From an uncultured Gammaproteobacteria bacterium (lineage in GTDB: Bacteria; Patescibacteriota; Microgenomatia; UBA8517), in NCBI GenBank assembly GCA_964635715.1, contig CAZWNZ010000001.1, forward strand, positions 248,122 through 312,121: a stretch of 64,000 nucleotides of DNA, in the 5' to 3' direction. The notes below the pieces were generated by a model. It did not search any database. It was not told the origin of the DNA and saw nothing but the letters and a program-made list of their open reading frames with translations. The translations under genes were made by a program, and so were the position numbers. How positions within the stretch are numbered: the first letter of the stretch is position 1; every line of letters begins with the position of its first letter. Positions 1 to 64,000 of the stretch are shown here, piece by piece.

Positions 1-606
1 GCATTATCAGTCAGTGTGGATCGTTTTCCTTCGGCACTTTTTATTAATTCGACGAATCTTAGAAAGTTTATTGACGAAAATTTTAAATCTACAACACAAT
101 TTTCTACGTGGTTTCTGTTAAATCCTGTTTTTACTCCAACGAAAGGTGATAGTAACTTTAAAGAAAGGTATTCCTTATACTCAAACCTATTAAAGGAAGT
201 GGCTAAAGATTATCTCGATGATTTTGATCTACTAAATGCATATAAACATGGTTACCGAATTAAAGCTAAACATGACCAAGCAATCCTCTCGATTGTCACA
301 AATAGTGGTCAACATTTTAAATTGAATGAATCGGATAGCACGATTATCTATTTTTCTAAGGAGACCATAAACGGCACCCCAATTATCTTTGAACATTCAT
401 TGAGTTTTAAGATTGGTAGAATTTTTGTTAAGTGTATCTTTGTATGTTCATTATTGAATAACATAAGAGCAAGTACACTTTTGTATTACAAGAAGAAATT
501 ACGAGGTAAAAGTATCTCTAGATTTTATATAGACGATAAAGAGGCATGGAGTAAGACATTTGGGGGCTCACATTTTAAAAGTACTGTTTTTTCGTTGGTT
601 AAATAA
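1..606 (+). CDS. hypothetical protein; the frame is open to the window edge (GTG at 16) and is probably 5'-truncated
   Basis: 196-aa ORF in the six-frame track; no recognisable motif; overlaps the next ORF by a few bases (operon-like). Confidence 0.3.
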   Translation, partial: ALSVSVDRFPSALFINSTNLRKFIDENFKSTTQFSTWFLLNPVFTPTKGDSNFKERYSLYSNLLKEVAKDYLDDFDLLNAYKHGYRIKAKHDQAILSIVTNSGQHFKLNESDSTIIYFSKETINGTPIIFEHSLSFKIGRIFVKCIFVCSLLNNIRASTLLYYKKKLRGKSISRFYIDDKEAWSKTFGGSHFKSTVFSLVK

Positions 607-611
607 CATAT

Positions 612-1388
612 ATGGCATTAAGTGATAATTACAAGGAAATTGCTACAACAATAACTAATGTTATTAAAAACTATTCGCTAAATTCAGAAAGAGAGGTTGA
701 TGAAAAATTCAAAATACAACTTGCTCACAGTATTCTTCTGCTTACCCATATTTATGTATTACTCAAGTCAGTTGCCGACCATCCAAAACAAAATGAAGTG
801 ACAGATGAACTTTTTGATTCTCAGATACTAATTTGGCAAGCGTGTAATAGTATGCTCGCAGCAATCCAATTAATTAGGCAGGGATACCCATTAGAGCCAC
901 AATTCCTTATGAGGGTAGCTATTGAAAGCCTGTCTTTAGCAATAAGTTTTCATTTTGACGAAAGATCATACTCACAATACAAAAATATGAAATTAAGTGG
1001 AAAAGATTGTATAGGCATTGCAAAAAAGGCACTAAAGGAAATCGGCCAAATTTACGGATTATTAAGTGAGGTTACCCATCCATCCAAAAAGACTACTGGC
1101 AATAATTATAATGAGCGAACTGGTTCAATAATAATCGGCGGTGGATATACCGATCATCTCTCTCATAGAGTACTTTTTAACTTCTCGTTGCTTAATTATT
1201 TACTTTTAACTCTTTGGAAAGGTTCGGAGCTTATATTCTATTCTTTTGAAGATGAACCAAAGTTCTGGGTCGAGAATGACGGTGGTTACAACTTAAAACT
1301 AGACAATTCTATAAAAGAGCTCGTGAAAACCATTGGAGAAGATTTTAGAAGTGCTATTGCCGCTGTAGATAAGAACGGTATCACCTAA
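612..1388 (+). CDS. hypothetical protein
   Basis: 258-aa ORF tightly coupled to the upstream ORF; no recognisable domain. Confidence 0.35.
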   Translation: MALSDNYKEIATTITNVIKNYSLNSEREVDEKFKIQLAHSILLLTHIYVLLKSVADHPKQNEVTDELFDSQILIWQACNSMLAAIQLIRQGYPLEPQFLMRVAIESLSLAISFHFDERSYSQYKNMKLSGKDCIGIAKKALKEIGQIYGLLSEVTHPSKKTTGNNYNERTGSIIIGGGYTDHLSHRVLFNFSLLNYLLLTLWKGSELIFYSFEDEPKFWVENDGGYNLKLDNSIKELVKTIGEDFRSAIAAVDKNGIT

Positions 1389-2035
1389 GGCGTCGGAACG
1401 TCTGACCAACCGTCTTTGCCTTGAGTAAATTCTCTACCGTCGGGAGCGACACATCTTTTTATTCCAGTTCTTTGGTAATACTGCTCTGAAGAGAGCTGTC
1501 CACCGTCGTGTCCAATTGCTTTTGTGCAATCTTCGTAAGTTTTAACCCAAGAGTACTTTTCTTTCAAAGTGGGTGCTAAGTCGCCACCTGGAAGAAGCTC
1601 TGGATCAAAATTACTATCAGGACAGCCGTGGTCGCAGGTACTGAGTTCACCTTGGTTAAGGAGCACATTCGCTATTTGCCAAGCAGTCATACTTTGGGAG
1701 ATCTTATATCTGGCTTCTCTTTCTATTGTCTTACTACCTCTACCCACTTTGATAAAATTTGTTCCACCTTTGGTTGTATCTTGTGTGTGCTCTAAAGCGA
1801 ATTTAAATGCATTCTCATCCTTAATGAATCCGTAGTAATGAAGATCACCGACTATAGCCATTAAGGTAGTATCTTTCTTAATTGTATATCCTATTAATTG
1901 CGTGTTTTGTCTTGGTGCCTCAAATTTGTTTTGCCAGTTTTTATACCATATACCGAATCCCAATCCGAGGACTACTAAGGCAAAAACAAGATAGGATACT
2001 AATCTTCTTTTTGAGACTTGTTTCTTCTTTGCCAT
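1385..2035 (-). CDS. membrane-anchored hypothetical protein (possibly MltG/YceG-like)
   Basis: N-terminal Lys-rich segment followed by one TM helix (LVSYLVFALVVLGLGFGIW), then a soluble domain; the family assignment is only a weak resemblance. Confidence 0.35.
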   Translation of the reverse strand: MAKKKQVSKRRLVSYLVFALVVLGLGFGIWYKNWQNKFEAPRQNTQLIGYTIKKDTTLMAIVGDLHYYGFIKDENAFKFALEHTQDTTKGGTNFIKVGRGSKTIEREARYKISQSMTAWQIANVLLNQGELSTCDHGCPDSNFDPELLPGGDLAPTLKEKYSWVKTYEDCTKAIGHDGGQLSSEQYYQRTGIKRCVAPDGREFTQGKDGWSDVPTP

Positions 2036-2271
2036 ATTCTTACTTAAGTATAGAACTTAACTAGTTTCCATGCCACAATCAAGTATGTCAAACTACATCA
2101 GTCTCAAATTTGTGAGACGCCCTTTTTATAGTGTCTCATTTGTCTCATTTAGCCTTGATATGAGACAATCAGTTATAGGGATAAGAAGGTCCGTGACCGT
2201 CCCGCTCAGCCATTCGACTCCTTGCAGTCGCTCATGGCCTTCGGCCCTATAAATAATGTCGAATGTCCTGA

Positions 2272-2574
2272 GTGAGCAAGGCGAATCGAAGGAAGCCCAG
2301 AATGTCCTATTACCTTTATATTCTCCGTACCACCTCTAACACTCTATATATTGGTCAAACAAATAACTTGGAGAGAAGATTAAAGGAGCACCAAACTAAA
2401 AATTCAAAATCTGCAAAATATGTTAGATATTTTGATTCAGTTAGTTTGGTTTACCAAGAAGAATATAAAACTAGAACCGAAGCTATGAGGAGGGAGTCTC
2501 AACTTAAAAAGTGGACGAAAGCTAAAAAAGAGGCGTTAATAGGTGGAGATTTAAGTTTATTGAAGAAATCATAG
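2272..2574 (+). CDS. GIY-YIG nuclease superfamily protein (YhbQ/UPF0213-like); the true start may be M at 2302
   Basis: YYLYILRTTSNTLYIGQTNNLERRLKEHQ plus a conserved K/R-rich C-terminus (ESQLKKWTKAKKEALI) is the classic small GIY-YIG (URI) domain. Confidence 0.8.
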   Translation: MSKANRRKPRMSYYLYILRTTSNTLYIGQTNNLERRLKEHQTKNSKSAKYVRYFDSVSLVYQEEYKTRTEAMRRESQLKKWTKAKKEALIGGDLSLLKKS

Positions 2575-2898
2575 ATTAGTGAATCCAGGCTCTCAAACAC
2601 AACTTTTGACTTATAGTCTGCAAAGTACTACAATTGCTCCATATAATCAGCACGACTTGATTATTATGTAGCTTAATAAAACCCTTGAAACAATTTTGCT
2701 GCTTCAAGGAAGAAGCCGGAGCGAAGCATCTTGAAATACTCGGTGCCCGCAAAGCTTATAGATTGAGAGGAGACTTAAAATGGGTCCAAAGTTACATTTA
2801 TTTAGTTTTGCTGAAGATCCGGATCCGAATGGTACCTATACGGACAGCGATCCGAACGATTCAGACGCAACCTGCCCGGAGGATTTTGACTCATAGCC

Positions 2899-4041
2899 TT
2901 GAGATCCGATCCTCAACCGGTCACTTATGTTAATTGTATCTACAAATACAAACCTCTAAGTGACCGGATTTTTTTTAGTTCTCTTCGCTATTCAATTTGC
3001 TTCATCTTTAAAGGTTGGAGTACTATTTTATTAGTGAGAATTCTCAAACAAATTCTTCCGTTGATTTTTATAGTCGCAGTCTGCGCTGCCTATTACTTCT
3101 ACATTCCCAAATCCGTCAAGGTTATGAATGAAAGGATCGACATATCTGATCCTGAAATTTTGAATGAGGGGAGGATGAAGCTCTCCGAGGATCTGGCAGA
3201 CTATTTGGCTAAAGGGCTTCCCAAAAATCCCGGTAAAACTCCGACAATTTTGCATCTTTTTATTGGCAATCAAAGAAAGCTTGTGGACTTGAGGATTAAG
3301 AAGGCGATAGAAGAAATTAAAAATACGGAAGTTGGCCAAGGAAGTATCAGGATTTGGAGCACTATTAATATGGGTGCTGTCATAAAAACCGAAAAAAGAG
3401 TGATTGCATTTGATATTTCTGATATGGCTTTATCTTCCGCCCAAAGGGAACTGGCGGAAGTTGTGGATATTTTTTTGGTAACGCATAGCGACGGAGATCA
3501 TTATGGCCCCACACTTCTTAATAAAGCGCTGGCTTCGGGAAACAGCGTAGTTTTACCCGAAGGTATGGGATTTTTGTATGGAGATAGTCAAGCCAATTTG
3601 TATCATTTGGAGTATGATACGGAAACAGAAGTTGACGGAGTTAAAATTACAGCTTTCCAGACGGATCACAGGGGAGATAGAAATTTTGAAGAGCCAAATG
3701 CCTGGTATCTGGTTAAAATTGACGGGTTTACTCTTTTGCATACGGGAGACGGAATGAACCTAAAAAATGCAAAAGATAAAGAAAATATGGGCGGCAAATA
3801 TGATATTGATATCTATTTGGCCAACAGGAAGAATCATCCAAATGATGCCAAGAATGTGAGCCCGAAAGTTTTTGTGCCTCTCCATCTTTATAAATTTATT
3901 CATAGCAGGGAGGAACTTGAGGAAAGTACTTTTGGGTATGTTACGGAAGCTTACAGTAAGTACGAAGGTGAGTTAAAAGGGATTGGTATAAAGCTTCTTT
4001 TTATGGGGGAGAGTTTTGAGTATCCCGGCAATTTGTATTAA
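2899..4041 (+). CDS. membrane-anchored MBL-fold hydrolase-like protein (start uncertain)
   Basis: N-terminal TM; VTHSDGDHYGP resembles the HxHxDH metallo-beta-lactamase motif (second His replaced by Asp). Confidence 0.45.
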   Translation: MRSDPQPVTYVNCIYKYKPLSDRIFFSSLRYSICFIFKGWSTILLVRILKQILPLIFIVAVCAAYYFYIPKSVKVMNERIDISDPEILNEGRMKLSEDLADYLAKGLPKNPGKTPTILHLFIGNQRKLVDLRIKKAIEEIKNTEVGQGSIRIWSTINMGAVIKTEKRVIAFDISDMALSSAQRELAEVVDIFLVTHSDGDHYGPTLLNKALASGNSVVLPEGMGFLYGDSQANLYHLEYDTETEVDGVKITAFQTDHRGDRNFEEPNAWYLVKIDGFTLLHTGDGMNLKNAKDKENMGGKYDIDIYLANRKNHPNDAKNVSPKVFVPLHLYKFIHSREELEESTFGYVTEAYSKYEGELKGIGIKLLFMGESFEYPGNLY

Positions 4042-4298
4042 TATTAATTTATGGTAAGGAGGTGGAAAAATAAAAGTATGAAAGGAGAAGCTTGCGGAGT
4101 GTATGGAGTCGGATTCATTGGTGCTTTGATTTACTTTATTCAAAATGCCAGTACTTTTGGCGAGGGAGTTTTAGGTGTGCTAAAAGCTATTGTCTGGCCG
4201 GCTTTTGTTGTTTATAAACTGCTTGGTTTTTTGAAATTATAAGCCGATGCCCAAAAATCCCCTTATGACAGGGGATTTTTGTGCCCAAAGTGGGAGAA

Positions 4299-4781
4299 TT
4301 AATTACCTTGCGGTCCTTGCCCTTGTGGAGCTGTTCCGCCAAGCTGCATCAATTCTCCTCCAATAGTAATAGTAACTGCACTAACTGTGCCGTCAGAACC
4401 AGTTGTTCCGTTGACGACAACAGTATCGCCTTCAGTAAGGTCAGAGATTGAGCCTTCGTTGGCAATCTTGATGGCAGTTGAGCTTGAAAGAGTTACTATT
4501 TTGCTCCCTCCATCTTGAGTCTTTATAGTAATACTGCCGTCATCAATACTTGTTATTTCACCGCTAACGGGCTGGTTGCCTGCAGACCCGGCTCTTCCGT
4601 TGGTAGACCCTTTTCCGTTGGGAAGAGTGTTTTGCTGAACGTTATCCGGCATGTCTTTAGACTTCTGGCTGCCTTGATATTTCATGCCGGCAAAAAATCC
4701 GGCTCCGAGACATATTAAAGCAGCAATAATAATTGCTATTGCTTTTTTATTGTTTCTTTTTACTTCTTTTACCTCATTCAT
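4299..4781 (-). CDS. signal-anchored Gly/Thr/Ser-rich secreted protein
   Basis: Start MNEVKEV at 4781 with a GGAGGGGG RBS 8 nt upstream; TM (AIAIIIAALICLGAGFFAG); low-complexity body. Confidence 0.4.
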   Translation of the reverse strand: MNEVKEVKRNNKKAIAIIIAALICLGAGFFAGMKYQGSQKSKDMPDNVQQNTLPNGKGSTNGRAGSAGNQPVSGEITSIDDGSITIKTQDGGSKIVTLSSSTAIKIANEGSISDLTEGDTVVVNGTTGSDGTVSAVTITIGGELMQLGGTAPQGQGPQGN

Positions 4782-4913
4782 AATAATCACCCCCTCCCAG
4801 TTGGATAGCCCTTTGGGCATCCAACGGGATCCCGTGAGATGGTAAAGCCTATCTCACTGGGATCTTACAACGATAAGATTTTCATCTTAAAAAATACTGA
4901 GAATTATAAGTGT

Positions 4914-6140
4914 TTACTCATAGCGTAACGCTTCAATTGGCTGAAGGTTTGCCGCTTTTCTTGCAGGATACCACCCAAATACTATTCCAATTCCTGCAGA
5001 AACAGTAAAAGCTAAAAGAACTGAACTGATTGAAACAAAAAACGAAGAATCGTTTAGTTTTGTGTAGATATAAAAACCGGCAAGTCCGAAAATGACTCCC
5101 AATATTCCGCCCGCAAAAGTTAGAATAACCGATTCTGCTAAAAATTGAGCGATAATTGTTTTTTTCTTGGCGCCAAGCGCTTTCCTAAGACCGATTTCGC
5201 GGGTTCTTTCGGTGACTGACATAAGCATAATATTCATAATTCCAATTCCTCCAACGAGTAGGGAAATGGCTGCAACCCCGGCCAACATGGAAGTAAATGT
5301 ACCAGTGACAGCAGTAGCGGTTTCTAATATATCCGATTGGGACATTATTGTGAAATCTGCATTAGCAATTTCGCTGATGTTATGTCTTTTGAGCAGTAGA
5401 TATCCAACCTGATTTGCTGCCTTGTTCATCAAAGTATCGCTTTTTGCCTCAACCGCAATTGTAGATAAATATTTGACACCAAAAACTTGCTTTTGGGCGG
5501 TCGTCAAAGGAATATATATTCTGTCATCGGCGTTGTCCATACCACTTCCACCTTTGCTTTCGGTAACGCCAATTACAAGAAAAGTTTTTCCATTAATTCG
5601 AATCGATTGACCTACCGGATTTGCACCGGTTCCAAAAAGATCTTCGGCAGTAGTCGGTCCGAGTACTGCCACTTTGGAAATGGCTTCAACATTCTCATCG
5701 GTGATAAATGACCCTGAATCAATTTCCAACTTTCTGACTTCAGTATAGCTTGGTGTGACTCCGATGATTGTTGTGTTTGTATTATTACCGCCTGCGGTTA
5801 CCTGAGAACGGCTGGAATATTCCGGTGACACATTTTTGATCGTAGTTACGGAAGTCGAATCAAGAATTGCCAAAGCGTCATCGTAAGTCAGGGTTTGAAC
5901 ACTGGACGCACTGCGAACCCCGGCGGTTGTACTCCTGGTAGGGGAAACGGTTAGTAAATTTGAGCCAATTGATTGTATCTGATCTTGTACAGATCTTTTA
6001 CTGGATTCACCCATAGACATAAGGGCAATGACACTTCCTATGCTAATAATAATCCCAAGCATTGCAAGACCTGTTCTGGTCTTGTTCATACCTAAATTTT
6101 TAATGCCGGTTTTAAGTAATTTGACGAGTATCATTTGCAA
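4914..6140 (-). CDS. ABC transporter permease, MacB/FtsX-type
   Basis: N-terminal TM, large extracytoplasmic domain, then the C-terminal FtsX motif (REIGLRKALGAKKKTIIAQFLAESVILTFAGGILGV) with 3 TM. Confidence 0.8.
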   Translation of the reverse strand: MQMILVKLLKTGIKNLGMNKTRTGLAMLGIIISIGSVIALMSMGESSKRSVQDQIQSIGSNLLTVSPTRSTTAGVRSASSVQTLTYDDALAILDSTSVTTIKNVSPEYSSRSQVTAGGNNTNTTIIGVTPSYTEVRKLEIDSGSFITDENVEAISKVAVLGPTTAEDLFGTGANPVGQSIRINGKTFLVIGVTESKGGSGMDNADDRIYIPLTTAQKQVFGVKYLSTIAVEAKSDTLMNKAANQVGYLLLKRHNISEIANADFTIMSQSDILETATAVTGTFTSMLAGVAAISLLVGGIGIMNIMLMSVTERTREIGLRKALGAKKKTIIAQFLAESVILTFAGGILGVIFGLAGFYIYTKLNDSSFFVSISSVLLAFTVSAGIGIVFGWYPARKAANLQPIEALRYE

Positions 6141-6846
6141 TTTTTTGTATTAGACGTTGCTTATGCCCATTGCCTTCGATAATTTTCCCGTCCTTGATAT
6201 GAATTATGCGTTTGGCATGCTCTGCTATGTCCGGTTCGTGGGTAATCATTATTATCGTTCTGCCCTGTTTGTTTAATTTTTGGAAGATTGACATAACTTC
6301 TTCAGCCTGAGCTGATGCAATGTTACCGGTTGGCTCGTCTGCCAAAAGCATGGCAGGGTCCATAGTAAGACTCCGTGCGATGGCCACTCTTTGCTGTTGG
6401 CCTCCGGAAAGTTTGTTGGGAGGAAAATTAATTCTTTCCTGCAGTCCGACAACAGAGAGAAGTTGTTTTGCCTTCGCCCTGGCTTCATCTTCAGGGATAC
6501 CGGCATATTCCATAGGGACAACAACATTATCGATTGCGGAAGTTCTTGGCAGTAAATTATAAGCTTGGAAAATAAATCCGATTTCCTTATTTCTTATTTC
6601 CGCAAGCTCATCGTCGGAGAGCTTCCCCACATCTTTGCCGTTAAGCAGATATGTTCCGCTTGTAGGCTGATCAAGCGCGCCGAGGATGTGCATAAGAGTA
6701 GATTTTCCGCTTCCGGATGGGCCCATTATGGCTACAAATTCACCCTCGTTAATTGTCAGGGAAATATCTTGAAGAACCATGGTTTCCAGATCATCGGTTT
6801 TATAAGATTTCACAAGATGAGAAATCTCAATAATAGGTTTGGACAT
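6112..6846 (-). CDS. ABC transporter ATP-binding protein (MacB/LolD-type); start chosen at [11 protein letters not shown]
   Basis: Walker [13 protein letters not shown] signature [15 protein letters not shown], Walker [10 protein letters not shown]; the upstream 59 in-frame codons overlap the adaptor gene and are probably not translated. Confidence 0.85.
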
Positions 6847-6850
6847 AACT

Positions 6851-8293
6851 TTAGAAGCCTCCCGGCATACCACCTCCCGGCATTCCACCTCCCATATTAG
6901 AACTGCCCGAAGAAGAGCTCTTTGTGCCGGAAGTGGTTGTGTTTCCAGTGAAGAGAGAGGAGTCGTCATCTTCGGTGCTGTTGTCAACAACAATAATTGA
7001 TGTAACGACAATTTCTCCTTCATTTATTCCAGAAGTAATTACGGTATAAAAATCGTTAGATGTTCCAACTTCTACGGTTGTGGTAACGGGTTTACCATCT
7101 TTCATTATTTGAACGGTTGAGACACCGCCTGCTGTGTTTATTGCGTTTGAGGGCACCATGACAGCGTCTGCAACGGAGTTGGTAATAATCTCAACATTAA
7201 TTGCCATGTTTGGATAGATATCAACACTGGATGAGTCAAGCAGTATTGTGACAGGGTAAGAAGTAACGCTTGATGTGACACTTCCGCTGGTGTTTACTGC
7301 AAGAACTTTTCCGGTGAATGTCATATCCGAATACGCATCTATTGTAATGACCACTTTTTGATTTGCCTTAATATTTAATACGTCCGTTTCGGACATGCTT
7401 ACTGTAGCAATAAGCTGTCCATCCGGGTCGTTGATTTTGCCTACAGTCTGCGATGAGATAATAGTAGAGCCAGTAGTAGAACTGGTTGAAGAGTTTGCGG
7501 ATACGGACAATCCCTCAAACAATGCAAGATCCGAGACGGTTCCGGATGCCGGTGCGTAAATAGTTGCAGAATTTTCCTGGTAATCACGGAGAGCTGAAGT
7601 TATGCCTGCCTGCGCTTTGGCTATATCGGCAGTTGAGTTTGTGTATTTTGTCTGATTTGCCTCGAATGTTAATTTTGCGGCTTCATATTCTTTGGTCAAG
7701 ATAGCCTTTTCGTTATATGTGTATTCCGCATTTGTATCGGGATTCCAGGCTCCTGCAATCATGTTGTTGTATTCTTCTTCCGTATCGAGCCATGTTTGAC
7801 GGGAAGTCCACATATCTTTATCTGAGTTTATCTGCGCGATTTTGGCAGTGTTAACTGCTTCGACAGCGTCAAGATAACTTGCCCAAGCATCAGCTTGGCG
7901 TTTAACAGCATACTCATCAAGAGTAACCTCTGCTAATTTTTGACCTTTGGTGACAGTATCACCATTGGTTACATATACTGTTTTAACAGTACCGGAAACC
8001 TTGGTTGTAATGTTGGTGTAATTGCCTGAAGTAATAGTTCCTGATCCTGAAGTTGAAACAATAAGAGTTCCTTTTACTGCCGCCTCTGTTTCGTAGGTAG
8101 TTTTGGGTTTTTGAATTTTATCAATGAAAATCCAAATTCCGGCAGCCAACAAGACAGGAATTAAAGGGAAAATTATCTTTTTTGTCAGAGAAAGATCATG
8201 ATAATATTTCTTAATATCGACAGCTTTCTCTTTCAGAGAAGTTCGAAACAACCACTTGGCCGTTTTTTTGTTTGCCTTTTTAATAAATTGCAT
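6851..8293 (-). CDS. HlyD/MacA-family periplasmic adaptor (membrane fusion protein) with a Gly/Pro-rich C-terminal tail
   Basis: N-terminal TM, long coiled-coil region (AKIAQINSDKD...EYEAAKLTFEANQ), beta-barrel-like C-terminal half; forms an operon with the ABC ATPase and permease. Confidence 0.65.
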   Translation of the reverse strand: MQFIKKANKKTAKWLFRTSLKEKAVDIKKYYHDLSLTKKIIFPLIPVLLAAGIWIFIDKIQKPKTTYETEAAVKGTLIVSTSGSGTITSGNYTNITTKVSGTVKTVYVTNGDTVTKGQKLAEVTLDEYAVKRQADAWASYLDAVEAVNTAKIAQINSDKDMWTSRQTWLDTEEEYNNMIAGAWNPDTNAEYTYNEKAILTKEYEAAKLTFEANQTKYTNSTADIAKAQAGITSALRDYQENSATIYAPASGTVSDLALFEGLSVSANSSTSSTTGSTIISSQTVGKINDPDGQLIATVSMSETDVLNIKANQKVVITIDAYSDMTFTGKVLAVNTSGSVTSSVTSYPVTILLDSSSVDIYPNMAINVEIITNSVADAVMVPSNAINTAGGVSTVQIMKDGKPVTTTVEVGTSNDFYTVITSGINEGEIVVTSIIVVDNSTEDDDSSLFTGNTTTSGTKSSSSGSSNMGGGMPGGGMPGGF

Positions 8294-8373
8294 ATTTTAA
8301 CCGGATACTTACGAGTCTAAATTTGAAACCTGAGGATTTCCTTAAGATTTGACGATATATAATTAAATATAAA

Positions 8374-9459
8374 ATGAAAAAGATTCTTCCTTACGTTTTG
8401 ATATTCTTTGTTTTTGCAATGATGCTGTTGATTACCCACAAAGACTCTTTCAGTTACCGATTTGATCAAAATCTAATCCGTAATTATTTAAGAAGCCAGG
8501 ACATTGAAGACTTGAGGGGGGAGATAAAAGACAGGGTAATAATAAGCGACAGTGATATTTATATTGCATCGGGATATCTTTATACCATAGGCGAGAACCC
8601 TGCCAAATATAATTTTCAGCACCCTCCATTTATAAAATATTTGTTTGGCTTTTCGACTCTTTTAACAGGAAATCCTTTATGGGTGCAGATGTTTTTTGGT
8701 TTGATATTTCTATTTTTAACTTATTTTTTGTCTGCAAAGTTGATTAAAAACAAATTTTTGTCTTTGATCCCTGTCGGACTTCTGCTTTTTGACCCTGTTT
8801 TTGGAGAAATGATGAATGGTGCTTATTTGGATTTAGGACAGGCGGTTTTTGCTCTAGTGTTTATAATTTTGGTATTGTATTACCCCAAAAAATGGCTTTT
8901 GACTGGGATTGCTCTTGGACTTTTTGCGACATCAAAATTCTGGAGCACTACAATAATATATATTATTGTAGTGACGGCATATAAGTTTATTAGGAAGGAA
9001 AAAATAAACTTCAAAAATCTAATTTTTACTTTTGGGATCGCATTTTTTGTTTTCGTTTTAACTTACATTAAGTTCTTCATAGATGGGGGAGGGATAGTCG
9101 GTTTTATTGAAATTCAGGGAAGGATTTTGAAATTCATGCTTTCTCATAATTCTGCAGGAACTGTTGGAGGATCTATTCTTTTATTTTTGACAGGATTTTT
9201 CTCACCCTGGTGGGAAGAAGGGGTTGAAAGAGCCCTGGATTGGAGTTTTCTTTGGCCACTGGGGCTAGTCAGCTCGATTATTTTGGTAATAAAATCTAAA
9301 CTAAAATCTGCGGAATCTGTCCTTTATCTTTTACCGTTTACCTATTTACTGCTGATAGGAACAGGCGTTCCTTTTACCAGATATTTTTTGATAACCCTGC
9401 CCTTTGTCCATATAAGTTTGGTAAAATTAATTGCTGGTTTTAGACAGTTAAATAAGTGA
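8374..9459 (+). CDS. polytopic membrane glycosyltransferase, GT39/ArnT/PMT-like
   Basis: About 10 TM helices; the QHPPFIKYL motif resembles the HPPL(G)KYL signature of GT-C family 39 enzymes; ends with a TGA stop. Confidence 0.45.
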   Translation: MKKILPYVLIFFVFAMMLLITHKDSFSYRFDQNLIRNYLRSQDIEDLRGEIKDRVIISDSDIYIASGYLYTIGENPAKYNFQHPPFIKYLFGFSTLLTGNPLWVQMFFGLIFLFLTYFLSAKLIKNKFLSLIPVGLLLFDPVFGEMMNGAYLDLGQAVFALVFIILVLYYPKKWLLTGIALGLFATSKFWSTTIIYIIVVTAYKFIRKEKINFKNLIFTFGIAFFVFVLTYIKFFIDGGGIVGFIEIQGRILKFMLSHNSAGTVGGSILLFLTGFFSPWWEEGVERALDWSFLWPLGLVSSIILVIKSKLKSAESVLYLLPFTYLLLIGTGVPFTRYFLITLPFVHISLVKLIAGFRQLNK

Positions 9460-9475
9460 CGTATATAAGATTATT

Positions 9476-11278
9476 ATGAAAAAAATTTTTCCGGGGCTAA
9501 TTTCCCTTTTTCTGCTTTTAACACTTCCGGCAACAGTTTTGGCTAAAGACTATACAATAGATAAAGCAAACATTGTTGCAGAAATAACACCCGACGGATC
9601 GGCCAATATTACTGAAACGCGTACATACAATTTTTCCGGTAGTTTTTCCTGGGCGGATGAATGGATACCGAAAGAAGAATATGGAATCACGAATTATGAA
9701 TTGTGGGAGGGAACACTAAAATATAAACAAGATGACTCAGGGGCAGCAGGAACGTATTCCGTGACCGATGAGGGGGACAATGTCTATGTTAAATGGTTTT
9801 ATACCGCTACGGATGAGACAAAGACTTTTAAACTTTCTTACACAGTTAAAAATGCCGTTGTTAATCACAAAGATATCTCCGAATTCTACTGGCAATTGAT
9901 CGGTGATGGATGGGCAAAAGGGGTGGGGGAGGTAGATGCAAAAATAATTTTGCCGTATATAGCGCCTGATGACCAAATATGGGCTTTCGGACATGGGCCT
10001 CTAAACGGGACTGTAAATATAGTATCGGGAAACGAGGTGTATTTCCGTGCAACAGATTTTCCTCCCGAAACATTTTTTGAAGTGAGGGTTCTATTTCCTA
10101 CTAATACGACATTTGTCATGGCCAGAAATGGCAATGAAACTCTAAATTCGATTTTAGAAGAGGAAAAAGGCTTCATTGATAAAACTAGGGCAAAACAGGT
10201 ATGGAAATTCGTTCTGGCGTGCTTTTTTATTGCTGTAATTTTATGGAGAACTATAGTTTGGATTATAAACTGGAGTAAATATGGAAACGACGAGGAATTG
10301 CCCGAAGTGAATTTGGCCGGGACCTTGCATGAACCTCCGAGTGATCTGGCTCCGGTTTTGGTTGAAACTATGCTGAATCAGACTCCGACAGGCAAATCCA
10401 TCGTTGCTACTATTTTAGAACTGACTCGTCGCAAAATTTTGGCGATAGAATTTGTAAAAGGCGGCAAAAAGACATTTTTTGGTTCAAAAGATAAGTACTT
10501 TTTGGCCCTTAAAGACGTCAGTTATAAAAATAAAACTTCGAAAATGGAGAAAGATTTAATTGATTTTCTTTTTTCCGATTATTTGATCGGGAGCATAAAA
10601 ACTGACCTGAAAATAGATTTTGATGAAATAAAAAACAAATCTCAATCCAGCCCCACAGTTACCCGGAGTTTTTGGACCGAGTGGATAGAGGATGCTAAAA
10701 AGAATTTGAAGGATATGGATTTTTATGAAAAGAAAAGTTTAGATATGCAAACACGCGGACTTGTTGAATTGTCACTTTTGACAGTTATTAATTTTTTATA
10801 CTTTATTCTTGTGGCTTCCGCTTGGCCTTTAGGAATACTGATTATTATCATCTGTGATATTCTCCTGGTTATTTTTATAGGTTCGATGCGCAAGAAAAGC
10901 AAATGGGGAGATATGGAATTGGCCGGATGGAAGGCATTTAAAAAATGGTTGAAAGATTATTCGGTTACAAAAAATTATCCGATAGACTCCGTAATCCTTT
11001 GGGAGAAATATTTGGTTTACGGAACGGTTTTAGGAATTTCTGCTAAGGCGCTTTCACAACTTCCCGTCAACTTTTCAAAAGCGGTAGAGAAAAGCTCGGC
11101 AATATATACGGCTTTTTATCATGGAGCAGGGATGTCCGGAATGCAAAATTTTGCCTCTTCATTTTCAGCACTCTCCAACTCATTCGGTAGTTATGGCGCC
11201 TCGGGTGTTGGGAGTTCCGGAGGTTTTTCCGGCGGAGGGGGTGGAGGAGGAGGCGGGGGCGGAGGAGGAGCAGGTTAG
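9476..11278 (+). CDS. DUF2207-like membrane protein with a poly-Gly C-terminus
   Basis: Signal peptide, large N-terminal extracytoplasmic domain, 2-3 TM and a tail GGFSGGGGGGGGGGGGGAG, as in DUF2207 proteins. Confidence 0.5.
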   Translation: MKKIFPGLISLFLLLTLPATVLAKDYTIDKANIVAEITPDGSANITETRTYNFSGSFSWADEWIPKEEYGITNYELWEGTLKYKQDDSGAAGTYSVTDEGDNVYVKWFYTATDETKTFKLSYTVKNAVVNHKDISEFYWQLIGDGWAKGVGEVDAKIILPYIAPDDQIWAFGHGPLNGTVNIVSGNEVYFRATDFPPETFFEVRVLFPTNTTFVMARNGNETLNSILEEEKGFIDKTRAKQVWKFVLACFFIAVILWRTIVWIINWSKYGNDEELPEVNLAGTLHEPPSDLAPVLVETMLNQTPTGKSIVATILELTRRKILAIEFVKGGKKTFFGSKDKYFLALKDVSYKNKTSKMEKDLIDFLFSDYLIGSIKTDLKIDFDEIKNKSQSSPTVTRSFWTEWIEDAKKNLKDMDFYEKKSLDMQTRGLVELSLLTVINFLYFILVASAWPLGILIIIICDILLVIFIGSMRKKSKWGDMELAGWKAFKKWLKDYSVTKNYPIDSVILWEKYLVYGTVLGISAKALSQLPVNFSKAVEKSSAIYTAFYHGAGMSGMQNFASSFSALSNSFGSYGASGVGSSGGFSGGGGGGGGGGGGGAG

Positions 11279-11812
11279 ATTTTTTGGATAATCAGCGTAC
11301 CATTTATATAGATGAGTGTTGAGTGCGAAATTCTTGAGCGAGCCGTAAAGATACGTGGCAGGATAAACTGCCGCGAAATTTGCAAAAATGATTTGATGTG
11401 TCCTTTTATTGATGATGCGAAAGTTATTCCCGACAAAAAGGGTTCTTCTTCTCAGGGTGTTCCGAATGAGACAATTCCTTACAATCAAAGTATTCTCCAA
11501 TTGATTAGGGGTGAAAAATAATTTTTGGCAATTTGTGCTAATATATGCCATCGCGAGGCCAATTGCGGCCTTTTAACAAGCTAATTACAAAATTGGAGGG
11601 ATATAATGAGATTTATTGGCTTTTTGCAGTGGTTTAAAATCTTCTTTTTCCCGACAGGTGCTATGATCCCCGGAATTTTTGGGGTGTATGGGAAGGAAGC
11701 ACTTGAAGCTGCACTGACGGCACTGTTGGTCAAAATTTTGGTTCCTGTGGTAATAATAGGAATCGTCTGGTGTTTAACAAAATAAAATCAGAAATCAGAT
11801 AAGGAGGGAAAA

Positions 11813-12049
11813 ATGGTTTTACCGCTAGTGAATAATGCTTTGTTCGTGGTAGGGCAGGTGGTGCTTTACGAAAGCCATTACGTAGGTAGATTGGCTCTCA
11901 GAGCAAAAGTGATAATCAAGATGGCAGGTCATCAAGCCTCCGAAGTAAGGGTGATTGAGATCCTGGAGAAAGGAGAAGATAACACTACCCTGGATGGAGA
12001 TTTACTAGTGGTTCCAAACATCGAACTTTTGTTTTTTTCTGATCTATAA
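11813..12049 (+). CDS. hypothetical small protein
   Basis: AAGGAGGG RBS directly upstream; 78 aa. Confidence 0.25.
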   Translation: MVLPLVNNALFVVGQVVLYESHYVGRLALRAKVIIKMAGHQASEVRVIEILEKGEDNTTLDGDLLVVPNIELLFFSDL

Positions 12050-12075
12050 CATTGTTGCAGTTAAGGCCAGGAGGC

Positions 12076-12112
12076 ACAACTTTTACTAAAAAGCTGTGCC
12101 TTTTTTTTGGAA
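12076..12112 (+). terminator. putative intrinsic terminator
   Basis: aggcaca...tgtgcct stem followed by T8. Confidence 0.4.
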
Positions 12113-12342
12113 AAAAGGAGATAAAAAAAGTTGGGAATGAGAATTCGGAGTAAATCTAGCCTCAAGAATTATCAGGAAAAACAGCTTCAGATTGTTATTA
12201 CAAACCGGAATTAATTCGCATAACAATCAAAAACGTTCGTGTTGTTAAATATCCATAGCGTTTTGATAGTAAAGATGTTTTGAGACTGCTGGTTATTTAG
12301 GACAGGGAAATTCCGTTTATCAAAGCATAAAAACGGTAAGTG

Positions 12343-12816
12343 TTATTTGTGGAGCTGTGTTTGTACTTGGACGCCTAAAGATTGCAGAAAATCGTTAGGT
12401 GAATCACATCCAAAAATTTCGTTAAATTCCTCGATTGCATATTTTGAAGGCTTTCCTTTTAAACTAAGTCCCAAACCTCTGCAGTCAATATTGGCACTGA
12501 CTCTTGTATCGGAGTGTAGGCTGAATTTAGGACTGTCAGAATCATTTTTGAGTATTTTGTCGGCCTTCTCAACAGCTTCCCCTAGATTTTTAGAGTAATT
12601 TTTTATGCCTCTGTCCCCGGAGCGGCCAATATAAACAAGAACAATACTGCTGCCGGTTTGTGCTACTAGGAAATCAGAGAGGAAAATAGCTGTAGCCTCG
12701 GTTGCTTTTTGTCTGAAATCAAATGCGTCTGTTCCGGAGATTTGAACAACAGGAACACTTTTGTTGTCGGCAGATTCAACTATTCCAATGTTTACTGCGG
12801 TTTCAACCTGTCCCAC
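12343..12816 (-). CDS. hypothetical protein, flanked by imperfect direct repeats
   Basis: 157-aa ORF; the repeats tagc(c/t)tcaagaattatca...agcttcagattg lie at 12156-12197 and 12951-13075. Confidence 0.3.
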   Translation of the reverse strand: MGQVETAVNIGIVESADNKSVPVVQISGTDAFDFRQKATEATAIFLSDFLVAQTGSSIVLVYIGRSGDRGIKNYSKNLGEAVEKADKILKNDSDSPKFSLHSDTRVSANIDCRGLGLSLKGKPSKYAIEEFNEIFGCDSPNDFLQSLGVQVQTQLHK

Positions 12817-13163
12817 TGAGACAAATATATAATAAAATCCCCAAAAGTCAAATTTCTTGTCTTCCTTTATGCGGACTTTTTATGCAAATATAAAAGTAAC
12901 ACATAAACACTTTAATAAATTAAATTATTAAACTCTTGGAAAAGTGGGTGAATTTAGCTTCAAGAATTATCATGCATTGATGCATGATAATTGGGAGTGT
13001 CCTAATGATTCGAATCATTAGGACAAGTAGCACTGGATGGGAATTTGGTGGGGTGGGGAAATAGCTTCAGATTGACCGATAGTGTATAATAATTGCCTGA
13101 TTAGCTAATTGCAGCTAACTAATATTTAAGTTGCTCTTAAAAAAAACCAAAAAGGAGGCAGTG

Positions 13164-13487
13164 ATGGCTTGGAAAGGCGATGTTCAAAGGATTGTATCTG
13201 AAAAAAAGAAACGGGAAGAGGAAGAAGAGAGTGCTAGGCAAACTGCTCAGGTAGAAACAAACCGTGAGGGTTTGAAAAAGTTTAAATGCCATATTTGTGA
13301 TAAACCGGCAAGTAAGCCAAAGATGGTTCCTGTTATCCAATATGGAAATAACCATATGGCTCCTGACTGGACCCAACCGGGGGATTTATACACATGCATC
13401 AAATGCGGTGGATTAACGTGCGACGACTGTCAATATGACGGCGTGTGTAAAACTTGTTGGGAAAAAGAACTGGGGATTAAGCTTTAA
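13164..13487 (+). CDS. Cys-rich zinc-ribbon-like small protein
   Basis: CHICD...CIKCGGLTCDDCQYDGVCKTC; AAGGAGG RBS upstream of MAWKGD. Confidence 0.4.
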   Translation: MAWKGDVQRIVSEKKKREEEEESARQTAQVETNREGLKKFKCHICDKPASKPKMVPVIQYGNNHMAPDWTQPGDLYTCIKCGGLTCDDCQYDGVCKTCWEKELGIKL

Positions 13488-13510
13488 AAACAATTGAATA
13501 ATAGTTAAAG

Positions 13511-13550
13511 ACCACTCTTGCGAAAGCAAAAAAAGAGTGGTCTTTTCTTT
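13511..13550 (+). terminator. intrinsic terminator
   Basis: gaccactct/agagtggtc stem followed by a T-rich tract. Confidence 0.45.
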
Positions 13551-13671
13551 TGGGAAAAACGCGATAACTTGAGGCTAAAAACTATGATATATCGATATAT
13601 AATATTCTTGAAAAGTTTGTACTGGTGATTTGAATCATTGATACAAAATTAAGTTGGTATAATTACTTCTG

Positions 13672-14358
13672 ATGGGGGACTATCAAGATAAACAGTTTCA
13701 GATTATTTCCAAAATTGAAGATAAAATAAAAAATAATAGTGGAAATTTTAGTGTAGTTACTCCTGTAACCGACTTTGAGAATGATGAAAGAATATGTCTG
13801 ACAAGCGTGCACTTGCCGTCAAACGAGTTTAAGGAAAAGATCCAAAGATTGACCACGCCTTTGAAAGACAAATACCCCGATCATTATTATTACGAACCTG
13901 AATCGACACATATAACAATAAAAAACGTTCGTGTAATCAATAAACCCCCACATTTTAATGAAGGTGATATCAAAAAAGCCAGGGAAATATTTTCGAGTGT
14001 TATTCCAAATCACCTGAAATTTAGTGTTTATTATTACAGATTAATGCTTTTCCAAAATAATTTAGCCATAATAGGTACGACAGATGAGGAATATGGAAGA
14101 ATAATTTTGGATTTGGATGAAAAGATGAATCTGGCCGGCCTGAAAGACGATAAGACATATATAGATTCAAAAGTGTTTTTCAGTAATATTACTCTGGCAA
14201 GATTCTCAAAACCAACAAGCTCTGAATTCAAAAAGAGAGTAGAGGAGATTTCTAATTCCTTAAAATTTGAACCCTATGAAGTTGATTCTGTGAGTTTAGT
14301 AACTGCCAATGCAGTCCTTAAAAAACTCAATGTTATTAAGACCTGGAAACTTAAGTAG
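13672..14358 (+). CDS. possible 2H phosphoesterase (LigT/CPDase-like), uncertain
   Basis: HITIKNV (HxT motif) present; the second motif is degenerate (NITLARF). Confidence 0.3.
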   Translation: MGDYQDKQFQIISKIEDKIKNNSGNFSVVTPVTDFENDERICLTSVHLPSNEFKEKIQRLTTPLKDKYPDHYYYEPESTHITIKNVRVINKPPHFNEGDIKKAREIFSSVIPNHLKFSVYYYRLMLFQNNLAIIGTTDEEYGRIILDLDEKMNLAGLKDDKTYIDSKVFFSNITLARFSKPTSSEFKKRVEEISNSLKFEPYEVDSVSLVTANAVLKKLNVIKTWKLK

Positions 14359-14401
14359 ATTTAATTGACTTTCTCTGTCTTTTTTTATATCTTTCTTCCA
14401 T

Positions 14402-14941
14402 ATGACTCCAGATAGAAAATTGAATGAAATTGAGAAACCGTTCGTGGGTAGCGAAATATACTTTTCTAATTCAATCGTGGGTGTATTAAACCAAGACCCA
14501 GAGTTTGGATGGCAGATAGTTAACTATATGATAGAAAATGGGGCCCATGTTTTAGATAAACATGTTGCTGGGAGGACCTCGGAAGAAAAAGACCTACTTT
14601 TTATTGAAGACAATGGATTTGATTACAAACTTTCCAAAAACCCTAAGACTGCGATCGAGTCCTCTGATATTGCACAAGTTGATCAGGCAACCCACGTAAT
14701 TGCTTTTGTTGATGGACCAAGTCATGGAGTGGGGAATGAGATACAAAGGGCAATAGATAGATATGAGTTTAAGGGAGAAAATGTCCAAATTCTTTGTCTG
14801 GTGAGTGAAGAAAGAGCTGGTAAACTTTCCTGGATGATAAGTGGCAAAGAATGCCCAAAATATCCAAATTTTCATCTCAGCGTCTACAAAGACATCGAAG
14901 ACGTCAAAAAACACATATTTAATTTTTTAACCTCAAAATAG
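14402..14941 (+). CDS. nucleoside 2-deoxyribosyltransferase-like (Rossmann/SLOG-like) protein
   Basis: THVIAFVDGPSHGVGNEIQRAI resembles the NDT-family DG(s)SGtxfExGyA motif. Confidence 0.35.
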   Translation: MTPDRKLNEIEKPFVGSEIYFSNSIVGVLNQDPEFGWQIVNYMIENGAHVLDKHVAGRTSEEKDLLFIEDNGFDYKLSKNPKTAIESSDIAQVDQATHVIAFVDGPSHGVGNEIQRAIDRYEFKGENVQILCLVSEERAGKLSWMISGKECPKYPNFHLSVYKDIEDVKKHIFNFLTSK

Positions 14942-14950
14942 TAATTTTGC

Positions 14951-14993
14951 CAATAAAAAACCGCCGAGGTCTAAATTGCACCTAGGCGGTTTT
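14951..14993 (+). terminator. intrinsic terminator
   Basis: aaccgcc...ggcggtttt hairpin plus T-run after the stop at 14941. Confidence 0.5.
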
Positions 14994-15018
14994 CCACTCT
15001 TTCTTTGTCTATTTATTG

Positions 15019-15414
15019 CTAGTTTGTTTCCAGGTTTTTCCCGGTCTCGATGAATATTGCAAAAAAGCGGATCAGATATTTAAATCTGTTCCATTTGCCG
15101 ACAATGTTTTCCGGAAACCGGAAAGGTAGAATTGACATTGGTGTTAGGTCAATAGCGCCAAGGTATTTTTCAATTTGATCAATTAGAATCAACACCTCTT
15201 TGTATTGACCTTTTGCCTCGATGAAATAGGCATCCCATGGATTTGCGCAATGTGCAGCTTTCAGTTTAGCGTTTTTGGAATGAATGTTGATGATTGGCAT
15301 ATATTTTTTAGGCAGCACATGGTGAATAACATCGATGTAGCTTACTTCATCTCCGGGCAATGGATTAATTCCGTTTTCCAAAAGCCGACCGTTAGCATAT
15401 CTCCAACTAGACAT
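15019..15414 (-). CDS. hypothetical protein
   Basis: 131-aa ORF. Confidence 0.3.
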   Translation of the reverse strand: MSSWRYANGRLLENGINPLPGDEVSYIDVIHHVLPKKYMPIINIHSKNAKLKAAHCANPWDAYFIEAKGQYKEVLILIDQIEKYLGAIDLTPMSILPFRFPENIVGKWNRFKYLIRFFAIFIETGKNLETN

Positions 15415-16528
15415 TTTAAAGATCCTTTCTTCTTTCTGTCCTGAGTGGTCTCAAGATCAGTGAGTGGAATTTGATCGCCGAATCGCAATCAATAGGGGAA
15501 TAATACACTTTTAGGTGCGAATAATCAAGTTATAGGATATATAAAATTTCTAGGTGCGACTTCAATGGAGATTTGAACACCAGAATCACTTCAAATTTCA
15601 GGAGCGTATTCAGATGGGTTTTTGGGAATAGAGCGACTTCAAGGGAGATAAAAAACCGGTAGTTTGCGTCTATGTGACTCGGGAAGTAAAATTGCAGTAT
15701 GAGCCTTGAGGAAAGAGTCAAAAAAATTGAGGAGAGGAATAGGCGGGTAGAGGTGGATAAGGCTTGGGAAGTGAGCCTCGTCAGGAGAGCGCTTCTTGTT
15801 GTTTTTACATATCTTTCAATCGGAATTTATTTAAATGCGATAAAAATAGCAAACCCCTGGTTAAATGCTATCGTTCCAGCTTTTGGATTTCTTCTTTCCA
15901 CCCTCACGCTCCCTTTCTTCAAAAAGATGTGGATGAAATATAGGAGAAAGTAAAAATTTGGGAAATTTGGCCTCAAGCGTTGACAACGCCTTTTCCACGA
16001 GTCATTATGAAAGTATCGAGCGCTTGCTAATTGAATGATGCAAGCCTATAATGTTCAAGCTCTTTTAATCGCTAGTTAGGTTGGCAAGAGATGCTGTTGT
16101 TATGCGGAGGAAGAGGGATTTAAACCCTCGGATGTGCTTTAACACATCAACCGTTTTTAGGACAGTTCCGGAGAACATCACATACCGGGTTTCCTCCCAA
16201 TCTCTTGCCAGCTTAGCTAGCGATCTTTTGTTTTCTTCTTAGGTATGTTAAAGAGCTGCACCTTTTCAAGACCTGGAAACCTCACATTCAAACTATGATT
16301 AGTAGAATTAGTTCAAGACAATAGGTATTTTTCCCAACAAAAAACCGCCCTAAATTGGCGGTTCGGCTCAGCAGCTATAACTTACGTTTCTAACTATTGT
16401 GCAGGACGGTTAAGCTACAAAATAGCTGAACCGCTATACTCTTATTATAACATATTTGCAGGCTAATTATAAGGGAATTTTGGTGGAATTATTGGAAAAA
16501 GAGGAGTAAGATTTGGCGAAATACCACA

Positions 16529-17032
16529 ATGTTTGAAAAATTAGTAACAAAATTAGAAGATTTCATATACAAAATAGTTAAAAGGGGGATTTTTGGAATT
16601 TCCTTTAGAGCATTGTCCTCAAGGGACTGGGACATTGTCGAGAGCAGAATATTTGATATGGATAAAATATTAATGACAGTGTCAGCCTCTGCCCTCGCGC
16701 TATCTCTCCTTCTAATTAATTCTAGAAGCGTAGCACCGAAGTTAACATTTTTTATCTTTTCGTGGGTACTCTTTTGGATTGCTATCTCCATAGGAGCGCA
16801 GATCTATCTTTTTGGAGTTAAATACTCTTTAGGTAATGTGATTCTTAAAGGGAGAAAAAATAAAAACTGGTTCCTAAAAAAGTTTGGTAAATATTCAGGA
16901 GACTATTTTTATAAGCTCAACAGGGGAATAATTTTCTGGTTATCTACTATACAAAATTTTGCCTTTATTTTAGCTTTTATCTTTTTATTCCTTGGTGTAC
17001 TTGAAAACTTTACTCCACAAACAGTAAAGTAA
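16529..17032 (+). CDS. hypothetical membrane protein (conflicts with the antisense ORF 16489-16791)
   Basis: 3-4 predicted TM helices; weak RBS; a minus-strand terminator at 16340-16372 argues that some minus-strand transcript also ends here. Confidence 0.25.
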   Translation: MFEKLVTKLEDFIYKIVKRGIFGISFRALSSRDWDIVESRIFDMDKILMTVSASALALSLLLINSRSVAPKLTFFIFSWVLFWIAISIGAQIYLFGVKYSLGNVILKGRKNKNWFLKKFGKYSGDYFYKLNRGIIFWLSTIQNFAFILAFIFLFLGVLENFTPQTVK

Positions 17033-17308
17033 TCTATGGTTTTAAGGTGCTTTGCCCTCCTGTGCCAAGGCTATGGAAGGGTGAAGAGGTTATATAGGAT
17101 TCTTAGAACTCTGAATATCTAGCATGAACTCTATGCGTTTTTCATATTTTAGCTCTGGATTCGGCCATGCTCACCATTCGCTCAAGTTTATTAAGCTTGA
17201 GAAATTCTTTTTTGATACTTGAGCTCACCTCTGTCTTTGTAAACAACTGGTTCGGCGAGGTGGAGGGTGACAAGTTCCTTGGTTCGATATGACTCACCAC
17301 GTCGCTGA

Positions 17309-17890
17309 TTATTTCAGACTTTTGAGTAAGTCTTCATATTTCAATTTTCCTCTGTCTTGATATGCAACAACGTCTGCACAATCTTTTTTGACCAGCTCCG
17401 CATTCACTAGTTTTCCTTTTTTACATCCTTCAGGATTATCTATTAAACCTTCATTACTTTCATTATCACTTTTGTGCATATAGTCACTCGGTAAGAATTG
17501 GGGAGTGGTTTCGCAGTCTATCCAAACCCATGCAAGGACCCTGCCATACTTGTCATCCTGGTATCTGTCGTATTCTAAGTAAACTTTTTTATTAGTTAGA
17601 TTTTCCTCTAAATAGGCCTTGGCAGGCGTCTTTCCCGCCTCAGCATCAATGCCCAGAAGACGGACTTTTACACCATTTTTGAGCACAAAAGTATCGCCAT
17701 CCTCAATCTTTGTAACTACACCACTTTTTGGAAAAAGGGTTTTGAGTTCATAGTAGTTTTTTACCTTTTCAAAAGCTTTTGCATTCCATCCCAGTGCTTG
17801 GGTAGTTAATATTCCTGCAATTAAAACTGCTGGAACGCCAAGTTTTGCAAGAGATTTGGCAGTTAGTTTTTTCTTTGAAGTTTTTGGCAT
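17309..17890 (-). CDS. secreted thermonuclease (SNase/micrococcal nuclease family)
   Basis: GDTFVLKNGVKVRLLGIDAEAG...KYGRVLAWVW matches the SNase fold signature; N-terminal signal/TM. Confidence 0.8.
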   Translation of the reverse strand: MPKTSKKKLTAKSLAKLGVPAVLIAGILTTQALGWNAKAFEKVKNYYELKTLFPKSGVVTKIEDGDTFVLKNGVKVRLLGIDAEAGKTPAKAYLEENLTNKKVYLEYDRYQDDKYGRVLAWVWIDCETTPQFLPSDYMHKSDNESNEGLIDNPEGCKKGKLVNAELVKKDCADVVAYQDRGKLKYEDLLKSLK

Positions 17891-18377
17891 TAATTAAATT
17901 TACCATTTCTATGATGATTAGTTAATTTCAGAAAAATTGAAGTGGGGCATTGACCAAAATACGATTCTAATATATAATACCCATACACTGAAGGAATAAG
18001 TTGATCCCAATTAGAAAGCTAAAGCTTCTAACGGGACAGGTTCGTCTTCAGTAATATAGAGGTTAACTTTCCGTTCGACTCCAAAGTCGCTCAGGATTAA
18101 CAACTTCATTTTTTAGTTGGTACACTTACATTTAGGCGACAGAATACAGTTTTGAATAATAGGGACCCGAATTAGTTTATTTTAAGTTAGTCCGTTAGTA
18201 TTTACGACTGTCGTTTGTTACTTAAATTATCTGCACTTTAATATCCAAAGATGACAGGTTAATACAATTTTCCAGACCTCAGTGCGAAGTCTGGAAAGAA
18301 AACGTTTTGGAATTCAAAACGTGATTGAAAGCAGGATTATCCCATTGGATGCGTAAGCTATCCAAATTGGGAACTAT

Positions 18378-19970
<1,593 letters not shown>

Positions 19971-20294
19971 TAAGGAGATGACTTTCCCGCCAAATTGGCG
20001 GGACTGTTTCACCCCCATTTTAAGTTAAGGGTTTTTTGGTTAAAAAACTATAAACATAGCTTTCAATCACATTTGGAGTTCCAAATAAATTAATCTAAAT
20101 CTTTGGAGAGTCAACGAGAAATCCCGCTACAACGCGGGATTTTTTGTGTCCTTCGATTTCACTCAGTATCTTTGAGGAAAAATATAAAAATAGGAGAGTG
20201 AGGAGCTGGGATATTGAAGTGTAAGTTCTTTGGCGGGCTTTTTTGTTTGATTAATATCAAAAAGCCCGCCAAGAGCAATGAAACAAAAAGAGAT

Positions 20295-20963
20295 TTATTG
20301 TTTACGAATTTTTTTGATGATCCCCGTCGCAATAAGGCAGAGGCCAACAATGCCCAGTGCCGGGAAAGGCCAAGAAATCTGTCGATCGACACCCGTGACA
20401 GGTATCAGAGCGGCAGCCGCGGTTTCAGCCGGAGGATCATATGGTTCCGGAGTTTCGGACGGCTCAACCGTTGGTTCATCGGTTGGTTCGTCGGTGGGTT
20501 CTTCAGTAGGTTCCGGAGTGCCAGTAGGTTCCTGAGTTGGGTCCTCGGTAGGCTCATCGGTTGGTTCTTGTGTTGGTTCATCAGTTGGCACTTGTTGCTG
20601 AATTGCCTCCAAGTGGCTGATGTCTTTACAATCAGAACCGCTTCCAACTTTCGTCACTGTGACAGAGTTGGTTCCAAGACCACTCACAGAATAACAGCTG
20701 TTGCTTCCGGTGAGAGTGATGCACTCATTGCCACCAGTTGACATTTCTGACCCTGCCTTTACTATGACCGAATTGATCACAAAACCTGGGTCGGCATTAA
20801 TGGTAACAGACGTTCCACCCGAATCTTCTTTGATGTAACCATCCGAACTGGGGTTTAAACAATTACCCGCCCCTTGAGCACTTACTGACGTGGTATTGAG
20901 TAAACCCGCCGTGAGACATGTGATGGCCAAAACGGCCACAAACACGAACACTATCTTTTTCAT
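20295..20963 (-). CDS. secreted surface protein with a Pro/Thr/Glu-rich linker and a sortase-type C-terminal sorting signal
   Basis: Signal peptide; (PTDEPTQE)n linker; C-terminal LIPVTG, then a hydrophobic helix, then KKIRKQ. Confidence 0.55.
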   Translation of the reverse strand: MKKIVFVFVAVLAITCLTAGLLNTTSVSAQGAGNCLNPSSDGYIKEDSGGTSVTINADPGFVINSVIVKAGSEMSTGGNECITLTGSNSCYSVSGLGTNSVTVTKVGSGSDCKDISHLEAIQQQVPTDEPTQEPTDEPTEDPTQEPTGTPEPTEEPTDEPTDEPTVEPSETPEPYDPPAETAAAALIPVTGVDRQISWPFPALGIVGLCLIATGIIKKIRKQ

Positions 20964-21625
20964 AATCTCCTCCTTTGGGGGAACTAAAATAGGTTTGTCC
21001 TTTTTTAAATCTCTTTTGTTTTAAAAGGGCTAATTAACTAACAATAAATTAAATAAATCCGCTGTGGATTTATATATTTTCTGATTGGAATTATAGACTA
21101 AGAAGTCAAATTTTACAAAATTATGGGCTATTTATTCATATACATTTCTTATATCCCAAGAAGCAATCTATCATATATTCTTTGCTCGTCCAAAGAATGT
21201 AAATCCAATTTCTTGCTTCTCCAAGAAATTGGAGAAAGAAAGAGCCCCATGATACTTTTTAGGTAGTCACTCCATTCGTTCATACAATACAAAAGAACTT
21301 CTTCGGGACAAGCCCTCGTCAAACATCTTTTGTTTCTTGATATGTATTCACTCATTTCATTCGAATCTAAAAAGTAAATGGGATTTGGTGAACAAAAGTA
21401 AATTTTATAGGCGGAATTGGAATACAAATACAAAAATCTGAAGCTAAATTTATTATGCATTAATACATCGTTAAAGCATTCAAATTTTCTTTCGGAGAGA
21501 GTTTGTGATAATATCGTTGCCTAGTGGAGAATTCCAATAAATGCATTCGGCAATTCTCTTTAACATTATTAATAAAACGATTCCGATTAAATCAAATTAA
21601 ATCCATAAAACTTAAGGAGGAAGAA

Positions 21626-21886
21626 ATGGGAATATTCGATAAAGTTACTATTGCGGGAGGCTTATGCTCGACTGGGTTTTGGGGTTTAATACCCGGAACT
21701 ACACTTCTTTTTAAACGCGGTTACGGAGCTGCGCTCGCTGCGGCCGAAGTGACGGTCGTGGAAATACTGTATGAGGAAGAGAAGTGTAAGGTGAAGATCG
21801 ATCAAATCGTAAGCCAGGGAGCGGCAACCAATTACAAAATTGGAGACGTTTTGGTTGCAACCTCTGACGAGCTCACCGCGGTGTAA
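21626..21886 (+). CDS. hypothetical small protein
   Basis: AAGGAGGAAGAA RBS directly upstream of MGIFDK; 86 aa. Confidence 0.35.
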   Translation: MGIFDKVTIAGGLCSTGFWGLIPGTTLLFKRGYGAALAAAEVTVVEILYEEEKCKVKIDQIVSQGAATNYKIGDVLVATSDELTAV

Positions 21887-21927
21887 TTTTCGATGAATTG
21901 TCAGTTTTGTAGTATTAGTTTTTTGCC

Positions 21928-21972
21928 CCCAAAAGGCCAACTTTGAAATTTAAGGTTGGCCTTTTTTCTTGG
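21928..21972. terminator. bidirectional intrinsic terminator between convergent genes
   Basis: aaaaggccaac...gttggcctttttt, with A/T runs on both sides. Confidence 0.45.
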
Positions 21973-21973
21973 C

Positions 21974-24109
21974 TCAAACCCCTTTTCTTGCCCAATGCTG
22001 TCTACTGGCTGCAATAACTTTTTCTTTATTTTGATTACTTGATATAGGCAAGGGGAGGGTGGTGGAAACAAAAGGTCTGGTAATCTGTCCGTCAATCGTC
22101 ATCTTGGTAGCAATCTGGTATTTTCCAAGATTGATCAAATCCTGTGCAGTGAAAACTTCGGCAAATTCTTTATTTAAAACGTCCGCGTCGTTTGCTCCAA
22201 CAGCAAAAGTCATAACAGTACCCGCATTTCCCAAAATTGCCCTTGTCACTTCCTCAGGAATCTGAGCCATGTATTGATTGGCAAGCATGATATCGAGTCT
22301 GTACTTTCTGGCCTCACTCATGATTTTGATAAAAGATCCTGTGGCAAAGTTTTGGAACTCGTCGACATAAAGATAAAAATCCCGCCTCTTTTCCTCATCC
22401 ATAGAAACTCTGTGCATAGCTGCAAGCTGGAATTTGGTAATAAGCATGGCGCCAAGAAGAGCCGCATTGTCCTCTCCAAGCCGACCCTGAGAAAGATTGG
22501 CAAGTAAGATTTTCCCGCCGTTCATAACATCATCCAGTTTAATTGAGCTTTTGGGCTGACCTATGACGCTTCTGATGAGAGGTGAGGCAACAAACTGCCC
22601 GACTTTATTTAAAATAGGGGAAATTGCCTCTTGTTGTAATTTCTCCGGCATTTTGTCAAACTCGTTAACCCAGAAATTTTTCAAAACTTCATCTTTAAGC
22701 TCCATTTCCACTTTGGTTCTGAAAGCTTTATTAGTTAGGATTAAAGGAACATCTTTCAGTGTTGAATTCGGAACTTGTGCAAGAGTTGAAAGGGAATTGC
22801 GAAGCACATATTCCAGTCTCGGGCCCCAGGAGAAGCCGAATATTTTATTGAAAATTGAAACAATTCCGGAAACCACAAGCTCCGCCTCTTCTTTGTTGGT
22901 TACCTCCAGGGGGTTAATTACAACGGGGTAGTTGATATCTGCGGGGTTAAAATAAATAACGTCATTAATTCTATGCTTGGGAATATAGTTTAAAATAATG
23001 TCGCAAAGATCTCCGTGAGGATCGATTATGGCCAAACCGCGATCTTTCTTAAGATCATCGATAGCCATATTGGCAATAAGAGTGGATTTACCTGTACCCG
23101 TTTTTCCGATTGCCCAAATGTGACGGCGCCTGTCAATATCTTTTATACCGAAAATTGTATCCTTGTTCTTAAATACAGTCTTGCCAAAGAAATTGACATG
23201 AGCGCGTTCTTCTTCACGGGTTGTGATTGCGTTCGGAAGGTTTTCAGGAGGTTCGGATAAAACTTTTGTGCCCCAAGCAATTCCTGTCGTTTTAATTTTT
23301 TCGGAAGGTAGATGCCATAGGGTAGCTAATTCTAATATGTTTAGGATATTGTTATCGGTTACTCGCCTTAAAAGAGTATTCTTTGAAACATTTGACGAAT
23401 TACGAATCTTGAATAATGAATTATGAATAGTGGAAAAATGGTTTGCATCTGCTCTGTTGAAAACTCCAAAAGCAGAACAAAGCTCTGTTAGGTATTTCTT
23501 CGTATTGTTTACCAGGCGAATGGATGTCTTAAAACCCGGGTAAGAAATTTTCTCAGTTATTATGTTTTTGTCCGATCTTGGCTGATAAGTTCCATCCTCA
23601 TTTTTGGTACCGCAATCGGCATAAGAAGCACCTTGCGACTGCCATTTAGTACTGATTGCCTCAAGAGCTATTTGGATCAAAACAACATCAGTTGGCTCAA
23701 CTTTTGATAGAACTGAGAGGACGGAAGAAAGAGGGTCGACATCTGTAAACTTATCATAAGTAGCAATAGGATAAAAATTTCCTTTCGAAAGCTTCAGCTC
23801 TTTAATGTCCAAGTTTGTGGCCTCCGCCAGCGGGTCTGCGACTTTTTCAATAACGACAAGTGGGTAGTTGCTTTGGATTTGAGCTTCCAAAAAAGGAACT
23901 AAAGAGGGATCACAAGTTATCAAAAATCTGATTTGTTGATTTACTGAGGCTATTTCAAGAGATAGGGATAAGGATTCTGTTCCAAGAAATTTTTGGAAAT
24001 TGGAGACGCCATTAATTTGGGTTAGAGCAGAAAGAAAAGTCTTCGCTGCTTCAGGAGTAACTTCCTGATTTCTTGGAAGCTTCAAAAAAAGTGTAGTAAG
24101 CTCGGACAT
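21974..24109 (-). CDS. VirB4/TraC-like type IV secretion ATPase (FtsK-HerA superfamily, DUF87/AAA_10-like)
   Basis: Walker A IGKTGTGKST; IIDPHGD; Walker B LYVDEFQNF followed by the ARKYRLDIMLANQ motif typical of VirB4/TraC; 711 aa, no TM. Confidence 0.65.
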   Translation of the reverse strand: MSELTTLFLKLPRNQEVTPEAAKTFLSALTQINGVSNFQKFLGTESLSLSLEIASVNQQIRFLITCDPSLVPFLEAQIQSNYPLVVIEKVADPLAEATNLDIKELKLSKGNFYPIATYDKFTDVDPLSSVLSVLSKVEPTDVVLIQIALEAISTKWQSQGASYADCGTKNEDGTYQPRSDKNIITEKISYPGFKTSIRLVNNTKKYLTELCSAFGVFNRADANHFSTIHNSLFKIRNSSNVSKNTLLRRVTDNNILNILELATLWHLPSEKIKTTGIAWGTKVLSEPPENLPNAITTREEERAHVNFFGKTVFKNKDTIFGIKDIDRRRHIWAIGKTGTGKSTLIANMAIDDLKKDRGLAIIDPHGDLCDIILNYIPKHRINDVIYFNPADINYPVVINPLEVTNKEEAELVVSGIVSIFNKIFGFSWGPRLEYVLRNSLSTLAQVPNSTLKDVPLILTNKAFRTKVEMELKDEVLKNFWVNEFDKMPEKLQQEAISPILNKVGQFVASPLIRSVIGQPKSSIKLDDVMNGGKILLANLSQGRLGEDNAALLGAMLITKFQLAAMHRVSMDEEKRRDFYLYVDEFQNFATGSFIKIMSEARKYRLDIMLANQYMAQIPEEVTRAILGNAGTVMTFAVGANDADVLNKEFAEVFTAQDLINLGKYQIATKMTIDGQITRPFVSTTLPLPISSNQNKEKVIAASRQHWARKGV

Positions 24110-24243
24110 ATTTCTATTATATATGGTTAATGGCTAATGGTTAATGGTTGATGGTTAAAGAATGATTGTGGAGCCTGTACCATAGATATCTAATTTCTAG
24201 ATACTTTTGATTGGCAAGGCTCCACAATGAGGAGGGGGAAATA

Positions 24244-24405
24244 TCTATGTTAAAAAAATAATTGCTATCACCGCAATCAGGATAACAATTGCCAATATGA
24301 TGCAAAAAACACCCGACCTTTTGAGTGATTTTATGAGGCACGCAATAAAAAAAATTGCGGCCAACGAAATTAAAACGGCGGCCGGGTTGAGTATTCTTCC
24401 TTCCA
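24244..24405 (-). CDS. small two-helix membrane protein (possible VirB2/VirB3-like), not in the ORF track
   Basis: AGGAGG RBS upstream of MEGRILNPAAVLISLAAIFF...; sits directly upstream of the VirB4-like gene. Confidence 0.3.
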
Positions 24406-24417
24406 TTTTTCCTCCTT

Positions 24418-24925
24418 TCAGCCAGTTTTGATTTGGTAGATTTTGTAACCCGAGCAGACTTTTACTAGAATATCATCCGTTTCCGGGCCGTGGGAACATG
24501 TGTCGGAAACAACAACCCAGTCAGGGTGTTTTTTGAGTTCTTCCTCATCCCTTTTTGTTATCTCGACCCTGATCTGACAGAATCTCCAGCTACAACCGCA
24601 TGTGATTTCTGACACTTTTCCAACCCACCTTTCTTTGTTTTGTTCAAAAAAAGATATGAACTTTATTATTAGTAGGACAACCCATGCACACGACATTTAG
24701 CCACATTCCATAACGGCTAATTTTATAGGTGAAGGTATTTCCCCGCCACTTCCGCAATCTCTCGTTCAACGTTTTTTCGAGGGATTCAATATTTTCTTGA
24801 CTGAGCACAACCATGTTGCCGTTCTCGTCATGAAATTTAAAAAATTTTTTATTGCCAGGATTCATTCTTGTACAGTATTTGATTGTGTCTGTACAACAAC
24901 AAGATCTGATGGGTATAGCTACCAT
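24418..24925 (-). CDS. Cys-rich hypothetical protein split into two overlapping frames (frameshift or pseudogene)
   Basis: ORFs 24644-24925 and 24418-24696 overlap by about 50 nt in different frames; strong GAGGAGGAG RBS at 24930. Confidence 0.3.
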
Positions 24926-25146
24926 TTTCTCCTCCTCTTTTAATTTTTAGGTACCTTCCAAAAAGCAAATTTTTTGAAATTGCTGCAAGTTTACTATTAT
25001 GGGGTAGGGAAGTCAAACTGGGTTAGTAGCTAGTGGTTAGTAGATAGGAGGCGGAGACAAAATTTGAAAAATGCACATAAGTAAAGAACAGTGAATTTAA
25101 CACTGTGGCTAACAAATCAACCTTATGTTAAAATATGCGTCGATGG

Positions 25147-25218
25147 GGGTGCGTGGCTCAGTGGTAGAGCGCGTTCCTGATAAGAACGAGGTCCATGGTT
25201 CGATCCCATGCGCACCCA
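25147..25218 (+). tRNA. tRNA-Ile (anticodon GAT)
   Basis: Cloverleaf folded by hand: acceptor GGGTGCG/CGCACCC, D arm GCTC-AGTGGTA-GAGC, anticodon loop CTGATAA, T arm CATGG-TTCGATC-CCATG. Confidence 0.9.
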
Positions 25219-25325
25219 CTAAATCTTCTCGTTCGGCATTTCGTTTTGCTCAATGAAAGAACGAGGTTGGGGAATGATCCTCTTTCGACAGGCTCAGGAT
25301 CATGACATGCGCACCCACCAATTAG
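25219..25325 (+). other. partial duplicate of the tRNA-Ile 3' half, ending ...catgcgcacccacca
   Basis: gaacgagg and catgcgcaccca of the tRNA recur 90-100 nt downstream around an 8-bp hairpin (atgatcct/aggatcat). Confidence 0.4.
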
Positions 25326-25609
25326 TTTAATTAGTTTTCTTCAGCGGTACCTTTCTTCCTTGGCAAAAAACACTATACACACCTTTAAAGGTCCGACCTT
25401 GTAAGGTGTGTAAAATCTAGAGTAGTCGGTTTGATTCTATTTGAATTTAGGGGTAGAATCGGGGTGTTTTCAATTTGCGGAAACAAAAATTGTCAGGAAT
25501 TATTTCCTGTTTTTATTTATCGGCTATAGCCTTGAGCGTAGTCGAAAGGTACTTTAACTTTTCAATCAAATTCATATTCAATTCTTTTTCAGAATGAGGA
25601 GGGAGAAAG

Positions 25610-25873
25610 ATGAAAACAGTAATGAGGGTAATTTGGATGGTTTTTGTGTTTTTGTTTGGGGAGGTGATTTTGATAACTATTTTAGGAGATGCTTTCTACC
25701 TCTGTTTTTATAACCACCTGGAATCTATTCCAAAAGGATTTGTCTTTTTAGGTGTGATTTTGTGGGCTCTATCAACATGGTTTTTAGTAGATGAAATAAA
25801 AAAAATGTGGAAGTGTGACCTGAAAAATACTAAGGATTATGACAAGATTTTGCCCCCAAGCTGTTTTAGCTGA
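25610..25873 (+). CDS. small hypothetical membrane protein
   Basis: GAGGAGGGAG RBS; 2 TM. Confidence 0.3.
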   Translation: MKTVMRVIWMVFVFLFGEVILITILGDAFYLCFYNHLESIPKGFVFLGVILWALSTWFLVDEIKKMWKCDLKNTKDYDKILPPSCFS

Positions 25874-25885
25874 GAAGGAGAAAAA

Positions 25886-26149
25886 ATGTCTTTTTTGACG
25901 AAATTAAAAAACTGGATTGGTATTTTTTCCCTGCAAATAAAATTAGGAAAAATTACCAGAAACGTTCAGAGACTGGAACAAGAGCCAGATATTTCGCAGG
26001 GTATGTTGGGATATGCGGTATATCTGAAAAATCAAAAGGAAAAAATACTTGTCCAAATATCCAAGTTAGAGGAGGAGAATTATGGAAAAAATAACGGTTT
26101 ATTTAAACGAATTAAAGAAGAGAGAAAGCCTGATTTGTTGTCTGAATAA
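25886..26149 (+). CDS. small hypothetical protein
   Basis: AAGGAG RBS; operon with its neighbours. Confidence 0.25.
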   Translation: MSFLTKLKNWIGIFSLQIKLGKITRNVQRLEQEPDISQGMLGYAVYLKNQKEKILVQISKLEEENYGKNNGLFKRIKEERKPDLLSE

Positions 26150-26405
26150 TGTTTCCTGGGGAGAAGGATACCACTCAAAGACAGCTTTCGGCAAATCCGA
26201 ACGGGTATCTTTTCCGGGGGACACAAACCTTTATTGGTGGGCTTTGGTTAATGATCTTGGTGCCATGGTTTTTGGTGTTCTCGAAGAAAGAACAGATAAA
26301 ATCATTATTATTGCCAACTGTGATCTTTCGGTTCGGCAAAAACTAATGGATGTCTTGGCCAATGTCTTTAAGGCCCCAGTTTTTTCAACCATAACGATAA
26401 ATTAG
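26082..26405 (+). CDS. small hypothetical protein
   Basis: GAGGAGGAG RBS; overlaps the previous ORF. Confidence 0.25.
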   Translation: MEKITVYLNELKKRESLICCLNNVSWGEGYHSKTAFGKSERVSFPGDTNLYWWALVNDLGAMVFGVLEERTDKIIIIANCDLSVRQKLMDVLANVFKAPVFSTITIN

Positions 26406-26628
26406 GAGGAAAGATGAGAAAAAATATCGGAAAGATTATCGCATGGTTTGTTGTGATTTTGTTCACCCTTTGTGCGATAGGTTCACTGCTTTTGTTCTAA
26501 AAGATATTTGATTGAAATTGTTGGGTAGTAGGCGGGAGCCGATCTTTGTAAAAAGACCGGCTCTTTTTTTGGCAAAATTACTCTTACATTAGAAGGGTGA
26601 AATCACACAGATTTATAATTTGTTGGTC

Positions 26629-26657
26629 TTGACGCCCAAATCCATTCAGGATATAAT
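26629..26657 (+). promoter_or_regulatory. sigma70-like promoter TTGACG-17-TATAAT inside the rRNA spacer
   Basis: Perfect 17-nt spacing; lies upstream of ORF 26815, tRNA-Ala, 23S and 5S. Confidence 0.5.
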
Positions 26658-26780
26658 ACGCTTACCTTGAAAAAGGTAAATCTTTTGAGTTCGGAATTTT
26701 TAATGAGAATCAACTTAATTTCTAAAAAACAAAGCGCGGCCCTGCGTGGTTAACGGAAATTAGTATCTTCTTTTTGAATT

Positions 26781-26808
26781 TACCGGCTCAAAAGCCGGTT
26801 TATTTTTT
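26781..26808 (+). terminator. hairpin plus T-run (attenuator or terminator) just before ORF 26815
   Basis: ccggctcaaaagccgg followed by tttatttttt. Confidence 0.35.
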
Positions 26809-26814
26809 GTCAAA

Positions 26815-27057
26815 ATGAAACACCTGTCCGACAAAGAAAAACTGGAAGCACTTTACATAAAGATAAATGAGGCTGAAACTAAATATCGGGAACGTCTGAA
26901 AAACTTCAGAGGTGTCCCGCACGAATCAGCCATGGGTGAACTTAATTTTTCCGAGCTTAAGGTTCGTGAAGATTTTGTTCGCTCTCTGAGGGAAGAGATC
27001 TCGCAATTAGAGAAAAAACTGGGACTGTCTACAAAATTGTCTCCGCATTTTCCCTAA
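26815..27057 (+). CDS. hypothetical protein encoded inside the rRNA spacer
   Basis: 80-aa ORF. Confidence 0.3.
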   Translation: MKHLSDKEKLEALYIKINEAETKYRERLKNFRGVPHESAMGELNFSELKVREDFVRSLREEISQLEKKLGLSTKLSPHFP

Positions 27058-27064
27058 TAGGTGA

Positions 27065-27137
27065 GGGCTCGAAGTTTATCTGGCTGAACACCTCATTTGC
27101 AATGAGGAGGTAGGCGGTTCGACCCCGCCCGAGTCCA
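27065..27137 (+). tRNA. tRNA-Ala (anticodon TGC) with a G3:U70 pair
   Basis: Acceptor GGGCTCG/CGAGTCC (G3-T70), D stem GTTT/GAAC, anticodon loop TTTGCAA, T arm GGCGG-TTCGACC-CCGCC. Confidence 0.8.
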
Positions 27138-27170
27138 CAAAATTTTTGAGTAGTGGAATATACCGCCACG

Positions 27171-27213
27171 GGGCTTAAAGGTAACTAAGTAGGTTCGATT
27201 CCTACTAAGTCCG
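27171..27213 (+). ncRNA. tRNA-like minihelix (acceptor stem plus T arm only) with G3:U70
   Basis: gggctta-aaggtaactaa-gtagg-ttcgatt-cctac-taagtcc-g; no D or anticodon arm. Confidence 0.3.
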
Positions 27214-27706
27214 CATTAATTCTGTTAGCGCAGAATTCTAGAACGTTAAAATTTGAAGATTTAAGGTTTTTTTAAAATGTGTAGGTAAGTGATAGGGAAT
27301 TTTAGATGAAGAAGTTTTATATTTCTTTTATCTTTTACCCTTTATCTTTTACCTATTATTAGAAGAGGAAGGTCGCGTCCCAAACTCGAATTTATTCGAG
27401 TTGTGTGGGATCGCAAGTAAACAACGCAGACAGTGAATGCCTTGCTTTTCGTCTCCGAAGAAGGACGTACATAGCCACGAAAGTCGCCGGTTAGCTGCTA
27501 CGAAGCTTTGACCCGACGGTGTCCGAATGGGGAAACCCATCCCGCTTTGCGGGATATCTTGAGGCCAAAATGTTGACGCAAGTTAATATATAACTTTAAG
27601 TATGGAAACCACCTGAACTGAAACATCTAAGTAAGGTGAGGAATATAAATCAACGAGATTCCGCCAGTAGCGGCGAGCGAAAACGGAACAGTCTAAACCA
27701 TTGTGC

Positions 27707-27835
27707 ATAGCACAAGGAATGTCACACAAATAAATACCAATAAACCAATAAATACCAATTTACAATGGAAACATTTAGAATTGGGCATTGGTGCACATTG
27801 GTACTTATTTGAAATTTGGCGTTTCCTGCGCTGTG
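27707..27835 (+). other. 23S intervening sequence 1 (5' domain)
   Basis: The 22-nt block cacaaggaatgtcacacaaata is identical to the 16S insertion; shares taccaat repeats and ggaaac...gggcattggt. Confidence 0.6.
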
Positions 27836-28029
27836 CAGGATGGGGTTGTAGGACTCTAATGTGAGATCTCTATTTTAGTAGTAGAACAGTCTGGAATGGC
27901 TGATCAAAGAAAGTGAAAATCTTGTATACAAAACTAAAATAGGCTCTAGGAGTATCCTAAGTACCACGGAACACATATTCTGTGGGAATCCGGGGGAACC
28001 ATCCTCCAAGACTAAATAAGACGAAAGAG

Positions 28030-28066
<37 letters not shown>

Positions 28067-28656
28067 CTGAGTGAGACACTCAATGAAATAGAACCTGAAA
28101 CTGTTTGCGGTCAAACCGTGAGAGCTGGTCGTAAGACTGGTGATCGCGTGCCTATTGAAGAATGAGCCGGCGAGTTTTCAGTTACTTCTTATGTCTAACT
28201 CCAATTTGGAGGGAGGCGAAGGGAAACCAAGTGTGAATAGCGCGTTTGGAGTAACTGGAAGACCCGAAACTGGGTGAGCTAACCATGAGCAGGGTGAGCT
28301 CCGATGAAAATCGGAGGGAGGCCCGAACCCGTTGTCGTTGTAATGACATGGGATGACTTGTGGTTAGGGGCAATATACTTATCGAACCCAGAGATAGCTG
28401 GTTCTCCCCGAAAGGTCTATGGGGACCGTGGTCCGTCACGTTCTGCTGGTTGTAGAGCACTGGCTGGGTTGGAGAGCGCAAGCAATTCAATCTAATCAAA
28501 CTCCGAATACTAGTGTGAGCTATCGGACTAAAAAGCCGCATCGGGCTAAGCTGATGCGACGAAAGGGAAACAACCCTTGACTCTCAGTTAAGGCCTCTAA
28601 ATTACATCTAAGTTTGAAAGGAAGTTTTCTTTCTCAGACAGCCAGGAGGTTGGCTC

Positions 28657-28694
<38 letters not shown>

Positions 28695-28771
28695 TGGTCG
28701 ATTGAGAGGATGCGCCTAAGATTTATCGAGGATAAGATGTATGCCGAAGCTAGAGATATCCGTGCCTTGCA

Positions 28772-28874
28772 CAGGAATGATTAATAAATACCAATAAACC
28801 AATAAGTATCAATCTCCAATTAAAACTGGAATTGGGAATTTGGAATTGGATTATTTGTAATTTGTCATTCCCGT
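28772..28874 (+). other. 23S intervening sequence 2 (helix-45 site)
   Basis: Inserted between ccgtgccttg and agagcgcgggtgtggtaggggagcgttcc; aataaataccaataaaccaataa is identical to IVS 1. Confidence 0.6.
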
Positions 28875-30263
28875 GCAGAGCGCGGGTGTGGTAGGGGAGC
28901 GTTCCAATTGCGGTGAAGGTGAACCGGAAGGTTTGCTGGAGCGGTTGGGAGTGAGAATGTCGGCTTGAGTAGCGTACAATACTAGTGAGAATCTAGTACG
29001 TCGAATGTCCAAGGTTTCCACTGCAAGATTCGTTCACAGTGGGTTAATCGGTTCCTAAGGCGAGGCCAAATGGCGTAGTCGATGGACAATTGGTTAAAAT
29101 TCCAATATATGTGTTAAATCGAAAGATCCCGCAAGGGATGAGCTAGGGATTGACTGAGCAGGAGTTTTGAAGCTTTTTCGTGAAGTAGAGTGCAGAAATC
29201 GAAGTAGTTCTGACTGGAAAATCCGTCAGAATGTTTAATTAAGATGGTGCAAAGTTCTCCGCGAGGAGGGCGATTTCAAACGCTTCAGCTTACAAGAAAA
29301 GATTCGTAGCGAGAGTTAACATATGCCGTACCGCAAACCAACACAGGTGGACTGGGGGAGCACCCTAAGACGATCGAGAGACAAATCCTCAAGGAACTCG
29401 GCAAAAAAACTACCCGTAACTTAGGGAAATGGGTTGTCCAGCGCAAGCTGGATTGCAACTAAAGTTTATTGGTCGACTGTTTATCAAAAACACAGGCCCG
29501 TGCAAAAGCGAAAGCTGAAGTATACGGGCTGACGCTTGTCCAGTGCCGGTAAGTTAAGAGGAGGGGTGTTCTGAACTTGTTTCAGGATGCTCTGAATTTA
29601 AGCTCCGGTGAACGGCAGCAGTAACTATAACTGTTCTAAGGTAGCGAAGTTCCTTGCCAGGTAAGTTCTGGCCCGCATGAATAGCGTAACGAGCTAATAA
29701 CTGTCTTGAGGGTTTACTCGGCGAAATAGCGATGGCTGTGAAGACGCGGCCTACTTCCACATGGACAAAAAGACCCCGTGGAGCTTTACTGCAGGTAGAT
29801 ATTGCTTTCATATTTTTTGATTGTCTAGAATAGGTGGGAGCCGCAAGGCGATCTTGTAATACCACTCGTTGAGAAATGTGAGGCTAACTCAATTCCGATG
29901 GAAACTCGGAAGAGGAACGTGTTTGCCGGGCAGTTTTACTGGGGCGGTACCCTGCCAAATTGTAACGCAGGGACGCAAAGGTTGGCTTTCTACCGATGGA
30001 AACGGTAGTTTTAAGCGTAAAGGTTTAAGCCAGCTTGACTGCGAGGGAGATGTCCCGAGCAGGTACGAAAGTAGGTCTTAGTGATCCTCCGAAGCACAAT
30101 GGGTGTGCTCGGAGCTTAATGGATAAAAGCTACCCCGGGGATAACAGAGTAGTCGCGCCCGAGCGTCCATAGCGACGGCGCGGTTCGCTACCTCGATGTC
30201 GGCTCATCACATCCTGGCGCTGAAGAAGGTGCCAAGGGTCGGTCTGTTCGCCCGTTAAAGTGA

Positions 30264-30301
<38 letters not shown>

Positions 30302-30428
30302 ACTCTATCCTGTGGAAGCGTTGGAATCTTGAGGAGAGCTGGGGACAGTACGAGAGGACCTCCCTGGAGGAATCCCTGGTGTGCCGGTTATTGCGTCAGC
30401 AGTAACGCCGGGTAGCTATATTCCTAAC

Positions 30429-30464
<36 letters not shown>

Positions 30465-30600
30465 TCCAAGATTAGGATTCCATATTAAATCCCCCGTAGA
30501 AGACGGGGTTGATCGGCAGGCACTGGAAGATCTGTAAGGGTTTAAGGTAACCTGTACGAATAGATTGATTCTTGCGATCCCACACATGTGGGGCGCGACC

Positions 30601-30718
30601 TTCCTTTTCTACGAAATAGTACAGAGTACAGGAGTACATAGTACTTAGAAAAACAAAAAATCTAACGTCTTAGTCTCTGTACTTTTGTACTTTGTACTAT
30701 GTACTAGTTTCAAGGCAA
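30601..30718 (+). repeat. 23S-5S spacer with inverted arrays of the AGTACAN heptad
   Basis: agtacagagtacaggagtacatagtact on the plus strand and tgtacttttgtactttgtactatgtact in inverted orientation. Confidence 0.5.
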
Positions 30719-30840
30719 TGTTCTGGTGGTCAGTGCGAAGTGGCACCACCTGATCCCTTTCCGAACTCAGAAGTGAAACGCTTTAGCGCAGACGATAGTT
30801 TACGGGCAACTGTACGCGAAAATATGTCACCGCCAGAACA
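30719..30840 (+). rRNA. rrf: 5S rRNA
   Basis: gttctggtggt...ccgaactcagaagtgaaacg...cgccagaaca. Confidence 0.9.
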
Positions 30841-31018
30841 TTTTCTTGAAATAAATCTTCAGATTGCTATAAACCTCGAATCAAATCGAGGTTTTTTAGT
30901 GGGAAAAAAGGCGGCCTGCCCCGACACTTTTGCCCTTGCGACGCAAACACGTAGTATTTGGGAGCAAGTAAAAACAGTGTGGGGGATTTTTTGTGAAAAA
31001 ATATACTATAATAATCTC

Positions 31019-31900
31019 ATGTCTAAGAAGAGCTTGGGATTTTTAGCATTGGTGGCGGCGGCTATCATTTATTCAACCTTCGGCATTTGGATGAGACTAC
31101 TTGGAAGTGAGTTGGGAGCATATCAAACAACCGCACTAGCTAATATTTTTGCAGCAATTATTTCACTTGTAATAGTACTTATCCAGAAAAAGAAAATAAT
31201 TCTTGAAAAAGGTCTAAATTATAGAAACCTTTCACTATTTATCCTCGTTGTGCCTGCAGCTATTATCTTTTATAACTTTTCAGTCATGAATACTAAGGTG
31301 GCGACAGCCACTTTTGCACTTTACGCAGCTTCATTTATCGTCTCTTTCTTAGTTGGGAAGTTTATATTTAAAGAAAAAATATCCAAATTAAAAGTAATCG
31401 CACTGTTAATTGCTTTTGTAGGTCTTTCTTTTCTTTCGTTCCCATTTAGCTTTAATTTTGGTTTTTTGATGGGGCTTGCTAGTGGGGTAGCGGACACTTT
31501 TGCTAACAGTTTAAAGAAAGATTTGTCGGGAAAAATAGAAAGAATGTTTTTAGTTTTAGTTTCCAGAGTGGCTGCTGTTGTTGTGTCACTTGTGATGGTG
31601 GTGGGAACTGGAGAAAAATTGATAATTTTTTCGGCATTACCGTTAAAAACTTATTTAATAGCATTTCTTTTTGGCGTCCTTTTTGTGGGAGTAATTTACC
31701 TAACAATTGTTGGTTTCCAGTATTCAGATGTTTCGGTAGGGACAATAGTATTGTCTTCTGAGCTTTTCTTTACTCCAATAGTTGCATTTCTAGCTTTCAA
31801 AGAAATTCCGGTATCAACAGAAATTATCGGTGGTTTTTTGATATTGGTAGCAATGATACTTCCAAATTTAAGCCTACTAAAGAGAAAAACATCTTCATAA
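31019..31900 (+). CDS. DMT superfamily (EamA-like) transporter; start set at MSKKSLGF
   Basis: 10 TM helices in two 5-TM halves; the ORF-track start at 30692 would overlap the 5S gene. Confidence 0.6.
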   Translation: MSKKSLGFLALVAAAIIYSTFGIWMRLLGSELGAYQTTALANIFAAIISLVIVLIQKKKIILEKGLNYRNLSLFILVVPAAIIFYNFSVMNTKVATATFALYAASFIVSFLVGKFIFKEKISKLKVIALLIAFVGLSFLSFPFSFNFGFLMGLASGVADTFANSLKKDLSGKIERMFLVLVSRVAAVVVSLVMVVGTGEKLIIFSALPLKTYLIAFLFGVLFVGVIYLTIVGFQYSDVSVGTIVLSSELFFTPIVAFLAFKEIPVSTEIIGGFLILVAMILPNLSLLKRKTSS

Positions 31901-32333
31901 ATGGGGGATTTTTTGTGGGAAAATGCTATAATCGCCCTAATGACAATTGAATCTGATTTTTTGAGTTTTAAAGATCCTGAGAAGTTTGTTGCCTCGGTGC
32001 AAGTTAAACCTATTTGTGTAAAAGACGTTGTAAATGCGGCTTTGCAAAAAATTGTCAGAAAAGAAAATTGGCTAGAGAAAGATAACCACCCAGTAGCCTC
32101 CGAAAGTCCTATCCACGAAATTGAATATTAGGGTACGTACAAGGTCTGACCTTGTATGTATTATATTGCTCTGCGAGCTAGCTGAACCAGACCCAATCAT
32201 GACTCCGACAGATCCTGAAATTGAGACTCCAAAATGGGTAAAGCCGGAAGAAATTCCAAGCTATTTTACCTCCAATTTCGACCCCAAGGTTAAAAAGTTT
32301 TTGGATATTTAAAGAAACTAATCTGTGAGGAAC

Positions 32334-33074
32334 TTAAATTTCTGCTATTCCTTTTGTACTTCTCTCTTCTGAGGAAAGCTCCTTATATCTTTTATAGAGT
32401 TTTGGTGCGTGTTTCTTAACCTCTTTTAGTAATTGTTCGTATAATTTATAAACATTTTCTTCTTTCAGATATCCTTTCGAAAAAGCTTGTTTTAGAACAT
32501 CGTCAATTAATTTTGGATCCCTGTTAACGATTTTTTCACCCAAAATAGCAATCATGGAGAGCGGGCTTTTTGATTCTTTAACAGATTGCTCAAGTAAGTT
32601 GTAACCTTCGAGCATTCGGGATTGTGTTCTTTTTGCTTTATCACCAAAAAATACTATCAACTCTCGTGGAACGGAATACCCCCAAGGTGTGTCATTTGAG
32701 CTAATTTGGGTAAGATGAGATTCTGGGGTTGAATTCGGTTCATGTTCACCAGCAAGTTCACCTTCGTCTCTTTCTAAAGGTTGGTTGATCAGCCAATAAA
32801 GTTCAGGATTATGTTCAGCTGCTTCCATTTTGAAGATTTGCCTAGTCATAATGACGTCACCATATCTATCCCTTGCCTCCTCAGGGCCATTCCTTCGGAT
32901 AACTTTATCTTTGACTATGCAGCCTTCAGACCAAGCCATTCTATTAACTTGATTTTCAACAGGTTGATTAAAAAAATCTTGACCATTATCGCCCAAGAGC
33001 ACATTATCGCTCCATTTACGGTCATATCTTCGGTCTCCTCCATAACTTGCTTCAGTCATGCTTGTATTATACAA
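32334..33074 (-). CDS. hypothetical protein
   Basis: 246-aa ORF, acidic. Confidence 0.35.
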   Translation of the reverse strand: MYNTSMTEASYGGDRRYDRKWSDNVLLGDNGQDFFNQPVENQVNRMAWSEGCIVKDKVIRRNGPEEARDRYGDVIMTRQIFKMEAAEHNPELYWLINQPLERDEGELAGEHEPNSTPESHLTQISSNDTPWGYSVPRELIVFFGDKAKRTQSRMLEGYNLLEQSVKESKSPLSMIAILGEKIVNRDPKLIDDVLKQAFSKGYLKEENVYKLYEQLLKEVKKHAPKLYKRYKELSSEERSTKGIAEI

Positions 33075-33110
33075 CTTTTGTAAGGGTGGGGAATTTGGGG
33101 GGAAAAGAGT

Positions 33111-33671
33111 TTAAAAGCCGTTTTTCCTTTTGTAATCCAACCGTTTTATGAGTAAATTTTCGTTGTAGCCGCCCTCCCGTGTGTGTTTTTCTTCCAGTGC
33201 ATTCATTTGCCGATCAAGAAGATAGCCACAGCGAATAAGCAGATCTATCAGGTAGTTTACTGTGGTTTCTAATCCCTCTTTTCCTTCTAATCCTAAAACA
33301 GAAGGAATAGAGGTGGTAGATGGGTAGGGAGGATTAGGCGTTTCAAAGAACCGACGCAATTTAAAAAGCCGCCTGTCATTTTTGTTCCAGCGCGGTAGTT
33401 TTTCCCTTCGCAATATATCTTCAAAGTCTTCAAGTGCCTCCATTCCAGAGGATTTTGCTACATTATACAAGTTTAGCTTACGGCTCAAGCTTCTTTCGGA
33501 AGACCCTTCGACAATATTTTGCTTTAGGCTTCTTAGTGCCTGTTTAATTTAGTCTCTTTGTCTTCCATCTTCAACTCTCCCGTAGTATTTAGGGGTAAAA
33601 TCCCAGCCCAAATCAAAGGCTATTTGGGAAAGTTTATAGCTAATAAGCTCTTTATATCCGCTCTCAGCCAT
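33111..33671 (-). pseudogene. four-helix-bundle protein ('23S rRNA IVS protein' family) with a suffix domain, interrupted by one in-frame TAA at about 33550
   Basis: MAESGYKELISYKL...QNIVEGSSERS...LNLYNVAKSSGMEALE; a single frame runs from the ATG at 33671 to the stop at 33111, apart from TAA at codon 41. Confidence 0.45.
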
Positions 33672-33758
33672 AATTTATTTTATCATCCTAATTCATCTTG
33701 TCCTTCTAATCCTTCTGGGGTATAATACCCATACCAATAAGAAAGGTGGATATGATCA

Positions 33759-34880
33759 GTGACAACAAAATCAACTTCTAAAACAGAACCAACAATGGCT
33801 GAGCTCTTGGCTCGTGCCAAGAACAAAATTCAAAGGTTCACAAAAGGCCAAAGAGTTGAGGCAGTGGTTCTCTCCAAAACACCTTCCATGGTCATTTTTG
33901 ATATTGGTGGAAAAAGTGAAGGTTTAGTTAAAGAAAAAGGCTACACAGACGCAAAAGAGTTTATCGAAGGGCTAAAAATAGGGGATAAAGTTTCTGTTAC
34001 TATTTTAGTGCCTGAATCCCGCGATGGAACAATAGTACTAGGCCTTAAAGATGCCATGCATGACGTTTCTTGGGACAAACTTGAAGAAGCCAAAAAGTCT
34101 GGTGAGGCAGTTCCTGTTTTGGGTAAGGGAGTTGGAGCCCCCGGGTTTGTGGTTGAAGTAATGGGCATTGAAGGATTTATTCCAACCTCTCAAATGGGCA
34201 AGGAAATCACCGGAAATGCACAAAACTTGGTTGGAAAGTACTTCAAAGCCCGTGTTATGGAAGTTAATAAAATGGATAAAAAAGTAGTTCTTTCAGAGAA
34301 AGAAGTGTCAGAAGCAGGGGATATTGCCTTAACAAAAGAAGCATTAAAGAAGATTAAGGAAGGGGATGTTTTTGAGGGCGAAGTTAGCACGGTTGCAACT
34401 TTCGGGGCATTTGTTAAAATCGAAGTCCCTGTTGAAGTTAAACTAAAAACCAAAAGCCAAAAGCAAATAGCTGCCGTGGAAGGCCTTGTCCACGTTTCAG
34501 AGCTTTCATACTCCCGAGTCAATCTTCCGTCTGATGTCATTAAAGTCGGCGATAAGGTAAAAGTCAAAGTATTGGCAGCTCATGAAGGAAAATTGGCGTT
34601 TTCTATCAAGCAGGCTAAAGAAGATCCTTGGCTGGGAATTGAGAAGAAATTTAGGCCTGAGGAAAAAGTTTCCGGTAAAATTGTCAGAGTTTCTGACTTT
34701 GGATACTTTGTTGAACTTCTCTCTGGAGTTGAAGGACTTATTCATATTACCCAAGTTCCTCCTTCCATGAAGCTTGGGATTGGAGACGAAGTAAAGTGTA
34801 ATGTAGAAGAAGTCAATGTAAAAGACAAACGTATTGCTTTAGGTTTAGTTCTCACCTCAATTCCGCTCGGGTATAAATAA
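33759..34880 (+). CDS. rpsA: 30S ribosomal protein S1 (four S1 domains)
   Basis: Repeated S1 folds: GQRVEAVVLS..., GKYFKARVMEVN..., GDVFEGEVSTVATFGAFVKI, GKIVRVSDFGYFVEL. Confidence 0.7.
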   Translation: MTTKSTSKTEPTMAELLARAKNKIQRFTKGQRVEAVVLSKTPSMVIFDIGGKSEGLVKEKGYTDAKEFIEGLKIGDKVSVTILVPESRDGTIVLGLKDAMHDVSWDKLEEAKKSGEAVPVLGKGVGAPGFVVEVMGIEGFIPTSQMGKEITGNAQNLVGKYFKARVMEVNKMDKKVVLSEKEVSEAGDIALTKEALKKIKEGDVFEGEVSTVATFGAFVKIEVPVEVKLKTKSQKQIAAVEGLVHVSELSYSRVNLPSDVIKVGDKVKVKVLAAHEGKLAFSIKQAKEDPWLGIEKKFRPEEKVSGKIVRVSDFGYFVELLSGVEGLIHITQVPPSMKLGIGDEVKCNVEEVNVKDKRIALGLVLTSIPLGYK

Positions 34881-34887
34881 GATTTAT

Positions 34888-35202
34888 TTGACAATTCCTT
34901 TTTCGTATTATTTAATGTGCCTGATGACTGAAGGGGAAAACAATAAAGACGAAACACCTCGACTGGATTATTTTGTAAATAATCACTATTTGGAAATATC
35001 AAGACGGCCACAGGAGGAGATTGATGAATTCAAACAATTAGTTTTGCAGTTTATGCAAGTAACACAAAAACTTGCTCGATTTTTACACCCTGATAATACA
35101 AGCAGGTCAATAGATTCTTTTGAAAAATTATTTAAATTCCCCCTGGATGTTCTAACTTCGATTGTGAGAAAAATAAACGAGTCGAAAGAAATGAATAAAT
35201 AA
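34888..35202 (+). CDS. hypothetical protein
   Basis: 104-aa ORF. Confidence 0.25.
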   Translation: MTIPFSYYLMCLMTEGENNKDETPRLDYFVNNHYLEISRRPQEEIDEFKQLVLQFMQVTQKLARFLHPDNTSRSIDSFEKLFKFPLDVLTSIVRKINESKEMNK

Positions 35203-35534
35203 AATTTGACTTCTTTCTTCCTAAATTGTATAAAACTATATGGCTGGAATCGAAATTCCACGAATAAATGATGATAGAATAATATTCCCAGAGGGAACCC
35301 AGAAAGGGAATGTCAAGATTTACTGCGGAACCTGTCCATTAAATATTGACTGTCACGGTTATGATTCAAAAGGATTTGCAGAGATAGATAGGCCTCGCAA
35401 TATCAACCGCGGCCAATCACTTGCTACCTACATAGAGGAAAACGCTTCTTGCATAAAACAATAATATTTCTTGATAAAATATTCAATATTAATATTGGTA
35501 CTTATTGGTATTTATTGGTATTATTGCCTTAATG

Positions 35535-36971
35535 GCATTTCACTCAAAATACGTTTGTCAGCAATGCGGTTATGAATCTACAGGCTGGATGGGCAAATGC
35601 CCCGAGTGCGGAACATGGAATTCTCTTGTTGAAACGGTAGTTGAAACAAATTCCAACTCACAATCTCCAAGTTCCAAAAAATTTTCAAATTCCAAATCAC
35701 AAACTATCAAACTTTCCGATATCAAATCTTCATCAATTAAGCGTATTTCGACCAATATTTCGGAACTGGATAGGGTACTTGGTGGGGGTTTAGTTCCCGG
35801 ACAAGCTGTTCTTATTGCAGGAGAACCGGGGATCGGCAAGTCTACTCTTCTTACCCAATTAGCAGCAGAGTTGTCAGTCGGAGTTAGTCAAAGTCGGTCG
35901 GCTGAGCCGTTAGTTAAAACTAGTCAGAAGTTAGCCAAAGTTAGCTATGATACTAACCGCGCTAGCGGACCAACTATGACTAATTTTAACCGAAAAACCG
36001 TTCTCTATGTTTGTGGTGAAGAATCATCCTCGCAGGTTGCTGTGAGAGCCAAAAGGCTAGGTGTAAAAGGTGAAAGTATAGAACTTTTAGAAGAGACTGA
36101 TGTTGATAGTGTGATCAATCAGCTATCAACAATTAACAATCAACTATCCGCTGTTATTGTTGATTCTATTCAAACTATGACTACAGGTGATTTAACGGGG
36201 ATGGCAGGAAGTGTTGGACAAGTACGAGAGTGTGCGTTTCGGTTGCTTAAAGCCGCCAAAGAGAAAAACATTCCTTTATTCCTGGTAGGGCATGTTACCA
36301 AAGAAGGAACGGTGGCCGGCCCTGCGGTACTGGCCCACATTGTTGACACAGTACTCTGGTTTGAAGGAGACAAGACTTTAACCACACGCATTTTGAGGGC
36401 CGTTAAAAATAGGTTTGGCCCCACAGATGAGGTTGGGGTATTTGAGATGGTAGATAGCGGATTAAAACCAATGGATAATATATCAAAAGCCTTTTTGGAG
36501 AAAGGTAAAAAGCAAGTTTCCGGAAGTATTGTGACGTCAGTTTTGCAGGGAACCCGCCCAATTTTAGTTGAAATTCAGGCTTTGGTTGTACCCACAAAAC
36601 TGGCCTTTCCGCGCCGTATTGCGCAAGGAATTGACTCAAGACGATTGGAACTCCTTTTGGCAGTATTAACAAGGCGCTCCGGACTCCCGCTTTATGATAG
36701 TGATGTTTTTATAAATGTTGCGGGAGGTTTCAAAATCATGGAGCCCGCGAGTGATTTGGCAATTTGTATCGCAATTGCCTCTGCTTTTTATGATAAACCC
36801 CTGTCCGGTAATATTATTGCGGTTGGGGAAGTAGGGCTTTTGGGAGAAATCCGGGAGGTAGTTGCAGAGGAAAAACGCATTAAGGAAGCTAAACGCTTAG
36901 GTTTTACTGAGGCTGTTTCCTCAAAAAATTTTGGATATCTTAGTCAAGTTGTGAATCGGTTGCTGAAGTAG
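35535..36971 (+). CDS. radA: DNA repair protein RadA/Sms carrying a ~40-aa in-frame insertion after Walker A
   Basis: Zinc finger CQQCGY...CPECGTW, Walker A GEPGIGKST, KNRFG motif, Lon-like C-terminal domain. Confidence 0.9.
   Translation, partial: AFHSKYVCQQCGYESTGWMGKCPECGTWNSLVETVVETNSNSQSPSSKKFSNSKSQTIKLSDIKSSSIKRISTNISELDRVLGGGLVPGQAVLIAGEPGIGKSTLLTQLAAELSVGVSQSRSAEPLVKTSQKLAKVSYDTNRASGPTMTNFNRKTVLYVCGEESSSQVAVRAKRLGVKGESIELLEETDVDSVINQLSTINNQLSAVIVDSIQTMTTGDLTGMAGSVGQVRECAFRLLKAAKEKNIPLFLVGHVTKEGTVAGPAVLAHIVDTVLWFEGDKTLTTRILRAVKNRFGPTDEVGVFEMVDSGLKPMDNISKAFLEKGKKQVSGSIVTSVLQGTRPILVEIQALVVPTKLAFPRRIAQGIDSRRLELLLAVLTRRSGLPLYDSDVFINVAGGFKIMEPASDLAICIAIASAFYDKPLSGNIIAVGEVGLLGEIREVVAEEKRIKEAKRLGFTEAVSSKNFGYLSQVVNRLLK
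35872..35992 (+). repeat. MITE-like repeat element inserted in-frame within radA
   Basis: gtcagtcggagttagtcaaagtcgg ... actaaccgcgctagcggaccaactatgactaattttaacc; near-identical copies at 44138-44215. Confidence 0.55.
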
Positions 36972-37497
36972 TGTTTTTGTCATAAAAACATCTAGTCATT
37001 ACCTCTGCATTTTCTGAGTATCCACTTAAGCATCCATATTCACGAGCCAAGGTTCCACCTTTGTCATAGCTTATTATTTTGGTTCCTACTGCTATTCCTA
37101 TGGCTATGGCAGAATTCATTTCATCGGCTCCGTAAACGCTGATAACTAAATCATCAATATGTATAGCTCCGTCGTGCTTTGGAAGTTCGTTATTCGGTTT
37201 ATTGAGTGAATCGCACCGTTCCAGATCCTGCCTCTGCGAATATGCATGTAATAAAGCCATGCGTTTTGAACTTTCACTGACGTTTTCTCCAATTTCCTCA
37301 GTTTTTATAAATGCTGAATTTTTCCAGGTAATAGATACGGCAAAGTTAATGCCATGAAATTTTGGCAGAGAATCAAGTGAATCACGTACAACTCGTGCCG
37401 AACCGACAATGTTATTGGCAAGAAACTTTTTCTCTTTAGATATTGTTTTTGATTTTTCAAAAGATAAGTTTTCCAACCCAAATATCTCTTTAAACAT
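36940..37497 (-). CDS. hypothetical protein
   Basis: 185-aa ORF; overlaps the radA 3' end. Confidence 0.3.
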   Translation of the reverse strand: MFKEIFGLENLSFEKSKTISKEKKFLANNIVGSARVVRDSLDSLPKFHGINFAVSITWKNSAFIKTEEIGENVSESSKRMALLHAYSQRQDLERCDSLNKPNNELPKHDGAIHIDDLVISVYGADEMNSAIAIGIAVGTKIISYDKGGTLAREYGCLSGYSENAEVMTRCFYDKNTTSATDSQLD

Positions 37498-37640
37498 ACT
37501 TGTATTATATTCTATAGTGTCAATATTAACAAGTTATCCACATTTATTTTTGAGGAATTTTTTTGCCCGAAAATACGGAATGAAAGCTAGTTAAAAAAAC
37601 TATGGGGAAGTATATTTTATAGTATATTTACGTTATAGGG

Positions 37641-37670
37641 TTTGACAAATTTGACAGCGGGGTGTAACAT
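37641..37670 (+). promoter_or_regulatory. putative promoter TTGACA-17-TAACAT
   Basis: Motif spacing; followed by ~660 nt lacking ORFs before the sortase gene. Confidence 0.35.
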
Positions 37671-38335
37671 TTCTTTGAACCTTGAAAATTAAGGGAGGAT
37701 ACCCGTCCTGACCTTACCGTTCGCCTTCAGGTACTATTCGTACACGGCCCACGGAGCAGTTTCAGGAGGGTTTCACAAATTGCTGAAGCTAATTTTGGCA
37801 ATTTGCTCAAAAAAAGAGCATCGCCATCGTTGGGTTCTCCTCTAAAATAACCTTAGCGGAACTCGCCACGAGTAGAGATGCTCTTTCAATTACTTAACCA
37901 GACCTTTCGTAAAAAATGTCTGGACATGGGATTTGTCTTGCGGACAGGAAACTTTACTAACAATCAAGACAAATCGTAATCAGACTAAAACGATTATCAT
38001 GGCTTGTCAAGCCCCTTTGAGTGGCAAAATTGGCTTTGGTAGGGACGGGTGGAATATAAGCGAAGCTTGGCACTGAGCGCATAGCGCTCATTGTAGGGCA
38101 AAAAAAAGAGAGCGCTTTGTTCTGGATTTGAGGGACGGGTGGAATTTAGGGCAGGAATTCTACCCGCTCCTCAAGCTTAGAATGGGCGCTCTTTTTTTGC
38201 GGAATTCTACATAGATCCTATGACAGGATTCAAGAGCACTCGCAATTCATTGCGAGGATGAATTGAACGCTGACAGGCGTTCTAACCAGAACGCCATTGG
38301 AGCCGATTTTTTGTGATTAAATTAATATAATCAAC

Positions 38336-39022
38336 ATGTCTGGATACAATTTTATAAATTTGATAGAAGGCATAACTCCCCAAGAGGTTAATGTTGTTGC
38401 GGCTTCAAAAAAGGAAGATACAGAGCCCAAAAAAAAGCGTTTTTCAATAAAATTGACCAAGATGCTGGCTTTAATTGGTATTGCTATTTTGTTGATTTAT
38501 TTTGCTCCGATAGTATTTAATTTTATTAAATACAGACTTTCCAACAACGAAGTTAATAAGCTTACCGAGGCGGCTCAAAACGCCACAGAAAGAGCCTTGC
38601 CGCCTCCGGACCCAACTCTGCCCAAAACCAACCGTTTGTCCATCCCTTCAATTGGTGTGGATACGGAGATAGAGGAGTCGACCTACGACAATTACGAGAC
38701 AGCACTCAGGAAGGGGGTCTGGAGAGTATCCAATTTTGGTGAACCTGACATAACAGGGGCTCCGATTATTCTAGCTGCTCACAGGTTCGGATATCTGGCT
38801 TGGACTAATTCATACAGGCACTATAACTCTTTTTACAACCTACCAAAAGTTAAAGAGGGAGATATTGTTACCATAGCCTGGGAGCAAAGGGAGTATAGAT
38901 ACGGTGTTTATAAAACTGAGCAGGGCGAGGAAATTACCGATTACTCAGCTGATCTTATTCTTTATACATGCGAAAGCTTAAGTGGTAGTGAGAGGATTTT
39001 TGTATACGCAAAACTGATTTAG
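38336..39022 (+). CDS. sortase (cysteine transpeptidase)
   Basis: N-terminal TM; catalytic His in ILAAHRFGY; TLxTC motif LILYTCESL; RLSIPSIGVDTEIEE beta-strand signature. Confidence 0.75.
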   Translation: MSGYNFINLIEGITPQEVNVVAASKKEDTEPKKKRFSIKLTKMLALIGIAILLIYFAPIVFNFIKYRLSNNEVNKLTEAAQNATERALPPPDPTLPKTNRLSIPSIGVDTEIEESTYDNYETALRKGVWRVSNFGEPDITGAPIILAAHRFGYLAWTNSYRHYNSFYNLPKVKEGDIVTIAWEQREYRYGVYKTEQGEEITDYSADLILYTCESLSGSERIFVYAKLI

Positions 39023-39049
39023 TCCTGTAGTATTGACAAAATAATAATT

Positions 39050-39310
39050 ATGAGATACAATGCAGCCCTGATGAAAAAGTTAATAGCGATAGTACTTAGT
39101 ACTATGTACTTAGTACTTGGCGCAAACACAGTCAAAGCTGAAGACACAGTTACCGTCTGCACCCAGTATTACGGGGGCGGAGTTGTTTGTGGAGTTCACA
39201 CCCCTGTTGAAACCGGCATTGCAGACAACATTCCTCTTATAGCTTCAGGTTTTCTTGGCGCCAGCGGCGTTCTTGCATACTTGTCAAGAAAATTCAAAAA
39301 AACCGAATAA
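39050..39310 (+). CDS. small secreted sortase-substrate-like protein
   Basis: Signal peptide; C-terminal TPVETG, then a hydrophobic segment, then SRKFKKTE. Confidence 0.45.
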   Translation: MRYNAALMKKLIAIVLSTMYLVLGANTVKAEDTVTVCTQYYGGGVVCGVHTPVETGIADNIPLIASGFLGASGVLAYLSRKFKKTE

Positions 39311-39410
39311 GTAGTTAGTTAGAATCAGTCGAAGTTGGTCAAAGTTAGAGATTTGCTCTAACCAATTTCAACCAACTCCGACCAGTTTTAACTAAAAACT
39401 AAAACTAGGG
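39311..39410. repeat. palindromic copy of the MITE-like element
   Basis: gtcgaagttggtcaaagttagag and its reverse complement ctctaaccaatttcaaccaactccgac. Confidence 0.5.
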
Positions 39411-39672
39411 TTCTTTAACAAATCGAGGCAAAGCAAAGCGGAGTCCCTCTATAATTTTGGCACAAAGCGTGAACGAATAGTTCCAAAAAGCTGAGTGCGA
39501 AAATATGTGGGACAAAATTCTTTGGCAGATTATTAATCTGACGGTGAGATTCTGAAAATTAGAAGCTTAAGTTATTTTTTATTTTTCGTGTTTAGTTTTC
39601 AGACACTCACCGTTAGGTGGGTTCTCTGGCCAGAGAAATTTTATTTCAATCACACAAATAAGGAGGTGTGAG

Positions 39673-40725
39673 ATGAAAAAGACACTCTTTTTCATTTTTG
39701 TAATTCTTGTATTGGTTTCGAGTGCATCCTGCACTCAATCTGCAACCAAAACACAAGTTGCAGATATTGGTATTGACAGGGAAGCAACCGTTGTTCTAAC
39801 AGAAGTTGTTGAGGCAACGGAAGCACCCGCTACAAGTGAACCGGCAGCTGTAAATACAGAATCGGTTGTATACACCGTACCCAAGAACGCGATTCCTTTA
39901 ATAGATGGAAAGATAGGAGCTGTAAAAGGTTTCTTCTACGTTCTGAATAAGGAAGATCCGTATACCGCCGAATATCCATACCAGTCGCTCGTTATGATCA
40001 CTCTTGGCAACGGCAAGATCGAGATCGGAAAATACAGCGAAGCACTCACCGCCAGCGAAACTGAAGGCAATATTTTTGCAGATGTTTGCGCTGAGGTAGG
40101 CGGTTGCTCGGCTGTCATCTCCGGCTATACCGCTGGGCATGTTGGTATCACCGTCATTTTCGCCGGGTATGAAAACCCTGACGACTCATTGATTGGTGGT
40201 ATCAAAAATATGTTTGAACCCAGCAATTGCGGCGGATCGGGATGCAACACAATTTTTGCTCATAACATAAAAGGCAATGCATTAACCTTCGAAAAGAAGG
40301 CCAATGTCGTCGTAGCAAAATTCCTGACCCCGGCCGAATCGCCGTATGCAAGCGTCAATTTCAGATATGATGGTGTTCCTTCGGGAGCAATCGTCATACG
40401 GGATGATGCTAAAAACATCATCGGCCACGAGTATTTTCTGACCGATAAGGACGCATTCGTTTCTGTTCCTGAGGGCGGTGGCACTCTTATCTATTGCGGT
40501 GCAAAAGCCACAATTGACGATGTAAATTGCCCAGCGGGAACAGCGATGCTCTTTAAGGGCATAAAATCTGATGGTGCTACACCCTCAGATTTAAACTACA
40601 CGATTAATCTCGTGACCACTGACTCTTCAGCAATCCGGGTTGTGATGATCTACGCTGCTGAATCGTTCGAAGGTCAAATCGCCCAGTTTAAGGCGCAATA
40701 TCCTGACTGGGACTGGCCAGAGTAA
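39673..40725 (+). CDS. putative lipoprotein / secreted protein
   Basis: Signal peptide with a lipobox-like LVSSASC. Confidence 0.4.
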   Translation: MKKTLFFIFVILVLVSSASCTQSATKTQVADIGIDREATVVLTEVVEATEAPATSEPAAVNTESVVYTVPKNAIPLIDGKIGAVKGFFYVLNKEDPYTAEYPYQSLVMITLGNGKIEIGKYSEALTASETEGNIFADVCAEVGGCSAVISGYTAGHVGITVIFAGYENPDDSLIGGIKNMFEPSNCGGSGCNTIFAHNIKGNALTFEKKANVVVAKFLTPAESPYASVNFRYDGVPSGAIVIRDDAKNIIGHEYFLTDKDAFVSVPEGGGTLIYCGAKATIDDVNCPAGTAMLFKGIKSDGATPSDLNYTINLVTTDSSAIRVVMIYAAESFEGQIAQFKAQYPDWDWPE

Positions 40726-40873
40726 TAAAGTAACAAATGTTTGCCTCGATTAGGCCCTGCTTAAGCATTTTGCTTTTTCTTTCACCGTTTTGGTGTTTGA
40801 TTAAGTAATTTGTTTTTGCAGGGCCGTTCGACTTAGCGAATAATTTCACTTATTATTAATTAAGTCGAACGAA

Positions 40874-43780
40874 ATGAAAAAATACTGCTCAAATCTCCTT
40901 TACCCATTATTAATTATTTTTTTGGTAGGCTTCTTGGCTTTCAAAAATTATGTTCCCGGTACTTTTCTTTCCGGTTGGGACACACTCCATCCTGAGTTCA
41001 ATTTTCATCTTTATTTAAATAGAATTTTATCCGGTGTTTGGCAGGAACACCAAGGGGTAGGGGCCGTTGCCGCCCAATCCCACGCAGCAGAACTTACAAG
41101 AATAACTTTCCCTTATTTTTTATCTTTAGTTTTGCCTATTAATTTAGTTAGATACGCTTTTATATTTTTGACTTTAGCTATTGGGGGGATAGGACTTTAC
41201 TATCATGCAAAATATATACTTTCAATTTCTTTGGAAAAATCCGTAAAACCGGCGGCTTTTTTAGCCTCAATTTTCTATATTTTAAACCTCGCGACAATTC
41301 AGCAATATTATGACCCATTAGAAATGTTTACGGTTCATTTTGCTACACTTCCGTGGCTATTTTTCCTCGCAATTAAATATCTTCGCGAAGGTAAAAAGAA
41401 AAATATAATTTGGTTTTCAGTTGTTACGATTCTTTCATCATCCATTTCTCACACAGCAACACTTTTTTATGTTTATTTCGGTTTGTTTTCCTTATATGTT
41501 TTAACGGTTGCTCTTTTGACAAAAAGTAAAGGCAGATTTAAGAGAGGAGGATTTTTGGTTGGATTAACTCTAATATTAAACCTCTTTTGGTTGGGACCAA
41601 ATGTCTATTATGTTACAAAAGAGTCTCAGACAGTTAGCAATTCGCAGATTAGTAAAACCTTTTTGACAGAGGCGTTCCTGCAAAGTCGCGCTTTTGGAGA
41701 TTCCCAAAATCTGGCTCTTTTAAAGAACTTTCCATTTAACTGGCGGGAGTTTGATTTTTCAGAAAATGCTTTTGTCGATCAAATGGCTCCTTGGATCTCT
41801 CATTTGGGAAAACCTTATATAAAGGAGATTGGCTATGTTTTTATGGGTTTGTCGCTTTTGGGAATTGTTGTGGCCCTTTTTCGAAAACAAAAATATGCCC
41901 TTTCATTTTTGCCAATTTTGGCCGTTTGTGTGATTTTCTGGATTAATGAAAATCCTCCATTTACGGTAGTTTTTGCATATTTGAGGCAAAATATTCCTCT
42001 TTTTGCAGAAGCGCTGAGATTTCCATTTACTAAATTTTCAATACTACTCATCACCTGTTTATCTGTTTTTCTAGCATTTTCTTCTCATTTTGTTTTAAGA
42101 ATTTTTGCCAAAATCAAGTTGCAATTTCTAGTTGTTCCGGCAATTTTGGCTTGTTTTATCTATTACACACTACCTGCCTTTAATGGATATTTTATTGATC
42201 CGGCCATGAAGGTTGATATTCCAAATGAATATTTCCAGGTTTTTTCTTGGTTTGAGAAGCAGGATTCTAATGCTCGTGTGGCAAAGTTTCCCATTCAGTC
42301 TTTTTGGAACTGGGTTTATTATTCGTGGGGTTATCAAGGTGCGGGCTTCACTTGGTTTGGAATTCCCCAAGCAACAATGGATCGTGAGTTTGACCGCTGG
42401 GGTCTTTACAATGAGGACTTTTATTATCAGGCTTCAAACGCTCTTTATTCGGGTAATAGCCAGGCACTCTATAACGTTTTTGACAAATATCAAATTAAAT
42501 ATTTTCTTCTTGATGAGTCTGTGATTAATGCGGGAGGGAATTCCAAAATCCTCTACACAGAAGAGCTGAAAAAAATGATCGCTGAATATCCCGATTCCAT
42601 TCATGAAGTAGCAAAATTTAACTTTTTAACGGTTTATGAAACTAAATTTGGTGATTATGACAAATATGTTTGGGCTCCAAGTGAATACAAAGAAATTAAT
42701 ACGGACATGACATATGCAAAAGTAGATCCCTTGTATGCAACTTATGGGGATTATATAGAGGATGGAAATATTAGTTTTCCATTTGTAAATATGGATAAAA
42801 GGGGAGATATAAAGATTTTTGTTGTTGAATCTAACCCTGCAACAAGCTCAGCTAAGCTAACAATTGAAAATATAGAAACAAATGATAAAGTAGATCTAAA
42901 TATATCAAATACTATTAAAACGAGCCTGGAGAGTGGCAACGGTTTTGAAACGGCACATAACTGCGATATTAAAGGAATCGGAAGTGTCTATAGGGACTAT
43001 GTAACAGATGGGGTATTGTATAGGGCGGAGGATGGCGGAGTTTCCTGTGATTATGCAAATTATCCGGATTTGAAGTATTCCCAGGCATATATCCTTCATA
43101 TAGTTGGAGAAAATAAAGAAGGTCGGAGTTTAAAAATTTATCTAATTAATTACCAGACTGAAAGAGCAGATCTAGAAGAACTGCTGCCGGAAGGTAAGTT
43201 TGATGAAACATATTTTATTTATCCGTCTGTTTTGGATGGGTCGGGATACACTCTTGATTTTGAGACGCGTTCCTATGGGAAAATTGCTTCGGAGAATCTC
43301 ATTTCTACAGTTGAATTTTATCCTGTTGATTATGCTTACCTGGCGAACTATAAAACCAGTGGCTCAAAGATAATACTTGAGGAAAGTGTTTCTAATGAGA
43401 TTGGTCGGATTCAAAATAACCTCCAAATTAAATCGGTTAAAAAATACGTGACGTGGGGGTACTCGGTTGAGACCGAAGGAGCAGGTCTCATGGCCCTAGG
43501 GCAAGGCTACGAGCGCGGTTGGATCGCAGTCGGAGTTCAAGGTTCTAAATTCAAGGTTCTGGATCACAAAATGGTCAACAGTTGGGCAAACGGATGGATA
43601 GTAGACAATAATCAAAGTTGGTCAAAGTTAGTCGGAGTTGGTACTAACGGCAAAGCCGACCAATTACAACCAGTTTCAACTATTTACTTGTTTTTCTGGC
43701 CCCAGGCCCTGGAGTGGGGAGGAATGGCGGCAGGGGTGATTACACTAATATTTATTTTGGTTAAAAATAGTCGAAGTTAG
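40874..43780 (+). CDS. large polytopic membrane protein (GT-C/YfhO/arabinofuranosyltransferase-like) with an extracytoplasmic C-terminal domain
   Basis: About 14 TM helices in the first 480 aa, then a ~480-aa soluble domain and a C-terminal TM; the last 60 codons and the stop codon come from MITE-like repeats. Confidence 0.4.
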   Translation: MKKYCSNLLYPLLIIFLVGFLAFKNYVPGTFLSGWDTLHPEFNFHLYLNRILSGVWQEHQGVGAVAAQSHAAELTRITFPYFLSLVLPINLVRYAFIFLTLAIGGIGLYYHAKYILSISLEKSVKPAAFLASIFYILNLATIQQYYDPLEMFTVHFATLPWLFFLAIKYLREGKKKNIIWFSVVTILSSSISHTATLFYVYFGLFSLYVLTVALLTKSKGRFKRGGFLVGLTLILNLFWLGPNVYYVTKESQTVSNSQISKTFLTEAFLQSRAFGDSQNLALLKNFPFNWREFDFSENAFVDQMAPWISHLGKPYIKEIGYVFMGLSLLGIVVALFRKQKYALSFLPILAVCVIFWINENPPFTVVFAYLRQNIPLFAEALRFPFTKFSILLITCLSVFLAFSSHFVLRIFAKIKLQFLVVPAILACFIYYTLPAFNGYFIDPAMKVDIPNEYFQVFSWFEKQDSNARVAKFPIQSFWNWVYYSWGYQGAGFTWFGIPQATMDREFDRWGLYNEDFYYQASNALYSGNSQALYNVFDKYQIKYFLLDESVINAGGNSKILYTEELKKMIAEYPDSIHEVAKFNFLTVYETKFGDYDKYVWAPSEYKEINTDMTYAKVDPLYATYGDYIEDGNISFPFVNMDKRGDIKIFVVESNPATSSAKLTIENIETNDKVDLNISNTIKTSLESGNGFETAHNCDIKGIGSVYRDYVTDGVLYRAEDGGVSCDYANYPDLKYSQAYILHIVGENKEGRSLKIYLINYQTERADLEELLPEGKFDETYFIYPSVLDGSGYTLDFETRSYGKIASENLISTVEFYPVDYAYLANYKTSGSKIILEESVSNEIGRIQNNLQIKSVKKYVTWGYSVETEGAGLMALGQGYERGWIAVGVQGSKFKVLDHKMVNSWANGWIVDNNQSWSKLVGVGTNGKADQLQPVSTIYLFFWPQALEWGGMAAGVITLIFILVKNSRS

Positions 43781-43803
43781 TCAAAGTTGGTTGGAACTGG
43801 ATT

Positions 43804-44142
43804 ATGGAAAAACTTAGAATCTATCAAACAGCTTTGGATTTAGTTTTGGAAATCTATAAGCTCATACAGCAAGATTCAAAACTTGCTAGAGATTGGTCGC
43901 TTTGCGATCAAATAAAGAGAGCATCTATTTCTGTGGTTGCCAATATCGCTGAAGGATATCTAAGATCCAAAAAACAATTCAAAAATTACTTACAAATAGC
44001 CTCAGGTTCAGCTAATGAAGTTGTAGCTCACTTGCAAGTGATAACAAAAGTTTATGGAAATAATACCGATAAATTACAAGAATCATACAAAGTTCTTGCA
44101 CGTCAAATAGGTGCATTCTCCAAGACTCTCGGCCAGAGCTAG
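43804..44142 (+). CDS. four-helix-bundle protein (TIGR02436, '23S rRNA intervening sequence protein')
   Basis: VANIAEGYLRSKKQFKNYLQIASGSANEV signature; flanked by repeat copies at 43768-43800 and 44138-44215. Confidence 0.8.
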   Translation: MEKLRIYQTALDLVLEIYKLIQQDSKLARDWSLCDQIKRASISVVANIAEGYLRSKKQFKNYLQIASGSANEVVAHLQVITKVYGNNTDKLQESYKVLARQIGAFSKTLGQS

Positions 44143-44215
44143 TCAGGAGTTAGTCAGAGTTGGTTTGCAGACTAACCGCAATAGCGGACCAACTTGACTA
44201 ATTATAACTAACTAT
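44138..44215 (+). repeat. MITE-like repeat copy that also supplies the stop codon of the upstream gene
   Basis: agctagtcaggagttagtcagagttgg...actaaccgcaatagcggaccaacttgactaattataac. Confidence 0.55.
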
Positions 44216-44389
44216 TGACCCAATACCCCATAATTCTTGACTTTTAGCCTCAAAAATGATAGTATGTCAACCTTAGGTGAATATTTGCTCTTTAAAATTT
44301 TTCCTCAGAAACACACCCTAAATTCATTTTAGAGGTGTTCGAACAATCTAAAAGAATTCAATTTTTGAAACACTGCATGGAGGTGCAGA

Positions 44390-45115
44390 ATGACAACCTC
44401 AAAAATAATTCCGTTCTACGAAGTTCCAATTGAGCTACTTGTTGCAAAGCAAGAACAATTGGCAAATAATGGCCATCGCCCGTTTTATTCGCCGGATGGC
44501 CAAGTTGCAGGGTTTATTAGCCCGTTTTCCGCGACCCGGCATGTTGCCCAGGTGCAAGTCGATGATGACGGTAAAATCGTCGCTTTTGACTTTGATCAAA
44601 TGGAACGTACTGATGGTCGAATGAATGTTCATGATCCTTGGGGTCATGCAACACCCAACGCAATGGTAGTTGTTTTGGAACGAACCAATGATGGTACGCT
44701 TCTTGTTCACTCGGTAAAGGAAGTCCGTCCATTCATGTATGATCACCGATCGGGTGTCAAAGGCATGACTATCATTGGTGTAACTGGTAAATGGGCAAAA
44801 TCACTGGGTGCAAATCCGGCTGAAACAGCTCTCCAAGGACTGATGGCAGATTCCGGCATTGAAGTCGACGAAGGTTCTGTCGAACTTCTCGGGATTCATA
44901 ATCCCAATCGTGCCTGGGTTGAGACCTGCAACGAAGTCTTCGTGGCGATTTTTAAGCGCAAGATTGTGCCTGTAGCAGATGGTACTCACGATCAGGTCTT
45001 GCCTGATGGTGTTTATCCCCTCGCGGATTTTCCGCTTGGACCAGATGCTTTGGTCAACTCTGTTCTTTGGCTTACCGCCAAGCATTTTGGCTGCATTTCA
45101 TCCAAACCCTTGTAA
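44390..45115 (+). CDS. hypothetical protein
   Basis: 241-aa ORF. Confidence 0.35.
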   Translation: MTTSKIIPFYEVPIELLVAKQEQLANNGHRPFYSPDGQVAGFISPFSATRHVAQVQVDDDGKIVAFDFDQMERTDGRMNVHDPWGHATPNAMVVVLERTNDGTLLVHSVKEVRPFMYDHRSGVKGMTIIGVTGKWAKSLGANPAETALQGLMADSGIEVDEGSVELLGIHNPNRAWVETCNEVFVAIFKRKIVPVADGTHDQVLPDGVYPLADFPLGPDALVNSVLWLTAKHFGCISSKPL

Positions 45116-45299
45116 TTTTGTTCGAACACTTCTGGCGCCAGTACTCCGGAAATAAATTGCAGCTTGCTGCTTTTGAAATAAAGAGACATTGGTTGTCATG
45201 AAGGTTTGCTAGTGCGGTAGAGACATTAATCTAAAAATTAATAACAACTCTACCGCACAGCAATAAAAATAAAGTTTGTGATAAACTCTTCTTAAATCA

Positions 45300-45875
45300 A
45301 TGGACAAACTGGACAGCATCCATCAAGCACATGGTGAGTGGCCACAGGCAGTCAGTCTATCTGAAACTGGAATTTCTTCAAACGATTTATTTAATTCCGA
45401 CCTGACTCAAATTGCTCTTAATTTGGCCGAAAAGAATCCACGTAAGCGTGCCATTGTTCGTATTCATGAAAAACTTAGTGATGAAAATCATTTGATGATT
45501 AATGCAATTTTAGGTGAATCTTATGTTCAACCTCATAAACATGATGAATTAGAAAAAACTGAAATATTTCGGATTATTAAAGGAAAAGCCCTAGTTGTGT
45601 TTTTTGATGAGGAGGGAAGAGTTGAAGATAAAATTGAGATGGATAGTGATCCTGATGGAAGAAAAATTGTGACAGTACGGCCGGGGAAGTGGCACACAGT
45701 GATACCGATGAGTGATGAGACTGTTCTTTTGGAGGCCAAAAAACAGCCTGCCGGCGGCTATAATCCCGAAACAGATAAGGAAATGGCTCCTTGGGCACCA
45801 GATCAGAAAGATATCGAATTCGGACTTAAATACATAATGAAATTAAAGGGAGAGCTTGACATATCAAGAGAGTAG
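45300..45875 (+). CDS. cupin-fold metalloprotein, WbuC-like
   Basis: YVQPHKHDELEKTEIFRIIKGK...VRPGKWHTV...LLEAKKQP cupin motifs. Confidence 0.45.
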   Translation: MDKLDSIHQAHGEWPQAVSLSETGISSNDLFNSDLTQIALNLAEKNPRKRAIVRIHEKLSDENHLMINAILGESYVQPHKHDELEKTEIFRIIKGKALVVFFDEEGRVEDKIEMDSDPDGRKIVTVRPGKWHTVIPMSDETVLLEAKKQPAGGYNPETDKEMAPWAPDQKDIEFGLKYIMKLKGELDISRE

Positions 45876-45972
45876 GCTATACTAATACTTGTTATCTTCG
45901 AGTTCTGTCCGGATTTCGCAATTTTTATGTTTTTGCATAATTCATGATTCATAATTCCTAATTCTATTTTGT

Positions 45973-47349
45973 ATGCCAAGAAAAACTGTTAGTAAAATTC
46001 AAAGAGAAGAAAAAGCTGATATACAGTCTTTAGTTGGAACCCCGAGCACGACCGAGGGGATTTCAGCTGTGGCAGAAAATGTTGCAGACGCTGATAGTGG
46101 GGTAGCAATGGCTCCTGTTACAGAAAAACCTCTAGTCGAAAAGCCGCTCATAGTTGATGACAGAATGATTCCTGATGCAGGTCTTCCGACAGAGAGCGTC
46201 ACCGGAGTACTCGACATTGCCAATGAGGGAAGCGGACTTCTAAGACCTGTAAGTTTTGCCCCAAGTGATCGTGATATCTATATTTCAGCATCCCAAATCA
46301 GGAGATTTAGCCTTAGGGTTGGTGACACAATTACCGGACAAGCAAGACGTCCGAAGGAGAATGAAAGATATTGGGGACTTCTGAAAGTTGAAAAGGTGAA
46401 TGATGAGCTGGTTGAAAAAGTCGGTCAAAGGCCGGATTTTGACAGTATGACAGCCGTATACCCTGATGCACAAATTGTACTTTCGACCGATAAAGATACA
46501 TTAACTACCAGAATGATAGATTTAGTCGCTCCAATCGGTTTTGGACAGCGCGCATTAATCGTTTCTCCTCCCAAAGCGGGTAAAACTTGGCTTGTAAAAG
46601 ACATTATCAAAGGCATTGCTGGTAATTATCCTGAGGAAGGGAAACTAAAAGAAGTTAATGGAAAAGAAAGACCGGTTCACATAATGGCAGTCCTTATTGG
46701 TGAGCGCCCTGAGGAAGTAACTGATATTGTAAGGACAATGAAAGAAGTAACGGGAGGTTGCGGAGAAGTTGCCGCAAGCAATTTTGATGAAGCACCATCC
46801 GATCAGACAAGGGTAGGAGAATTGGCTCTTGAGAAAGCCCGACGCATGGTTGAAATGGGACATCATGTTGTAATAGTCCTGGACTCCATTACCAGAATGG
46901 CCAGGGCTTACAATTTAGCCCTTCCAACAAGCGGTCGCACTCTTTCGGGAGGTTTTGACCCGATGGCTCTTTTTCCGGCCAAGAAATTCTTTGGCGCTGC
47001 CAGGAACATTGAAAACGGGGGAAGTTTGACCATTATCGGAACATGCCTTGTTGATACGGGCTCCAGAATGGATGATCTTATTTATGAGGAGTTTAAAGGA
47101 ACTGGTAATATGGAGCTTCATCTCGATAGGAAATTGGCTGAAAGAAGGATATTCCCGGCAATAGATATTGCACGTTCTGGTACAAGACAGGATGAGCTTC
47201 TTTTCGGAATGGAGAAGTTAAGAAAAGTTAATACTTTGCGCCGTATGATTGACTTGATGAACGATGATGAAAAAACTCTTACTCTTACCGACAAGCTTTT
47301 GAAGTATGAAACCAACGACGAGTTTTTAGACTCCCTAAAAACTGCTTAA
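45973..47349 (+). CDS. rho: transcription termination factor Rho with an N-terminal low-complexity extension
   Basis: GQRALIVSPPKAGKT Walker A, GERPEEVTD, RMARAYN, FFGAARNIENGGSLTIIGT, FPAIDIARSGTR. Confidence 0.85.
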   Translation: MPRKTVSKIQREEKADIQSLVGTPSTTEGISAVAENVADADSGVAMAPVTEKPLVEKPLIVDDRMIPDAGLPTESVTGVLDIANEGSGLLRPVSFAPSDRDIYISASQIRRFSLRVGDTITGQARRPKENERYWGLLKVEKVNDELVEKVGQRPDFDSMTAVYPDAQIVLSTDKDTLTTRMIDLVAPIGFGQRALIVSPPKAGKTWLVKDIIKGIAGNYPEEGKLKEVNGKERPVHIMAVLIGERPEEVTDIVRTMKEVTGGCGEVAASNFDEAPSDQTRVGELALEKARRMVEMGHHVVIVLDSITRMARAYNLALPTSGRTLSGGFDPMALFPAKKFFGAARNIENGGSLTIIGTCLVDTGSRMDDLIYEEFKGTGNMELHLDRKLAERRIFPAIDIARSGTRQDELLFGMEKLRKVNTLRRMIDLMNDDEKTLTLTDKLLKYETNDEFLDSLKTA

Positions 47350-47400
47350 TTTCTTCAGAATGTGATTGACAAGTTAATTCAGGTGATCCATATTTAATTT

Positions 47401-48150
47401 ATGGATCCTACATTTACTCAAAAAATCCAAACTCCCGTATCTCAAGAGAGTTGTTGTTGTTCAAATTTTACCTTTAAGAAAGTTTTGGCAATTCTTGGAT
47501 TTGTTTTTGTGGTTTTAGTTTTATGGCAGTGGATCAGTTCTCCTATGGTGGTAACAGTTACAGGGACAGGGGAGGTTTCAGTTCCTGCGACGAGTGCCAC
47601 TGTGACCACCACAATTTCAGTAAATTCCGATTCAGCCCAAAATGCGATTAACGCAATTAAAGACAAGTCGAATTCTATTAAAACCGTACTTATGAACAAT
47701 GGAGTTGCCGAATCGGACATTTCAGAATCCCAAATTACTTCCTATCCTGCAGGATTAGTTACAACAGGTGCAACAGGTTATCAGGCAGCAATACAAGTGG
47801 ACGCAAAAACAGATCATGTCTCAACTATTGATGGTCTAATTGCCAATCTATACTCGGCTGGAGCCACATTAGTTTCCCAACCGGTTTTAAGTGTTGAGAA
47901 CCAAGGCGAACTGGAACAACAGGCATCGGATGCTGCAATCAAAGATGCAAAGACTCAAATTTCAAAAATTTCCTGGAAAAATTTAAGATTTATTAGGAGA
48001 AAGGTGGCTCTTTATGAAGATGAAGGTGAAACAACATCGACGACCACTTCAAAGGCTGACGTTGTGACAGGCTCTCAAAATCAACTGGCTGTTCAGAATG
48101 GGGTATTTAAGATAACTAAAACTGTATCCGTCTCCTACAAACTGTGGTAG
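47401..48150 (+). CDS. SIMPL/DUF541 (YggE-like) domain protein
   Basis: TM anchor, then VTGTGEVSVPATSATVTTTISV...; family resemblance. Confidence 0.5.
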   Translation: MDPTFTQKIQTPVSQESCCCSNFTFKKVLAILGFVFVVLVLWQWISSPMVVTVTGTGEVSVPATSATVTTTISVNSDSAQNAINAIKDKSNSIKTVLMNNGVAESDISESQITSYPAGLVTTGATGYQAAIQVDAKTDHVSTIDGLIANLYSAGATLVSQPVLSVENQGELEQQASDAAIKDAKTQISKISWKNLRFIRRKVALYEDEGETTSTTTSKADVVTGSQNQLAVQNGVFKITKTVSVSYKLW

Positions 48151-48204
48151 ACAATTGTAGTGGCGGTAATTGTTTCCATTTTTGCATTTTCCCCTTGACG
48201 ATTA

Positions 48205-50151
48205 TTATTTACGTATTGTAGTTGGCGTGTAGTTATAAAAAGCTGGGAATTCATTATAAGTTGTTGGAATAGAATAGACATTAAATAGGGACTGATTTTG
48301 GTTTATTTCCTGAATCATAGTTTGTTGAATTTGTGGAAGTTGTTCAAATTGGGTTAGTTTATAAGAAACTAGTGACTCTCCTGATTGTAAGGTTGCTGTA
48401 ACCCTATTTGCGCCATCAACAGTATATATCTTTCCTCCATATTGAGTTATTCTGATTGGATCCAAAGTTCCACCCTCTTGTAATATTTGCTTTAATTGTG
48501 GAACTGTTTGCATATTGTAACCTGGTTCATGAGGGCTTAATAAGTTGATATCGATTTGTCCAGTTGAATTTAGTGAAAAAGTTGTTTTCTTTGTTGCAGT
48601 ACCTATTAAATTGCTTGTAGAATTTGTTAGCTGGATCATTGCCATAGGATCTCCTTGAATAGCTGCAACATATGCAACACAGGCATCAGAATATGGATTA
48701 TTAATACATGAGGCTGTTCCGACACCGACCCCTGCATATCCAACTACAGCACCTGTTATGGCAGCAGCAGTTTGTACACTTGCAGGAAGCGTGGTAAGGT
48801 ATGCCGTTCCGTACGAGTACGCCAACAGACCCAACTCTCCTAACGCTGGGCCTGCCAAAGCGGTAAGTATTGCAGTATCTCCAATAGCAACCGCCGTATT
48901 TAGATTTGTTTGGGTTGTGTCTATTGTGACAATCGGGTTGGCCTTGCAGGTTTTGCTTGTGTCAAAAATACTTCCACCTAAAGTTTGGCTTCCTGAGTAA
49001 CAATTACCTGATTCACATTCATTGTCGCTGCCGCAAGTTAACCCATTTGCCTTGAGTTTTATTGATCCACAGCTACAAAATCCGGACAAGCACGTTCCCG
49101 TATTTCCCGGTACCTGACTTGCGCAATTGGAGGCACATGTGATTGTTTCACATACATTTTGAGTTGTTGTACATGGGTAACCAGACGAGTGTCCGCATGC
49201 CCCAACATAAATATTATTAACACAAAGACACCCTGCATTTACTATTGGCACAGAAGTTGGTACAGGAGTAGGTGTCGGGCTGGGTGTCATGATTTTGCAA
49301 TCACTATCACTGGCACAATATGATGTAGGGCAAGTTTGAGAATATGGAACTGTTGTAGAAGTTGCTACACATGATACTCCGGAACAATTTCTCACAGTAC
49401 AATTCCTACTCGACGGTGTGGGAGTGGGGGGTGTCGGCCTGCGACAATAACAGTAAGAAAATGATCCGGACGCTGTACAATCTTTCTTTTCAAGCCCCTC
49501 ACAACAGTCTCCCATACCACTTGCAATAACGGAACCTTCTCCTATGCATGTTGTACTATCATCATCGTTACCGCCAGTTATGGGTGGATCTGTTGGTTGG
49601 GGATCGGAATTGCAGTCGGAATTATCTTCACAGTCATTTAAGTATGGATCACAATGACTGCTTTTTTTAACACAACTTCCTGACGAACATGTGTTACAAG
49701 GCAGAATGTCGTTGTCGCTATCATCATCTTCACTGTCGTCATCTGATGAATCGTCATTGGGTGGATCTGCTCCGCAATCTTGGTTGTCTGCGCACTGAGA
49801 CGATGGACAAGAACTGCCCCTTGCAACATATACGGTAGTAGCTATGCAGGAAACTCCACTACATTTTTTAATTGAGCAAGGTGTGGTGGAAGGGGACGCA
49901 CTGGGACTTGGAATTTCAACACACACTTTACAACCTCCGGATGTGGCACATCTGTATCCGGTGCCACAATCAGAATTAACCTCACATTCATTATCCAGAC
50001 AAATTGCTTTCTCTGCAAAATTTAGGCTGATATTTCTGTTGTTGGCAACGACCGTACCAACAATAGCAGTAATCAAAAGAAATCCAATGCCAATCAAACT
50101 CAAAGGATCAATAAATCCTCTTGAATATTTTGATTCATTTTTATCAGGCAT
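48205..50151 (-). CDS. signal-anchored Cys-rich surface protein with an acidic poly-Asp/Ser linker
   Basis: N-terminal TM; repeated CxxC/CxC modules; DDSSDDDSEDDDSDND tract; PTPTP linkers; ~230-aa C-terminal Cys-free domain. Confidence 0.5.
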   Translation of the reverse strand: MPDKNESKYSRGFIDPLSLIGIGFLLITAIVGTVVANNRNISLNFAEKAICLDNECEVNSDCGTGYRCATSGGCKVCVEIPSPSASPSTTPCSIKKCSGVSCIATTVYVARGSSCPSSQCADNQDCGADPPNDDSSDDDSEDDDSDNDILPCNTCSSGSCVKKSSHCDPYLNDCEDNSDCNSDPQPTDPPITGGNDDDSTTCIGEGSVIASGMGDCCEGLEKKDCTASGSFSYCYCRRPTPPTPTPSSRNCTVRNCSGVSCVATSTTVPYSQTCPTSYCASDSDCKIMTPSPTPTPVPTSVPIVNAGCLCVNNIYVGACGHSSGYPCTTTQNVCETITCASNCASQVPGNTGTCLSGFCSCGSIKLKANGLTCGSDNECESGNCYSGSQTLGGSIFDTSKTCKANPIVTIDTTQTNLNTAVAIGDTAILTALAGPALGELGLLAYSYGTAYLTTLPASVQTAAAITGAVVGYAGVGVGTASCINNPYSDACVAYVAAIQGDPMAMIQLTNSTSNLIGTATKKTTFSLNSTGQIDINLLSPHEPGYNMQTVPQLKQILQEGGTLDPIRITQYGGKIYTVDGANRVTATLQSGESLVSYKLTQFEQLPQIQQTMIQEINQNQSLFNVYSIPTTYNEFPAFYNYTPTTIRK

Positions 50152-50283
50152 AATTTATTATGTCTTATTGATTGGAATATTCAAGAAGATTCAAATGGGT
50201 ACATTTTTTGAACCCCGCTTAAGTTTGCTTCACTCATTTTCATAATGTATTATCAAGACTCTGTACAAAGTACTTTGTCTTAG

Positions 50284-51387
50284 GTGCTGAAATCTATGGA
50301 AAAAAATTTTGAAATTATTCTCGAGATCTGGGAAGAATTAAAAACCTTCTTTTTTGAGTTAATAAATTTTATTTTTAAAAGTTTGCACATTAGTTTCCTG
50401 AAGATCGAAGAAAGAAAGGGCATTGTTGTTACAGCCCTGTATAAGAAAAGAGGTAAACTGTCCAGAACCTTGAGTCATTCGGGGATGGCGGCGATCGCTG
50501 CACTGGGAGTCATGTTGGCACCTCTTATTGCGCAAGAATTTCCCGGAAAATCAGTTGATCCATGGGAAATATCCGCTGCTCCATCAGTACTTTCTGCCTC
50601 AACAGACGATCCGACAGTTGATACACAAATATCTAGTAAGGTAAGGGATAGTATTATTGATTATGTTGTTCAGGAGGGTGATACAGTTGCGTCAATTGCT
50701 GAAAAATTTGGTGTTTCGGAAGATACTATCCGTTGGAAAAATGATTTAACAAAAGACAGAATAAAAATCGGAGAGACTCTTAAAATTTTACCGACGACGG
50801 GTGTTGTTCATACGGTTGTAAAAGGGGATACTGTTTACTCCATAGCTAAAAAGTACGATGCGGTGGCACAGGCGATAGTTGATTTTCCTTTCAATACTTT
50901 TACTAACGATGAGACATTTGAATTAGCAATTGGGCAAACAGTAATTGTACCTGATGGCGTTATGCCTTCTGTCCAGACAACCACCAGAACCAGGCAGATA
51001 ACTCCAAACGCCGGTACCGTAACTGCTTCGGGACAATTTGTTTGGCCAACCAATGGATCCATCACTCAGAGATTCTCTTGGTATCATCCCGGACTTGATA
51101 TTGCCAATCCAAGTGGTCCGACAGTTGTTGCGGCAGACTCCGGTAGAGTTGTGTTTGCGGGTTGGGATTCGACAGGCTATGGATATATGGTTCTTATCGA
51201 TCACGGTAACGGATATAAGACTCGTTACGGACATCTTTCCCAGGTAATGGTTATATCGGGTCAAACTATCGGTAGAGGACAGGCCGTCGGCAGAATGGGA
51301 AATACGGGACATTCGACCGGTACTCACCTTCACTTTGAAATTTACTTTAATGGAGTAAGATATAACCCCCTGAATTACCTCAAATAG
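50284..51387 (+). CDS. LysM-LysM-M23 peptidoglycan endopeptidase
   Basis: Two LysM motifs (GDTVASIAEKFGVS, GDTVYSIAKKY) and M23 motifs HPGLDIA ... GNTGHSTGTHLHFEI. Confidence 0.8.
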   Translation: MLKSMEKNFEIILEIWEELKTFFFELINFIFKSLHISFLKIEERKGIVVTALYKKRGKLSRTLSHSGMAAIAALGVMLAPLIAQEFPGKSVDPWEISAAPSVLSASTDDPTVDTQISSKVRDSIIDYVVQEGDTVASIAEKFGVSEDTIRWKNDLTKDRIKIGETLKILPTTGVVHTVVKGDTVYSIAKKYDAVAQAIVDFPFNTFTNDETFELAIGQTVIVPDGVMPSVQTTTRTRQITPNAGTVTASGQFVWPTNGSITQRFSWYHPGLDIANPSGPTVVAADSGRVVFAGWDSTGYGYMVLIDHGNGYKTRYGHLSQVMVISGQTIGRGQAVGRMGNTGHSTGTHLHFEIYFNGVRYNPLNYLK

Positions 51388-51456
51388 AGTAATATTATTA
51401 GCTTTTGGTGCCTAGATTCTAATTCCTAATTTCTAGCTACTAGCTACTTGTTGTCC

Positions 51457-51617
51457 TAGTGAGTGGACTCGCCGGGAATTGTGTGCACAATATCACACCC
51501 GAGCACTATCGATTCCCAAGAGGGCACGAACTTTAGTGAGTGGACTCGCCGGGAATTGTGTGCACAATATCACACCCGAGCACTATCGATTCCCAAGAGG
51601 GCACGAACTTTAGTGAG
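51457..51617. repeat. two tandem 77-bp direct repeats plus a third partial copy; each begins with the 3'-terminal 17 nt of tRNA-Ala(CGC) plus 7 nt of trailer
   Basis: Units at 51457-51533 and 51534-51610 are identical by eye; the third copy at 51611 runs into the tRNA. Confidence 0.85.
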
Positions 51618-51688
51618 TGGACTCGCCGGGAATTGAACCCGGAACTTATCAATGCGAATGATACGGTATACCGTTTGCCTACGAGCCC
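51618..51688 (-). tRNA. tRNA-Ala (anticodon CGC) with G3:U70; the D arm is atypical
   Basis: Reverse complement: GGGCTCG ... anticodon stem-loop TATCA-TTCGCAT-TGATA ... T arm CCGGG-TTCAATT-CCCGG ... CGAGTCC-A. Confidence 0.65.
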
Positions 51689-51897
51689 GAATCGAAACCT
51701 ATATTCTTTTGGGTATTGAACCAAATCTGGCTAGATTATATCATCTTACTTTTCCTTCTGTAAGAAGTTTTGAGCGTGCTAGGCCTCAAAGGGGATTGAC
51801 AGGGGGTGTAAAATGTGCCAAATATTTTATATATAGTATTAAGTATTTGTAAATACTTGTAAAAACAAAGCCATGATCCTTTGTAAAAACTGCCAAA

Positions 51898-53745
51898 ATG
51901 CCCAAAAATACATATACAGTTAAAGAGGTTGCCAATCTTCTGGAATTTTCTACAAATACAGTTTACAAGTATCTTGATGATGGCAGTATTAAGTCGGTTC
52001 GTTTTGGGAGTGAGGGCCGATTCAGGATTCCCAGGACAGAAGTCGAACGTCTTCTTCAAGAGAGAGGGAAAACTTTACCTGAAGATTCAACCATATCAAA
52101 AAACCAAAATTTACATGGAATAAGAGGAATCCCTAGTTTATTTGATTGGTTTGTTGCATTTTTATCTATTTCGATAGGGTTTTCAATTTTTATCTTTCCT
52201 GTTCCAAGCGCTGTTCGGGTGGTCTTTGATCTAAATAAGTTTGTCATTCCGCTTCAGGTGATTTTATTGCTTGGTGGTTTTCTCATCTTGGTCTTGGATA
52301 TGTTTAGGATGCATGACAGCCGCCTACGCAAATCTATAAATTTAATTGTTGGAATTGACTACTTGGTAACAGCTCTTGTGTTTGCTTTTGCGGACAATTT
52401 TCCCTTGACCGTCGGTTATTTGGCGGTTGCATTTATTGTTATATTGTCAGTTTTTATAAAAATGGGCCAATATACAAGATTTCTGCTTTTTATAAACCTA
52501 TTGCTTGTTTTTCTGGGGATAGGAGTTTTGGGTTGGCCTGATACGTTTTTTCTTGCCGGTGTAATCGGAGTAAATTCAAAAAACTTAATAATTTTCTTTT
52601 CGATATGGTCACTTTTGATGATATTTAATGTTTACATGACATATTTTGCAATCAGAAAAAATAAACACCTTGTTTGGTTTCTTGCATTTCCAACAGCTCT
52701 AACATCTCTTTTGTATGCAACGATTAGTTTTACACAAGGGCTTTGGGCTAAGGCGATTTATTGTGTTGTTTTGTCGTCTTTTGCCGTAATTTTCCCCTTT
52801 GCTGACGAATTTGAAGCATTTACTCTGAAGTCAAAAAAAGAGGTGGCTGCCAGTTTTGCATGGCTTCTTGGTCTTTTCCTGGTCGGATCACTCATGCTTT
52901 ACTATATCTTTCGTTCATTTCAAAGTTATGGCTTCTTAGAACTGACTAATAGAGTCGATACCGCTAGTGATATTGTCACAAATTTCATGGATGGAAATAT
53001 CGCAAAGATCTCTGCATTTGCTGTCGACGAGGAGTTGATCGGTGCTATAGAAAACTATTCCGGGGACAATATCAATTTGGCAAATAATAAATTGAAACAA
53101 CTATACCAAGCGTCCAATTGGTCGATTCGAAGAGTGGTGTTAGTTGATAAGAACGGGATAATTCTCGATACATATCCTCTGAACCCATCAAGTCAGGGTG
53201 TAGATATTAGTAAACGTGACTATTTTGAAAGCGTTAAGGTAGGTGGTCAAACTTTCGTGTCGGGGATCGAGCAACCAAGCTCATCAGGACTCAGCCCTGT
53301 GGTTTTGGTTTCAGTTCCCATAATCGATTCTAGCGGAGATTTTTTGGGAGTTGTTATGGGAGATACCGATTTGGATGAACTTACAAGAAGAGTTAATCAA
53401 ATTAAATTTGGACAAAGTGGAAGTTATTTATTAGTAGATCAATTGGGTAAATATATCATTCCACCAACTAAGGATCAGATAATGGCAAAAGCCTCTGCCG
53501 GAAGTCCCGCATCGATGGTAGTTTTGGGTGAAAAAGGTACTTTGCAAGGAGAAGATTCTTTGGGAGAACTTTCTTTAATTGCCTATGTAAAAGTTAATAA
53601 ATACAGTTGGGGTATAGTGGCTCAACAACCGGTTGATGAGGCATTCAATCCATATAGCAAAACTGTCTTTATCACGTTTCTGATATATGTAACAGCAGGG
53701 GTAGGAAGTTTAATTCTTGTATTTTCGTCACAGAGAAAGCAATAA
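51898..53745 (+). CDS. fusion protein: excisionase-family HTH, then a polytopic membrane domain, then an extracytoplasmic Cache-like sensor domain and a final TM
   Basis: N-terminal VKEVANLLEFSTNTVYKYLDDGSIKSVRFGSEGRFRIPRTEVERLL (HTH_17 / excisionase-like); about 10 TM; the C-terminal ~230 aa look like dCache; last TM VFITFLIYVTAGVGSLILVF. Confidence 0.5.
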   Translation: MPKNTYTVKEVANLLEFSTNTVYKYLDDGSIKSVRFGSEGRFRIPRTEVERLLQERGKTLPEDSTISKNQNLHGIRGIPSLFDWFVAFLSISIGFSIFIFPVPSAVRVVFDLNKFVIPLQVILLLGGFLILVLDMFRMHDSRLRKSINLIVGIDYLVTALVFAFADNFPLTVGYLAVAFIVILSVFIKMGQYTRFLLFINLLLVFLGIGVLGWPDTFFLAGVIGVNSKNLIIFFSIWSLLMIFNVYMTYFAIRKNKHLVWFLAFPTALTSLLYATISFTQGLWAKAIYCVVLSSFAVIFPFADEFEAFTLKSKKEVAASFAWLLGLFLVGSLMLYYIFRSFQSYGFLELTNRVDTASDIVTNFMDGNIAKISAFAVDEELIGAIENYSGDNINLANNKLKQLYQASNWSIRRVVLVDKNGIILDTYPLNPSSQGVDISKRDYFESVKVGGQTFVSGIEQPSSSGLSPVVLVSVPIIDSSGDFLGVVMGDTDLDELTRRVNQIKFGQSGSYLLVDQLGKYIIPPTKDQIMAKASAGSPASMVVLGEKGTLQGEDSLGELSLIAYVKVNKYSWGIVAQQPVDEAFNPYSKTVFITFLIYVTAGVGSLILVFSSQRKQ

Positions 53746-53785
53746 ACCGACAAATAAATTGGAAAAACAAAAGTTAAAAAATAAA

Positions 53786-56700
53786 ATGGCGGGAAAAAAG
53801 GAAAAATATCAAGCGGGAATAACACCGCTTTTAGTTTTAATAACAGTGGCAACATCTTCAATCCTGGTGTTTACCGGTGGATTAACGTTTAATAATTTGA
53901 AAAACAAGGGAATATTAAATTTTACGGATCCAACTCTTAGAAATATTATTAGCCAACAAGCTGATTATTTGGATTCCTCCAAGCTTAACAAGTCACGCAT
54001 TGAAGGAGGCCTTGTTGGAACAGTACTTTTGCCGGACGGATCATACTCGGCTTATAAGATTCTGGATGGGAACATAGAAAGTAAAGGATCGAAGTTTACC
54101 GGTGAGGTAAGGATTTCATTTTTTTCCGATGATGTAGGGCTTAGTAATTACACAGACGGAAACATTAACCCATTTTATTTAATGGATGGGACTAAAACGG
54201 TGGGGGTAATTGTAGACAGGATGCTTGCGAATTTGAACGATGGGGATACAAGTCATGCAATTAAAATATTAAAAGGAACCGTTAAAAACAATTCTCTTAC
54301 AGGAGAATTTGTAGCCCAGACGTTGGATACAGGATATTATATTGGAGGTTTTGTTGAGGATGATGGTCGAATAACGAGTGCTACAGTACTCACCGGTGCT
54401 CCGAGGCTTACGGAAGCTCAGATTTCGATAGCAGAAAATGCTCTTTCAGTTCTGCCTTTATTTAAAAATGTTACCGCTGACCTTGCCACACCTAGCGATG
54501 CCAACATTTTAGGAGAGTCAACCATTGCTACATCAAAATCTGATTTAGGGAAGCTAAATAAGCCGGTTTTTAATAAAAAAACAGGTACATGGACTTTCGT
54601 TGGGTCAGGAGATGGGGGAGCGGTTTCAACCTCTGCAATGCAGGGAGTTGTGAATTATATTCAAAATATCGCCGAAACCATTTCGACATCGCCTTCTGCA
54701 GGACAGGTTGTACAGCAAATTGTCCAGAATGTTGTTCAGGGTATAAGTGAAATAAAAAGTGCAAATTCAAAACTAACTGTATCGACAGAAAACAATGTCT
54801 CAACTCTTTCACTTGATCTATCCGGGATTACAGCATCGGGGGTAAATGACGGATCAGTTAATCCCTCAGGACTCGTTCATTCAAATACCCCCATAGACGG
54901 CCAGTGCTTGACCTACAACAGTTCTACAGGAGGTTTTACATGGAGTTCTTGCGGTTCGGGTGGAGGAGGAACAATAACCGATGTAATAGCCGGTGATGGT
55001 CTGGTGGGCGGAGGAACAACCGGAAGTATTGACTTGGCGATTAATCCGCAAACAGGCGGGGGATTGGAAGCGGCCACGTCAGGAATTTCTTTAAACAGAG
55101 AATGTGCAGATGGAGAAATTCTGAAATGGACAGAAAGCACCTCCTCTTGGGATTGTGCTGCAGACAACGGAGGAGTGGGGGGGGGAGTTTCAACTCTCCA
55201 AGTTGACGACTCGACCATTGTTTCGTCAGCAACTGTGATTGATTTTTTGGGTTCAGATTTTGATTTAACAAATTCGCCGACTGGTGAGGGTAATTTGTCA
55301 ATTGACTACACTAACTCCAAAATAGTCAGAAGTGATCAAAATCAATCAATAAACGGCACCTGGACATTCTCTACGGCTCCTGTTATCTCAACAATTTCAA
55401 ATACTGGAGTCCTGACGCTTCCGACTTCAACAGATACTCTTGTAGGCAGAAATACCAGCGACATATTGACCAATAAAACAATCACAGCGGGATCAAATAC
55501 TATTTCGGGTCTTACAGCAAGTAATCTAACCGCCGGTGATTTTTCGACTAAGATTAATTCCGGTACTTATTCAATTAATATTTCGGGCAATGCCGGAACT
55601 GTTACAAATGGTATTTATACAACAGGAAGTTATTCCAACCCTTCCTGGATCACAAGTCTTTCTCCTGCAAAAGTTCTTCCCGACCAAACAGGAAACAATG
55701 GAAAGGTCCTTAGTACAAATGGTTCGGCTTTGTCCTGGATCACCGATTCTTCAGGGGTTGCCTGGGGAGCAATCACAGGGACTTTGTCAGACCAGACAGA
55801 TTTAAATACAGCCCTTTCAGGAAAACTTTCAACAACTGGATCTGCCGCCAATTTGACCAATTTCCCGACATTCAATCAAAACACAACTGGAACTGCAAGT
55901 AATATCACAGGAGTACTTGGTGCCATATCATTTCCGGCTCTTGATGGAGATGTGACAACTATACAGGGAGATCTGACAACAACAATTGCCAGTGGGGCAG
56001 TAACTTTAGGTAAGATGTCCAGTTTGGCGGCAAATTCAATAATCGGTAATAATACGGGAAGCTCGGCAACACCGGTTGCATTAACAACCACACAAGTTAA
56101 GTCTTTGTTATCAATTGCAAATACTGATGTGTCAGGATTGGGTACAATGTCTACCCAAAATGCAAATAACATATCCATTACGGGCGGAAGCATCTCTGGG
56201 CTTAGCTCAGTTGGGGCGACTACGTTCACGGGTGCATTGACGGGTAATGCAAGTAGTGCCACAACTGCCACTACCGCAACCACAGCCAACGCTCTCGCCA
56301 ATTCAGATTCTGCGGGTCAATCCGCAATCACAGCCATTAATTCGGCTACTGCGGGCACCCTTAACACAGCACGTCTTAACTCGTCTGTTACAACCCAGGG
56401 AAATACATTTAACGGAGTTTCCCAACTGGTTAAACTTGACACATCAGGATATCTTCCGACTATTAATGGATCATTATTAACAGGACTTGCCAAATCTCAA
56501 GTTGGCCTTTCTTTAGTTGAAAATACAGCCCTTTCTACTTGGGCGGGGACTACTAATGTAAATACAATTGCGGATAAAACAGTCACTTTAGCCAGAATGG
56601 CTGATATGGCAACTGCGTCATTCCTCGGAAGAAATACTGCAGGAACAGGATCACCTGAAGTTCTATCAATTTCGACTGCTAAATCAATACTATCCCTTTC

Positions 56701-59700
56701 TACGGGTGATATTTCAGGTCTTGGAACGATGGCCACTCAAAACTCAAACAATGTTTCCATTTCCGGAGGATCTTTATCGGGTCTAACCTCAGTTGCTTCC
56801 ACCACTTTTACAGGTGCATTAACCGGAAATGCCTCAACAGTTACAAACGGAGTCTACACCAATGGTTCCTATTCAGACCCTTCCTGGATTACAGCAATAT
56901 CTCCAACTAAAGTTTTGCCAGATCAAACAGGACAAAATGGAAAAGTACTTTCAACTAACGGTTCAACTTTATCCTGGATTACCAACTCATCAGGTGTGGC
57001 TTGGGGAGCAATCACAGGGACTTTGTCAGACCAGACAGATTTAAATACAGCCCTTTCAGGAAAACTTTCAACAACTGGATCTGCCGCCAATTTGACCAAT
57101 TTCCCGACATTCAATCAAAACACAACTGGAACCGCCGCAGGACTTTCATCAGTGTTGGTTTCAACCATGGGTGGATCAGGAGTGAATAATGCTGGAACTC
57201 TAACCTGGGGAGCAGGTGGAACTTTAGGAACAGCGGCCTATACCGCCAGTACCGACTATGCAACTTCAGCCCAGGGAACATTGGCAACAAATGCATTACC
57301 ATCGGCGTCATTCACTGATGCGGCGGTTACGGGAAAACTTTTGACAGGTTACATTAGTGGTGCAGGTTCAGTTTCCGCCACCGACACAATTCTTCAAGCC
57401 ATTCAGAAACTGAACGGAAATGATGCCACAAATGCTAACTTAACGGGAGTTGTTACCTCAATCGGAAATGCAACATCCATTGCCGATGGTGCAATTACTA
57501 ATGCAATGCTTGCAAACGGTGCTGTTGCCAATCTTTCAGGCACGAACACAGGCGACAATGCGGTAAATTCCAATTACGCTTCCGATTATCGTGCAGCTAA
57601 TTTTGTTGCGGGGACAAATTATCTAACTCCTACAGGATCAGCCGCCAGCCTAACCAATTTTCCAATTCTCAACCAAGATACAACGGGGAATGCGGGAACG
57701 GTTACAAACGGGGTATATACAAGCGGCAGTTACTCAGATCCAAGCTGGATTACTTCGCTTTCACCGACAAAAGTCCTTCCTGATCAAACAGGACAAAATG
57801 GAAAAGTACTTTCAACTAACGGTTCAACTTTATCCTGGATTACCAACTCATCAGGTGTGGCTTGGGGAGCAATCACAGGGACTTTGTCAGACCAGACAGA
57901 TTTAAATACAGCTTTATCAGGCAAATTAGGTACCGGACTTACATCTGCCAACGTCTTTGTAGGTAACGGATCGGGTGTTGCGACAGGAGTTTCCATGAGT
58001 GGAGATGTAACAATTGATAATACCGGGGCTACGACTATTGGAAATTCCAAAGTTACACTTGGAAAAATTGCAAGTATTGCAAATAATACCATTCTGGGAA
58101 ATAGATCGGGTAGTGCGGCAGCACCCTCCGAACTTTCTGCGTCGGATGTTAAAAGTATTCTATCGTTGTCAACCTCTGATATCTCAGGTCTGGGAAGTAT
58201 GGCAACTCAGAACGCAAATAGCGTTTCTATATCAGGTGGATCTTTATCAGGTCTTACTTCAGTTGCTGCAACTACATTCACAGGTGCTCTGACGGGCAAT
58301 GCATCTACTGTTACAGGTCTTTCCGTCACAAGCGGCAAGACCTTAACTGTCCAAAAATCAATGACACTTACATCAGCCGATGACACAGGTGTCTACACAT
58401 TCCCAACAGGAACAGCCACACTTCTTTCAACAACAGGATCAGCAGCCAGCCTTACAGACTTCCCAACATTTAATCAAAATACAACAGGTACTGCTGCAAA
58501 TATCACGGGAGTTTTGGGTGCAAGTTCTTTCCCAGCCATGTCAGGCGATGTTACAAACACACAAGGAAGTTTAACTACGGCCATTACTTCCGGGGCGGTC
58601 ACTTTAGGCAAAATGGCTAATTTAGCAGCCAACTCCATCATAGGCAACAATACCGGGAGTCCTGCAACACCTGTTGCTCTTACCAATACTCAAGTTAAGA
58701 CCCTTCTTTCTATCGCCAATACCGATGTTTCAGGCCTTGGAACAATGTCTACCCAAAACTCCAACAATGTCTCAATCACAGGCGGCTCATTATCTGGTCT
58801 TACATCGGTTTCTGCAACAACATTTACCGGTGATTTAACAGGTAATGCCGGAACTGTTACAAATGGAGTTTATACAAATGGTTCGTATTCAGATCCTTCT
58901 TGGATCACAGCTCTTTCCCCAACAAAAGTCCTTCCTGATCAAACAGGACAAAACGGAAAAGTATTGGGTACTGACGGATCCAATCTTTCTTGGGTAACCA
59001 ACTCATCAGGTGTGGCCTGGGGAGCAATCACAGGAACATTATCCGATCAAACAGACTTAAATACCGCATTGGGGCTAAAAGCAAATACTTCCAGTCTTGG
59101 GACAATTTCTTCTCAAAATGCTAATGCAGTTAACGTCACAGGGGGAACAATCGCCGGACTGACAGGATTTTCAATCAGATCATCAGGTTCAGGTGCTTTT
59201 GATTTAACGATAAACAATACCGAAAACTTGACGGCAGGTCGGGCTCTTACAATTACAACAGGAGACGCTGCAAGAACTTTGACATTGACGGGCGACTCAA
59301 GTATTTCAGGCACGAACACAGGTGATAATGCGGTAAATTCCAATTACGCTTCCGATTATCGTGCAGCTAATTTTGTTGCAGGAACGGATTATTTAGCACC
59401 GAGTGGAAGCGCTGCCAGTCTCACTAATTTCCCGACATTCAATCAAAACACAACTGGAACCGCAAGTAATATCACAGGAGTACTTGGTGCCACATCATTC
59501 CCGGCTCTTGATGGAGATGTGACAACTATACAGGGAGATCTGACAACAACAATTGCCAATGGGGCAGTTACCTTAGGCAAAATGGCTAACCTTGCCGCAA
59601 ACTCAATAATAGGAAATAACACGGGAGACCCGGCAACACCAATCGCTCTGACTGCTACTCAGGTAAAATCTCTTCTTTCCATTGCAAATACTGATATTTC

Positions 59701-62700
59701 CGGATTGGGGACCATGTCTACCCAAAATTCCAACAATGTTTCAATTTCTGGAGGTTCATTATCTGGTCTTACTTCCGTTTCGGCTACAACATTTACAGGG
59801 GCACTAACTGGAAATGCCAGTTCAGCAACTACTGCCACAACTGCGACAACCGCAAACGCTTTGGCAAACACCGATTCCGCAGGACAATCTGCTATTACAG
59901 CAATCAATTCAGCTACAAGCGGAACGATTAACGCTTCAAGAATTGCATCTCTCCCATATATTTCAACAACCTTAAATTCCGGAAATGTATTAGTAGGGAA
60001 TGGAAGCAATGTTGCAACGGGTGTATCAATGAGCGGGGATGTAACGATTGACAACACCGGAGCTACAAGTATAGGAAACGGCAAAGTAACTTTAGGAAAG
60101 ATTGCCAATATTGCAAATAGTACAATTCTTGGAAATAATTCAGGGAGTGCAGGAGCACCAATTGCATTAACAGCCTCACAAGTTAAATCGGTTCTTGGAA
60201 TATCAACAGGTGATGTATCAGGTCTTGGAACCATGGCTGCACAAAATTCCAACAGTGTTTCGATTTCTGGTGGATCGATCAGTGGTGTGACTGTTGGAGG
60301 AACCGCTACGGGGTTATCAATTTCAGGATCGTCAAACACTTTATCAAATATCGGCAACTCCAGCCTTACCAATTCTTCAGTCACAATTAACACCAGCGGG
60401 ATCCTGTCGGGCGGCGGAAGTTTATCACTTGGGGGAACTCTCAATCTTTCTGCAACCGAGGCAGATACTCTTTCTGCAGTTACAAACAGAGGAGCGTCAA
60501 CCTCTGATGGTATTACTCTTTCTTCGGCCTCTCCGTTAACTCTTTCTGATTCTGCTCCGGTCTTAACTTTGGGCACAGGTGATGCTGAAGGTGTACTAAC
60601 CATCAAAGATTCTAATGGCACACCACATACACTTTTAACTTTAACTGACATAGGTACAACTGGTAATTTGTCGGTTACAGGCACACTTAATGGAGCAACT
60701 ATCACGGGTGGTTCTTTATCGGCAACCGCAGTTAATGGAGTTACAACAGGAAATATTGTTTTGACAAGTGGTTCGTATTCCAATCCGAGCTGGATTTCAG
60801 GACTTACAGCCAGTCACCTAACGGCAGGAGATTTTTCTTCTAAAATTAATTCCGGAACTTATTCTATTGATATATCAGGAAATGCATCAACTGCAACAAC
60901 TGCAACAAGCGCAACAAGTGCAACTTCTGCCACCAGTGCAGACTCAGTTACAGGACTATCAGTTACGGCAGGCAAAACTCTTACCGTACAAAAATCTATG
61001 ACATTTACGTCCGCTGACGATACTGGGGTTTACACTCTTCCGACGGGCACAAAAACGCTTGTATCGACAGATGTTTCAACTCTTTCCTCCCTGACATCAA
61101 TCGGAACCTTAACTGATCTTACGGTGACAAATGCAATTACCGGTTCGGTTACGGGCAATGCCGGAACTGTTACAAATGGTATTTATACAACAGGAAGTTA
61201 TTCCAACCCTTCCTGGATTACAAGTCTTTCTCCTGCAAAAGTCCTTCCTGATCAAACAGGACAAAACGGAAAAGTATTGGGTACTGACGGATCCAATCTT
61301 TCCTGGGTAACCAATTCTTCAGGTGTTGCCTGGGGAGCGATAACGGGAACTCTTTCTGATCAAAGTGATCTAAATACAGCTCTTTCAGGAAAGCTTAGTA
61401 CTTCTTTAACTTCAGCCAATATCTTTGTTGGTAATGGGTCTGGAGTGGCAACAGGTGTTGCCATGAGTGGGGATATCACAATTGACAACACAGGAGCGAC
61501 AACAATTGGTAATTCCAAAATTACTCTGGGGAAGATTGCCAACATCGCAGATGGAACCATATTAGGAAATAACTCAGGAAGTAGTGGAGCTCCAATTGCT
61601 CTTACCGCGTCTCAAGTTAAATCGCTTCTTTCTATCGCCAACACCGACGTATCAGGCTTGGGGACTATGTCCACTCAAAATGCTAACAATGTCTCAATTA
61701 CAGGTGGAAGCATGTCAGGATTAACGTCTGTATCAGCAACTACATTTACAGGGGCACTAACTGGAAATGCCAGTTCAGCAACTACTGCCACAACTGCAAC
61801 AACTGCGACAACTGCAAACGCTTTGGCAAACACCGATTCCGCAGGACAGAGTGCTATTACTGCTATAAATAGTGCAACAACCGGTACTATTAATGCGGCC
61901 AGAATTGCATCTCTTCCTTATATCTCAACATCCTTGGCTTCGGCCAATATAATCGTTGGTAATGGATCAGGAGTTGCCACTGGTGTTGCCATGAGTGGAG
62001 ATATAACTATCGACAATACCGGAGCAACAACAATTGGAAACAGTAAAGTCACCCTTGGAAAGATTGCAGATATGGCAACAGCCTCATTTATTGGAAGAAA
62101 TACTACAGGAACAGGTGCTCCTGAGGTTCTTTCAGCCTCAACTGCCAAATCCATCCTTGCCATTGCCAACACAGATGTATCAGGTTTAGGGACCATGTCT
62201 ACCCAAAATGCCAATTCGGTGTCAATTTCTGGAGGATCAATCGGCGGAGTGACAATAGGAGGGACTGCATCAGGTCTTACCCTCGCCGCGGGAAGCAATA
62301 CTTTAAGTGGAATAACAGCATCCAATATGACAGCGGGGGATTTTTCGGGCGTAGTTAATACAGGAAGCTATTCCATTAATGTATCAGGTAGCGCCGGATC
62401 AGTTACGGGACTTTCTGTTACAGGAGGTAAAACTCTAACTGTTCAAAAATCTATGACATTTACGTCTGCTGACGATACTGGGGTTTACACTCTTCCGACG
62501 GGCACAAAAACACTTGTATCAACAGATGTTTCAACACTTTCTTCTTTAACTTCGGTCGGAACATTATCAACTCTGGGTGTCTCAGGTGCAATAAGCGGTG
62601 CGACTTCTACAAATACTATTAATGGAATAATTATTAATTCGGGAGCCGTCTCGGGTGTTACAACACTGGGAGCATCCAGTACTGTGACTATCGGAAGCGG

Positions 62701-63286
62701 CGGAAATACTTTTACATTTAACCCCGCAAGCGGTCCAACCTATGCAGGTGCAGCCAGACCTGACAGACGGGAAGAATTGATTCCCGAATTCCCCGGAGCT
62801 GTTTTAACCGGTAGTGGAACAGGTACTATGACATCTGATTTCTGTGCAGCATCAGCGGGTGTTGGTGGACTTACCGCAACCAATACTACGGTTTGTAACA
62901 CCTCAGGAGACACACACAATTATTATAATTGGACAACTTCTCAAGGGACTGCTCAAACATATTCAATCTATTTGAAATGGAGAATCCCGGATAATTTCTC
63001 GGCATGGGATGCCAGTAATTCAGTTCAAGCGTATGCTAAAAGGAGTGACGCCACAAATGGGCATGTAAATATAAAAGTTTACGATACTGCAAATGCTCTA
63101 AATAATTCCGGCGGAACTGAAGTTGCAGGAACTGCAAATACCTGGGTGCAAAATGGAATTAATATATCCGGCGGTACTTGGACAGCCGGTAGCTACATGA
63201 CTATCCAGATAGATATTACGGCAGCTGCAAGTGGTGGAGTGACGGATGTGGGGGAAATCAATCTTAATTATTTCACTACGAACTAG
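53786..63286 (+). CDS. giant (~3170 aa) modular repeat surface protein: N-terminal signal anchor, shuffled repeat modules, C-terminal jelly-roll/lectin-like domain
   Basis: Single ORF; recurring modules NPSWITxLSPxKVLPDQTGQNGKVL, SSGVAWGAITGTLSDQTDLNTAL, QNANNVSI(T/S)GGS(L/I)SGLTSV and VQKSMTFTSADDTGVYTLPTGT; several copies are nucleotide-identical. Confidence 0.7.
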   Translation: MAGKKEKYQAGITPLLVLITVATSSILVFTGGLTFNNLKNKGILNFTDPTLRNIISQQADYLDSSKLNKSRIEGGLVGTVLLPDGSYSAYKILDGNIESKGSKFTGEVRISFFSDDVGLSNYTDGNINPFYLMDGTKTVGVIVDRMLANLNDGDTSHAIKILKGTVKNNSLTGEFVAQTLDTGYYIGGFVEDDGRITSATVLTGAPRLTEAQISIAENALSVLPLFKNVTADLATPSDANILGESTIATSKSDLGKLNKPVFNKKTGTWTFVGSGDGGAVSTSAMQGVVNYIQNIAETISTSPSAGQVVQQIVQNVVQGISEIKSANSKLTVSTENNVSTLSLDLSGITASGVNDGSVNPSGLVHSNTPIDGQCLTYNSSTGGFTWSSCGSGGGGTITDVIAGDGLVGGGTTGSIDLAINPQTGGGLEAATSGISLNRECADGEILKWTESTSSWDCAADNGGVGGGVSTLQVDDSTIVSSATVIDFLGSDFDLTNSPTGEGNLSIDYTNSKIVRSDQNQSINGTWTFSTAPVISTISNTGVLTLPTSTDTLVGRNTSDILTNKTITAGSNTISGLTASNLTAGDFSTKINSGTYSINISGNAGTVTNGIYTTGSYSNPSWITSLSPAKVLPDQTGNNGKVLSTNGSALSWITDSSGVAWGAITGTLSDQTDLNTALSGKLSTTGSAANLTNFPTFNQNTTGTASNITGVLGAISFPALDGDVTTIQGDLTTTIASGAVTLGKMSSLAANSIIGNNTGSSATPVALTTTQVKSLLSIANTDVSGLGTMSTQNANNISITGGSISGLSSVGATTFTGALTGNASSATTATTATTANALANSDSAGQSAITAINSATAGTLNTARLNSSVTTQGNTFNGVSQLVKLDTSGYLPTINGSLLTGLAKSQVGLSLVENTALSTWAGTTNVNTIADKTVTLARMADMATASFLGRNTAGTGSPEVLSISTAKSILSLSTGDISGLGTMATQNSNNVSISGGSLSGLTSVASTTFTGALTGNASTVTNGVYTNGSYSDPSWITAISPTKVLPDQTGQNGKVLSTNGSTLSWITNSSGVAWGAITGTLSDQTDLNTALSGKLSTTGSAANLTNFPTFNQNTTGTAAGLSSVLVSTMGGSGVNNAGTLTWGAGGTLGTAAYTASTDYATSAQGTLATNALPSASFTDAAVTGKLLTGYISGAGSVSATDTILQAIQKLNGNDATNANLTGVVTSIGNATSIADGAITNAMLANGAVANLSGTNTGDNAVNSNYASDYRAANFVAGTNYLTPTGSAASLTNFPILNQDTTGNAGTVTNGVYTSGSYSDPSWITSLSPTKVLPDQTGQNGKVLSTNGSTLSWITNSSGVAWGAITGTLSDQTDLNTALSGKLGTGLTSANVFVGNGSGVATGVSMSGDVTIDNTGATTIGNSKVTLGKIASIANNTILGNRSGSAAAPSELSASDVKSILSLSTSDISGLGSMATQNANSVSISGGSLSGLTSVAATTFTGALTGNASTVTGLSVTSGKTLTVQKSMTLTSADDTGVYTFPTGTATLLSTTGSAASLTDFPTFNQNTTGTAANITGVLGASSFPAMSGDVTNTQGSLTTAITSGAVTLGKMANLAANSIIGNNTGSPATPVALTNTQVKTLLSIANTDVSGLGTMSTQNSNNVSITGGSLSGLTSVSATTFTGDLTGNAGTVTNGVYTNGSYSDPSWITALSPTKVLPDQTGQNGKVLGTDGSNLSWVTNSSGVAWGAITGTLSDQTDLNTALGLKANTSSLGTISSQNANAVNVTGGTIAGLTGFSIRSSGSGAFDLTINNTENLTAGRALTITTGDAARTLTLTGDSSISGTNTGDNAVNSNYASDYRAANFVAGTDYLAPSGSAASLTNFPTFNQNTTGTASNITGVLGATSFPALDGDVTTIQGDLTTTIANGAVTLGKMANLAANSIIGNNTGDPATPIALTATQVKSLLSIANTDISGLGTMSTQNSNNVSISGGSLSGLTSVSATTFTGALTGNASSATTATTATTANALANTDSAGQSAITAINSATSGTINASRIASLPYISTTLNSGNVLVGNGSNVATGVSMSGDVTIDNTGATSIGNGKVTLGKIANIANSTILGNNSGSAGAPIALTASQVKSVLGISTGDVSGLGTMAAQNSNSVSISGGSISGVTVGGTATGLSISGSSNTLSNIGNSSLTNSSVTINTSGILSGGGSLSLGGTLNLSATEADTLSAVTNRGASTSDGITLSSASPLTLSDSAPVLTLGTGDAEGVLTIKDSNGTPHTLLTLTDIGTTGNLSVTGTLNGATITGGSLSATAVNGVTTGNIVLTSGSYSNPSWISGLTASHLTAGDFSSKINSGTYSIDISGNASTATTATSATSATSATSADSVTGLSVTAGKTLTVQKSMTFTSADDTGVYTLPTGTKTLVSTDVSTLSSLTSIGTLTDLTVTNAITGSVTGNAGTVTNGIYTTGSYSNPSWITSLSPAKVLPDQTGQNGKVLGTDGSNLSWVTNSSGVAWGAITGTLSDQSDLNTALSGKLSTSLTSANIFVGNGSGVATGVAMSGDITIDNTGATTIGNSKITLGKIANIADGTILGNNSGSSGAPIALTASQVKSLLSIANTDVSGLGTMSTQNANNVSITGGSMSGLTSVSATTFTGALTGNASSATTATTATTATTANALANTDSAGQSAITAINSATTGTINAARIASLPYISTSLASANIIVGNGSGVATGVAMSGDITIDNTGATTIGNSKVTLGKIADMATASFIGRNTTGTGAPEVLSASTAKSILAIANTDVSGLGTMSTQNANSVSISGGSIGGVTIGGTASGLTLAAGSNTLSGITASNMTAGDFSGVVNTGSYSINVSGSAGSVTGLSVTGGKTLTVQKSMTFTSADDTGVYTLPTGTKTLVSTDVSTLSSLTSVGTLSTLGVSGAISGATSTNTINGIIINSGAVSGVTTLGASSTVTIGSGGNTFTFNPASGPTYAGAARPDRREELIPEFPGAVLTGSGTGTMTSDFCAASAGVGGLTATNTTVCNTSGDTHNYYNWTTSQGTAQTYSIYLKWRIPDNFSAWDASNSVQAYAKRSDATNGHVNIKVYDTANALNNSGGTEVAGTANTWVQNGINISGGTWTAGSYMTIQIDITAAASGGVTDVGEINLNYFTTN

Positions 63287-63306
63287 CGGGAATAACTTAA
63301 GGTATT

Positions 63307-64000
63307 GAAAATAAAATATGTTCATTAATTCGGCCAAAATTCGATTAAAAAAAAGATCCAAAAGGATTATAAAAAGTTTGGCTGTTTTTCTTCTGGTTGC
63401 TTCCTGGCTTTTGACAGGATACCCCGGTTTTTGGCTGAGTCCGGTAAGGGCCGCAACCACTACGGTTTTCTTGACAACGGCAGATTCTTCCCCTTGGACA
63501 GTTCCCAACAACTGGGGAGGAATGGTATCAATTGAGGTAATTGGAGGGGGGCAAGGCGGAACTAAAGGTGTACAAGGAGGCAATGGAGGAGTGGGAGGAG
63601 ATGGCGGGGGCTACGCAAAAATAACATCGGGAATTACTACAACAGCAGGAAGTACGATTTCTTTTCAAGTAGGTACAGGGGGGAGTGGTGGCTCGTCTCC
63701 CGGCAATGGTGGTGATACTTGGTTTAGTTCGACATCGACTGTTTTGGCGAACGGAGGGGGAAGCTCTACCTCGAGGGTCGGGTCGGTAACTTATGCGGGT
63801 GGAGCTGGGGGAACAGCTTCCTACAAGGGAGGCGGAGGTGGAGGTGGGGCTGCTGGTCCGATTAAAACAACAACGGGTATCGGTAAAGATGGGGGAGACT
63901 CTCTATCAAGTGCTTTAGGTGGCGGCGGCGGAGGCGGAGCGGAGGGAGATAGTGCTACTGCCGGCGGTACCACAATTGACTCATCTTTTGGATCGGGCGG
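63307..64000 (+). CDS. Gly-rich secreted protein, 3'-truncated by the window end
   Basis: MFINSAKIRLKKRSKRIIKSLAVFLLVASWLL signal anchor, then GGGQGGTKGVQGGNGGVGG... repeats; not in the ORF track because no stop falls in the window. Confidence 0.45.

Follow-up and report, generated by a model that had tools for sequence, protein, structure and literature searches.

[quoted passage not shown] We interpret this arrangement, with a probability of roughly 0.75, as a split rrn locus that is lineage-wide and vertically inherited in Woesebacteria-type Patescibacteria, keeps the ancestral gene order and is most likely transcribed as several independent units. Rfam and ARAGORN place the RNA genes on the plus strand in the order 16S, tRNA-Ile(GAT), tRNA-Ala(TGC), 23S and 5S (Table 1), confirming an earlier note on this DNA, which had described same-strand 16S and 23S genes separated by both canonical spacer tRNAs and by protein genes. 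This order is that of one ancestral rrn operon, as that note had also held. Synteny and the conservation of promoter, terminator, leader and processing stem are directly established. The alignment shows a 124-nt hairpin insertion in helix 6 of the 16S, and the 23S contains two copies of the hairpin insertion known from the 16S.

Comparison of the spacer across related genomes, as the earlier note had proposed, finds the same layout and the same ATPase in dozens of assemblies. In 44 species-level genomes from independent assemblies, the ATPase gene lies antisense in the interval from 16S to tRNA-Ile/23S, and a further 15 genomes agree with this placement, with contig ends cutting the locus. The set includes the complete chromosomes OY970314.1, CP066686.1, CP055307.1 and CP055308.1 and one single-cell genome. 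The layout persists to about 60% ATPase identity and to 78-81% 16S identity to the window; every relative with sufficient flank has the ATPase at the site down to about 60% identity, and no empty site is found among them. Wherever both rRNA genes are in view, in 33 relatives, the gap measures between 2,899 and 14,756 bp, and the smallest gap holds little apart from the ATPase, an 80-aa gene (ORF80) and the two tRNAs. Synteny extends to the outer flanks (SNase-like gene; S1, RadA), and DNA-level matches to related loci are limited to the ATPase, the tRNAs and positions 26627-27273. On this synteny the ATPase is a fixed resident of the gap across an order- or class-deep clade. The conserved content of the gap is the ATPase, ORF80 and the RNA genes only, and the remaining ~3.5 kb is fast-turnover filler.

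Table 1. Features of the split rRNA locus (positions within the window)
Feature	Position	Strand	Basis or remark
Promoter-like site TTGACC-17-TATAAT before 16S	17950..17978	+	11/12 match
boxA-like element GCACTTTAATA, 16S leader	18233..18243	+	read from sequence
16S rRNA gene	18374..19969	+	1,596 nt; Rfam 1348 bits, full length
Intrinsic terminator CCCGC-TACAAC-GCGGG-A-TTTTTT after 16S	20123..20145	+	hairpin + T-run scan
Long palindromic hairpin GGCGGGC...GCCCGCC	20232..20270		between 16S terminator and 3' end of surface-protein gene
222-aa secreted PT-repeat protein (surface protein)	20295..20963	-	signal peptide; C-terminal IPVTG + TM + KKIRKQ tail
Promoter-like site, surface-protein gene region	21118-21090	-	consensus scan
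86-aa ORF with GGAGG ribosome-binding site	21626..21886	+	genome-specific
Terminator-like hairpin GGCCAAC...GTTGGCC-TTTT	21931..21961	-	just past ATPase stop codon; from sequence
711-aa soluble P-loop ATPase, core of gap	21974..24109	-	convergent with 16S
53-aa protein, two TM segments	24245..24406	-	upstream of ATPase
Cys-rich small protein	24418..24696	-	62-aa core conserved in L072
93-aa ORF, strong ribosome-binding site	24644..24925	-	in ~300-nt segment absent from L072
Extended -10 promoter TGTTAAAAT for tRNA-Ile	25126..25134	+	from sequence
tRNA-Ile(GAT)	25147..25219	+	Rfam, ARAGORN; uninterrupted in window
Degenerate tRNA-Ile remnant	25230..25320	+	direct repeat D11; intact 3' acceptor end CATGCGCACCCACCA
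Four small ORFs, GGAGG ribosome-binding sites	25610-25873, 25886-26149, 26082-26405, 26414-26500	+	genome-specific
Terminator-like hairpin + T-run	26536..26570	+	closes small-ORF block; from sequence
Promoter TTGACG-17-TATAAT of 23S/5S unit	26629..26657	+	11/12 match
Conserved 5' leader	26662..26706	+	hairpin TTACCTT/AAGGTAA, then TTTGAGTTCGGAA (26684-26696), then TTAATGA
Terminator-like hairpin ACCGGC/GCCGGT + T-run	26782..26809	+	directly abuts ORF80 start codon
ORF80, conserved 80-aa protein gene	26815..27057	+	immediately upstream of tRNA-Ala
tRNA-Ala(TGC)	27065..27138	+	Rfam, ARAGORN
tRNA-like fragment, T-arm GTAGGTTCGATTCCTAC	27171..27213	+	sub-threshold tRNA match, 21.8 bits
boxA-like spacer element AGAACGTTAAAATTTGAAGATTTAAGG	27240..27266	+	block nearly invariant in seven genomes
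23S processing stem, 5' strand	27361..27381	+	pairs with 30590-30610; invariant in seven genomes
23S rRNA gene	27410..30580	+	3,171 nt; Rfam
23S processing stem, 3' strand	30590..30610	+	pairs with 27361-27381
5S rRNA gene	30722..30838	+	Rfam

The conserved ATPase and the adjoining tRNA-Ile

The ATPase combines an N-terminal DUF8128 domain of ~270 aa with a TrwB/TraG/DUF87-type ATPase domain that contains a Walker A motif (GKTGTGKS at 335) and the motif YLYVDE at 579. It matches the Pfam families TrwB_AAD_bind, TraG-D_C and DUF87 above their curated cut-offs (PF10412, 30.6 bits, cut-off 20.5; PF12696, 29.1 bits, cut-off 22), and because of these matches we call it coupling-protein/HerA-like, an ATPase of the TrwB/VirD4/HerA type. 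A PDB profile search returns a marginal similarity to solved TrwB (E = 2e-4 over 67 residues). AF2 models the ATPase domain poorly (mean pLDDT 54). As a Foldseek query, this model has TrwK/VirB4 as its top matches, with E = 1.8e-4 but a TM of 0.24; a resemblance to VirB4, the label given previously, has only such weak fold matches to a poor model behind it. No TM anchor is found, in that no 19-residue window reaches a mean Kyte-Doolittle hydropathy of 1.6. Homologues exceed 4,800 in number, and identity is 75-100% for the top 120. Distant plasmid homologues are annotated as T4SS DNA-binding proteins, but the best plasmid match has 37% identity across half the protein length, and phage matches reach at most 29%. 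Neither relaxase nor T4SS genes are linked to the ATPase in the examined 64-kb window region or in the related loci.

The ATPase always adjoins tRNA-Ile, often within 31-160 nt, and about half of the relatives have this tRNA inverted, on the other strand. An extended -10 sequence of the form TG(T/G)TAAA(A/T)T precedes tRNA-Ile in most relatives, in either tRNA orientation. The remnant that follows tRNA-Ile has an anticodon stem with a 22-nt insert and a broken T-arm, and comparable remnants occur in relatives. We further note that tRNA-Ile halves, nested copies and inversions surround the site in at least 19 relatives. The tRNA-Ile(GAT) genes of relatives carry anticodon-loop inserts of ~60-140 nt, each of which contains a full second tRNA-Ile; no intron family matches them. 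These inserts nest at most three deep in the resident anticodon loop, with a covarying helix, and are predicted to use the promoter of the outermost gene.

A conjugative coupling ATPase may have landed at the spacer tRNA-Ile in the ancestor of the clade and become fixed, the tRNA remaining a hot spot of insertion or recombination. We regard this ancient origin as possible, although tentative; it is compatible with separate transcription units as the explanation of the present-day state. It is favoured by the family affinity of the ATPase, its constant place next to tRNA-Ile and the disrupted tRNA-Ile copies of the relatives, and also by distant homologues (L063-L065, 47-51% ATPase identity) that are not adjacent to rRNA genes. 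However, insertion and rRNA rearrangement around the ATPase gene both fit these data, recombinase genes and att-like repeats bracketing the ATPase are absent, and the high identity among the top 120 homologues is uninformative on origin.

Proposed transcription units of the locus

The transcript boundaries, from sequence and conservation, and the functions of the ATPase and ORF80 are inferred. A first unit would start at the promoter at 17950, pass through a leader with a boxA-like element and the 16S, and end at the terminator at 20123-20145. Promoter-like sites, scored against a 12-position consensus, are not enriched as a class (26 found, 24.8 expected); 11/12 matches are confined to the sites at 17950-17978 and 26629-26657, and both are position-conserved in relatives. 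A comparable site lies 170-450 nt upstream of 16S in fourteen out of fifteen relatives examined. The leader element GCACTTTAATA resembles the E. coli boxA, GCTCTTTAACAA, and nine of the fifteen have a G(C/A)AC(C/T)TTAA-type motif at 76-178 nt before 16S. The conserved leader motif on the 16S side differs from that of the 23S unit. For a leader-trailer processing stem around 16S there is weak evidence (duplex energy z of about -1.7 only).

The terminator after 16S, which the consensus scan did not list, was found by a separate scan for hairpins with T-runs. Of 45 relatives, 33 have an equivalent at 120-370 nt (mostly 150-215) past the 16S, where the stems differ yet are self-complementary (for example CCCGC/GCGGG, CCACC/GGTGG, CCCAAGTAC/GTACTTGGG). 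A recognisable terminator was not found after 16S in the other 12 of the 45, including compact genomes in which no more than 116-160 nt separate 16S from the ATPase stop codon; read-through into the antisense strand of the ATPase gene may therefore occur there. The palindromic hairpin at 20232-20270 has no clear T-run on either strand.

On the opposite strand, a second unit would comprise the ATPase gene, convergent with 16S and with its own terminator, together with the variable small genes and the surface-protein gene, and a third would be tRNA-Ile, read from its own extended -10 promoter. The fourth would extend from the promoter at 26629 through its leader to ORF80, tRNA-Ala, a boxA-like element, the 23S within its 21-bp stem, and 5S. 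The hexamers of this promoter, rightly identified in the earlier note, are invariant in five aligned genomes in which the flanks vary. With its leader motif it is found in genomes to 61-62% ATPase identity, and 14 of 47 genomes, distant ones included, have the promoter plus the TTTGAGTTCGGAA...TTAATGA leader ahead of tRNA-Ala with no more than two mismatches. The leader at 26681-26695 is complementary at 14 of 15 positions to 5S (30759-30773). That this promoter starts 23S and 5S transcription separately from 16S, a possibility raised in the earlier note, is very likely.

ORF80 occupies the same place in all 23 fetched loci that contain it (~19 distinct genomes). It has 31 invariant residues, and its 172 homologues have neither a Pfam domain nor a name. 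AF2 predicts a helical hairpin of two helices (pLDDT 85), for which no informative fold match was found, and the gene has no Shine-Dalgarno sequence. Downstream of tRNA-Ala, the tRNA-like fragment is conserved in three relatives (L008, L074 and L016). The 21 bp of the 23S stem, two of them G-U, give -86 kcal/mol, against -49 +/- 5 for shuffles (z of about -7).

Counting against this model are the weak signal for a 16S processing stem, the missing Shine-Dalgarno sequence of ORF80, the 12 relatives in which no terminator was recognised after 16S, and the terminator-like hairpin at 26782-26809, between the 26629 promoter and ORF80, tRNA-Ala and 23S. The stem of this hairpin covaries, appearing as ACCGAC/GTCGGT in L004 and L007. 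Unless it is leaky or overridden, only an RNA of ~145 nt would be made from 26629, and 23S would need another promoter; the consensus scan finds no other candidate of at least 9/12 between 26810 and 27409. In favour of the model, antitermination-type boxA-like elements are present in both the 16S and the 23S unit, and the 23S processing stem is self-contained.

A polymerase starting at 17950 could also cross the whole 7.4-kb spacer by rrn antitermination, with 26629 as an auxiliary internal promoter. The canonical order on a shared strand, boxA-like elements at the two places usual for an operon (the 16S leader and ahead of 23S), and the same 12 relatives would all agree with such a single operon. 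We nevertheless consider it improbable, as an intrinsic terminator is conserved downstream of 16S, in the window and the 33 relatives alike, further plus-strand terminator-like sites lie at 26536-26570 and 26782-26809, and separate conserved promoters, with distinct leaders, serve the 16S and the 23S unit. Read-through would moreover yield antisense RNA over a highly conserved gene, and the tRNA-Ile of about half of the relatives is inverted and therefore outside any single precursor there. For these reasons (the terminator, the convergent ATPase gene and the tRNA-Ile with its own promoter) the earlier description as one expanded spacer is not supported if it is meant as one operon, and separate units remain our preferred reading.

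Variable genes of the gap

The genes between the conserved parts turn over rapidly. The surface protein has an LPXTG-like tail (IPVTG, TM segment, basic residues) and is accessory, because homologues occur only in L072, L074/L075 and L011, and weakly in L069. The 53-aa protein has homologues in L072, the closest relative (64%), and in L002 (32%). The 86-aa ORF has no match in any related locus. The small plus-strand ORFs with strong GGAGG sites at 25610-26500 are present as previously described and have no DNA or protein counterpart in 70 related loci. Among the minus-strand genes reported earlier, the surface protein, the ATPase and the two-TM protein exist; the supposed Cys-rich frameshifted ORF is two overlapping ORFs, with a homologue in L072 for 24418-24696 only. 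A frameshift is unsupported because 24644-24925 falls within a stretch of ~300 nt that L072 lacks. By these comparisons the surface protein and the tiny ORFs are filler, genome-specific or common to close relatives only.

Such content could suggest that a mobile or secretion cassette, a conjugative or integrative remnant, recently inserted into the spacer of this genome, perhaps at tRNA-Ile. The ATPase is of the T4 coupling-protein/FtsK-HerA class and has distant plasmid homologues, an LPXTG-like surface protein adjoins it, the accessory ORFs are genome-specific, and a 3' remnant of tRNA-Ile lies 10-100 nt downstream of that tRNA. This remnant does not, however, bracket the ATPase block; the plasmid and phage matches are as distant as given above; Pfam and NCBIfam scans of the gap ORFs detect no integrase, relaxase, VirB4 or other Mpf/T4SS component, the single ATPase only; and base composition is uniform, the G+C of the gap being no different from that of its flanks. 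For the ATPase, on the sequence comparison, a recent insertion is already contradicted by its exact position in the 44 (+15) related genomes across ~20% 16S divergence. We therefore consider a recent insertion very unlikely, and the acquired mobile or secretion cassette of the earlier note is not borne out, given an ATPase fixed at its position and the lack of a shift in base composition. A chimeric join of a 16S contig to a 23S contig is close to inconceivable: metagenome assemblies notoriously break or join at rRNA genes, but the order and the intervening ATPase, with their syntenic outer flanks, recur across projects in dozens of independent assemblies, closed chromosomes and the single-cell genome included, and the chimera that the earlier note had named as its refutation is therefore not what we find.

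Known systems and meaning of the split locus

Unlinked rRNA genes in CPR/Patescibacteria have been described by Brewer et al. (10.1101/705046, later ISME J 2020) and by Lui, Nielsen and Arkin 2021 (PMC8172020), with 16S-to-23S cut-offs of >1,500 bp (Brewer, 10.1101/705046) and >2,000 bp (Lui type D, PMC8172020). The gap of 7,440 bp exceeds both, holds ATPase and surface-protein genes on the minus strand, and is conserved in the clade. The resemblance extends to the single strand, the opposite-strand protein genes between, the small CPR genome and the phylogenetic conservation of the state, which both papers describe for Patescibacteria. Unlinked rRNA genes, including same-strand cases with opposite-strand genes between, are reported as common in CPR (10.1101/705046; PMC8172020), so that the earlier view of the arrangement as unusual is not supported; since the general phenomenon is already published, our study refines known work and is no new discovery. 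Those papers class loci by distance and strand and leave the intervening content undescribed, whereas the content here is fixed across the clade: an antisense ATPase, a sense 80-aa gene, a free-standing invertible tRNA-Ile, and tRNA-Ala kept with 23S. This fixed content of ATPase and small protein appears undescribed.

The locus shares with the E. coli rrnA-type operon its order, its strand, the boxA-like elements before 16S and 23S and a long 23S processing stem. It differs in a spacer of 7.4 kb against ~0.4 kb, in protein genes on both strands, in the terminator after 16S and in a separate strong 23S promoter; the short ITS of a canonical operon (at most 1,500 bp, no protein genes) is not present. 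Similarly, the ATPase recalls the orphan VirD4-like T4CPs of Patescibacteria (PMC12102498, which counts 5,713 homologues across 2,918 genomes, the majority far from virB4): it is a P-loop ATPase with TrwB_AAD_bind and TraG-D_C matches and, like most Patescibacteria T4CPs in that paper, has no T4SS genes nearby. Unlike TrwB, VirD4 and TraG, it has the ~270-aa DUF8128 domain in place of an N-terminal membrane anchor, and a fixed site at the rRNA locus.

In plastid rrn operons, the trnI-GAU and trnA-UGC genes of the ITS carry group II introns. The ITS tRNA-Ile(GAU) of relatives resembles plastid trnI-GAU in its anticodon-loop insertions, but these are ~60-140 nt long with a complete second tRNA-Ile, and the tRNA-Ile of the window is uninterrupted. 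It could be that tRNA-Ile is the target of an undescribed insertion that brings its own tRNA-Ile, which would be a self-replacing element or else an intron-like 'tRNA within a tRNA'; if true, such activity could have built the expanded spacer. The convergent antisense gene of the near-invariant, DNA-translocase-like ATPase, placed directly behind 16S, and ORF80 within the 23S unit could have their expression coupled, inversely or directly, to rRNA transcription. This reading, in which the placement is functional and more than frozen synteny, seems doubtful.

For rRNA methods, the assumption of linked operons, as in 16S-ITS-23S amplicons, fails predictably in a large CPR clade, with gaps of 2.9-14.8 kb around the same ATPase. 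The locus also offers a well-replicated natural example of the dismantling of an rrn operon, in which 16S gains a terminator, tRNA-Ile becomes free and invertible, and 23S and 5S retain tRNA-Ala and acquire a strong promoter as well as a new leader. The DUF8128 ATPase and ORF80 are permanent residents of the rRNA locus and are thus candidates for ribosome- or growth-linked roles.

Conservation of the ATPase at the rRNA locus

DNA was fetched around homologues of the ATPase, a 711-aa product encoded between 16S and 23S in the window, from metagenome contigs and from one genome per GTDB species (65 loci from the latter; L001, L057 and similar handles denote fetched loci), and rRNA and tRNA genes were located in all of them. 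In 44 species-level genomes, a convergent 16S lies on the 3′ side of the ATPase gene and tRNA-Ile, tRNA-Ala, 23S and 5S lie on its 5′ side, which is exactly the window arrangement. Fifteen further genomes show one side, the other being lost at a contig end. Eight loci depart from the pattern: short contigs, three distant homologues at 47-51% identity, and a few more. S1 and RadA, beyond 5S, are syntenic in relatives too. The 16S identity between the window and the syntenic genomes goes down to 78-81%, which by customary thresholds corresponds to the depth of an order or a class.

Comparison of the spacer in related genomes, proposed in the earlier note as a check, thus recovers the same layout in independent assemblies, and since the syntenic set includes closed chromosomes and a single-cell genome, misassembly is excluded. 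The earlier note had also read the locus as one expanded 16S-23S spacer that has acquired protein genes. A recent arrival is contradicted by the presence of the ATPase at the same site in 44 genomes (and in 15 with partial context); this conserved synteny indicates that the ATPase is a fixed resident of the rRNA-locus site.

Much of the rest of the 16S-23S gap is far more variable. The whole gap is 7,440 bp in the window, with the G+C content of its flanks, and among relatives it ranges from 2,899 bp (L057, with little beyond the ATPase, two tRNAs and ORF80, an 80-aa ORF) to 14,756 bp. When the gap is compared by blastn with 70 related loci, only four matches appear: the ATPase gene, the two tRNAs and 26627-27273, the last confined to 6-9 closer relatives. 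At the protein level, the surface protein has homologues only in L072, L074/L075, L011 and, weakly, L069, the small proteins upstream of the ATPase essentially in L072 only, and the plus-strand mini-ORFs and 21626-21886 show no recurrence in related loci. All ORFs previously listed in the gap could be located, including the mini-ORFs (25610-26500) as described, and the supposed frameshifted Cys-rich ORF is instead two overlapping ORFs, with a homologue in the closest relative only for 24418-24696. The sequence at 21149-21460 (-), a 103-aa ORF or simply sequence, is 90% identical in DNA at the same place in L072. It also matches L004 521-708, beyond the 5S of that locus, and so may not be a gene but a small repeat. 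Elsewhere in the window, a single ORF of 3,189 aa lies at 53717-63286 (+).

Features of the window and of loci fetched from relatives (L handles)
Feature	Locus	Coordinates	Strand	Source or remark
16S	window	18374-19969	+	Rfam
rRNA hairpin insertion, in 16S	window	18456-18548
rRNA hairpin insertions, in 23S	window	27711-27796; 28783-28854
Surface protein, 222 aa	window	20295-20963	-	signal peptide, PT repeats, C-terminal IPVTG + hydrophobic segment + KKIRKQ tail
ATPase, 711 aa	window	21974-24109	-
Small two-TM protein	window	24245-24406	-
tRNA-Ile(GAT)	window	25147-25219	+	Rfam/ARAGORN
Dispersed hairpin motif	window	25531-25549 and 20152-20170 (-)		also many related loci
ORF80	window	26815-27057	+
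tRNA-Ala(TGC)	window	27065-27138	+	Rfam/ARAGORN
23S	window	27410-30580	+	Rfam
5S	window	30722-30838	+	Rfam
Nested tRNA-Ile	L019	4498-4808
Nested tRNA-Ile	L020	1632-1841
Nested tRNA-Ile	L028	8428-8635
Nested tRNA-Ile	L035	2215-2473
Nested tRNA-Ile	L041, L044-L046, L052, L059
Group I introns/LAGLIDADG ORFs	L004	3359-3625 and 4418-4668
Group I introns/LAGLIDADG ORFs	L073	4950-5369 and 6357-6959

Probable transcription units of the locus

Comparative evidence of four kinds favours several transcripts over one. An intrinsic terminator (CCCGC-TACAAC-GCGGG-A-TTTTTT, 20123-20145) follows 16S in the window, and 33 of 45 relatives have an equivalent 120-370 nt (mostly 150-215 nt) after 16S, with stems that vary in sequence and keep their self-complementarity. 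The ATPase gene, convergent with 16S, ends in a terminator-like hairpin of its own (21961-21931). An extended -10 element, TGTTAAAAT (25126-25134), precedes tRNA-Ile and is kept with it in most relatives. About half of the relatives, even close ones, have tRNA-Ile on the ATPase strand, opposite to the rRNA genes, which excludes it from any 16S-23S precursor there and implies repeated inversions at this spot. The tRNA is inverted together with its promoter in L004, L007-L011, L013-L015, L017, L023-L026 and others, and is not inverted in the window, L001, L016 and L062.

The 23S unit would comprise the 26629 promoter, a leader, ORF80, tRNA-Ala, 23S and 5S. Its TTGACG-17-TATAAT promoter is as first described, and the hexamers are invariant across five aligned genomes in which the surrounding bases vary. 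Next come a short hairpin of variable sequence, which most genomes have, and the strongly conserved TTTGAGTTCGGAA...TTAATGA leader. At two mismatches or fewer, 14 of 47 genomes have this promoter-leader module 123-416 nt upstream of tRNA-Ala, some of them with an ATPase identity of only 61-66%. A permissive Rfam scan of 17800-31100 returns no family for the 26658-26809 leader or elsewhere in the gap. On the 16S side, 14 of the 15 relatives examined have a separate strong promoter, and the conserved leader motif there, GGTTAACTTCCC, differs from the 23S-unit leader. Both units keep elements that resemble the boxA consensus of E. coli and Bacillus, GCACTTTAATA at 18233-18243 and AGAACGTTAAAATTTGAAGA at 27240-27259, between tRNA-Ala and 23S. 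Given these better candidates, and with no copy in the 16S leader, TTTGAGTTCGGAA was rejected as the clade's boxA. The 23S gene is bracketed by a 21-bp stem (27361-27381 pairing with 30590-30610) that is invariant in relatives, with a duplex energy of -86 kcal/mol versus -49 ± 5 for shuffles.

Some points fit this division poorly. A terminator-like hairpin and T-run with a covarying stem (26782-26809) lies between the 26629 promoter and ORF80, whose ATG abuts the T-run and lacks a Shine-Dalgarno sequence; no other good promoter candidate was found ahead of 23S. Either this hairpin is leaky or overridden, or the 26629 promoter also gives a free RNA of ~145 nt. Six 16S leaders (L004, L023, L026, L028, L053 and L058) carry an attenuator- or terminator-like hairpin and T-run 50-90 nt 3′ of the 16S promoter, before GGTTAACTTCCC, which parallels the 23S-leader hairpin of the window. 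Only 116-160 nt separate 16S from the ATPase stop codon in the most compact relatives; no canonical terminator was found after 16S in these, where convergent read-through may occur. Finally, the leader motif CTTTTGAGTTCGGAA (26681-26695), invariant and conserved across the clade, is complementary at 14 of 15 positions to a universally conserved 5S segment, TTCCGAACTCAGAAG (30759-30773), in the same transcription unit, with a chance expectation by our estimate of ~1e-3 for that sequence pair. An origin of the leader as an inverted 5S fragment was considered and set aside, the match covering only 15 nt.

Proteins encoded at the locus

The ATPase matches TrwB_AAD_bind, TraG-D_C and DUF87 above Pfam cut-offs, with weak NCBIfam similarity to VirD4-like, CedD and TraD proteins. 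These matches, together with a Walker A motif (GKTGTGKS at 335), YLYVDE at 579 and no membrane segment found, place it by sequence as a coupling-protein/HerA-like ATPase. The protein is a P-loop ATPase, and the earlier label "VirB4-like" is only loosely right. Homologues number in the thousands. Identity is 75-100% for the best 120, and those with a named source come mostly from Woesebacteria, Microgenomates or Patescibacteria. The best plasmid homologues reach at most 37% identity over the ATPase half (annotated as T4SS DNA-binding, FtsK-like or hypothetical) and phage homologues at most 29%. A PADLOC defence-system scan gives nothing beyond generic mad8/HerA ATPase similarity, and TrwB is the sole match, a marginal one, in a PDB profile search (E = 2e-4 over 67 residues). 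Only the N-terminal domain (DUF8128 in precomputed Pfam) is well modelled by AF2; the ATPase domain scores poorly (pLDDT 54), and for this reason Foldseek matches to TrwK/VirB4 (TM 0.24) were given little weight. A survey of 2,918 Patescibacteria genomes found 5,713 VirD4-like T4CP homologues, mostly far from virB4 (PMC12102498), and the ATPase plausibly belongs to this orphan population. We infer a soluble, hexameric translocase of nucleic acids.

Unlike the mini-ORFs and 21626-21886, ORF80 recurs in relatives at the protein level. It is found in 23 fetched loci (~19 distinct genomes), among them an Amesbacteria genome and the minimal L057, and in every case directly precedes tRNA-Ala on the rRNA strand. 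Its 172 database homologues have no Pfam domain and no name; 31 residues are invariant and indels are in-frame. The predicted fold is a confident (pLDDT 85) but generic two-helix hairpin; no structure in the PDB matches it at E < 0.8, and none of the matches is informative.

Nested tRNAs, rRNA insertions and published unlinked rRNA genes

At least 19 relatives have an ITS tRNA-Ile surrounded by tRNA-Ile halves. In about ten, found by an nhmmer profile and by eye and not called by ARAGORN with intron search, a complete tRNA-Ile(GAT) sits inside the anticodon loop of another, between positions 36 and 37 (after ..CCTGAT and before AAGAA..), and the inner gene has its own compensated acceptor stem; in CP066686.1 the nesting is three levels deep. 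Flanking the inner gene, the two strands of an 8-13-bp helix covary from genome to genome (duplex z-scores of -2.3 to -5.0 in seven of ten), and the outermost half has the promoter on its upstream side. The window holds only a degenerate tRNA-Ile remnant (25230-25320). Just 3′ of its tRNA-Ala lies a tRNA-like T-arm/acceptor fragment (27171-27213) that scores 21.8 bits as a tRNA, below the threshold; L008, L074 and L016 share it, and L001, L004 and L062 do not.

A hairpin-forming element of ~90-125 nt, with shared sequence, is inserted at one site in 16S (helix 6) and at two in 23S, and explains much of the additional length of both rRNAs in the window. The copies share a 22-nt exact stretch, CACAAGGAATGTCACACAAATA, and AATACCAAT-type repeats. 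Spread of an intervening sequence or expansion segment from one rRNA site to another may explain these copies, and the element probably belongs among the short, uncharacterised rRNA insertions of CPR bacteria reported by Tsurumaki et al. (PMC11270868). A separate 20-nt hairpin motif, CCCTGAGCGAAGTCGAAGGG-like with the form CC(C/T)TGAGCG(N)AGTCGAA(G/A)GG, recurs across the clade in intergenic and tRNA-remnant contexts, and some matches are the reverse complement of the tRNA-Ala T-arm. Group I introns interrupt 23S in relatives, which also have ORFs for LAGLIDADG homing endonucleases within or close to their rRNA genes; the rRNA genes of the window have neither.

A literature search, whose incomplete coverage makes it weak evidence of absence, returned no prior account of ATPase-in-rRNA synteny or of nested tRNA genes, and no description of a fixed content of antisense ATPase, sense ORF80, free invertible tRNA-Ile and tRNA-Ala with 23S. 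Unlinked rRNA genes of this kind are already known. Brewer et al. define them as 16S and 23S more than 1,500 bp apart and place Patescibacteria among the clades in which this state is common and conserved (10.1101/705046), and Lui et al. report it in 27 of 34 circularised CPR genomes (PMC8172020).

Follow-up and report, generated by a model that had tools for sequence, protein, structure and literature searches.

A gene for a 711-aa P-loop ATPase lies antisense between the 16S rRNA gene and the first spacer tRNA gene of an rRNA operon, together with genes for a small membrane protein, Cys-containing proteins and a surface protein. The question raised by this locus is whether these genes cooperate, as proposed in the initial annotation, which described a minimal module resembling a type IV secretion system (T4SS), or whether the ATPase stands alone. 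The reading favoured here, held with slightly better than even confidence, is that the cluster as a whole is not one system and that its central gene encodes an orphan VirB4/VirD4-hybrid ATPase. The relevant features of the window, i.e., the whole 64-kb stretch of DNA analysed, are as follows:

18374-19969 (+), 16S rRNA gene, convergent with the minus-strand genes
20295-20963 (-), 222-aa surface protein with a signal peptide, a Cys-containing globular domain of ~95 aa, a PT-rich stalk, IPVTG, a transmembrane (TM) helix and a basic tail
21090-21118, promoter-like site of the surface-protein gene (consensus match)
21253-21376 (-), conserved 123-nt extended hairpin, a candidate structured RNA or palindromic element
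21626-21886 (+), 86-aa ORF with a strong Shine-Dalgarno sequence
21931-21965 (-), terminator-like hairpin with an 11-bp stem, AAAGGCCAACC/GGUUGGCCUUU, followed by a short U run (-22.6 kcal/mol, z -2.8)
21974-24109 (-), ORF of the soluble, two-domain 711-aa ATPase
24116-24144 (-), promoter-like site of the ATPase gene, TTAACC-17-TATAAT (consensus match)
24165-24228 (-), nested hairpin with an outer G+C-rich stem and an inner A+T stem (-29.2 kcal/mol, z -4.5)
24245-24406 (-), 53-aa protein with two TM helices
24418-24615 (-), intact 65-aa Cys-containing protein with a GTG start at 24615 behind AAGGTGG
24644-24925 (-), 93-aa Cys-rich ORF with a strong Shine-Dalgarno sequence, ending 28 nt before the start of the 65-aa ORF
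24988-25016 (-), promoter-like site of the small-ORF unit, TTGACT-17-TAAACT (consensus match), in a region common to locus L008
25147-25219 (+), tRNA-Ile(GAT), the first spacer tRNA, 5.2 kb past the 16S rRNA gene
27065-27138 (+), tRNA-Ala(TGC)
27410-30580 (+), 23S rRNA gene
38336-39022, sortase gene (sortase domain, E 5.5e-12)

The cluster is indeed located in the rRNA spacer, between the 16S rRNA gene and the genes for tRNA-Ile, tRNA-Ala and 23S rRNA. This context, at first regarded as novel, corresponds to the unlinked rRNA genes that have been reported from Patescibacteria (Brewer et al., bioRxiv 10.1101/705046), in a form conserved within a lineage. The rRNA context of the ATPase is conserved in a Microgenomatia subclade (loci L001-L004, L006, L009, L010, L012, L013, and L015), and the gene keeps its position relative to the 16S rRNA gene in relatives with saturated synonymous sites. 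Inheritance of the 16S-ATPase arrangement of this split operon within the subclade is part of the favoured explanation, and the conserved antisense position of the ATPase gene is a small addition to knowledge of genome organisation in the CPR.

Since only 6 nt separate the -10 box of the ATPase gene from the ATG and no Shine-Dalgarno sequence is present, its mRNA may be leaderless; among the clade loci read, most have a TATAAT box from a few to ~12 nt before the ATG. The nested hairpin separates the small-ORF unit from the promoter-like site of the ATPase gene. Almost the same hairpin sequence is found in L008, despite saturation of synonymous sites between both genomes, and L010, L012 and L003 have hairpins of this architecture with other stem sequences. 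This element is probably a terminator or insulator. The terminator-like hairpin at 21931-21965 is positioned directly past the ATPase stop codon. With a predicted promoter and terminator of its own, the ATPase gene is apparently monocistronic.

Domain architecture and motor type of the ATPase

The motifs that first drew attention to the ATPase, namely the Walker A sequence GKTGTGKST (residues 335-343), DPHGD (363-367), the Walker B sequence DEFQNF (583-588) and RKYRLD (601-606), are all present, and their positions are invariant across a 40-sequence family alignment. Because all catalytic motifs are invariant, the protein is probably an active enzyme. It is 95% identical to its counterpart in the closest relative, L008, with a dN/dS of 0.04 at dS >1, indicating strong purifying selection. 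Residues 1 to ~300 form domain DUF8128, for which comparison of a predicted structure with a single PDB entry points to a fold like that of the VirB4 N-domain. Residues ~305-711 comprise a motor of the HerA/FtsK superfamily, of the coupling-protein (T4CP) type, with a predicted all-helical insertion (~406-530) between Walker A and the core of Walker B (583-584). No TM segment was detected in the protein (19-residue Kyte-Doolittle maximum 1.39, 0 windows >=1.6), and the N-terminal membrane anchor of T4CPs is absent by the same measure. The succession of a predicted VirB4-fold N-domain and a RecA-like C-terminal ATPase, without a TM segment, is that of VirB4.

The motor, however, resembles VirD4/TrwB rather than VirB4. 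The Pfam models TrwB_AAD_bind (30.6 bits, cutoff 20.5) and TraG-D_C (29.1 bits, cutoff 22) both exceed their gathering scores, DUF87 reaches 27.2 bits (cutoff 23.2), and no VirB4-type Pfam model matches at E<=0.1. The best NCBIfam models, VirD4-like CD1115, CedD and TraD, all remain far under their cutoffs; VirB4_plasma gives 14.5 bits (E 0.005) against a cutoff of 590. Comparison of the family profile with R388 TrwB by hhalign yields 95.5% (E 1.5e-8) over 256 columns that span Walker A, the helical insertion and Walker B, whereas comparison with R388 TrwK (VirB4) yields 1.5% over Walker A alone; against this single-sequence template, homology of the N-domain to TrwK is undetectable by sequence. 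A search of PDB sequences with the family profile ranked TrwB above HerA and HerA above DotL, and returned no VirB4 chain. Homologues on plasmids are annotated as T4SS DNA-binding, T4CP, DUF87 or FtsK and never as VirB4, and the distant relatives (10/10) match T4CP models.

Placement relative to HerA and FtsK had been set beforehand as a test of the T4SS affiliation, and the profile search puts the ATPase in the T4CP clade, neither with HerA nor with FtsK proper. Within the HerA/FtsK superfamily, the protein is a member of the T4SS-ATPase branch, and by sequence its motor is of the coupling-protein (VirD4/TrwB) type, combining a nucleotide-binding domain, T4CP profile matches and an all-alpha insertion predicted as a helical block at 406-530. 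Its overall architecture, two-domain and TM-less, is VirB4-like. The earlier designation as a VirB4-like ATPase is thus apt for the branch and the architecture but not for the motor, which the Pfam, NCBIfam, hhalign and PDB searches alike do not assign to VirB4. By homology, the protein probably assembles into a hexameric ring and works as an NTP-driven translocase or docking motor.

Distribution of the family and possible roles

The family comprises 6,112 50%-cluster representatives at E<=1e-30. A word-index search gave 4,878 matches, and the best 120 of these 4,878 show 75-100% identity over the full length. Many candidate phyla of Patescibacteria have full-length homologues, among them Saccharibacteria, Gracilibacteria, Peregrinibacteria and several groups of Parcubacteria. 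Clustering of 93 loci revealed that the neighbours of the ATPase gene vary by lineage, those in Saccharibacteria being dprA-topA-sigma factor. A second DUF8128/TrsD-like gene was found neither in the flanks of 97 loci nor in the window. The absence of a relaxase and VirB6 nearby, remarked on from the start, was borne out: no relaxase, VirB6-like channel protein or other T4SS component was found among the scanned ORFs of the 64-kb window. VirB3-, VirB6- or VirB8-like (or TrsD/PrgI/PrgH/PrgL) partners are likewise missing among these ORFs and among the conserved neighbours in the 93 loci, where no relaxase or T4SS gene providing the genetic link of a T4CP was found.

A published survey of Patescibacteria reported 5,713 T4CP homologues in 2,918 of 3,035 genomes, only 148 of them near virB4, and VirB4 in 2,417 genomes; the T4CP homologue of S. 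epibionticum was reported as non-essential and its T4SS genes as essential, and the family could only be called 'possibly exapted' (PMC12102498). Two draft assemblies scored 'VirB4: No' in this survey with the CONJScan virb4 profile, GCA_000991135.1 and GCA_001001485.1, contain full-length homologues of the ATPase (L031 and L051, respectively), which that profile did not recognise as VirB4. Among the entries listed in Table S3 of the survey, t4cp1 (four), TrsD and VirB11 are the only matches for GCA_000991135.1. A literature search on DUF8128 found no paper. The distribution of the ATPase suggests a role without need of a locally encoded T4SS, and this role is probably also independent of the canonical VirB4-based T4SS of Patescibacteria.

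The explanation that we consider somewhat better than evenly probable is a single, apparently monocistronic, soluble P-loop ATPase of a phylum-wide family, consisting of DUF8128 and a VirD4-type motor, with separate flanking genes and a split rRNA operon. Because the ATPase has no membrane anchor, partner proteins would be needed to recruit it to the membrane via the VirB4-like N-domain. It would then act on a DNA, nucleoprotein or protein substrate, and its function would require no T4SS encoded at the locus. The ATPase is among the most conserved function-unassigned proteins of Patescibacteria, now counted merely as a 'T4CP homologue' and distinguished by a VirB4-type N-domain and the lack of a membrane anchor. 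Its occurrence in genomes reported as VirB4-less offers a testable handle on which membrane partner and which substrate it has.

A possible but rather unlikely alternative is that the ATPase, merely encoded at another site, serves the canonical chromosomal T4SS of Patescibacteria (the virB4/trsD/virB3/virB6/virB8/pilin cluster, usually near dnaA/dnaN) in trans, as a coupling or energising ATPase that docks on it via the VirB4-like N-domain. In R388, the VirB4 N-domain contacts VirB3 and VirB8, and the N-domain of the ATPase could dock on VirB3/VirB8-like parts encoded outside the 64-kb window. The T4CP type of the motor agrees with such a role, t4cp genes are often far from virB4 (PMC12102498), and a review counts a VirD4-like component among the T4SS parts of Saccharibacteria (PMC12857230). 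However, the protein has no TM anchor, and homologues occur in genomes (draft assemblies) scored as VirB4-less. T4SS parts would be expected to be far less conserved than this family, which has a dN/dS of 0.04 and 75-95% identity among its closest relatives. The excess of T4CP homologues, present in ~500 more genomes than VirB4, and the reported non-essentiality of the S. epibionticum T4CP homologue, in contrast to the essential T4SS genes, also speak against it (PMC12102498).

More tentatively still, the DUF8128 family could be a third, previously unrecognised class of T4SS-type ATPases, joining a VirB4 N-domain to a VirD4-type motor. Near-universal in Patescibacteria, under housekeeping-level constraint and present also in VirB4-less genomes, it would be independent of the canonical T4SS and could serve, for example, as the cytoplasmic motor of DNA/nucleic-acid uptake or export. 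If this is true, the uptake or export route would be one on which biosynthetically poor episymbionts depend, and the family would represent an evolutionary intermediate bearing on the divergence of VirB4 and coupling proteins.

The flanking genes

The 53-aa protein encoded upstream of the ATPase is, as first described, a membrane protein with two strongly hydrophobic helices (Kyte-Doolittle maximum 3.67). It has a counterpart in L008 (60-64% identical, dN/dS 0.18), and a 55-aa ORF of L012/L013 matches it marginally (E 0.006); the 53-aa ORF is a real, lineage-specific gene. A VirB2 or VirB3 identity, suggested by its position, was rejected, as no Pfam or NCBIfam model, including those of VirB2 and VirB3, matches at E<=0.1, and its linkage to the ATPase is not conserved beyond L008 and, marginally, L012/L013. 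The VirB2 and VirB3 models of both collections match none of the small upstream proteins.

The Cys-rich ORF believed to be split by a frameshift proved to be two separate ORFs. Alignment with L008, where an intact 62-aa orthologue (~70% identical, pN 0.17 vs pS 0.84) corresponds to the 65-aa gene, identifies the frameshift as an artefact of mechanical ORF calling; the 92-aa 'ORF' is the 65-aa gene mechanically extended to an upstream in-frame ATG. The 93-aa ORF is absent at the matching position of L008 and has no homologue in any fetched locus, and its status as an extra, window-specific candidate gene is uncertain. According to the favoured explanation, the 93-aa ORF, the 65-aa Cys gene and the 53-aa two-TM gene would constitute a separate lineage-specific transcription unit.

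On the other side of the ATPase gene, the PT-rich stalk (Pfam PF04886, E 2.7e-8) and the C-terminal sorting signal (IPVTG, a hydrophobic helix and KKIRKQ) of the 222-aa surface protein are real, but its gene is 1 kb away, with a promoter-like site of its own. The intervening region contains the terminator-like hairpin, a conserved non-coding hairpin, an ORF on the opposite strand and this promoter-like site. Homologues are present in L008 (IPVTG) and L010 (LPLTG), with a dN/dS of 0.17, and absent in L009. The signal peptide, the LPXTG-like motif with its hydrophobic helix and basic tail, and the sortase gene in the window mark it as a putative sortase-anchored protein. The favoured explanation includes the PT-rich protein as a putative, independently transcribed sortase substrate.

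The opposite-strand 86-aa ORF is absent from L008, i.e., window-specific, and matches no family among Pfam, defence and phage models. Across 249 nt, the region of the 123-nt hairpin shares 90% identity with L008, with one 1-nt indel. Its covariance model (R1) gave 13 matches, with 91% of cells paired and compensatory changes in 23 of 34 pairs. Rfam contains no match at E<=1, and the resemblance of its GACGAG...CGAAG core to a hammerhead is, in our reading, superficial. This covarying hairpin beside the ATPase gene is another small addition to what is known of CPR genome organisation.

Cooperation of the VirB4-like ATPase, the two-TM protein in the place of VirB3 or VirB2, the Cys-rich protein and the sortase-anchored adhesin in a local minimal T4SS-like module is improbable. 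VirB3 anchors VirB4-type N-domains, and the two-TM protein, encoded directly upstream on the same strand, could in principle do so for the predicted VirB4-like fold of the ATPase N-domain; a Pro/Thr-rich secreted protein, not always homologous, follows the ATPase in several clade members. Yet the two-TM and Cys proteins are confined to L008 and, marginally, L012/L013, with unrelated small ORFs elsewhere, the VirB2/VirB3 models are unmatched, and the conserved hairpin and the promoter-like site of the ATPase gene stand between the small genes and the ATPase. The adhesin is distant, separately preceded by a promoter-like site and missing in L009, the motor is not VirB4 by sequence, and no VirB6-like channel protein is encoded among the scanned window ORFs. 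The window neighbours of the ATPase recur in L008, L010/L011 and marginally L012/L013, and none was found beyond the rRNA clade by neighbour clustering of 93 loci; each part of the proposed module has separate promoter- or terminator-like signals. The local-module reading is largely refuted because conserved linkage is lacking, and the idea of a reduced secretion machine at an unusual site is not upheld.

Least credible is a mobile or defence island inserted in the rRNA operon, with either a defence ATPase of the HerA/mad8 kind or an element that stems from a phage or ICE: the ATPase matches PADLOC mad8 (E 1.7e-15), HerA models (3.5e-7) and phrog_5156 (E 1.2e-73), has distant homologues in Bacillus phages (e.g., phage G gp156) and follows small ORFs that differ among relatives, but the G+C content resembles the surroundings, the position of the ATPase gene relative to the 16S rRNA gene is constant in relatives with saturated synonymous sites, the family occurs nearly throughout the phylum and is apparently inherited vertically, and the scanned window ORFs revealed no MADS, SIR2 or nuclease partner, no integrase and no relaxase. 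A defence system was rejected, since PADLOC matches the ATPase domain alone and none of the five neighbours scanned, as was a phage or plasmid origin, the phage homologues being only 20-29% identical and the plasmid ones <=37% and annotated as T4CP or DUF87; a mobile island was rejected on the lack of an integrase in the scanned ORFs, the uniform G+C content and the conserved synteny.

Comparison with known systems

With T4CPs (VirD4/TrwB/TraD/TraG; Pfam TrwB_AAD_bind, TraG-D_C, T4SS-DNA_transf), the ATPase shares the motor profile and intact catalytic motifs, and proteins of its kind were counted as 'T4CP homologues' far from virB4 in the published survey (PMC12102498). Unlike T4CPs, it lacks an N-terminal transmembrane domain and has a 300-residue VirB4-N-like domain instead, and neither a relaxase nor a mating-pair-formation cluster is linked to it. 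The family is encoded on chromosomes nearly throughout the phylum, and its conservation far exceeds that of plasmid T4CPs.

Two domains and the absence of TM segments are common to the ATPase and the VirB4/TrwK/TraC-TrbE ATPases. It differs from them in not matching VirB4 sequence models (1.5% with TrwK in hhalign), in having homologues in genomes where the VirB4 profile of the survey found nothing, and in not being adjoined by genes for VirB3, VirB6, VirB8 and TrsD. HerA and FtsK/SpoIIIE translocases are distinguished by the HAS-barrel, the NurA/SIR2/nuclease partner, the FtsK gamma domain and the TM region, all of which the ATPase lacks, and its profile scores favour T4CP.

Like the unlinked or split rRNA operons of Patescibacteria (bioRxiv 10.1101/705046), the operon described here has a 16S-23S distance >1.5 kb (7.4 kb) with intervening protein genes and is phylogenetically conserved. 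Its 16S and 23S rRNA genes, however, stay close and co-oriented, and the same antisense ATPase is present in every member of the subclade.

Identity of the ATPase

The 711-aa ATPase is encoded antisense to the rRNA genes in the 16S-23S spacer, which, by the 16S and 23S coordinates in the window, is 7.4 kb long.

Features of the window (coordinates, strand, feature)
18374-19969, +, 16S rRNA
20295-20963, -, 222-aa surface protein (ORF listing)
21253-21376, -, 123-nt extended hairpin inside mechanical ORF 21149-21460
21974-24109, -, ATPase, 711 aa (ORF listing)
24245-24406, -, 53-aa ORF, two strongly hydrophobic helices (ORF listing)
24418-24696, -, mechanical ORF, overlapping the next (ORF listing)
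24644-24925, -, mechanical ORF of 93 aa (ORF listing)
25147-25219, +, tRNA-Ile
27065-27138, +, tRNA-Ala
27410-30580, +, 23S rRNA
30722-30838, +, 5S rRNA
38336-39022, +, sortase gene

All motifs quoted for the ATPase in the initial annotation are present, at positions that do not vary in an alignment of 40 family sequences, and hydropathy analysis revealed no strongly hydrophobic helix. Its Pfam matches, TrwB_AAD_bind, TraG-D_C and DUF87, are all above gathering scores and include no VirB4 model; the best NCBIfam matches (a VirD4-like family, CedD and TraD) are all far below cutoffs. Among PDB sequences the family profile found TrwB (E 1e-4), then HerA (0.02) and DotL (0.2), and no VirB4. In a head-to-head hhalign test against R388 TrwB, the reference type IV coupling protein (T4CP), and R388 TrwK, the VirB4 reference, the family profile aligned with TrwB at 95.5% probability (E 1.5e-8) over 256 columns spanning Walker A, the helical insertion and Walker B, whereas TrwK gave 1.5%, at Walker A only. 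Plasmid homologues (623 records) are annotated as T4SS DNA-binding protein, T4CP, DUF87 or FtsK, never as VirB4, and distant relatives with other architectures match T4CP models in ten cases of ten.

Foldseek aligned TrwK over the full length of the AlphaFold model of the ATPase (pLDDT 79). This predicted fold places the protein in the T4SS-ATPase/HerA group and is by itself non-discriminating. Residues 1-304 were also modelled alone (pLDDT 87.6, pTM 0.84); the match list of this model contains no other P-loop protein, so what it resembles is the VirB4 N-domain rather than a RecA-like core. The ATPase combines this predicted VirB4-type N-domain, which precomputed annotations label Pfam DUF8128, with a T4CP-type motor, without the T4CP membrane anchor. 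The earlier designation "VirB4-like" thus holds for the architecture but not for the motor, which is VirD4-like by the Pfam and hhalign results.

In a second related architecture (P0169, P0206 and similar proteins) the same T4CP-like motor (~50% identical) is N-terminal, and a treble-clef zinc finger, PF23477, is C-terminal. A NUDIX domain or a second P-loop is present in other relatives. Such architectures are the probable reason why a Patescibacteria genome has multiple "T4CP homologues".

Distribution of the family and the canonical T4SS

A word-index search yielded 4,878 matches, the best 120 of which are full-length and 75-100% identical, and an exhaustive search of 50%-cluster representatives yielded 21,889 proteins at E<=1e-3, of which 6,112 reach E<=1e-30. 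With each GTDB species represented by one genome, a scan found full-length homologues with 35-53% identity in many different candidate phyla, including Microgenomates groups, Saccharibacteria, Dojkabacteria, Berkelbacteria, Peregrinibacteria, Gracilibacteria, Uhr-, Falkow- and Buchananbacteria. Compared with L008, the closest relative fetched (95% identical ATPase), the gene has a dN/dS of 0.04 at dS 1.14 and is under extreme, housekeeping-level constraint.

Clustering of all ORFs within 5 kb of the ATPase gene in 93 loci and the window revealed no neighbour conserved across lineages and no recurring T4SS-related neighbour; the upstream genes in some 20 Saccharibacteria loci are dprA, topA and one for a sigma factor. 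The other window ORFs scanned include housekeeping genes (MacB/FtsX, HlyD, RadA-like, Rho, S1, M23 peptidase, sortase) and, in family searches, no T4SS component. A 3,189-aa ORF (53717-63286, +), preceded by an HTH-dCache protein (51898-53745), has one N-terminal hydrophobic segment and no NCBIfam match.

Quinonero-Coronel et al. 2025 (PMC12102498) reported VirB4 in 2,417 of 3,035 Patescibacteria genomes, in Microgenomatia usually near dnaA/dnaN with TrsD, VirB3, VirB6, VirB8 and pilin genes, and 5,713 "T4CP homologues" in 2,918 genomes, of which only 148 lie near virB4. They report the T4CP homologue of S. epibionticum to be non-essential and cannot exclude exaptation (PMC12102498). Their Table S1 marks Roizmanbacteria GW2011_GWC1_37_12 and Collierbacteria GW2011_GWB2_45_17 as "VirB4: No"; for the former, the matches listed in Table S3 include four t4cp1, one TrsD and one VirB11 (PMC12102498). 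Each of the two genomes encodes a full-length homologue of the window's ATPase (L031 at 47%, L051 at 43%), and the family is therefore not the survey's VirB4; most probably, it is among the survey's orphan T4CPs.

The ATPase may be a ring-shaped ATP-driven translocase or docking motor, recruited to the membrane by partner proteins through its N-domain. Its substrate would be DNA or some other macromolecule, and its role would be separable from that of the canonical T4SS. The intact T4CP-type P-loop motor and VirB4-like N-domain would also suit the main rival explanation, service to a canonical T4SS in trans; beside these stand the lack of a TM segment and of linked T4SS genes and the presence in genomes reported without VirB4.

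Organization of the rRNA spacer

The ATPase gene converges on the 16S gene or lies downstream of it in all related contigs of sufficient length and, where 23S is visible, lies between 16S and the spacer tRNAs and 23S. This arrangement occurs in loci whose ATPase is at least 77% identical (L001-L004, L006, L009, L010, L012, L013) and in one relative at 53% (L015), and was not seen in the other 78 species loci. Synteny of an SNase-like gene upstream of 16S is kept too. The arrangement has thus been inherited within a Microgenomatia subclade.

Between tRNA-Ile and tRNA-Ala, an 80-aa ORF (26815-27057, +) on the rRNA strand ends 8 nt before tRNA-Ala; its counterparts, 52-71% identical, occupy the equivalent site in L001-L005 and L010-L013, so that the rRNA operon appears to contain a co-directional protein gene. 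In the window and L006 the tRNA-Ile gene runs in the same direction as the rRNA genes; it lies on the ATPase strand, inverted relative to 16S, tRNA-Ala and 23S, in L001 (2531-2602), L002 (1809-1880), L003 (9093-9164) and L004 (4907-4978), which implies a local inversion within the clade. The window 23S match (27410-30580) spans 3,171 nt against a 2,925-position model, suggesting an insertion. In relatives, the 23S region contains group I introns and the 16S region LAGLIDADG endonuclease genes (L003 3359-3625, 4418-4668; L009 4950-5369, 6357-6959).

The genes around the ATPase had been read as a minimal T4SS-like module. The 53-aa membrane protein with two strongly hydrophobic helices was confirmed by hydropathy. 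The Cys-rich ORF, supposedly split by a frameshift, is intact: the gene encodes 62 aa in L008 and 65 aa (~70% identical) in the window, with a GTG start at 24615 behind AAGGTGG. The 93-aa ORF ends 28 nt upstream of the Cys gene start and has its own AGGAGG, and in L008 the shared promoter and ribosome-binding region directly abuts the Cys gene at this site; it is therefore an extra ORF and not the front half of a broken gene. Substitution counts between the window and L008 (dN/dS 0.18 for the 53-aa protein; pN 0.17 vs pS 0.84 for the Cys protein) indicate real small genes. Beyond L008, the 53-aa, Cys and 93-aa ORFs lack counterparts save one marginal match in L012/L013, and unrelated small ORFs replace them in other loci.

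A nested hairpin (24165-24228, -; -29.2 kcal/mol, z -4.5) separates the 53-aa gene from the ATPase. Its two-tier architecture, a G+C-rich outer and an A+T inner stem preceded by a CCUCC-rich stretch, recurs just upstream of the ATPase promoter with differing stem sequences (z -2.5 to -4.75) in L010 (~7883-7942), L012 (~7913-7967) and L003 (~9918-9954), and is conserved at structure level. TAACCAT-like repeats follow it in the window. The -10 box of a promoter-like site, TTAACC-17-TATAAT (24144-24116), ends 6 nt before the ATPase ATG, and the gene start has no Shine-Dalgarno sequence. The recurrence of TATAAT a few to ~12 nt before ATG in most clade loci read suggests a leaderless or near-leaderless mRNA. 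An 11-bp G+C-rich hairpin (21931-21965) follows the ATPase stop, and the surface-protein gene lies 1 kb further, beyond a conserved non-coding element and an opposite-strand ORF absent from L008, with its own promoter-like TTGTAA-17-TATAAT site in a region common to L008. By these signals, the small-gene, ATPase and surface-protein parts are probably separate transcription units. A local secretion module of the ATPase and its neighbours is unlikely given these signals and the small genes' restriction to the nearest relatives.

The surface protein bears out its description as having a PT-rich stalk and sorting signal: it begins with a signal-like segment, matches the Pfam PT repeat (E 2.7e-8) and has, as the sole window ORF with such a tail, IPVTG, a hydrophobic helix and KKIRKQ. 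Its dN/dS against L008 is 0.17. Homologues occur in L008 and L010/L011; other clade members have a different secreted Pro/Thr-rich protein after the ATPase, and L009 has none there. Behind the sortase gene lie a lipoprotein-like ORF of 350 aa and one of 968 aa that has ~8 hydrophobic segments and matches no family; this locus (38336-43780, +) may serve surface-protein processing.

The G+C content of the region is uniform and no integrase was seen among the window ORFs scanned. Readings of the cluster as a defence system or as a phage or mobile element draw solely on generic ATPase-domain similarity.

The 123-nt hairpin has the invariant core AACAAAAGAUGUUUGACGAGGG...CCCGAAG.AGUUCUUUUGUA and recurs in L008 (3259-3381), L003 (507-628, 320-442), L094 (886-1008), L096 (2118-2240), L010 (11555-11677) and L006 (9773-9894). 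Over 249 nt its region shares 90% identity with L008 and contains a frame-breaking indel, although the two genomes are saturated at synonymous sites. A covariance model found 13 copies, varying in position around the rRNA/ATPase region. In an alignment fitted to the model's structure, which biases the counts towards it, paired cells make up 91%, compensatory changes occur in 23 of 34 pairs, and 0/500 shuffles reach the observed value. The element has no Rfam match; it may represent a novel small RNA or else a mobile palindromic repeat.

Comparison with known systems

The genomic context had been called novel. Unlinked rRNA genes (>1.5 kb apart) are, however, a documented feature of Patescibacteria, both common and conserved along the phylogeny (bioRxiv 10.1101/705046); the conserved antisense position of the ATPase in the split rRNA operon is modestly new, as are the predicted VirB4-type fold of DUF8128 and the covarying hairpin element adjoining the ATPase gene. 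The gene itself is another member of a catalogued, uncharacterised family. The ATPase resembles VirB4 in N-domain fold and architecture but not in motor sequence; its motor is of the T4CP type, yet, unlike T4CPs, it carries no membrane anchor.

Follow-up and report, generated by a model that had tools for sequence, protein, structure and literature searches.

A conserved tRNA-like minihelix and apparent recombination relics beside the tRNA genes of a candidate-phyla-radiation bacterium

Introduction

Partial tRNA folds can be recognized by tRNA end-processing enzymes, as in the t-elements of plant mitochondria and the mascRNA of MALAT1. In Haloferax volcanii, tRNase Z cleaves a tRNA-like structure that lies upstream of the 5S rRNA (Holzle et al. 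2008, as it is cited in PMC3296008). Fragments of tRNA genes that flank integrated elements are a general phenomenon (PMC9897764), and group I introns occur in the tRNA genes of Patescibacteria, where one tRNA is interrupted at position 35/36 and the intron is spliced out (PMC13011429). At the tyrT/tyrV locus of E. coli, a unit of 178 bp occurs 3.1 times, and every copy includes the final 19 nt of the tRNA, beginning in the T loop (NC_000913.3).

We analysed a 64,000-nt stretch of DNA, here called the window, from a candidate-phyla-radiation (CPR) bacterium (CAZWNZ010000001.1, positions 248,122-312,121, assembly GCA_964635715.1). An initial annotation had proposed that each of its three tRNAs is followed by a copy of its own 3' part and that integrative elements repeatedly targeted tRNA 3' ends. 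tRNA-like pieces are indeed present behind all three tRNAs, far beyond what chance would produce. They are of two different kinds, which that annotation had lumped together: young relics behind tRNA-Ile and tRNA-Ala(CGC), and a conserved minihelix behind tRNA-Ala(TGC).

Results

ARAGORN and Rfam identify exactly three complete standard tRNAs in the window: tRNA-Ile(GAT) at 25147-25219 on the plus strand (69.4 bits against the Rfam tRNA model), tRNA-Ala(TGC) at 27065-27138 on the plus strand (53.8 bits) and tRNA-Ala(CGC) at 51617-51688 on the minus strand (57.7 bits). All three are contiguous and none needs an intron or a downstream piece, which rules out that they are single intron-containing or oddly structured tRNAs. 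No group I intron was detected at the Rfam gathering score in the whole window, nor at E<=10 in a permissive scan of 24950-27420. tRNA-Ala(TGC) has an unusual D arm, AAGTTTATCTGGCTGAAC, carries the G3:U70 pair, and is identical in sequence in six related loci (L131, L177, L196, L231, L234 and L236; L numbers denote the loci compared). Exact repeats confirmed a downstream copy of the tRNA's own 3' part for tRNA-Ile and tRNA-Ala(CGC), whereas the piece behind tRNA-Ala(TGC) has different stem sequences and a 5' acceptor strand.

The tRNA-Ile gene ends in ...CGCACCC-A-C followed by TAAAT, and its CCA is not encoded. In the search for exact 11-mer and 13-mer repeats, two blocks of the gene recur downstream in the same order: AAGAACGAGGT, found at 25182 and again at 25257, and CATGCGCACCCAC, found at 25207 and 25306, where the second copy extends into a CCA encoded at 25318-25320. 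Both blocks are otherwise absent from the 64 kb. Together with the alignment, they define a displaced and decayed copy of the tRNA-Ile 3' half at 25257-25320 (plus strand), which begins at A37/A38 in the anticodon loop and terminates in the encoded CCA. In place of the T arm, 38 nt with a 7-8 bp hairpin lie between the blocks, and the Rfam tRNA model gave no match at all to this copy. Gene and copy are separated by a 37-nt spacer (25220-25256, plus strand), whose CTCGTTC can pair in the predicted fold with the GAACGAG that opens the copy; the 3' part of the spacer (TTTTGC...ATGA) is homologous to the sequence ahead of unit D in the close relative L128.

L128 carries an orthologous decayed copy, the T arm of which has mutated independently, as well as three more Ile-like 3' halves. 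The downstream copy is absent in 16 other related loci. The tRNA-Ile genes of relatives end in ...CACCCACCA or ...CACCCACC, like the displaced copy in the window and unlike the present end of the window's gene. Both ends of the copy are intact in the window and in L128 and only its middle has decayed, a pattern that simple neutral decay does not predict. A variable insert of ~1.4 kb follows tRNA-Ile, lying beyond the partial copy and outside the repeat pair. The orientation of the tRNA-Ile gene flips among close relatives.

Behind tRNA-Ala(CGC), the 77-bp tandem repeats noted in the initial annotation are present as an array R-S-R-S-R at 51457-51635 on the minus strand, with a period of 77, 2.3 copies and 100% identity according to TRF. 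R is a 25-mer that spans T-loop C56 through A73 plus a 7-nt trailer, CTCACTA, and exact-match search located three identical copies (51611-51635, 51534-51558 and 51457-51481). S is a 52-nt spacer in two exact copies (51559-51610 and 51482-51533). Three loci with the same synteny (L122, L123 and L125) lack the array and have a tRNA-Ala(CGC) without any repeat.

Since the period exactly equals a common SPAdes k-mer, the identity is perfect and the copy number is not an integer, the array might be suspected of being an assembly artefact, but we consider this highly improbable. L121, a contig from the same organism that was assembled independently with k=31, stops exactly 5 nt past R. Such a break is the de Bruijn branch point required if S-R-S is present in the reads, and it is expected only if they contain a path from S to R to S; a single R-S-R would not break a k=31 assembly, because R, at 25 nt, is shorter than k.

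The Ile and Ala(CGC) pieces are best explained as young recombination relics of a known kind. Incoming DNA would have been joined to the tRNA gene at position 37 in the anticodon loop (Ile) or at position 56 in the T loop (Ala(CGC)), bringing its own tRNA 3' part together with 37-52 nt and pushing the resident 3' part downstream. The displaced tRNA-Ile copy would have retained an ancestral encoded CCA while its T arm decayed, and the R-S-R product at tRNA-Ala(CGC) may then have expanded when its R copies underwent unequal crossing-over or slippage. The agent could have been an integrase element whose interior later disappeared or a homing-endonuclease cassette; another candidate is homology-facilitated illegitimate recombination at the conserved loops of tRNAs.

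That all three pieces are attachment-site scars of tyrosine-integrase elements repeatedly targeting tRNA 3' ends is unlikely. The repeat begins in the anticodon loop for Ile and in the T loop for Ala(CGC), reportedly the classical crossover sublocations of tRNA-targeting integrases. In outline, the integrative-element idea fits these two loci, given these starting points, the mostly empty sites in relatives and the duplications found across CPR loci, and tRNA gene fragments left by integrating elements are well documented (PMC9897764). In its details it lacks support: Pfam found no integrase, recombinase, transposase or GIY-YIG domain in the 36 window ORFs, and no viral contig carrying the ends of the Ile or Ala(CGC) copy was matched. 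Only 37 nt (Ile) and 52 nt (Ala(CGC)) lie between the copies, whereas a kilobase-scale element would place the second copy at its far end. For the minihelix the idea finds no support, as this piece is not a copy of its neighbour, has its own 5' acceptor strand, and is not recent, with 16 distinct versions kept across the clade.

In the sampled CPR loci such partial duplications of tRNAs are frequent, affecting about 8% of tRNAs. Among 191 tRNAs, a further copy of the last 14 nt was present on the same strand downstream in 16 cases and upstream in 2, and on the other strand in 1 or 0; for the first 14 nt the bias is the opposite, with 14 cases upstream and 2 downstream. Several of these loci have small endonuclease genes between a tRNA and its partial copy: each of the six ORFs tested there encodes a GIY-YIG domain. 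The breakpoints fall repeatedly in the tRNA segments of highest conservation (D loop 21/22, anticodon loop 36/37 and T loop). In fungal mitochondria, some free-standing endonuclease genes duplicate the 3' end of their host gene. The Ile and Ala(CGC) copies could accordingly stem from GIY-YIG homing-endonuclease cassettes, or from natural transformation in which homology at conserved tRNA loops facilitated illegitimate recombination, in either case without integrases. The locus L234, where a whole tRNA-Ala allele has been replaced and only the old 3' end remains, would also fit. We regard this origin as possible and hold it only tentatively: the window has no GIY-YIG ORF, the mechanism is transferred from other genomes, and at the Ile and Ala(CGC) loci nothing separates it from an integrase scar.

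The initial annotation had also described a 43-nt acceptor-plus-T-arm element with G3:U70 behind tRNA-Ala(TGC), which we recovered at 27171-27213 (plus strand). Its acceptor stem is GGGCTTA/TAAGTCC with G3:U70, its T arm GTAGG-TTCGATT-CCTAC and its discriminator G, and an 11-nt connector with a conserved GG, AAGGTAACTAA, leads from the 5' acceptor strand to the T arm. In the predicted fold, 6-7 bp form the acceptor stem, stacked on a T arm of 5-6 bp with the loop TTCGATT. Over its full length the element can be aligned to the Rfam tRNA model if the D and anticodon arms are treated as deletions, at a score of 21.8 bits, which is under the gathering score of 29; ARAGORN reports no tRNA here. It is the sole perfect match to the acceptor-plus-T-arm pattern on either strand of the window. 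CCA is not encoded (...TAAGTCC-G-CAT); a CCA end would require RNase Z and the CCA-adding enzyme. We considered whether the minihelix is a copy of the tRNA-Ala(TGC) 3' part and rejected this, given its T stem (GTAGG/CCTAC versus GGCGG/CCGCC), its acceptor stem (GGGCTTA/TAAGTCC versus GGGCTCG/CGAGTCC) and its own 5' acceptor strand. Among the tRNA-Ala genes of the metagenome scan, GGGCTTA/TAAGTCC is the usual acceptor of tRNA-Ala(CGC/GGC).

We found 16 distinct orthologues in related Microgenomates contigs, all located between tRNA-Ala(TGC) and the 23S rRNA. Most were collected with a pattern scan that fixed 18 of the 43 positions, including the T loop and the 3' strand, so that the invariance of these parts is in some measure built in. 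The parts outside the pattern that are nearly invariant are the 5' strand GGGCTTA and the outer three T-stem pairs, and the connector keeps its GG while varying in sequence and in length (11-15 nt). G3:U70 is present in 15 of the 16, the window included, and L169 has A3:U70; the discriminator is G or A. The minihelix fold is the minimum free energy structure in 12 of 15 orthologues and lies within about 2 kcal/mol of it in the others, although for the single sequence it is no better than shuffles (z = -1.6). L255, whose orthologue was found without the pattern, retains both the structure and G3:U70. When lineages were sampled through an unrelated anchor, a TraG-like gene, four of five carried the minihelix. 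Between the window and L131, the 27 nt covering the T arm, the 3' strand and the next 3 nt show no change, while the adjacent hairpin differs at 4-5 positions, with compensation, and identity in the upstream region is about 70%.

Conservation could also be apparent only, the element being a decaying, functionless tRNA-Ala pseudogene that looks conserved through close kinship and the search pattern. Besides the 18 fixed positions, this would explain the mismatches at the base of the acceptor, where pairs 6:67 and 7:66 are broken by single-sided changes in L131, L234, L201 and L213, and the related lineage L133, from which the element is missing and in which it must therefore be dispensable. Helix changes are one-sided only (G:U to A:U in L169; A:U to G:U and, in the T stem, U:A to U:G in L218); since the pattern fixed the 3' strand, two-sided compensatory changes in the acceptor would not be visible. 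Against this, the neighbouring spacer, connector and hairpin diverge freely while the unforced 5' strand, the outer T-stem pairs and the connector GG stay constant, and the pattern-free L255 orthologue retains the fold and G3:U70. The adjoining tRNA-Ala genes differ by lineage (acceptor GGGCTCG, GGGCCCA or GGGCCTG), and hence the genomes bearing the minihelix are not near-identical. We therefore judge the pseudogene explanation to be quite unlikely. The minihelix is probably functional, as it is conserved clade-wide ahead of the 23S rRNA gene.

The surrounding operon suggests what such a function may be. A strong sigma-70-like promoter (TTGACG-17-TATAAT) is predicted at 26629, and with a conserved leader ending in an intrinsic terminator it occupies 26629-26810 (plus strand), upstream of an 80-aa ORF, tRNA-Ala(TGC), the minihelix and the 23S rRNA. 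Promoter and leader are kept in L177, L213 and L169, and the region aligns with L130-L134. There is no good promoter between minihelix and 23S. The spacer between tRNA-Ala(TGC) and the minihelix (27139-27170, plus strand) is variable, measuring 2-55 nt in relatives, and L234 carries TCGACCCCCTCTGGGTCCACA at this position. The spacer may be what is left of an insertion by which an older tRNA-Ala 3' end was displaced, a state that would still be intact in L234; the window spacer resembles the L234 insert only weakly, the score being reached by 16 of 500 shuffles. Downstream, a conserved hairpin followed by the block TTTAAAATTTGAAGATTT spans 27214-27290 (plus strand), with compensatory changes between relatives (TTCTG/CAGAA versus GTTTG/CAAAC). 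The 5' strand of the 23S rRNA processing stem, conserved in relatives, lies about 150 nt downstream of the minihelix at 27361-27383 (plus strand) and pairs with 30588-30610 in RNAduplex.

Taken together, the minihelix is best read as a putative tRNA-like processing element, offering sites for RNase P and RNase Z, that derives from an old tRNA-Ala; its conservation and fold are observed, and the function is what we infer from them. Both the D and the anticodon arm of that gene would have disappeared, leaving the acceptor stem, the T arm and a short connector in which the GG can mimic G18-G19 of the D loop. A transcript from the 26629 promoter would comprise the 80-aa ORF, tRNA-Ala, minihelix, 23S and 5S. 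RNase P would cut at the 5' end of the minihelix and RNase Z after its discriminator, parting tRNA-Ala from the pre-23S leader and freeing an RNA of roughly 43 nt. An expressed tRNA-like RNA, which the initial annotation had also suggested, is, on this reasoning, the better reading of the minihelix than an integrative-element scar. The strong conservation of its sequence could equally reflect a DNA site or a protein-binding site.

A further step would be that the processed minihelix is CCA-tailed and alanylated by AlaRS, serving as a small aminoacyl-RNA, for example an alanine donor or sensor. Acceptor-T-arm minihelices with G3:U70 are in vitro substrates of AlaRS, the CCA-adding enzyme, RNase P and RNase Z. 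The recurrence of G3:U70 in 15 of 16 distinct orthologues and an acceptor shared with genuine tRNA-Ala genes of the metagenome scan would agree with alanylation. However, the pattern preset U70 in 15 of the 16, so that only changes of G3 were observable at this pair, and G3:U70 may simply have been inherited from the parental tRNA-Ala. At the discriminator, where A73 is normal for tRNA-Ala, the orthologues have either G or A. We consider alanylation very unlikely.

Discussion

The joint explanation that we favour, and hold to be probably correct, is that the minihelix is a conserved tRNA-like element of the 23S operon and that the Ile and Ala(CGC) pieces are young, non-functional relics. A bolder combination appears improbable to us: the minihelix would be excised, CCA-tailed and alanylated with a role of its own, and the partial duplications of the window and of the sampled CPR loci would be footprints of an undescribed class of small mobile cassettes that target tRNA genes. 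Such cassettes would insert at fixed tRNA positions (21/22, 36/37 and about 56) and bring a replacement for the displaced tRNA part; some would carry a GIY-YIG nuclease, and others would be ORF-less inserts of about 100 nt holding an antisense T-arm copy. If this were true, a natural 'minihelix-Ala' would be cut out of the rRNA precursor throughout the clade.

The relics are ordinary in kind, and they show that the tRNA genes of these tiny CPR genomes are active recombination hotspots. The minihelix is the more useful result, as a natural, conserved acceptor-plus-T-arm element in a bacterial rRNA operon. It provides a concrete case of a candidate tRNA-like processing signal in bacteria whose split rRNA operons carry protein genes. 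In CPR metagenome-assembled genomes, pieces of both kinds can mislead tRNA annotation as well as finders of att sites and genomic islands.

Compared with known systems, the Ile and Ala(CGC) pieces resemble the tRNA fragments of attL and attR in being direct repeats from the anticodon or T loop, with empty sites in relatives and a decaying displaced copy. They differ in that the window has neither integrase nor element body, only 37-52 nt separate the copies, and the 1.4-kb region lies outside the pair. The group I introns of Patescibacteria share with them the phylum, tRNA genes as insertion targets and the anticodon loop as hotspot, but no tRNA of the window is interrupted, and what has been added is a duplicate of a 3' part. 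The closest parallel to the 77-bp array is the set of tyrT/tyrV-distal repeats of E. coli (rtT locus, RttR sRNA / Tpr), which also starts inside the tRNA gene with a first unit overlapping it. The tRNA 3' end, measured from the T loop, contributes 19 nt to each E. coli unit, versus 18 nt plus the 7-nt trailer here, and the copy number is non-integer in both (3.1 versus 2.3). The E. coli repeats are 178 bp long, 95% identical and include the CCA, whereas those of the window are 77 bp long, 100% identical and without CCA; the former are annotated with an sRNA and a small ORF, and the latter are absent from relatives.

Like the tRNA-like processing elements of Haloferax pre-5S, t-elements and mascRNA, the minihelix is a partial tRNA fold in a longer predicted transcript, beside another RNA and apparently kept by selection. 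It has the features that mark these elements, namely an acceptor-like stem on a T arm, a canonical T loop and conservation among relatives. It differs from them in being bacterial (CPR), in lying between a genuine spacer tRNA-Ala and the 23S, in having no D or anticodon arms and in keeping G3:U70, and it is known from sequence and fold. Alanine identity has been studied for decades with a minihelix of which this element is a natural counterpart. It has the identity pair of the synthetic minihelix-Ala of AlaRS studies and likewise a 7-bp acceptor stacked on a T arm of 5 bp; unlike that molecule, it is natural and encoded in the genome, with a connector of 11-15 nt that joins the 5' strand to the T arm, and a discriminator that is G or A.

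Results

The organism behind the window belongs to the candidate phyla radiation (CPR; Patescibacteria, Microgenomates-like). Its 711-aa TraG-like and 615-aa HTH-Cache proteins match a 482-kb NCBI contig at 100%, and their homologues carry the labels Microgenomates, Woesebacteria or Patescibacteria. Contigs of relatives were reached via homologues of window proteins. Rfam places 16S rRNA at 18374-19969, 23S rRNA at 27410-30580 and 5S rRNA at 30722-30838, so that 16S and 23S lie 7.4 kb apart (19970-27409) with protein genes in between. This interval encodes a TraG/VirD4-like ATPase (711 aa, 21974-24109, minus strand), which is 75-95% identical among many Microgenomates contigs, as well as a PT-repeat secreted protein. 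At 3171 nt, the 23S gene is longer than its 2925-nt model and so contains insertions, one of which is visible near 27720-27800. The '23S rRNA-intervening sequence protein' family (PF05635) is matched by a separate ORF at 43804-44142.

Three complete tRNAs were called in the window by both ARAGORN and Rfam, namely tRNA-Ile(GAT) (25147-25219, plus strand), tRNA-Ala(TGC) (27065-27138, plus strand) and tRNA-Ala(CGC) (51617-51688, minus strand). Each ends before its extra piece, which disposes of a reading as single intron-containing or odd tRNAs. The extra features that the initial annotation described downstream of all three are present in the sequence. Its further claim, that each tRNA is followed by a copy of its own 3' portion, holds for tRNA-Ile and tRNA-Ala(CGC), where the repeats are exact, and fails for tRNA-Ala(TGC), where the stems differ and a 5' acceptor strand is present.

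Downstream of tRNA-Ile (relic at 25257-25320), two blocks of the gene, the 11-mer AAGAACGAGGT and the 13-mer CATGCGCACCCAC, recur exactly and in the same order after 75 and 99 nt; neither occurs anywhere else in the 64 kb, and the chance of an exact second 13-mer within 100 nt is about 1e-6. Related contigs, reached through the TraG-like gene or by metagenome scan, carry a near-identical tRNA-Ile, and the downstream 3' copy is absent after this gene in 16 of them. The genuine tRNA-Ile of relatives ends in ...CACCCACC(A), an ending found on the displaced copy in the window, while the present gene in the window ends in ...CACCCAC-TAAAT. The closest relative, L128 (TraG 95% identical), contains at positions 1-340 a series of at least four tRNA-Ile-like 3' halves in the opposite orientation to the window; each begins in the anticodon loop and reaches the 3' end, and two of them bear CCA. 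The last unit is orthologous to the copy in the window, sharing TTTTGC...ATGA before it and CCA after it; its T arm has decayed via substitutions, not insertions as in the window copy. Low-stringency ARAGORN with introns returned only noise on this contig. The simplest history that these sequences suggest is the entry of a 75-nt segment, consisting of a fresh tRNA-Ile 3' half plus 37 nt, at the anticodon loop, which would have shifted the ancestral 3' half downstream.

Several further features of this locus vary among relatives. T arms and acceptor strands differ among the 3' halves of L128, and ahead of each half stand a piece similar to tRNA-Ile positions 22-36 and a 41-58 nt insert after the anticodon. 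The gene has its own promoter-like TTATGTTAAAATA upstream in the rRNA spacer, and in L133, L213, L201 and L243 a partial 5' copy comprising promoter, leader and tRNA positions 1-21 lies 43-50 nt upstream of the full gene. Its orientation relative to tRNA-Ala and TraG is inverted in 10 and direct in 6 relatives of the sets examined. Opposite directions occur even across close relatives (compared: L129, L139, L201, L202, L218, L227, L231, L237, L238 and L243).

At tRNA-Ala(CGC), the 77-bp tandem repeats noted earlier were recovered by TRF with a period of 77, 2.3 copies and 100% identity. The array (51457-51635, minus strand) reads R-S-R-S-R, in which the 25-mer R (C56-A73 of the tRNA plus 7 nt of trailer) is found three times against a chance expectation of zero, and S is a 52-nt spacer. 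Because 77 is a common assembler k-mer, we considered an assembly artefact. However, a Logan contig (k=31) of the same organism, L121, starts exactly 5 nt past R; since R is shorter than k, the graph would branch there only if reads contain S-R-S, a path that implies at least two spacer copies. An artefact is thus unlikely, and we treat the repeat as real, its exact copy number being an assembly figure. L122, L123 and L125-127 (Cache protein identity 72%, 69% and 54%) share with the window the gene order M23 peptidase, tRNA-Ala(CGC), HTH-Cache protein, and the repeat is absent from all of these syntenic contigs; in L122 the tRNA directly abuts the peptidase stop codon. The absence from syntenic relatives marks the array as lineage-specific, and its perfect copies mark it as very recent.

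Other observations concern the surroundings of this array. A 3189-aa giant ORF (53717-63286) directly follows the HTH-Cache gene, with large ORFs at the same place in relatives. A stop-codon-rich motif, CTAATTTCTAGCTACTA(A/G)CTACT (match 23 nt, 96% identity), adjoins the repeat (51426-51448), lies upstream of the TraG-like gene (24189-24205) and adjoins the tRNA-Ile fragment array of L128 (351-374). Elsewhere, in the metagenome contigs L145, L158 and L195, tRNA-Ala(CGC) or tRNA-Val is followed after 15-20 nt by ACGGG(G)CAAGT and a foreign tRNA-Ala-like 3' half ending in TAAGTCCACCA, whose T arm equals that of the minihelix described below in L158 and L195.

Partial copies are not confined to the window. 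A survey of 191 tRNAs in 120 CPR loci plus the window looked for recurrence of the terminal 14 nt within 400 nt. A same-strand repeat of the 3'-terminal 14 nt lies downstream in 16 cases (true tandem genes in two); the controls give 2 upstream and 1 or 0 on the other strand. For the 5'-terminal 14 nt the counts are 14 upstream and 2 downstream. What separates the copies is a short structured piece, a palindromic hairpin or a small ORF. Six such ORFs of 76-89 aa, each between a complete tRNA and its partial 5' or 3' copy, were tested and all encode GIY-YIG catalytic domains; they lie downstream of tRNA-Ile/Asn in L090 and L100 and upstream of tRNA-Ala in L001, L073, L099 and L102. The arrangement is suggestive of endonuclease cassettes directed at tRNA genes and equipped with a replacement for part of the gene. 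In L234, a tRNA-Ala allele has been replaced, with the old 3' end as the sole remnant.

Inserts of about 100 nt lacking an ORF sit between the tRNA and a 3' copy beginning in the T loop in L099 (tRNA-Ala, tRNA-Gly), L061 (tRNA-Ile), L101 (tRNA-Arg), and L055 and L033 (tRNA-Val). Each opens with a terminator-like hairpin, after which the T arm of its own tRNA is repeated in antisense, and at least four (L099-Ala, L099-Gly, L061, L033) share the core CGGAG(C)...hairpin...(GC)GAG before the copy. These ORF-less inserts had no Rfam match at gathering score, nor did any inter-copy insert of the window and eight CPR loci match a known RNA family at that score; a permissive scan gave only chance-level matches. 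A 20-nt palindrome, CCTGCCTGCCGGCAGGCAGG, is inserted in partial tRNA-Ala copies of L042, L071 and L085, and the hairpin TCCCGATG-NNN-CATCGGGA replaces the anticodon arm in fragments in L001, L055 and L073.

The 43-nt element after tRNA-Ala(TGC) (27171-27213) forms, as first proposed, an acceptor stem plus a T arm, the two helices being stacked, and is the sole perfect match to an acceptor-plus-T-arm pattern in the window. It scores 21.8 bits against the Rfam tRNA model, below threshold, with both middle arms deleted. Different stem sequences and the presence of a 5' acceptor strand show that this minihelix was not copied from the 3' portion of its neighbour. Its helix GGGCTTA/TAAGTCC is the standard tRNA-Ala(CGC/GGC) acceptor among tRNA-Ala genes from the metagenome scan, so the element descends from a tRNA-Ala gene.

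The minihelix is conserved. In L131 (TraG 84%, tRNA-Ala identical to that of the window) it lies just 2 nt after the tRNA; its T arm and 3' strand are unchanged, its 5' strand differs at one position, its connector is different, and the adjacent hairpin shows compensatory changes. Sampling by TraG only found it in four of five lineages (absent from L133). A metagenome scan with GGTTCGATTCCNNNTAAGTCC returned 120 stretches, 83 of them ordinary tRNAs (mostly tRNA-Ala); among the other 37, 19 are the minihelix, each located 2-55 nt downstream of a tRNA-Ala(TGC) that shares the unusual D arm of the window gene. The same hairpin follows in all 19, and then the block TTTAA(A/T)ATTTGAA in all but L169, which has TTTAACATTTATTG.

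Pairs were scored directly on region-parsed sequences, because MAFFT misaligned the 5' strands. Among 16 distinct minihelices (including those of the window, L131 and L255, the last found independently of the pattern), conservation is high at positions outside the search pattern: 10 have the 5' strand GGGCTTA and the others differ from it by single changes, and the outer T-stem pairs are GTA/TAC in 15. G3:U70 occurs in 15/16 (A:U in L169), a figure weaker than it looks since the pattern fixed U70 in most. The connector (11-15 nt) varies in sequence and length and contains GG in every case. An alternative fold, pairing the 5' strand with the connector's 3' end, fits some connector covariation (L177 versus L219), yet it is the minimum free energy structure in none of 15 orthologues, against 12 for the minihelix.

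Discussion

Our analysis separates two phenomena that the initial annotation had united as repeated targeting of tRNA 3' ends by integrative elements, an interpretation that stands in part for tRNA-Ile and tRNA-Ala(CGC) and does not extend to the minihelix. On sequence grounds, the two relics, with 37-52 nt between tRNA copies, fit insertion into, or replacement of part of, a resident tRNA by foreign DNA bringing its own tRNA 3' part; at tRNA-Ala(CGC), unequal exchange between R copies would have come afterwards. None of the 36 window ORFs was positive for integrase, transposase or GIY-YIG, and no viral contig scanned contained an exact match to the 3' end of tRNA-Ala(CGC) or tRNA-Ile or to the 52-nt spacer. 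Candidate agents are an integrase element, an endonuclease cassette and illegitimate recombination at the conserved loops of tRNAs. A literature search joining CPR, tRNA gene and GIY-YIG found no paper describing such cassettes, and neither duplications nor GIY-YIG are mentioned in a 2026 study of the group I introns that Patescibacteria carry in their tRNA genes (PMC13011429).

The minihelix is most likely transcribed as part of the pre-rRNA, with tRNA-Ala on one side and the 23S leader on the other. This placement follows from a near-consensus promoter at 26629-26657 that is conserved in relatives, the lack of a comparable promoter between minihelix and 23S, and the 23S processing stem (27361-27383/30588-30610) about 150 nt downstream; a longer leader-trailer duplex beyond these 23 bp was regarded as over-prediction. 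The promoter is followed by a leader of about 125 nt ending in an intrinsic terminator (26782-26799), likewise conserved. This region (26629-26810), which matched no Rfam family, may be an attenuator or small RNA; it lies upstream of a conserved 80-aa ORF (26815-27057) directly before tRNA-Ala(TGC), inside the 23S operon.

Acceptor-T-arm helices suffice as substrates for RNase P, RNase Z and the CCA-adding enzyme, and in real tRNAs D-loop G18-G19 dock on the T loop, which the connector GG recalls. A role as a putative processing signal is the best-supported mechanism for the minihelix, and the element is worth RNA-end mapping.

Comparison with known systems places the two phenomena differently. 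The relics of tRNA-Ile and tRNA-Ala(CGC) are known in kind: E. coli tyrT/tyrV has the same architecture as the tRNA-Ala(CGC) array, with a 178-bp unit in 3.1 copies at 95% identity (NC_000913.3, verified here), each unit including the 19-nt 3' end of tRNA-Tyr, starting in the T loop. In Haloferax, tRNase Z is described as cutting a tRNA-like structure 5' of 5S rRNA (Holzle et al. 2008, cited in PMC3296008). If its proposed role is correct, the minihelix adds a new and conserved form to these tRNA-like processing elements.

Follow-up and report, generated by a model that had tools for sequence, protein, structure and literature searches.

An ORF-less palindromic repeat family in Candidatus Woesebacteria, present between genes and in frame in radA and a membrane-protein gene, shares its arms with an IVP cassette

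Introduction

To our knowledge, 'selfish' palindromes lying in frame in essential genes are essentially confined to Rickettsia. The Rickettsia palindromic elements (RPE) are palindromic repeats inserted in frame in genes (Ogata et al. 2000; summary in PMC10969869). Stem-forming insertions of another kind are the intervening sequences (IVS), which in Coxiella are 428-444 nt long, have a terminal inverted-repeat stem and an S23p ORF and are excised by RNase III; the mobility of IVS and the role of S23p are listed there as a hypothesis put forward by Ralph and McClelland and still open (PMC4990558). The rRNA genes of CPR bacteria harbour short ORF-less insertions as well as IVP ORFs (PMC11270868).

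Here, a 64,000-nt stretch of DNA from a member of Candidatus Woesebacteria (the window; positions are counted from its first nucleotide) was compared with relatives, which are given by their L numbers. The window contains an ORF-less palindromic repeat family. The reading that we favour, and regard as probable, is that its copies would be gained and lost in the manner of RPE, that copies within genes would be translated at permissive loops, and that the short copies would be miniatures of an IVP cassette of IVS architecture with which they share their arms.

Results

A palindromic repeat family at five loci

The sequence-only reading had proposed a repeat family with copies both between genes and in frame within coding sequences, and a copy was found at each of the proposed loci. 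One family occupied five loci, all on the + strand, between 35.87 and 44.22 kb of the window. Its core pattern, GTCRRAGTYRGTCRRAGTYRG, was matched 7 times with up to 2 mismatches, against 0.00 matches expected from 100 dinucleotide-preserving shuffles. An independent repeat search paired 35920-35975 with 44139-44194 at 80% identity and grouped 39315, 43598 and 43757 together. That the copies constitute a real palindromic repeat family is confirmed. The copies, their host genes and one empty site are listed here.

35532..36971, + strand: radA, host gene of copy A (479 aa, start codon ATG at 35532), with the Pfam domains Zn_ribbon_LapB, AAA_25 and ChlI
35866..35997, + strand: copy A, composite in-frame palindromic element in radA, encoding SVGVSQSRSAEPLVKTSQKLAKVSYDTNRASGPTMTNFNRK
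39311..39410, + strand: copy B, intergenic, a near-perfect palindrome
43527..43538, + strand: M1 site of the membrane-protein gene, empty (gcagtcggagtt, AVGV)
43608..43690, + strand: copy C, about 23 codons (NQSWSKLVGVGTNGKADQLQPVS) inserted in frame into the gene for the 968-aa membrane protein
43762..43803, + strand: copy D, a lone left arm that serves the IVP cassette as its left terminal repeat
43804..44142, + strand: gene for the 112-aa 23S_rRNA_IVP protein (S23p, a four-helix bundle; PF05635, E 3.4e-23), flanked by arm D and copy E
44136..44218, + strand: copy E, a full element located where the IVP gene ends; its left arm contains the IVP stop codon, TAG (44140-44142)

The unit is about 75-130 bp long and ORF-less. 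Its left arm consists of 2-4 words of 10 nt (AGTYRGTCRR), a small G+C hairpin of the form CCGC-N4-GCGG, or a variant of it, occupies the centre, and its right arm is an imperfect reverse complement of the left arm with the terminus GACYAATTNTAAC. Copies from the window and the relatives folded into long hairpins on either strand (z -1.5 to -6.6). Ten copies entered the copy alignment and 13 the analysis of pairing and covariation; among the latter, 90.6% of cells in the arms were standard pairs, compared to 16-44% when the partner arm was slid. In spite of this conserved pairing, covariation in the stem of the 13 copies was no better than in shuffles (95/500). A G-U strand-asymmetry test for a role at the RNA level revealed no consistent asymmetry, the window copies folding slightly better on the - strand and the L119 copies on the + strand.

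No further copy was found in the other 55.6 kb of the window or in 10 kb of upstream flank, and all five loci are confined to 8.4 kb of the 74 kb sampled. A scan of genome contigs with GTCRRAGTTRGTCRRAGTYRG gave, among the matches listed, single ones in Bacillales and other unrelated genomes and none at a CPR locus. In metagenome contigs, AGTTRGN{3,20}CTAACCGCNNTARCGGAC was matched 5 times, each time in one and the same unrelated sequence. No Rfam family was found above threshold; the sub-threshold matches resembled microRNA precursors, that is, generic hairpins.

Intergenic copy B begins directly 3' of the TAA of an 86-aa ORF of the VETG type (sortase-substrate-like; 39050-39310) and folds at -32.3 kcal/mol on the + strand and -36.5 kcal/mol on the - strand (z about -6). 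Diverged orthologous copies were present in L119, L121 and L132, and L129 had other sequence in its place.

The encoded peptide

The coding copies all use the same stop-free frame. Their lengths are divisible by three, and the peptides they specify, of 23-41 residues and rich in Ser, Gly, Val, Thr and Asn, are recognisably conserved, with the consensus SVGVGQSWS.LV.VG.TNR.SG.T.TNFN. Direct reading of the sequence showed TAA or TGA in the remaining frames of the centre and right arm. The host ORFs are intact and hold all their conserved motifs. A word-index search found no other host protein with the encoded peptide, and a full HMMER scan of 1.84 billion representatives gave nothing but 7 tandem-repeat proteins of no relation to it, the 30-column motif being too weak for a library of that size.

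The insert in radA

Copy A is composed of two sub-units, A1 (about 35872-35920) and A2 (about 35921-35992). A full unit contains, by nesting or by expansion, a unit of the A1 type (left-arm words and the mini-hairpin CGGCT-G-AGCCG), and the entire radA insert folds as a single hairpin (-46.6 kcal/mol, z -6.2). It is located between the helix that follows Walker A (GEPGIGKSTLLTQLAAELS) and the strand TVLYVCGEES. The expectation that it adds about 40 codons in frame between these motifs was borne out by an alignment of 23 orthologs, in which the insert amounts to 41 additional codons relative to the minimal orthologs and to 32 relative to the closest relative, L129. The L129 site is empty, the 131 nt of the window corresponding to 35 nt there. 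An ancient loop would have been indicated by the same insert in relatives devoid of the repeat; the relatives that share it, L119 and L123, carry the repeat, with junctions identical to those of the window. An additional copy of the family is found in the N-terminal linker of RadA in L119, L121 and L123 only. In the RadA tree, carriers are interleaved with non-carriers (bootstrap 67% for WINDOW+P0003 and 96% for P0004+P0078).

In the alignment with S. pneumoniae RadA (5LKM), the insert falls at a break between residues 113 and 117. AlphaFold2, run on the 23-sequence RadA alignment, placed residues 118-153 in coil with a pLDDT of about 24. As this model was poor as a whole (mean 47.7), the location in a surface loop rests on the 5LKM alignment. 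The inserts in radA and in the membrane-protein gene would probably be translated as a surface loop.

Other Woesebacteria have unrelated palindromes in the same RadA loop. They fold at -37.3 kcal/mol (z -5.2) in L121, -34.8 kcal/mol in L133 and -29.1 kcal/mol (z -4.7) in L134, whereas the empty sites fold at 0.0 kcal/mol. No second copies of these three palindromes were found within the flanks of their loci. One RadA loop has been recurrently occupied by different hairpin elements, and this repeated occupation is a natural experiment, either on the tolerance of a protein to insertion or on the choice of target by hairpin elements.

The membrane-protein gene

The gene for the 968-aa membrane protein extends from 40874 to 43780, with its TAG at 43778-43780. 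Copy C is located upstream of a conserved C-terminal segment, FWPQALEWGG and a transmembrane helix. Its site is occupied in the window, L119 and L137, empty in L121, L122 and L133, and taken by a different short sequence in L129. The second site, M1, is empty in the window, L121, L122 and L133; in L119, L129 and L137 it is occupied by a full in-frame copy beginning with gcagtcggagtt, and the L137 copy is an array of left-arm words only. Insertion or loss at the radA and membrane-protein sites is proven by these empty orthologous sites in relatives, and the claim that copies occur in frame in both genes stands.

Copies had also been described as forming the C-terminal codons and the TAG of the 968-aa protein. 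Copy D does overlap both, and abuts the IVP start codon, but copy C is internal. L119, without element or cassette at the end of its membrane-protein gene, has the homologous final codons GTC AAA GCT AGA CGG AAT TAG, so that the 968-aa ORF may end in a native TAG. The more general proposal that the repeat supplies stop codons is correct for the IVP gene, whose TAG lies within copy E and likewise within the repeat in all relatives examined, and less certain for the membrane-protein gene.

The IVP cassette

Copy E (-26.9 kcal/mol, z -3.8) is 80% identical to the A2 unit of radA and is conserved in L129. A 1-nt deletion in it places a TGA in the frame used by the coding copies. Together with copy D it encloses the IVP gene, and the arms of the family are the terminal inverted repeats of an IVP cassette of about 430-440 bp: a left arm, a TTATAAT box, the 23S_rRNA_IVP ORF and a right arm with the stop codon. 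Arms on both sides of the IVP gene were found in L121, L132, L137, the window and L129, and a homologous left arm 5' of the gene in L119, L121, L129, L132 and L137. The complementary termini form a stem enclosing the S23p/IVP ORF, as in IVS; in the minimum-free-energy folds of the cassettes of L132 (5556-5985) and L121 (6276-6716) the termini are paired around the ORF.

Within one conserved syntenic block of the relatives, the cassette was found at two positions and in both orientations, in four configurations. Between the window and L129, identity was 88% in the IVP and copy E region, 78% in radA and 66% in the 3' part of the membrane-protein gene. The arm words of the IVP cassettes of L136 and L122 had no second copies within the flanks of those loci. 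The short copies would most simply be miniature derivatives of the IVP cassette, seeded locally around it, the two observations on which this derivation rests being the shared arms and the proximity.

A sister family in the rRNA genes

A sister family of word-based palindromes, with the words AATACCAATA and TATTGGTAYT, was identified in the rRNA genes of the window (16S at 18374-19969, 23S at 27410-30580).

18440..18575, + strand: palindromic insertion in the 16S rRNA gene, -45.4 kcal/mol, z -5.0
27700..27835, + strand: palindromic insertion in the 5' domain of the 23S rRNA gene, -51.9 kcal/mol, z -6.9, with flanks in common with the 16S insertion
28770..28885, + strand: second palindromic insertion in the 23S rRNA gene, -42.6 kcal/mol, z -5.4
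35490..35520, - strand: sister-family words (tattggtacttattggtatttattggt) in a partial copy immediately 5' of the radA ATG, from the repeat search

The rRNA genes contain the sister family only, without AGTYRGTCRR copies; the AGTYRGTCRR family and the IVP cassette are located outside the rRNA operon.

Signs of mobility

Among about 40 long ORFs of the window, none had a transposase or recombinase Pfam family. The sequence-only reading had called the repeat MITE-like and had suggested a search for target-site duplications. None was recognised at the occupied and empty junctions of radA, M1 and C, in a comparison of genomes that are 66-88% identical, in which short duplications may have been erased. 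The likeness to MITEs holds for the small size (below about 500 bp), the lack of a transposase ORF and the paired terminal inverted-repeat arms. It does not extend to a transposase parent with matching ends, the sole ORF-bearing version carrying 23S_rRNA_IVP, for which we know of no transposase activity, nor to many dispersed copies, since the copies are clustered at the five loci. The strict MITE label is unproven. Copies occur at orthologous positions in genomes with just 73-85% RadA identity, and most of them are therefore old and not recently mobile.

A RAYT-like Y1_Tnp gene is located beside radA in L119. It is flanked by a different palindrome, cttgtaaggtggcaccYtgcaag, and tblastn of its protein against the window gave nothing better than E 0.13; on these two grounds a RAYT/REP reading was rejected. 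Intrinsic terminators were likewise considered. No copy coincided with any of the 7 terminator-like sites called in 35400-44500, and the sequence 3' of the copies is A/C-rich; lacking a U-tract, the copies are not intrinsic terminators.

Discussion

The copies might never have been mobile, being instead old lineage-specific low-complexity loops and gene-end hairpins homogenised by local gene conversion or replication slippage, with deletions accounting for the differences between genomes. Their restriction to one 8.4-kb block, at orthologous positions across several genomes, would agree with such a history, and so would the common radA junctions of the window, L119 and L123. The number of 10-nt words varies among orthologous copies in a slippage-like manner, up to the L137 M1 copy made of left-arm words throughout, and empty sites already hold the first words of the element, as at M1 in the window (gcagtcggagtt) and at the gene end of L119 (GTCAAAGCTAGACGGAATTAG). 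Against it stand the full arm-hairpin-arm architecture at four coding sites in two unrelated genes and at intergenic sites, a copy pair 80% identical over 56-70 nt, and several nodes of the RadA tree at which a carrier and a non-carrier are sisters. Also against it are the other unrelated palindromes, three or more, in the same RadA loop, and an IVP cassette with the same arms at two positions and in both orientations, and we consider this history unlikely.

A role in RNA is somewhat less probable still. The hairpins would then be kept for setting how strongly radA, the membrane-protein gene and the IVP gene are expressed, either as sites of processing by RNase III, as in IVS, or as sites governing mRNA stability, the peptides being secondary. 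The stability of the hairpins, above all that of radA, the sense orientation of all copies in + strand genes and the occurrence of the sister family as helix extensions within the genes for 16S and 23S rRNA are in line with this, as is the cleavage of IVS stems by RNase III (PMC4990558). The folds nevertheless have no strand asymmetry, covariation is not significant, U-tracts, coincident terminator-like sites and Rfam families above threshold are all lacking, and close relatives do without the radA hairpin. That the coding copies escape translation altogether, by removal from the mRNA or by ribosome bypass, or that their hosts are pseudogenes, is hardly credible. Ribosome bypass is exemplified by T4 gene 60 and the mitochondrial 'byp' elements, which stable hairpins within ORFs do resemble. 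Yet all coding copies share one stop-free frame, a length divisible by three and a conserved peptide, while intergenic copy E has the 1-nt deletion that brings TGA into that frame; the host ORFs are intact with their conserved motifs, and a conserved C-terminal segment follows copy C.

The RPE-like reading is the one we retain. Copies would be gained and lost at particular sites, spreading by hairpin- or microhomology-guided insertion and disappearing by hairpin-mediated deletion, both of which are plausible. Within genes, survival would be limited to one stop-free orientation and frame, at permissive loops. A bolder extension, which we hold to be rather unlikely, is that IVP cassettes are a mobile-element class of their own, whose word-periodic arms yield ORF-less miniatures in rRNA genes, where they would be the classical IVS, in intergenic DNA and in permissive loops. 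The IVP protein would be the factor that recognises words in 10-nt phase and stimulates insertion, excision or processing. This four-helix-bundle protein is a relative of Avd, the nucleic-acid-binding protein of diversity-generating retroelements. Such a class would provide a function for the IVP family and an origin for IVS, both unexplained since the early 1990s. Irrespective of this, a cassette that shifts place and orientation between close relatives is direct comparative evidence on the question of mobility of IVS and S23p ORFs.

Among known systems, MITEs and REP/REPIN sequences (BOX, ERIC, Correia, REP with RAYT) are likewise small and non-coding; they too have inverted-repeat or palindromic structure, occur in multiple copies and are often located at gene ends. 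The present family differs in that no target-site duplications or cognate transposase were found. The ORF-bearing IVS with S23p of Leptospira and Coxiella (PMC4990558) resemble the IVP cassette in their length of about 430-440 nt, their stem-forming ends, the S23p/IVP ORF and a sporadic distribution with positions that differ between relatives. They reside in helix 9, 25 or 45 of the 23S rRNA, whereas the IVP cassette is located between protein-coding genes, has a TTATAAT box of its own and has ORF-less relatives within protein-coding sequence. The short ORF-less insertions of CPR rRNA genes (PMC11270868) are of the same kind as the sister family, whose members measure less than 200 bp, lack an ORF and are located in the 16S and 23S genes. 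A term search of that article found no mention of 'palindrom' or 'hairpin', whereas the sister family is palindromic with a word periodicity and is related to elements outside rRNA genes.

The closest match is with RPE (PMC10969869). Both are short palindromes found between genes and in frame in unrelated protein-coding genes, here at two sites in radA (across genomes), two in the membrane-protein gene and in intergenic DNA, with empty sites in orthologs, one frame, a conserved peptide, intact host proteins and no transposase known. They differ in that RPE number dozens genome-wide, whereas only 5-7 copies of the present family were seen, in one gene block. The arms of 10-nt words are different, and no sequence relationship would be expected in another phylum (CPR Woesebacteria). 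Two further differences are the arms in common with an ORF-bearing IVP cassette and the reuse of one RadA loop by unrelated families. In metagenome-assembled genomes of CPR bacteria, insertions of this kind lead to inflated and split gene calls and make ortholog alignments less clear. A second, unrelated case of in-frame palindromes, in a CPR bacterium, would indicate that the phenomenon is more general than the Rickettsia elements and that it is tolerated by reduced genomes.

Repeat copies in the window

The five loci of the repeat family reported by the sequence-only reading are confirmed, every one of them on the + strand; the core pattern GTCRRAGTYRGTCRRAGTYRG gave 7 matches at up to 2 mismatches versus 0.00 expected. 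Independent repeat detection (repeat families D17 and D19) also tied the copies together.

Copies of the repeat family (positions in the window, strand, location)
Copy A: 35866-35997, +, within radA
Copy B: 39311-39410, +, immediately 3' of the stop codon of an 86-aa ORF bearing a sorting signal of VETG type
Copy C: 43608-43690, +, within the ORF of the 968-aa membrane protein
Copy D: 43762-43803, +, left arm alone
Copy E: 44136-44218, +, 3' side of the IVP gene, opposite copy D

The G+C content of the window is 40.6%, and its RadA homologs place it in Candidatus Woesebacteria (CPR). Ten copies, drawn from the window and from two relatives, were aligned and gave the consensus TAGTCAAAGTTGGTCAGGAGTTAGTCAAAGTTGGT...ACTAACCGCAATAGCGGACCAACT.TGACCAATTT.AACTA. 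The left arm consists of 2-4 words of 10 nt (AGTYRGTCRR), the centre is a small G+C hairpin (CCGC-N4-GCGG, CGGC-AAA-GCCG or CGGCT-G-AGCCG) and the right arm is the imperfect reverse complement of the left. The family is local: out of 74 kb sampled, a stretch of 8.35 kb contains 5/5 loci, a range so narrow that five uniformly placed points would show it with a probability of about 7e-4 (n*r^(n-1) - (n-1)*r^n, r = 0.113).

The same block holds three very stable, unique intergenic hairpins outside the family, at 38086-38205, 39511-39630 and 40756-40875 (-58.8, -42.7 and -48.4 kcal/mol). The motif GTTCTTTAACA(N)ATCGAGGC, 3' of the copy-B site, was kept in four of the syntenic loci checked, with or without copy B (window 39407-39432, L119 11994-12015, L121 7090-7112 and L129 3916-3940), and may serve the 350-aa gene downstream as a promoter or leader element.

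Folded singly, the copies form long hairpins on both strands (z -1.5 to -6.6). The entire radA insert forms one hairpin (-46.6 kcal/mol, z -6.2) in which the outer left arm of its first unit, A1, pairs with the right arm of its second, A2, so that this copy is nested or expanded. In a 17-pair stem compared across 13 copies, standard pairs occupied 90.6% of cells versus 16-44% with the partner slid; covariation in these copies did not exceed that of shuffles (95/500). The palindrome is conserved and may act as DNA or as RNA; no consistent strand preference was found among copies folded on both strands. An Rfam search of the copies returned no matching family, and an identity as intrinsic terminators was rejected on comparing terminator-like site calls with the copies.

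In-frame copies in radA and the membrane-protein gene

That a palindromic repeat family has genuine in-frame copies was borne out by the RadA alignment and by empty sites in relatives. The insert of about 40 codons before VLYVCGEES proposed for RadA was measured at 41 residues: in a 23-sequence alignment, LTQLxxxL(S/G) and VLYVCGEES are separated by 0-10 residues in most Woesebacteria and by 41 in the window. Mapped on S. pneumoniae RadA (5LKM), the insert site falls at residues 113/117, in the loop from the post-Walker A helix to the next strand. AlphaFold2 modelled residues 118-153 as coil (pLDDT ~24) in a model that is poor as a whole (mean pLDDT 47.7). In the closest relative found, L129, whose IVP protein is 94% identical to that of the window and whose RadA has 450 aa, the site is 35 nt long (NLYLKSQNS) versus 131 nt in the window. 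The same family occupies identical junctions (TCAGTYGGAGTT ... ACTAATTYTAACC) in L119 and L123, encoding 35 and 29 residues, respectively. In a RadA tree built with the insert columns left out, carriers were sister to non-carriers (bootstrap 67% for the window with P0003 and 96% for P0004 with P0078), and the insert must therefore have been lost several times or gained several times in a site-specific way.

An extra copy in the N-terminal linker of RadA was found only in L119, L121 and L123. It sits after the zinc ribbon (L123 715-760, L119 8495-8545, L121 2950-3000), where the words gtcgaagttggtcgaagtcggtcagag..cggttaaaac encode VEVGRSRSESV, and these words are absent from the window, L129 and L122.

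Other Woesebacteria carry different inserts at exactly the same RadA loop, likewise hairpins: that of L121, with the words CAGTCAGTTATCAG / GAAAACTGAAAACCGAC, folds at -37.3 kcal/mol (z -5.2), that of the closed genome CP066686.1 (L133) at -34.8 kcal/mol and that of L134 at -29.1 kcal/mol (z -4.7), versus 0.0 kcal/mol for empty sites. Inserts of the L121 type appear on four branches scattered across the tree. This loop of RadA is a repeatedly used hotspot. Second copies of these three other insert families were looked for in the available flanks, and none was found.

Two element sites lie in the membrane-protein gene. Site M1, 3' of GW.AVGV, holds an element in L119, L129 and L137 and none in the window (43527-43538), L121, L122 or L133; at site C, an element is present in the window, L119 and L137 and missing from L121, L122 and L133. 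These two sites thus behave as the RadA site does, and the coding copies are true insertions. At site C, L129 (8290-8325) has another short insert, ccagataccaaataccagattc (ESEIPDTKYQI), whose words look like those of the rRNA-resident sister family.

Every coding copy uses the same single frame and encodes related peptides (SVGVGQSWS..LV.VG..TNR.SG.T.TNFN), and selection accounts for this since both other frames hold TAA or TGA in the element centre (ACTAACCGC) and right arm. Because one frame is used, a 1-nt deletion shuts that frame in the intergenic copy E and conserved host sequence resumes downstream of each coding copy, translation of the inserts would be the economical reading. Peptide-profile searches with the element-encoded peptide found no further host proteins.

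The rRNA operon and a sister family

A sister family with the words AATACCAATA / TATTGGTAYT, sharing a TTGGT core, resides in the rRNA genes.

rRNA genes and sister-family copies in the window
18374-19969: 16S
~18440-18575: sister-family copy in the 16S gene
27410-30580: 23S
~27700-27835 and ~28770-28885: two sister-family copies in the 23S gene
30722-30838: 5S

The copies in the rRNA genes are hairpins (-42.6 to -51.9 kcal/mol) and constitute helix extensions resembling rRNA intervening sequences (IVS). IVP ORFs and short ORF-less insertions are already recorded in CPR rRNA genes (PMC11270868). A partial copy lies at 35490-35520, closely 5' of the radA ATG. The flank 'cacaaggaatgtcacacaaata' is common to the 16S copy and the first 23S copy.

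A gap of ~7.4 kb (19969-27410) separates the 16S gene from the 23S gene, and the ~5 kb from 16S to tRNA-Ile (25147) holds ORFs on the opposite strand. This spacer includes a PT-repeat protein (20295-20963, -) and a 711-aa TrwB/TraG/HerA-like coupling-protein homolog (21974-24109, -); L122 has a related DUF87/TraG-like gene near radA. Elsewhere in the window, a perfect 77-nt tandem duplication (51457-51610) adjoins tRNA-Ala(cgc) (51617-51688, -). A giant ORF of ~3189 aa (53717-63286) contains many ~300-nt internal repeats at 60-83% identity (repeat families D1-D11) and ACTGCAACA-type stretches of 9-nt periodicity. The window ends in Gly-rich repeats.

The IVP cassette

Between copies D and E lies a 112-aa 23S_rRNA_IVP gene (PF05635, E 3.4e-23), the four-helix-bundle gene whose stop codon, as had been suggested, is supplied by a repeat copy. 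In L121 and L132 the IVP gene stands between left and right arms built from the same words as the repeat family, a TTATAAT box adjoins its start codon, and the right arm contains its stop codon; these cassettes measure 430-441 nt and fold with their termini paired around the ORF. The conserved block order is S1 - radA - sortase - small VETG protein - ... - ~1000-aa membrane protein - ... - Rho, and four cassette configurations were found inside it.

Cassette configurations in the S1-to-Rho block
1: 3' of the sortase gene, sense; L119, L121
2: 3' of the sortase gene, antisense; L132, L137
3: 3' of the membrane-protein gene, sense; window, L129-L131
4: 3' of the membrane-protein gene, antisense; L122

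Identity between the window and L129 is 88% in the IVP and copy E region, 78% in radA and 66% in the 3' part of the membrane-protein gene. In another neighbourhood, L136 has two IVP genes, each within inverted repeats made of other words. These genes are convergent (565-1015 and 1190-1650), near argS; the words are ATTCGGAR and GTTGTGGGTT, and at the start codon of one of the two genes there is a TATAAT box. In L119 (11489-11900) a 3'-truncated IVP gene is fused to what is left of the small sortase-substrate gene, its 3' part (VETGIAEN...), the 5' part being missing; a deletion has brought the cassette and the adjoining gene together here.

Mobility and relation to known elements

The MITE label given by the sequence-only reading was not established: target-site duplications were not recognisable at the occupied and empty junctions compared (radA, M1 and C), and the long ORFs of the window matched no transposase family. 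A Y1_Tnp gene beside the L119 radA was rejected as a source, since the palindrome around it is a different one and the window lacks a counterpart of the gene. This RAYT-like gene (L119 6798-7508, -) is flanked by cttgtaaggtggcaccYtgcaag, and ~14 copies of the 7-mer CAGTAGT lie directly 5' of the radA start (L119 8270-8385). At empty sites the first words of the element are already present. Insertion may have been guided by microhomology with these words; near-precise deletion mediated by the hairpin would fit them equally well.

DNA scans of large collections with the element patterns gave no useful match among the matches listed, and no description of such elements in this phylum was found in the literature. 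A better description than MITE is a family of elements resembling the Rickettsia palindromic elements, with the arms of an IVS-like IVP cassette. The comparative evidence for movement of IVP cassettes merits follow-up, as does the repeatedly used RadA loop. The ORF-bearing IVS of Coxiella is 428-444 nt long, with a 28-bp terminal stem and an S23p ORF, and RNase III excises it; how it arose and what it does are unexplained, an old hypothesis being that the ORF serves mobility (PMC4990558). The IVP cassette and this IVS are alike in architecture and size.
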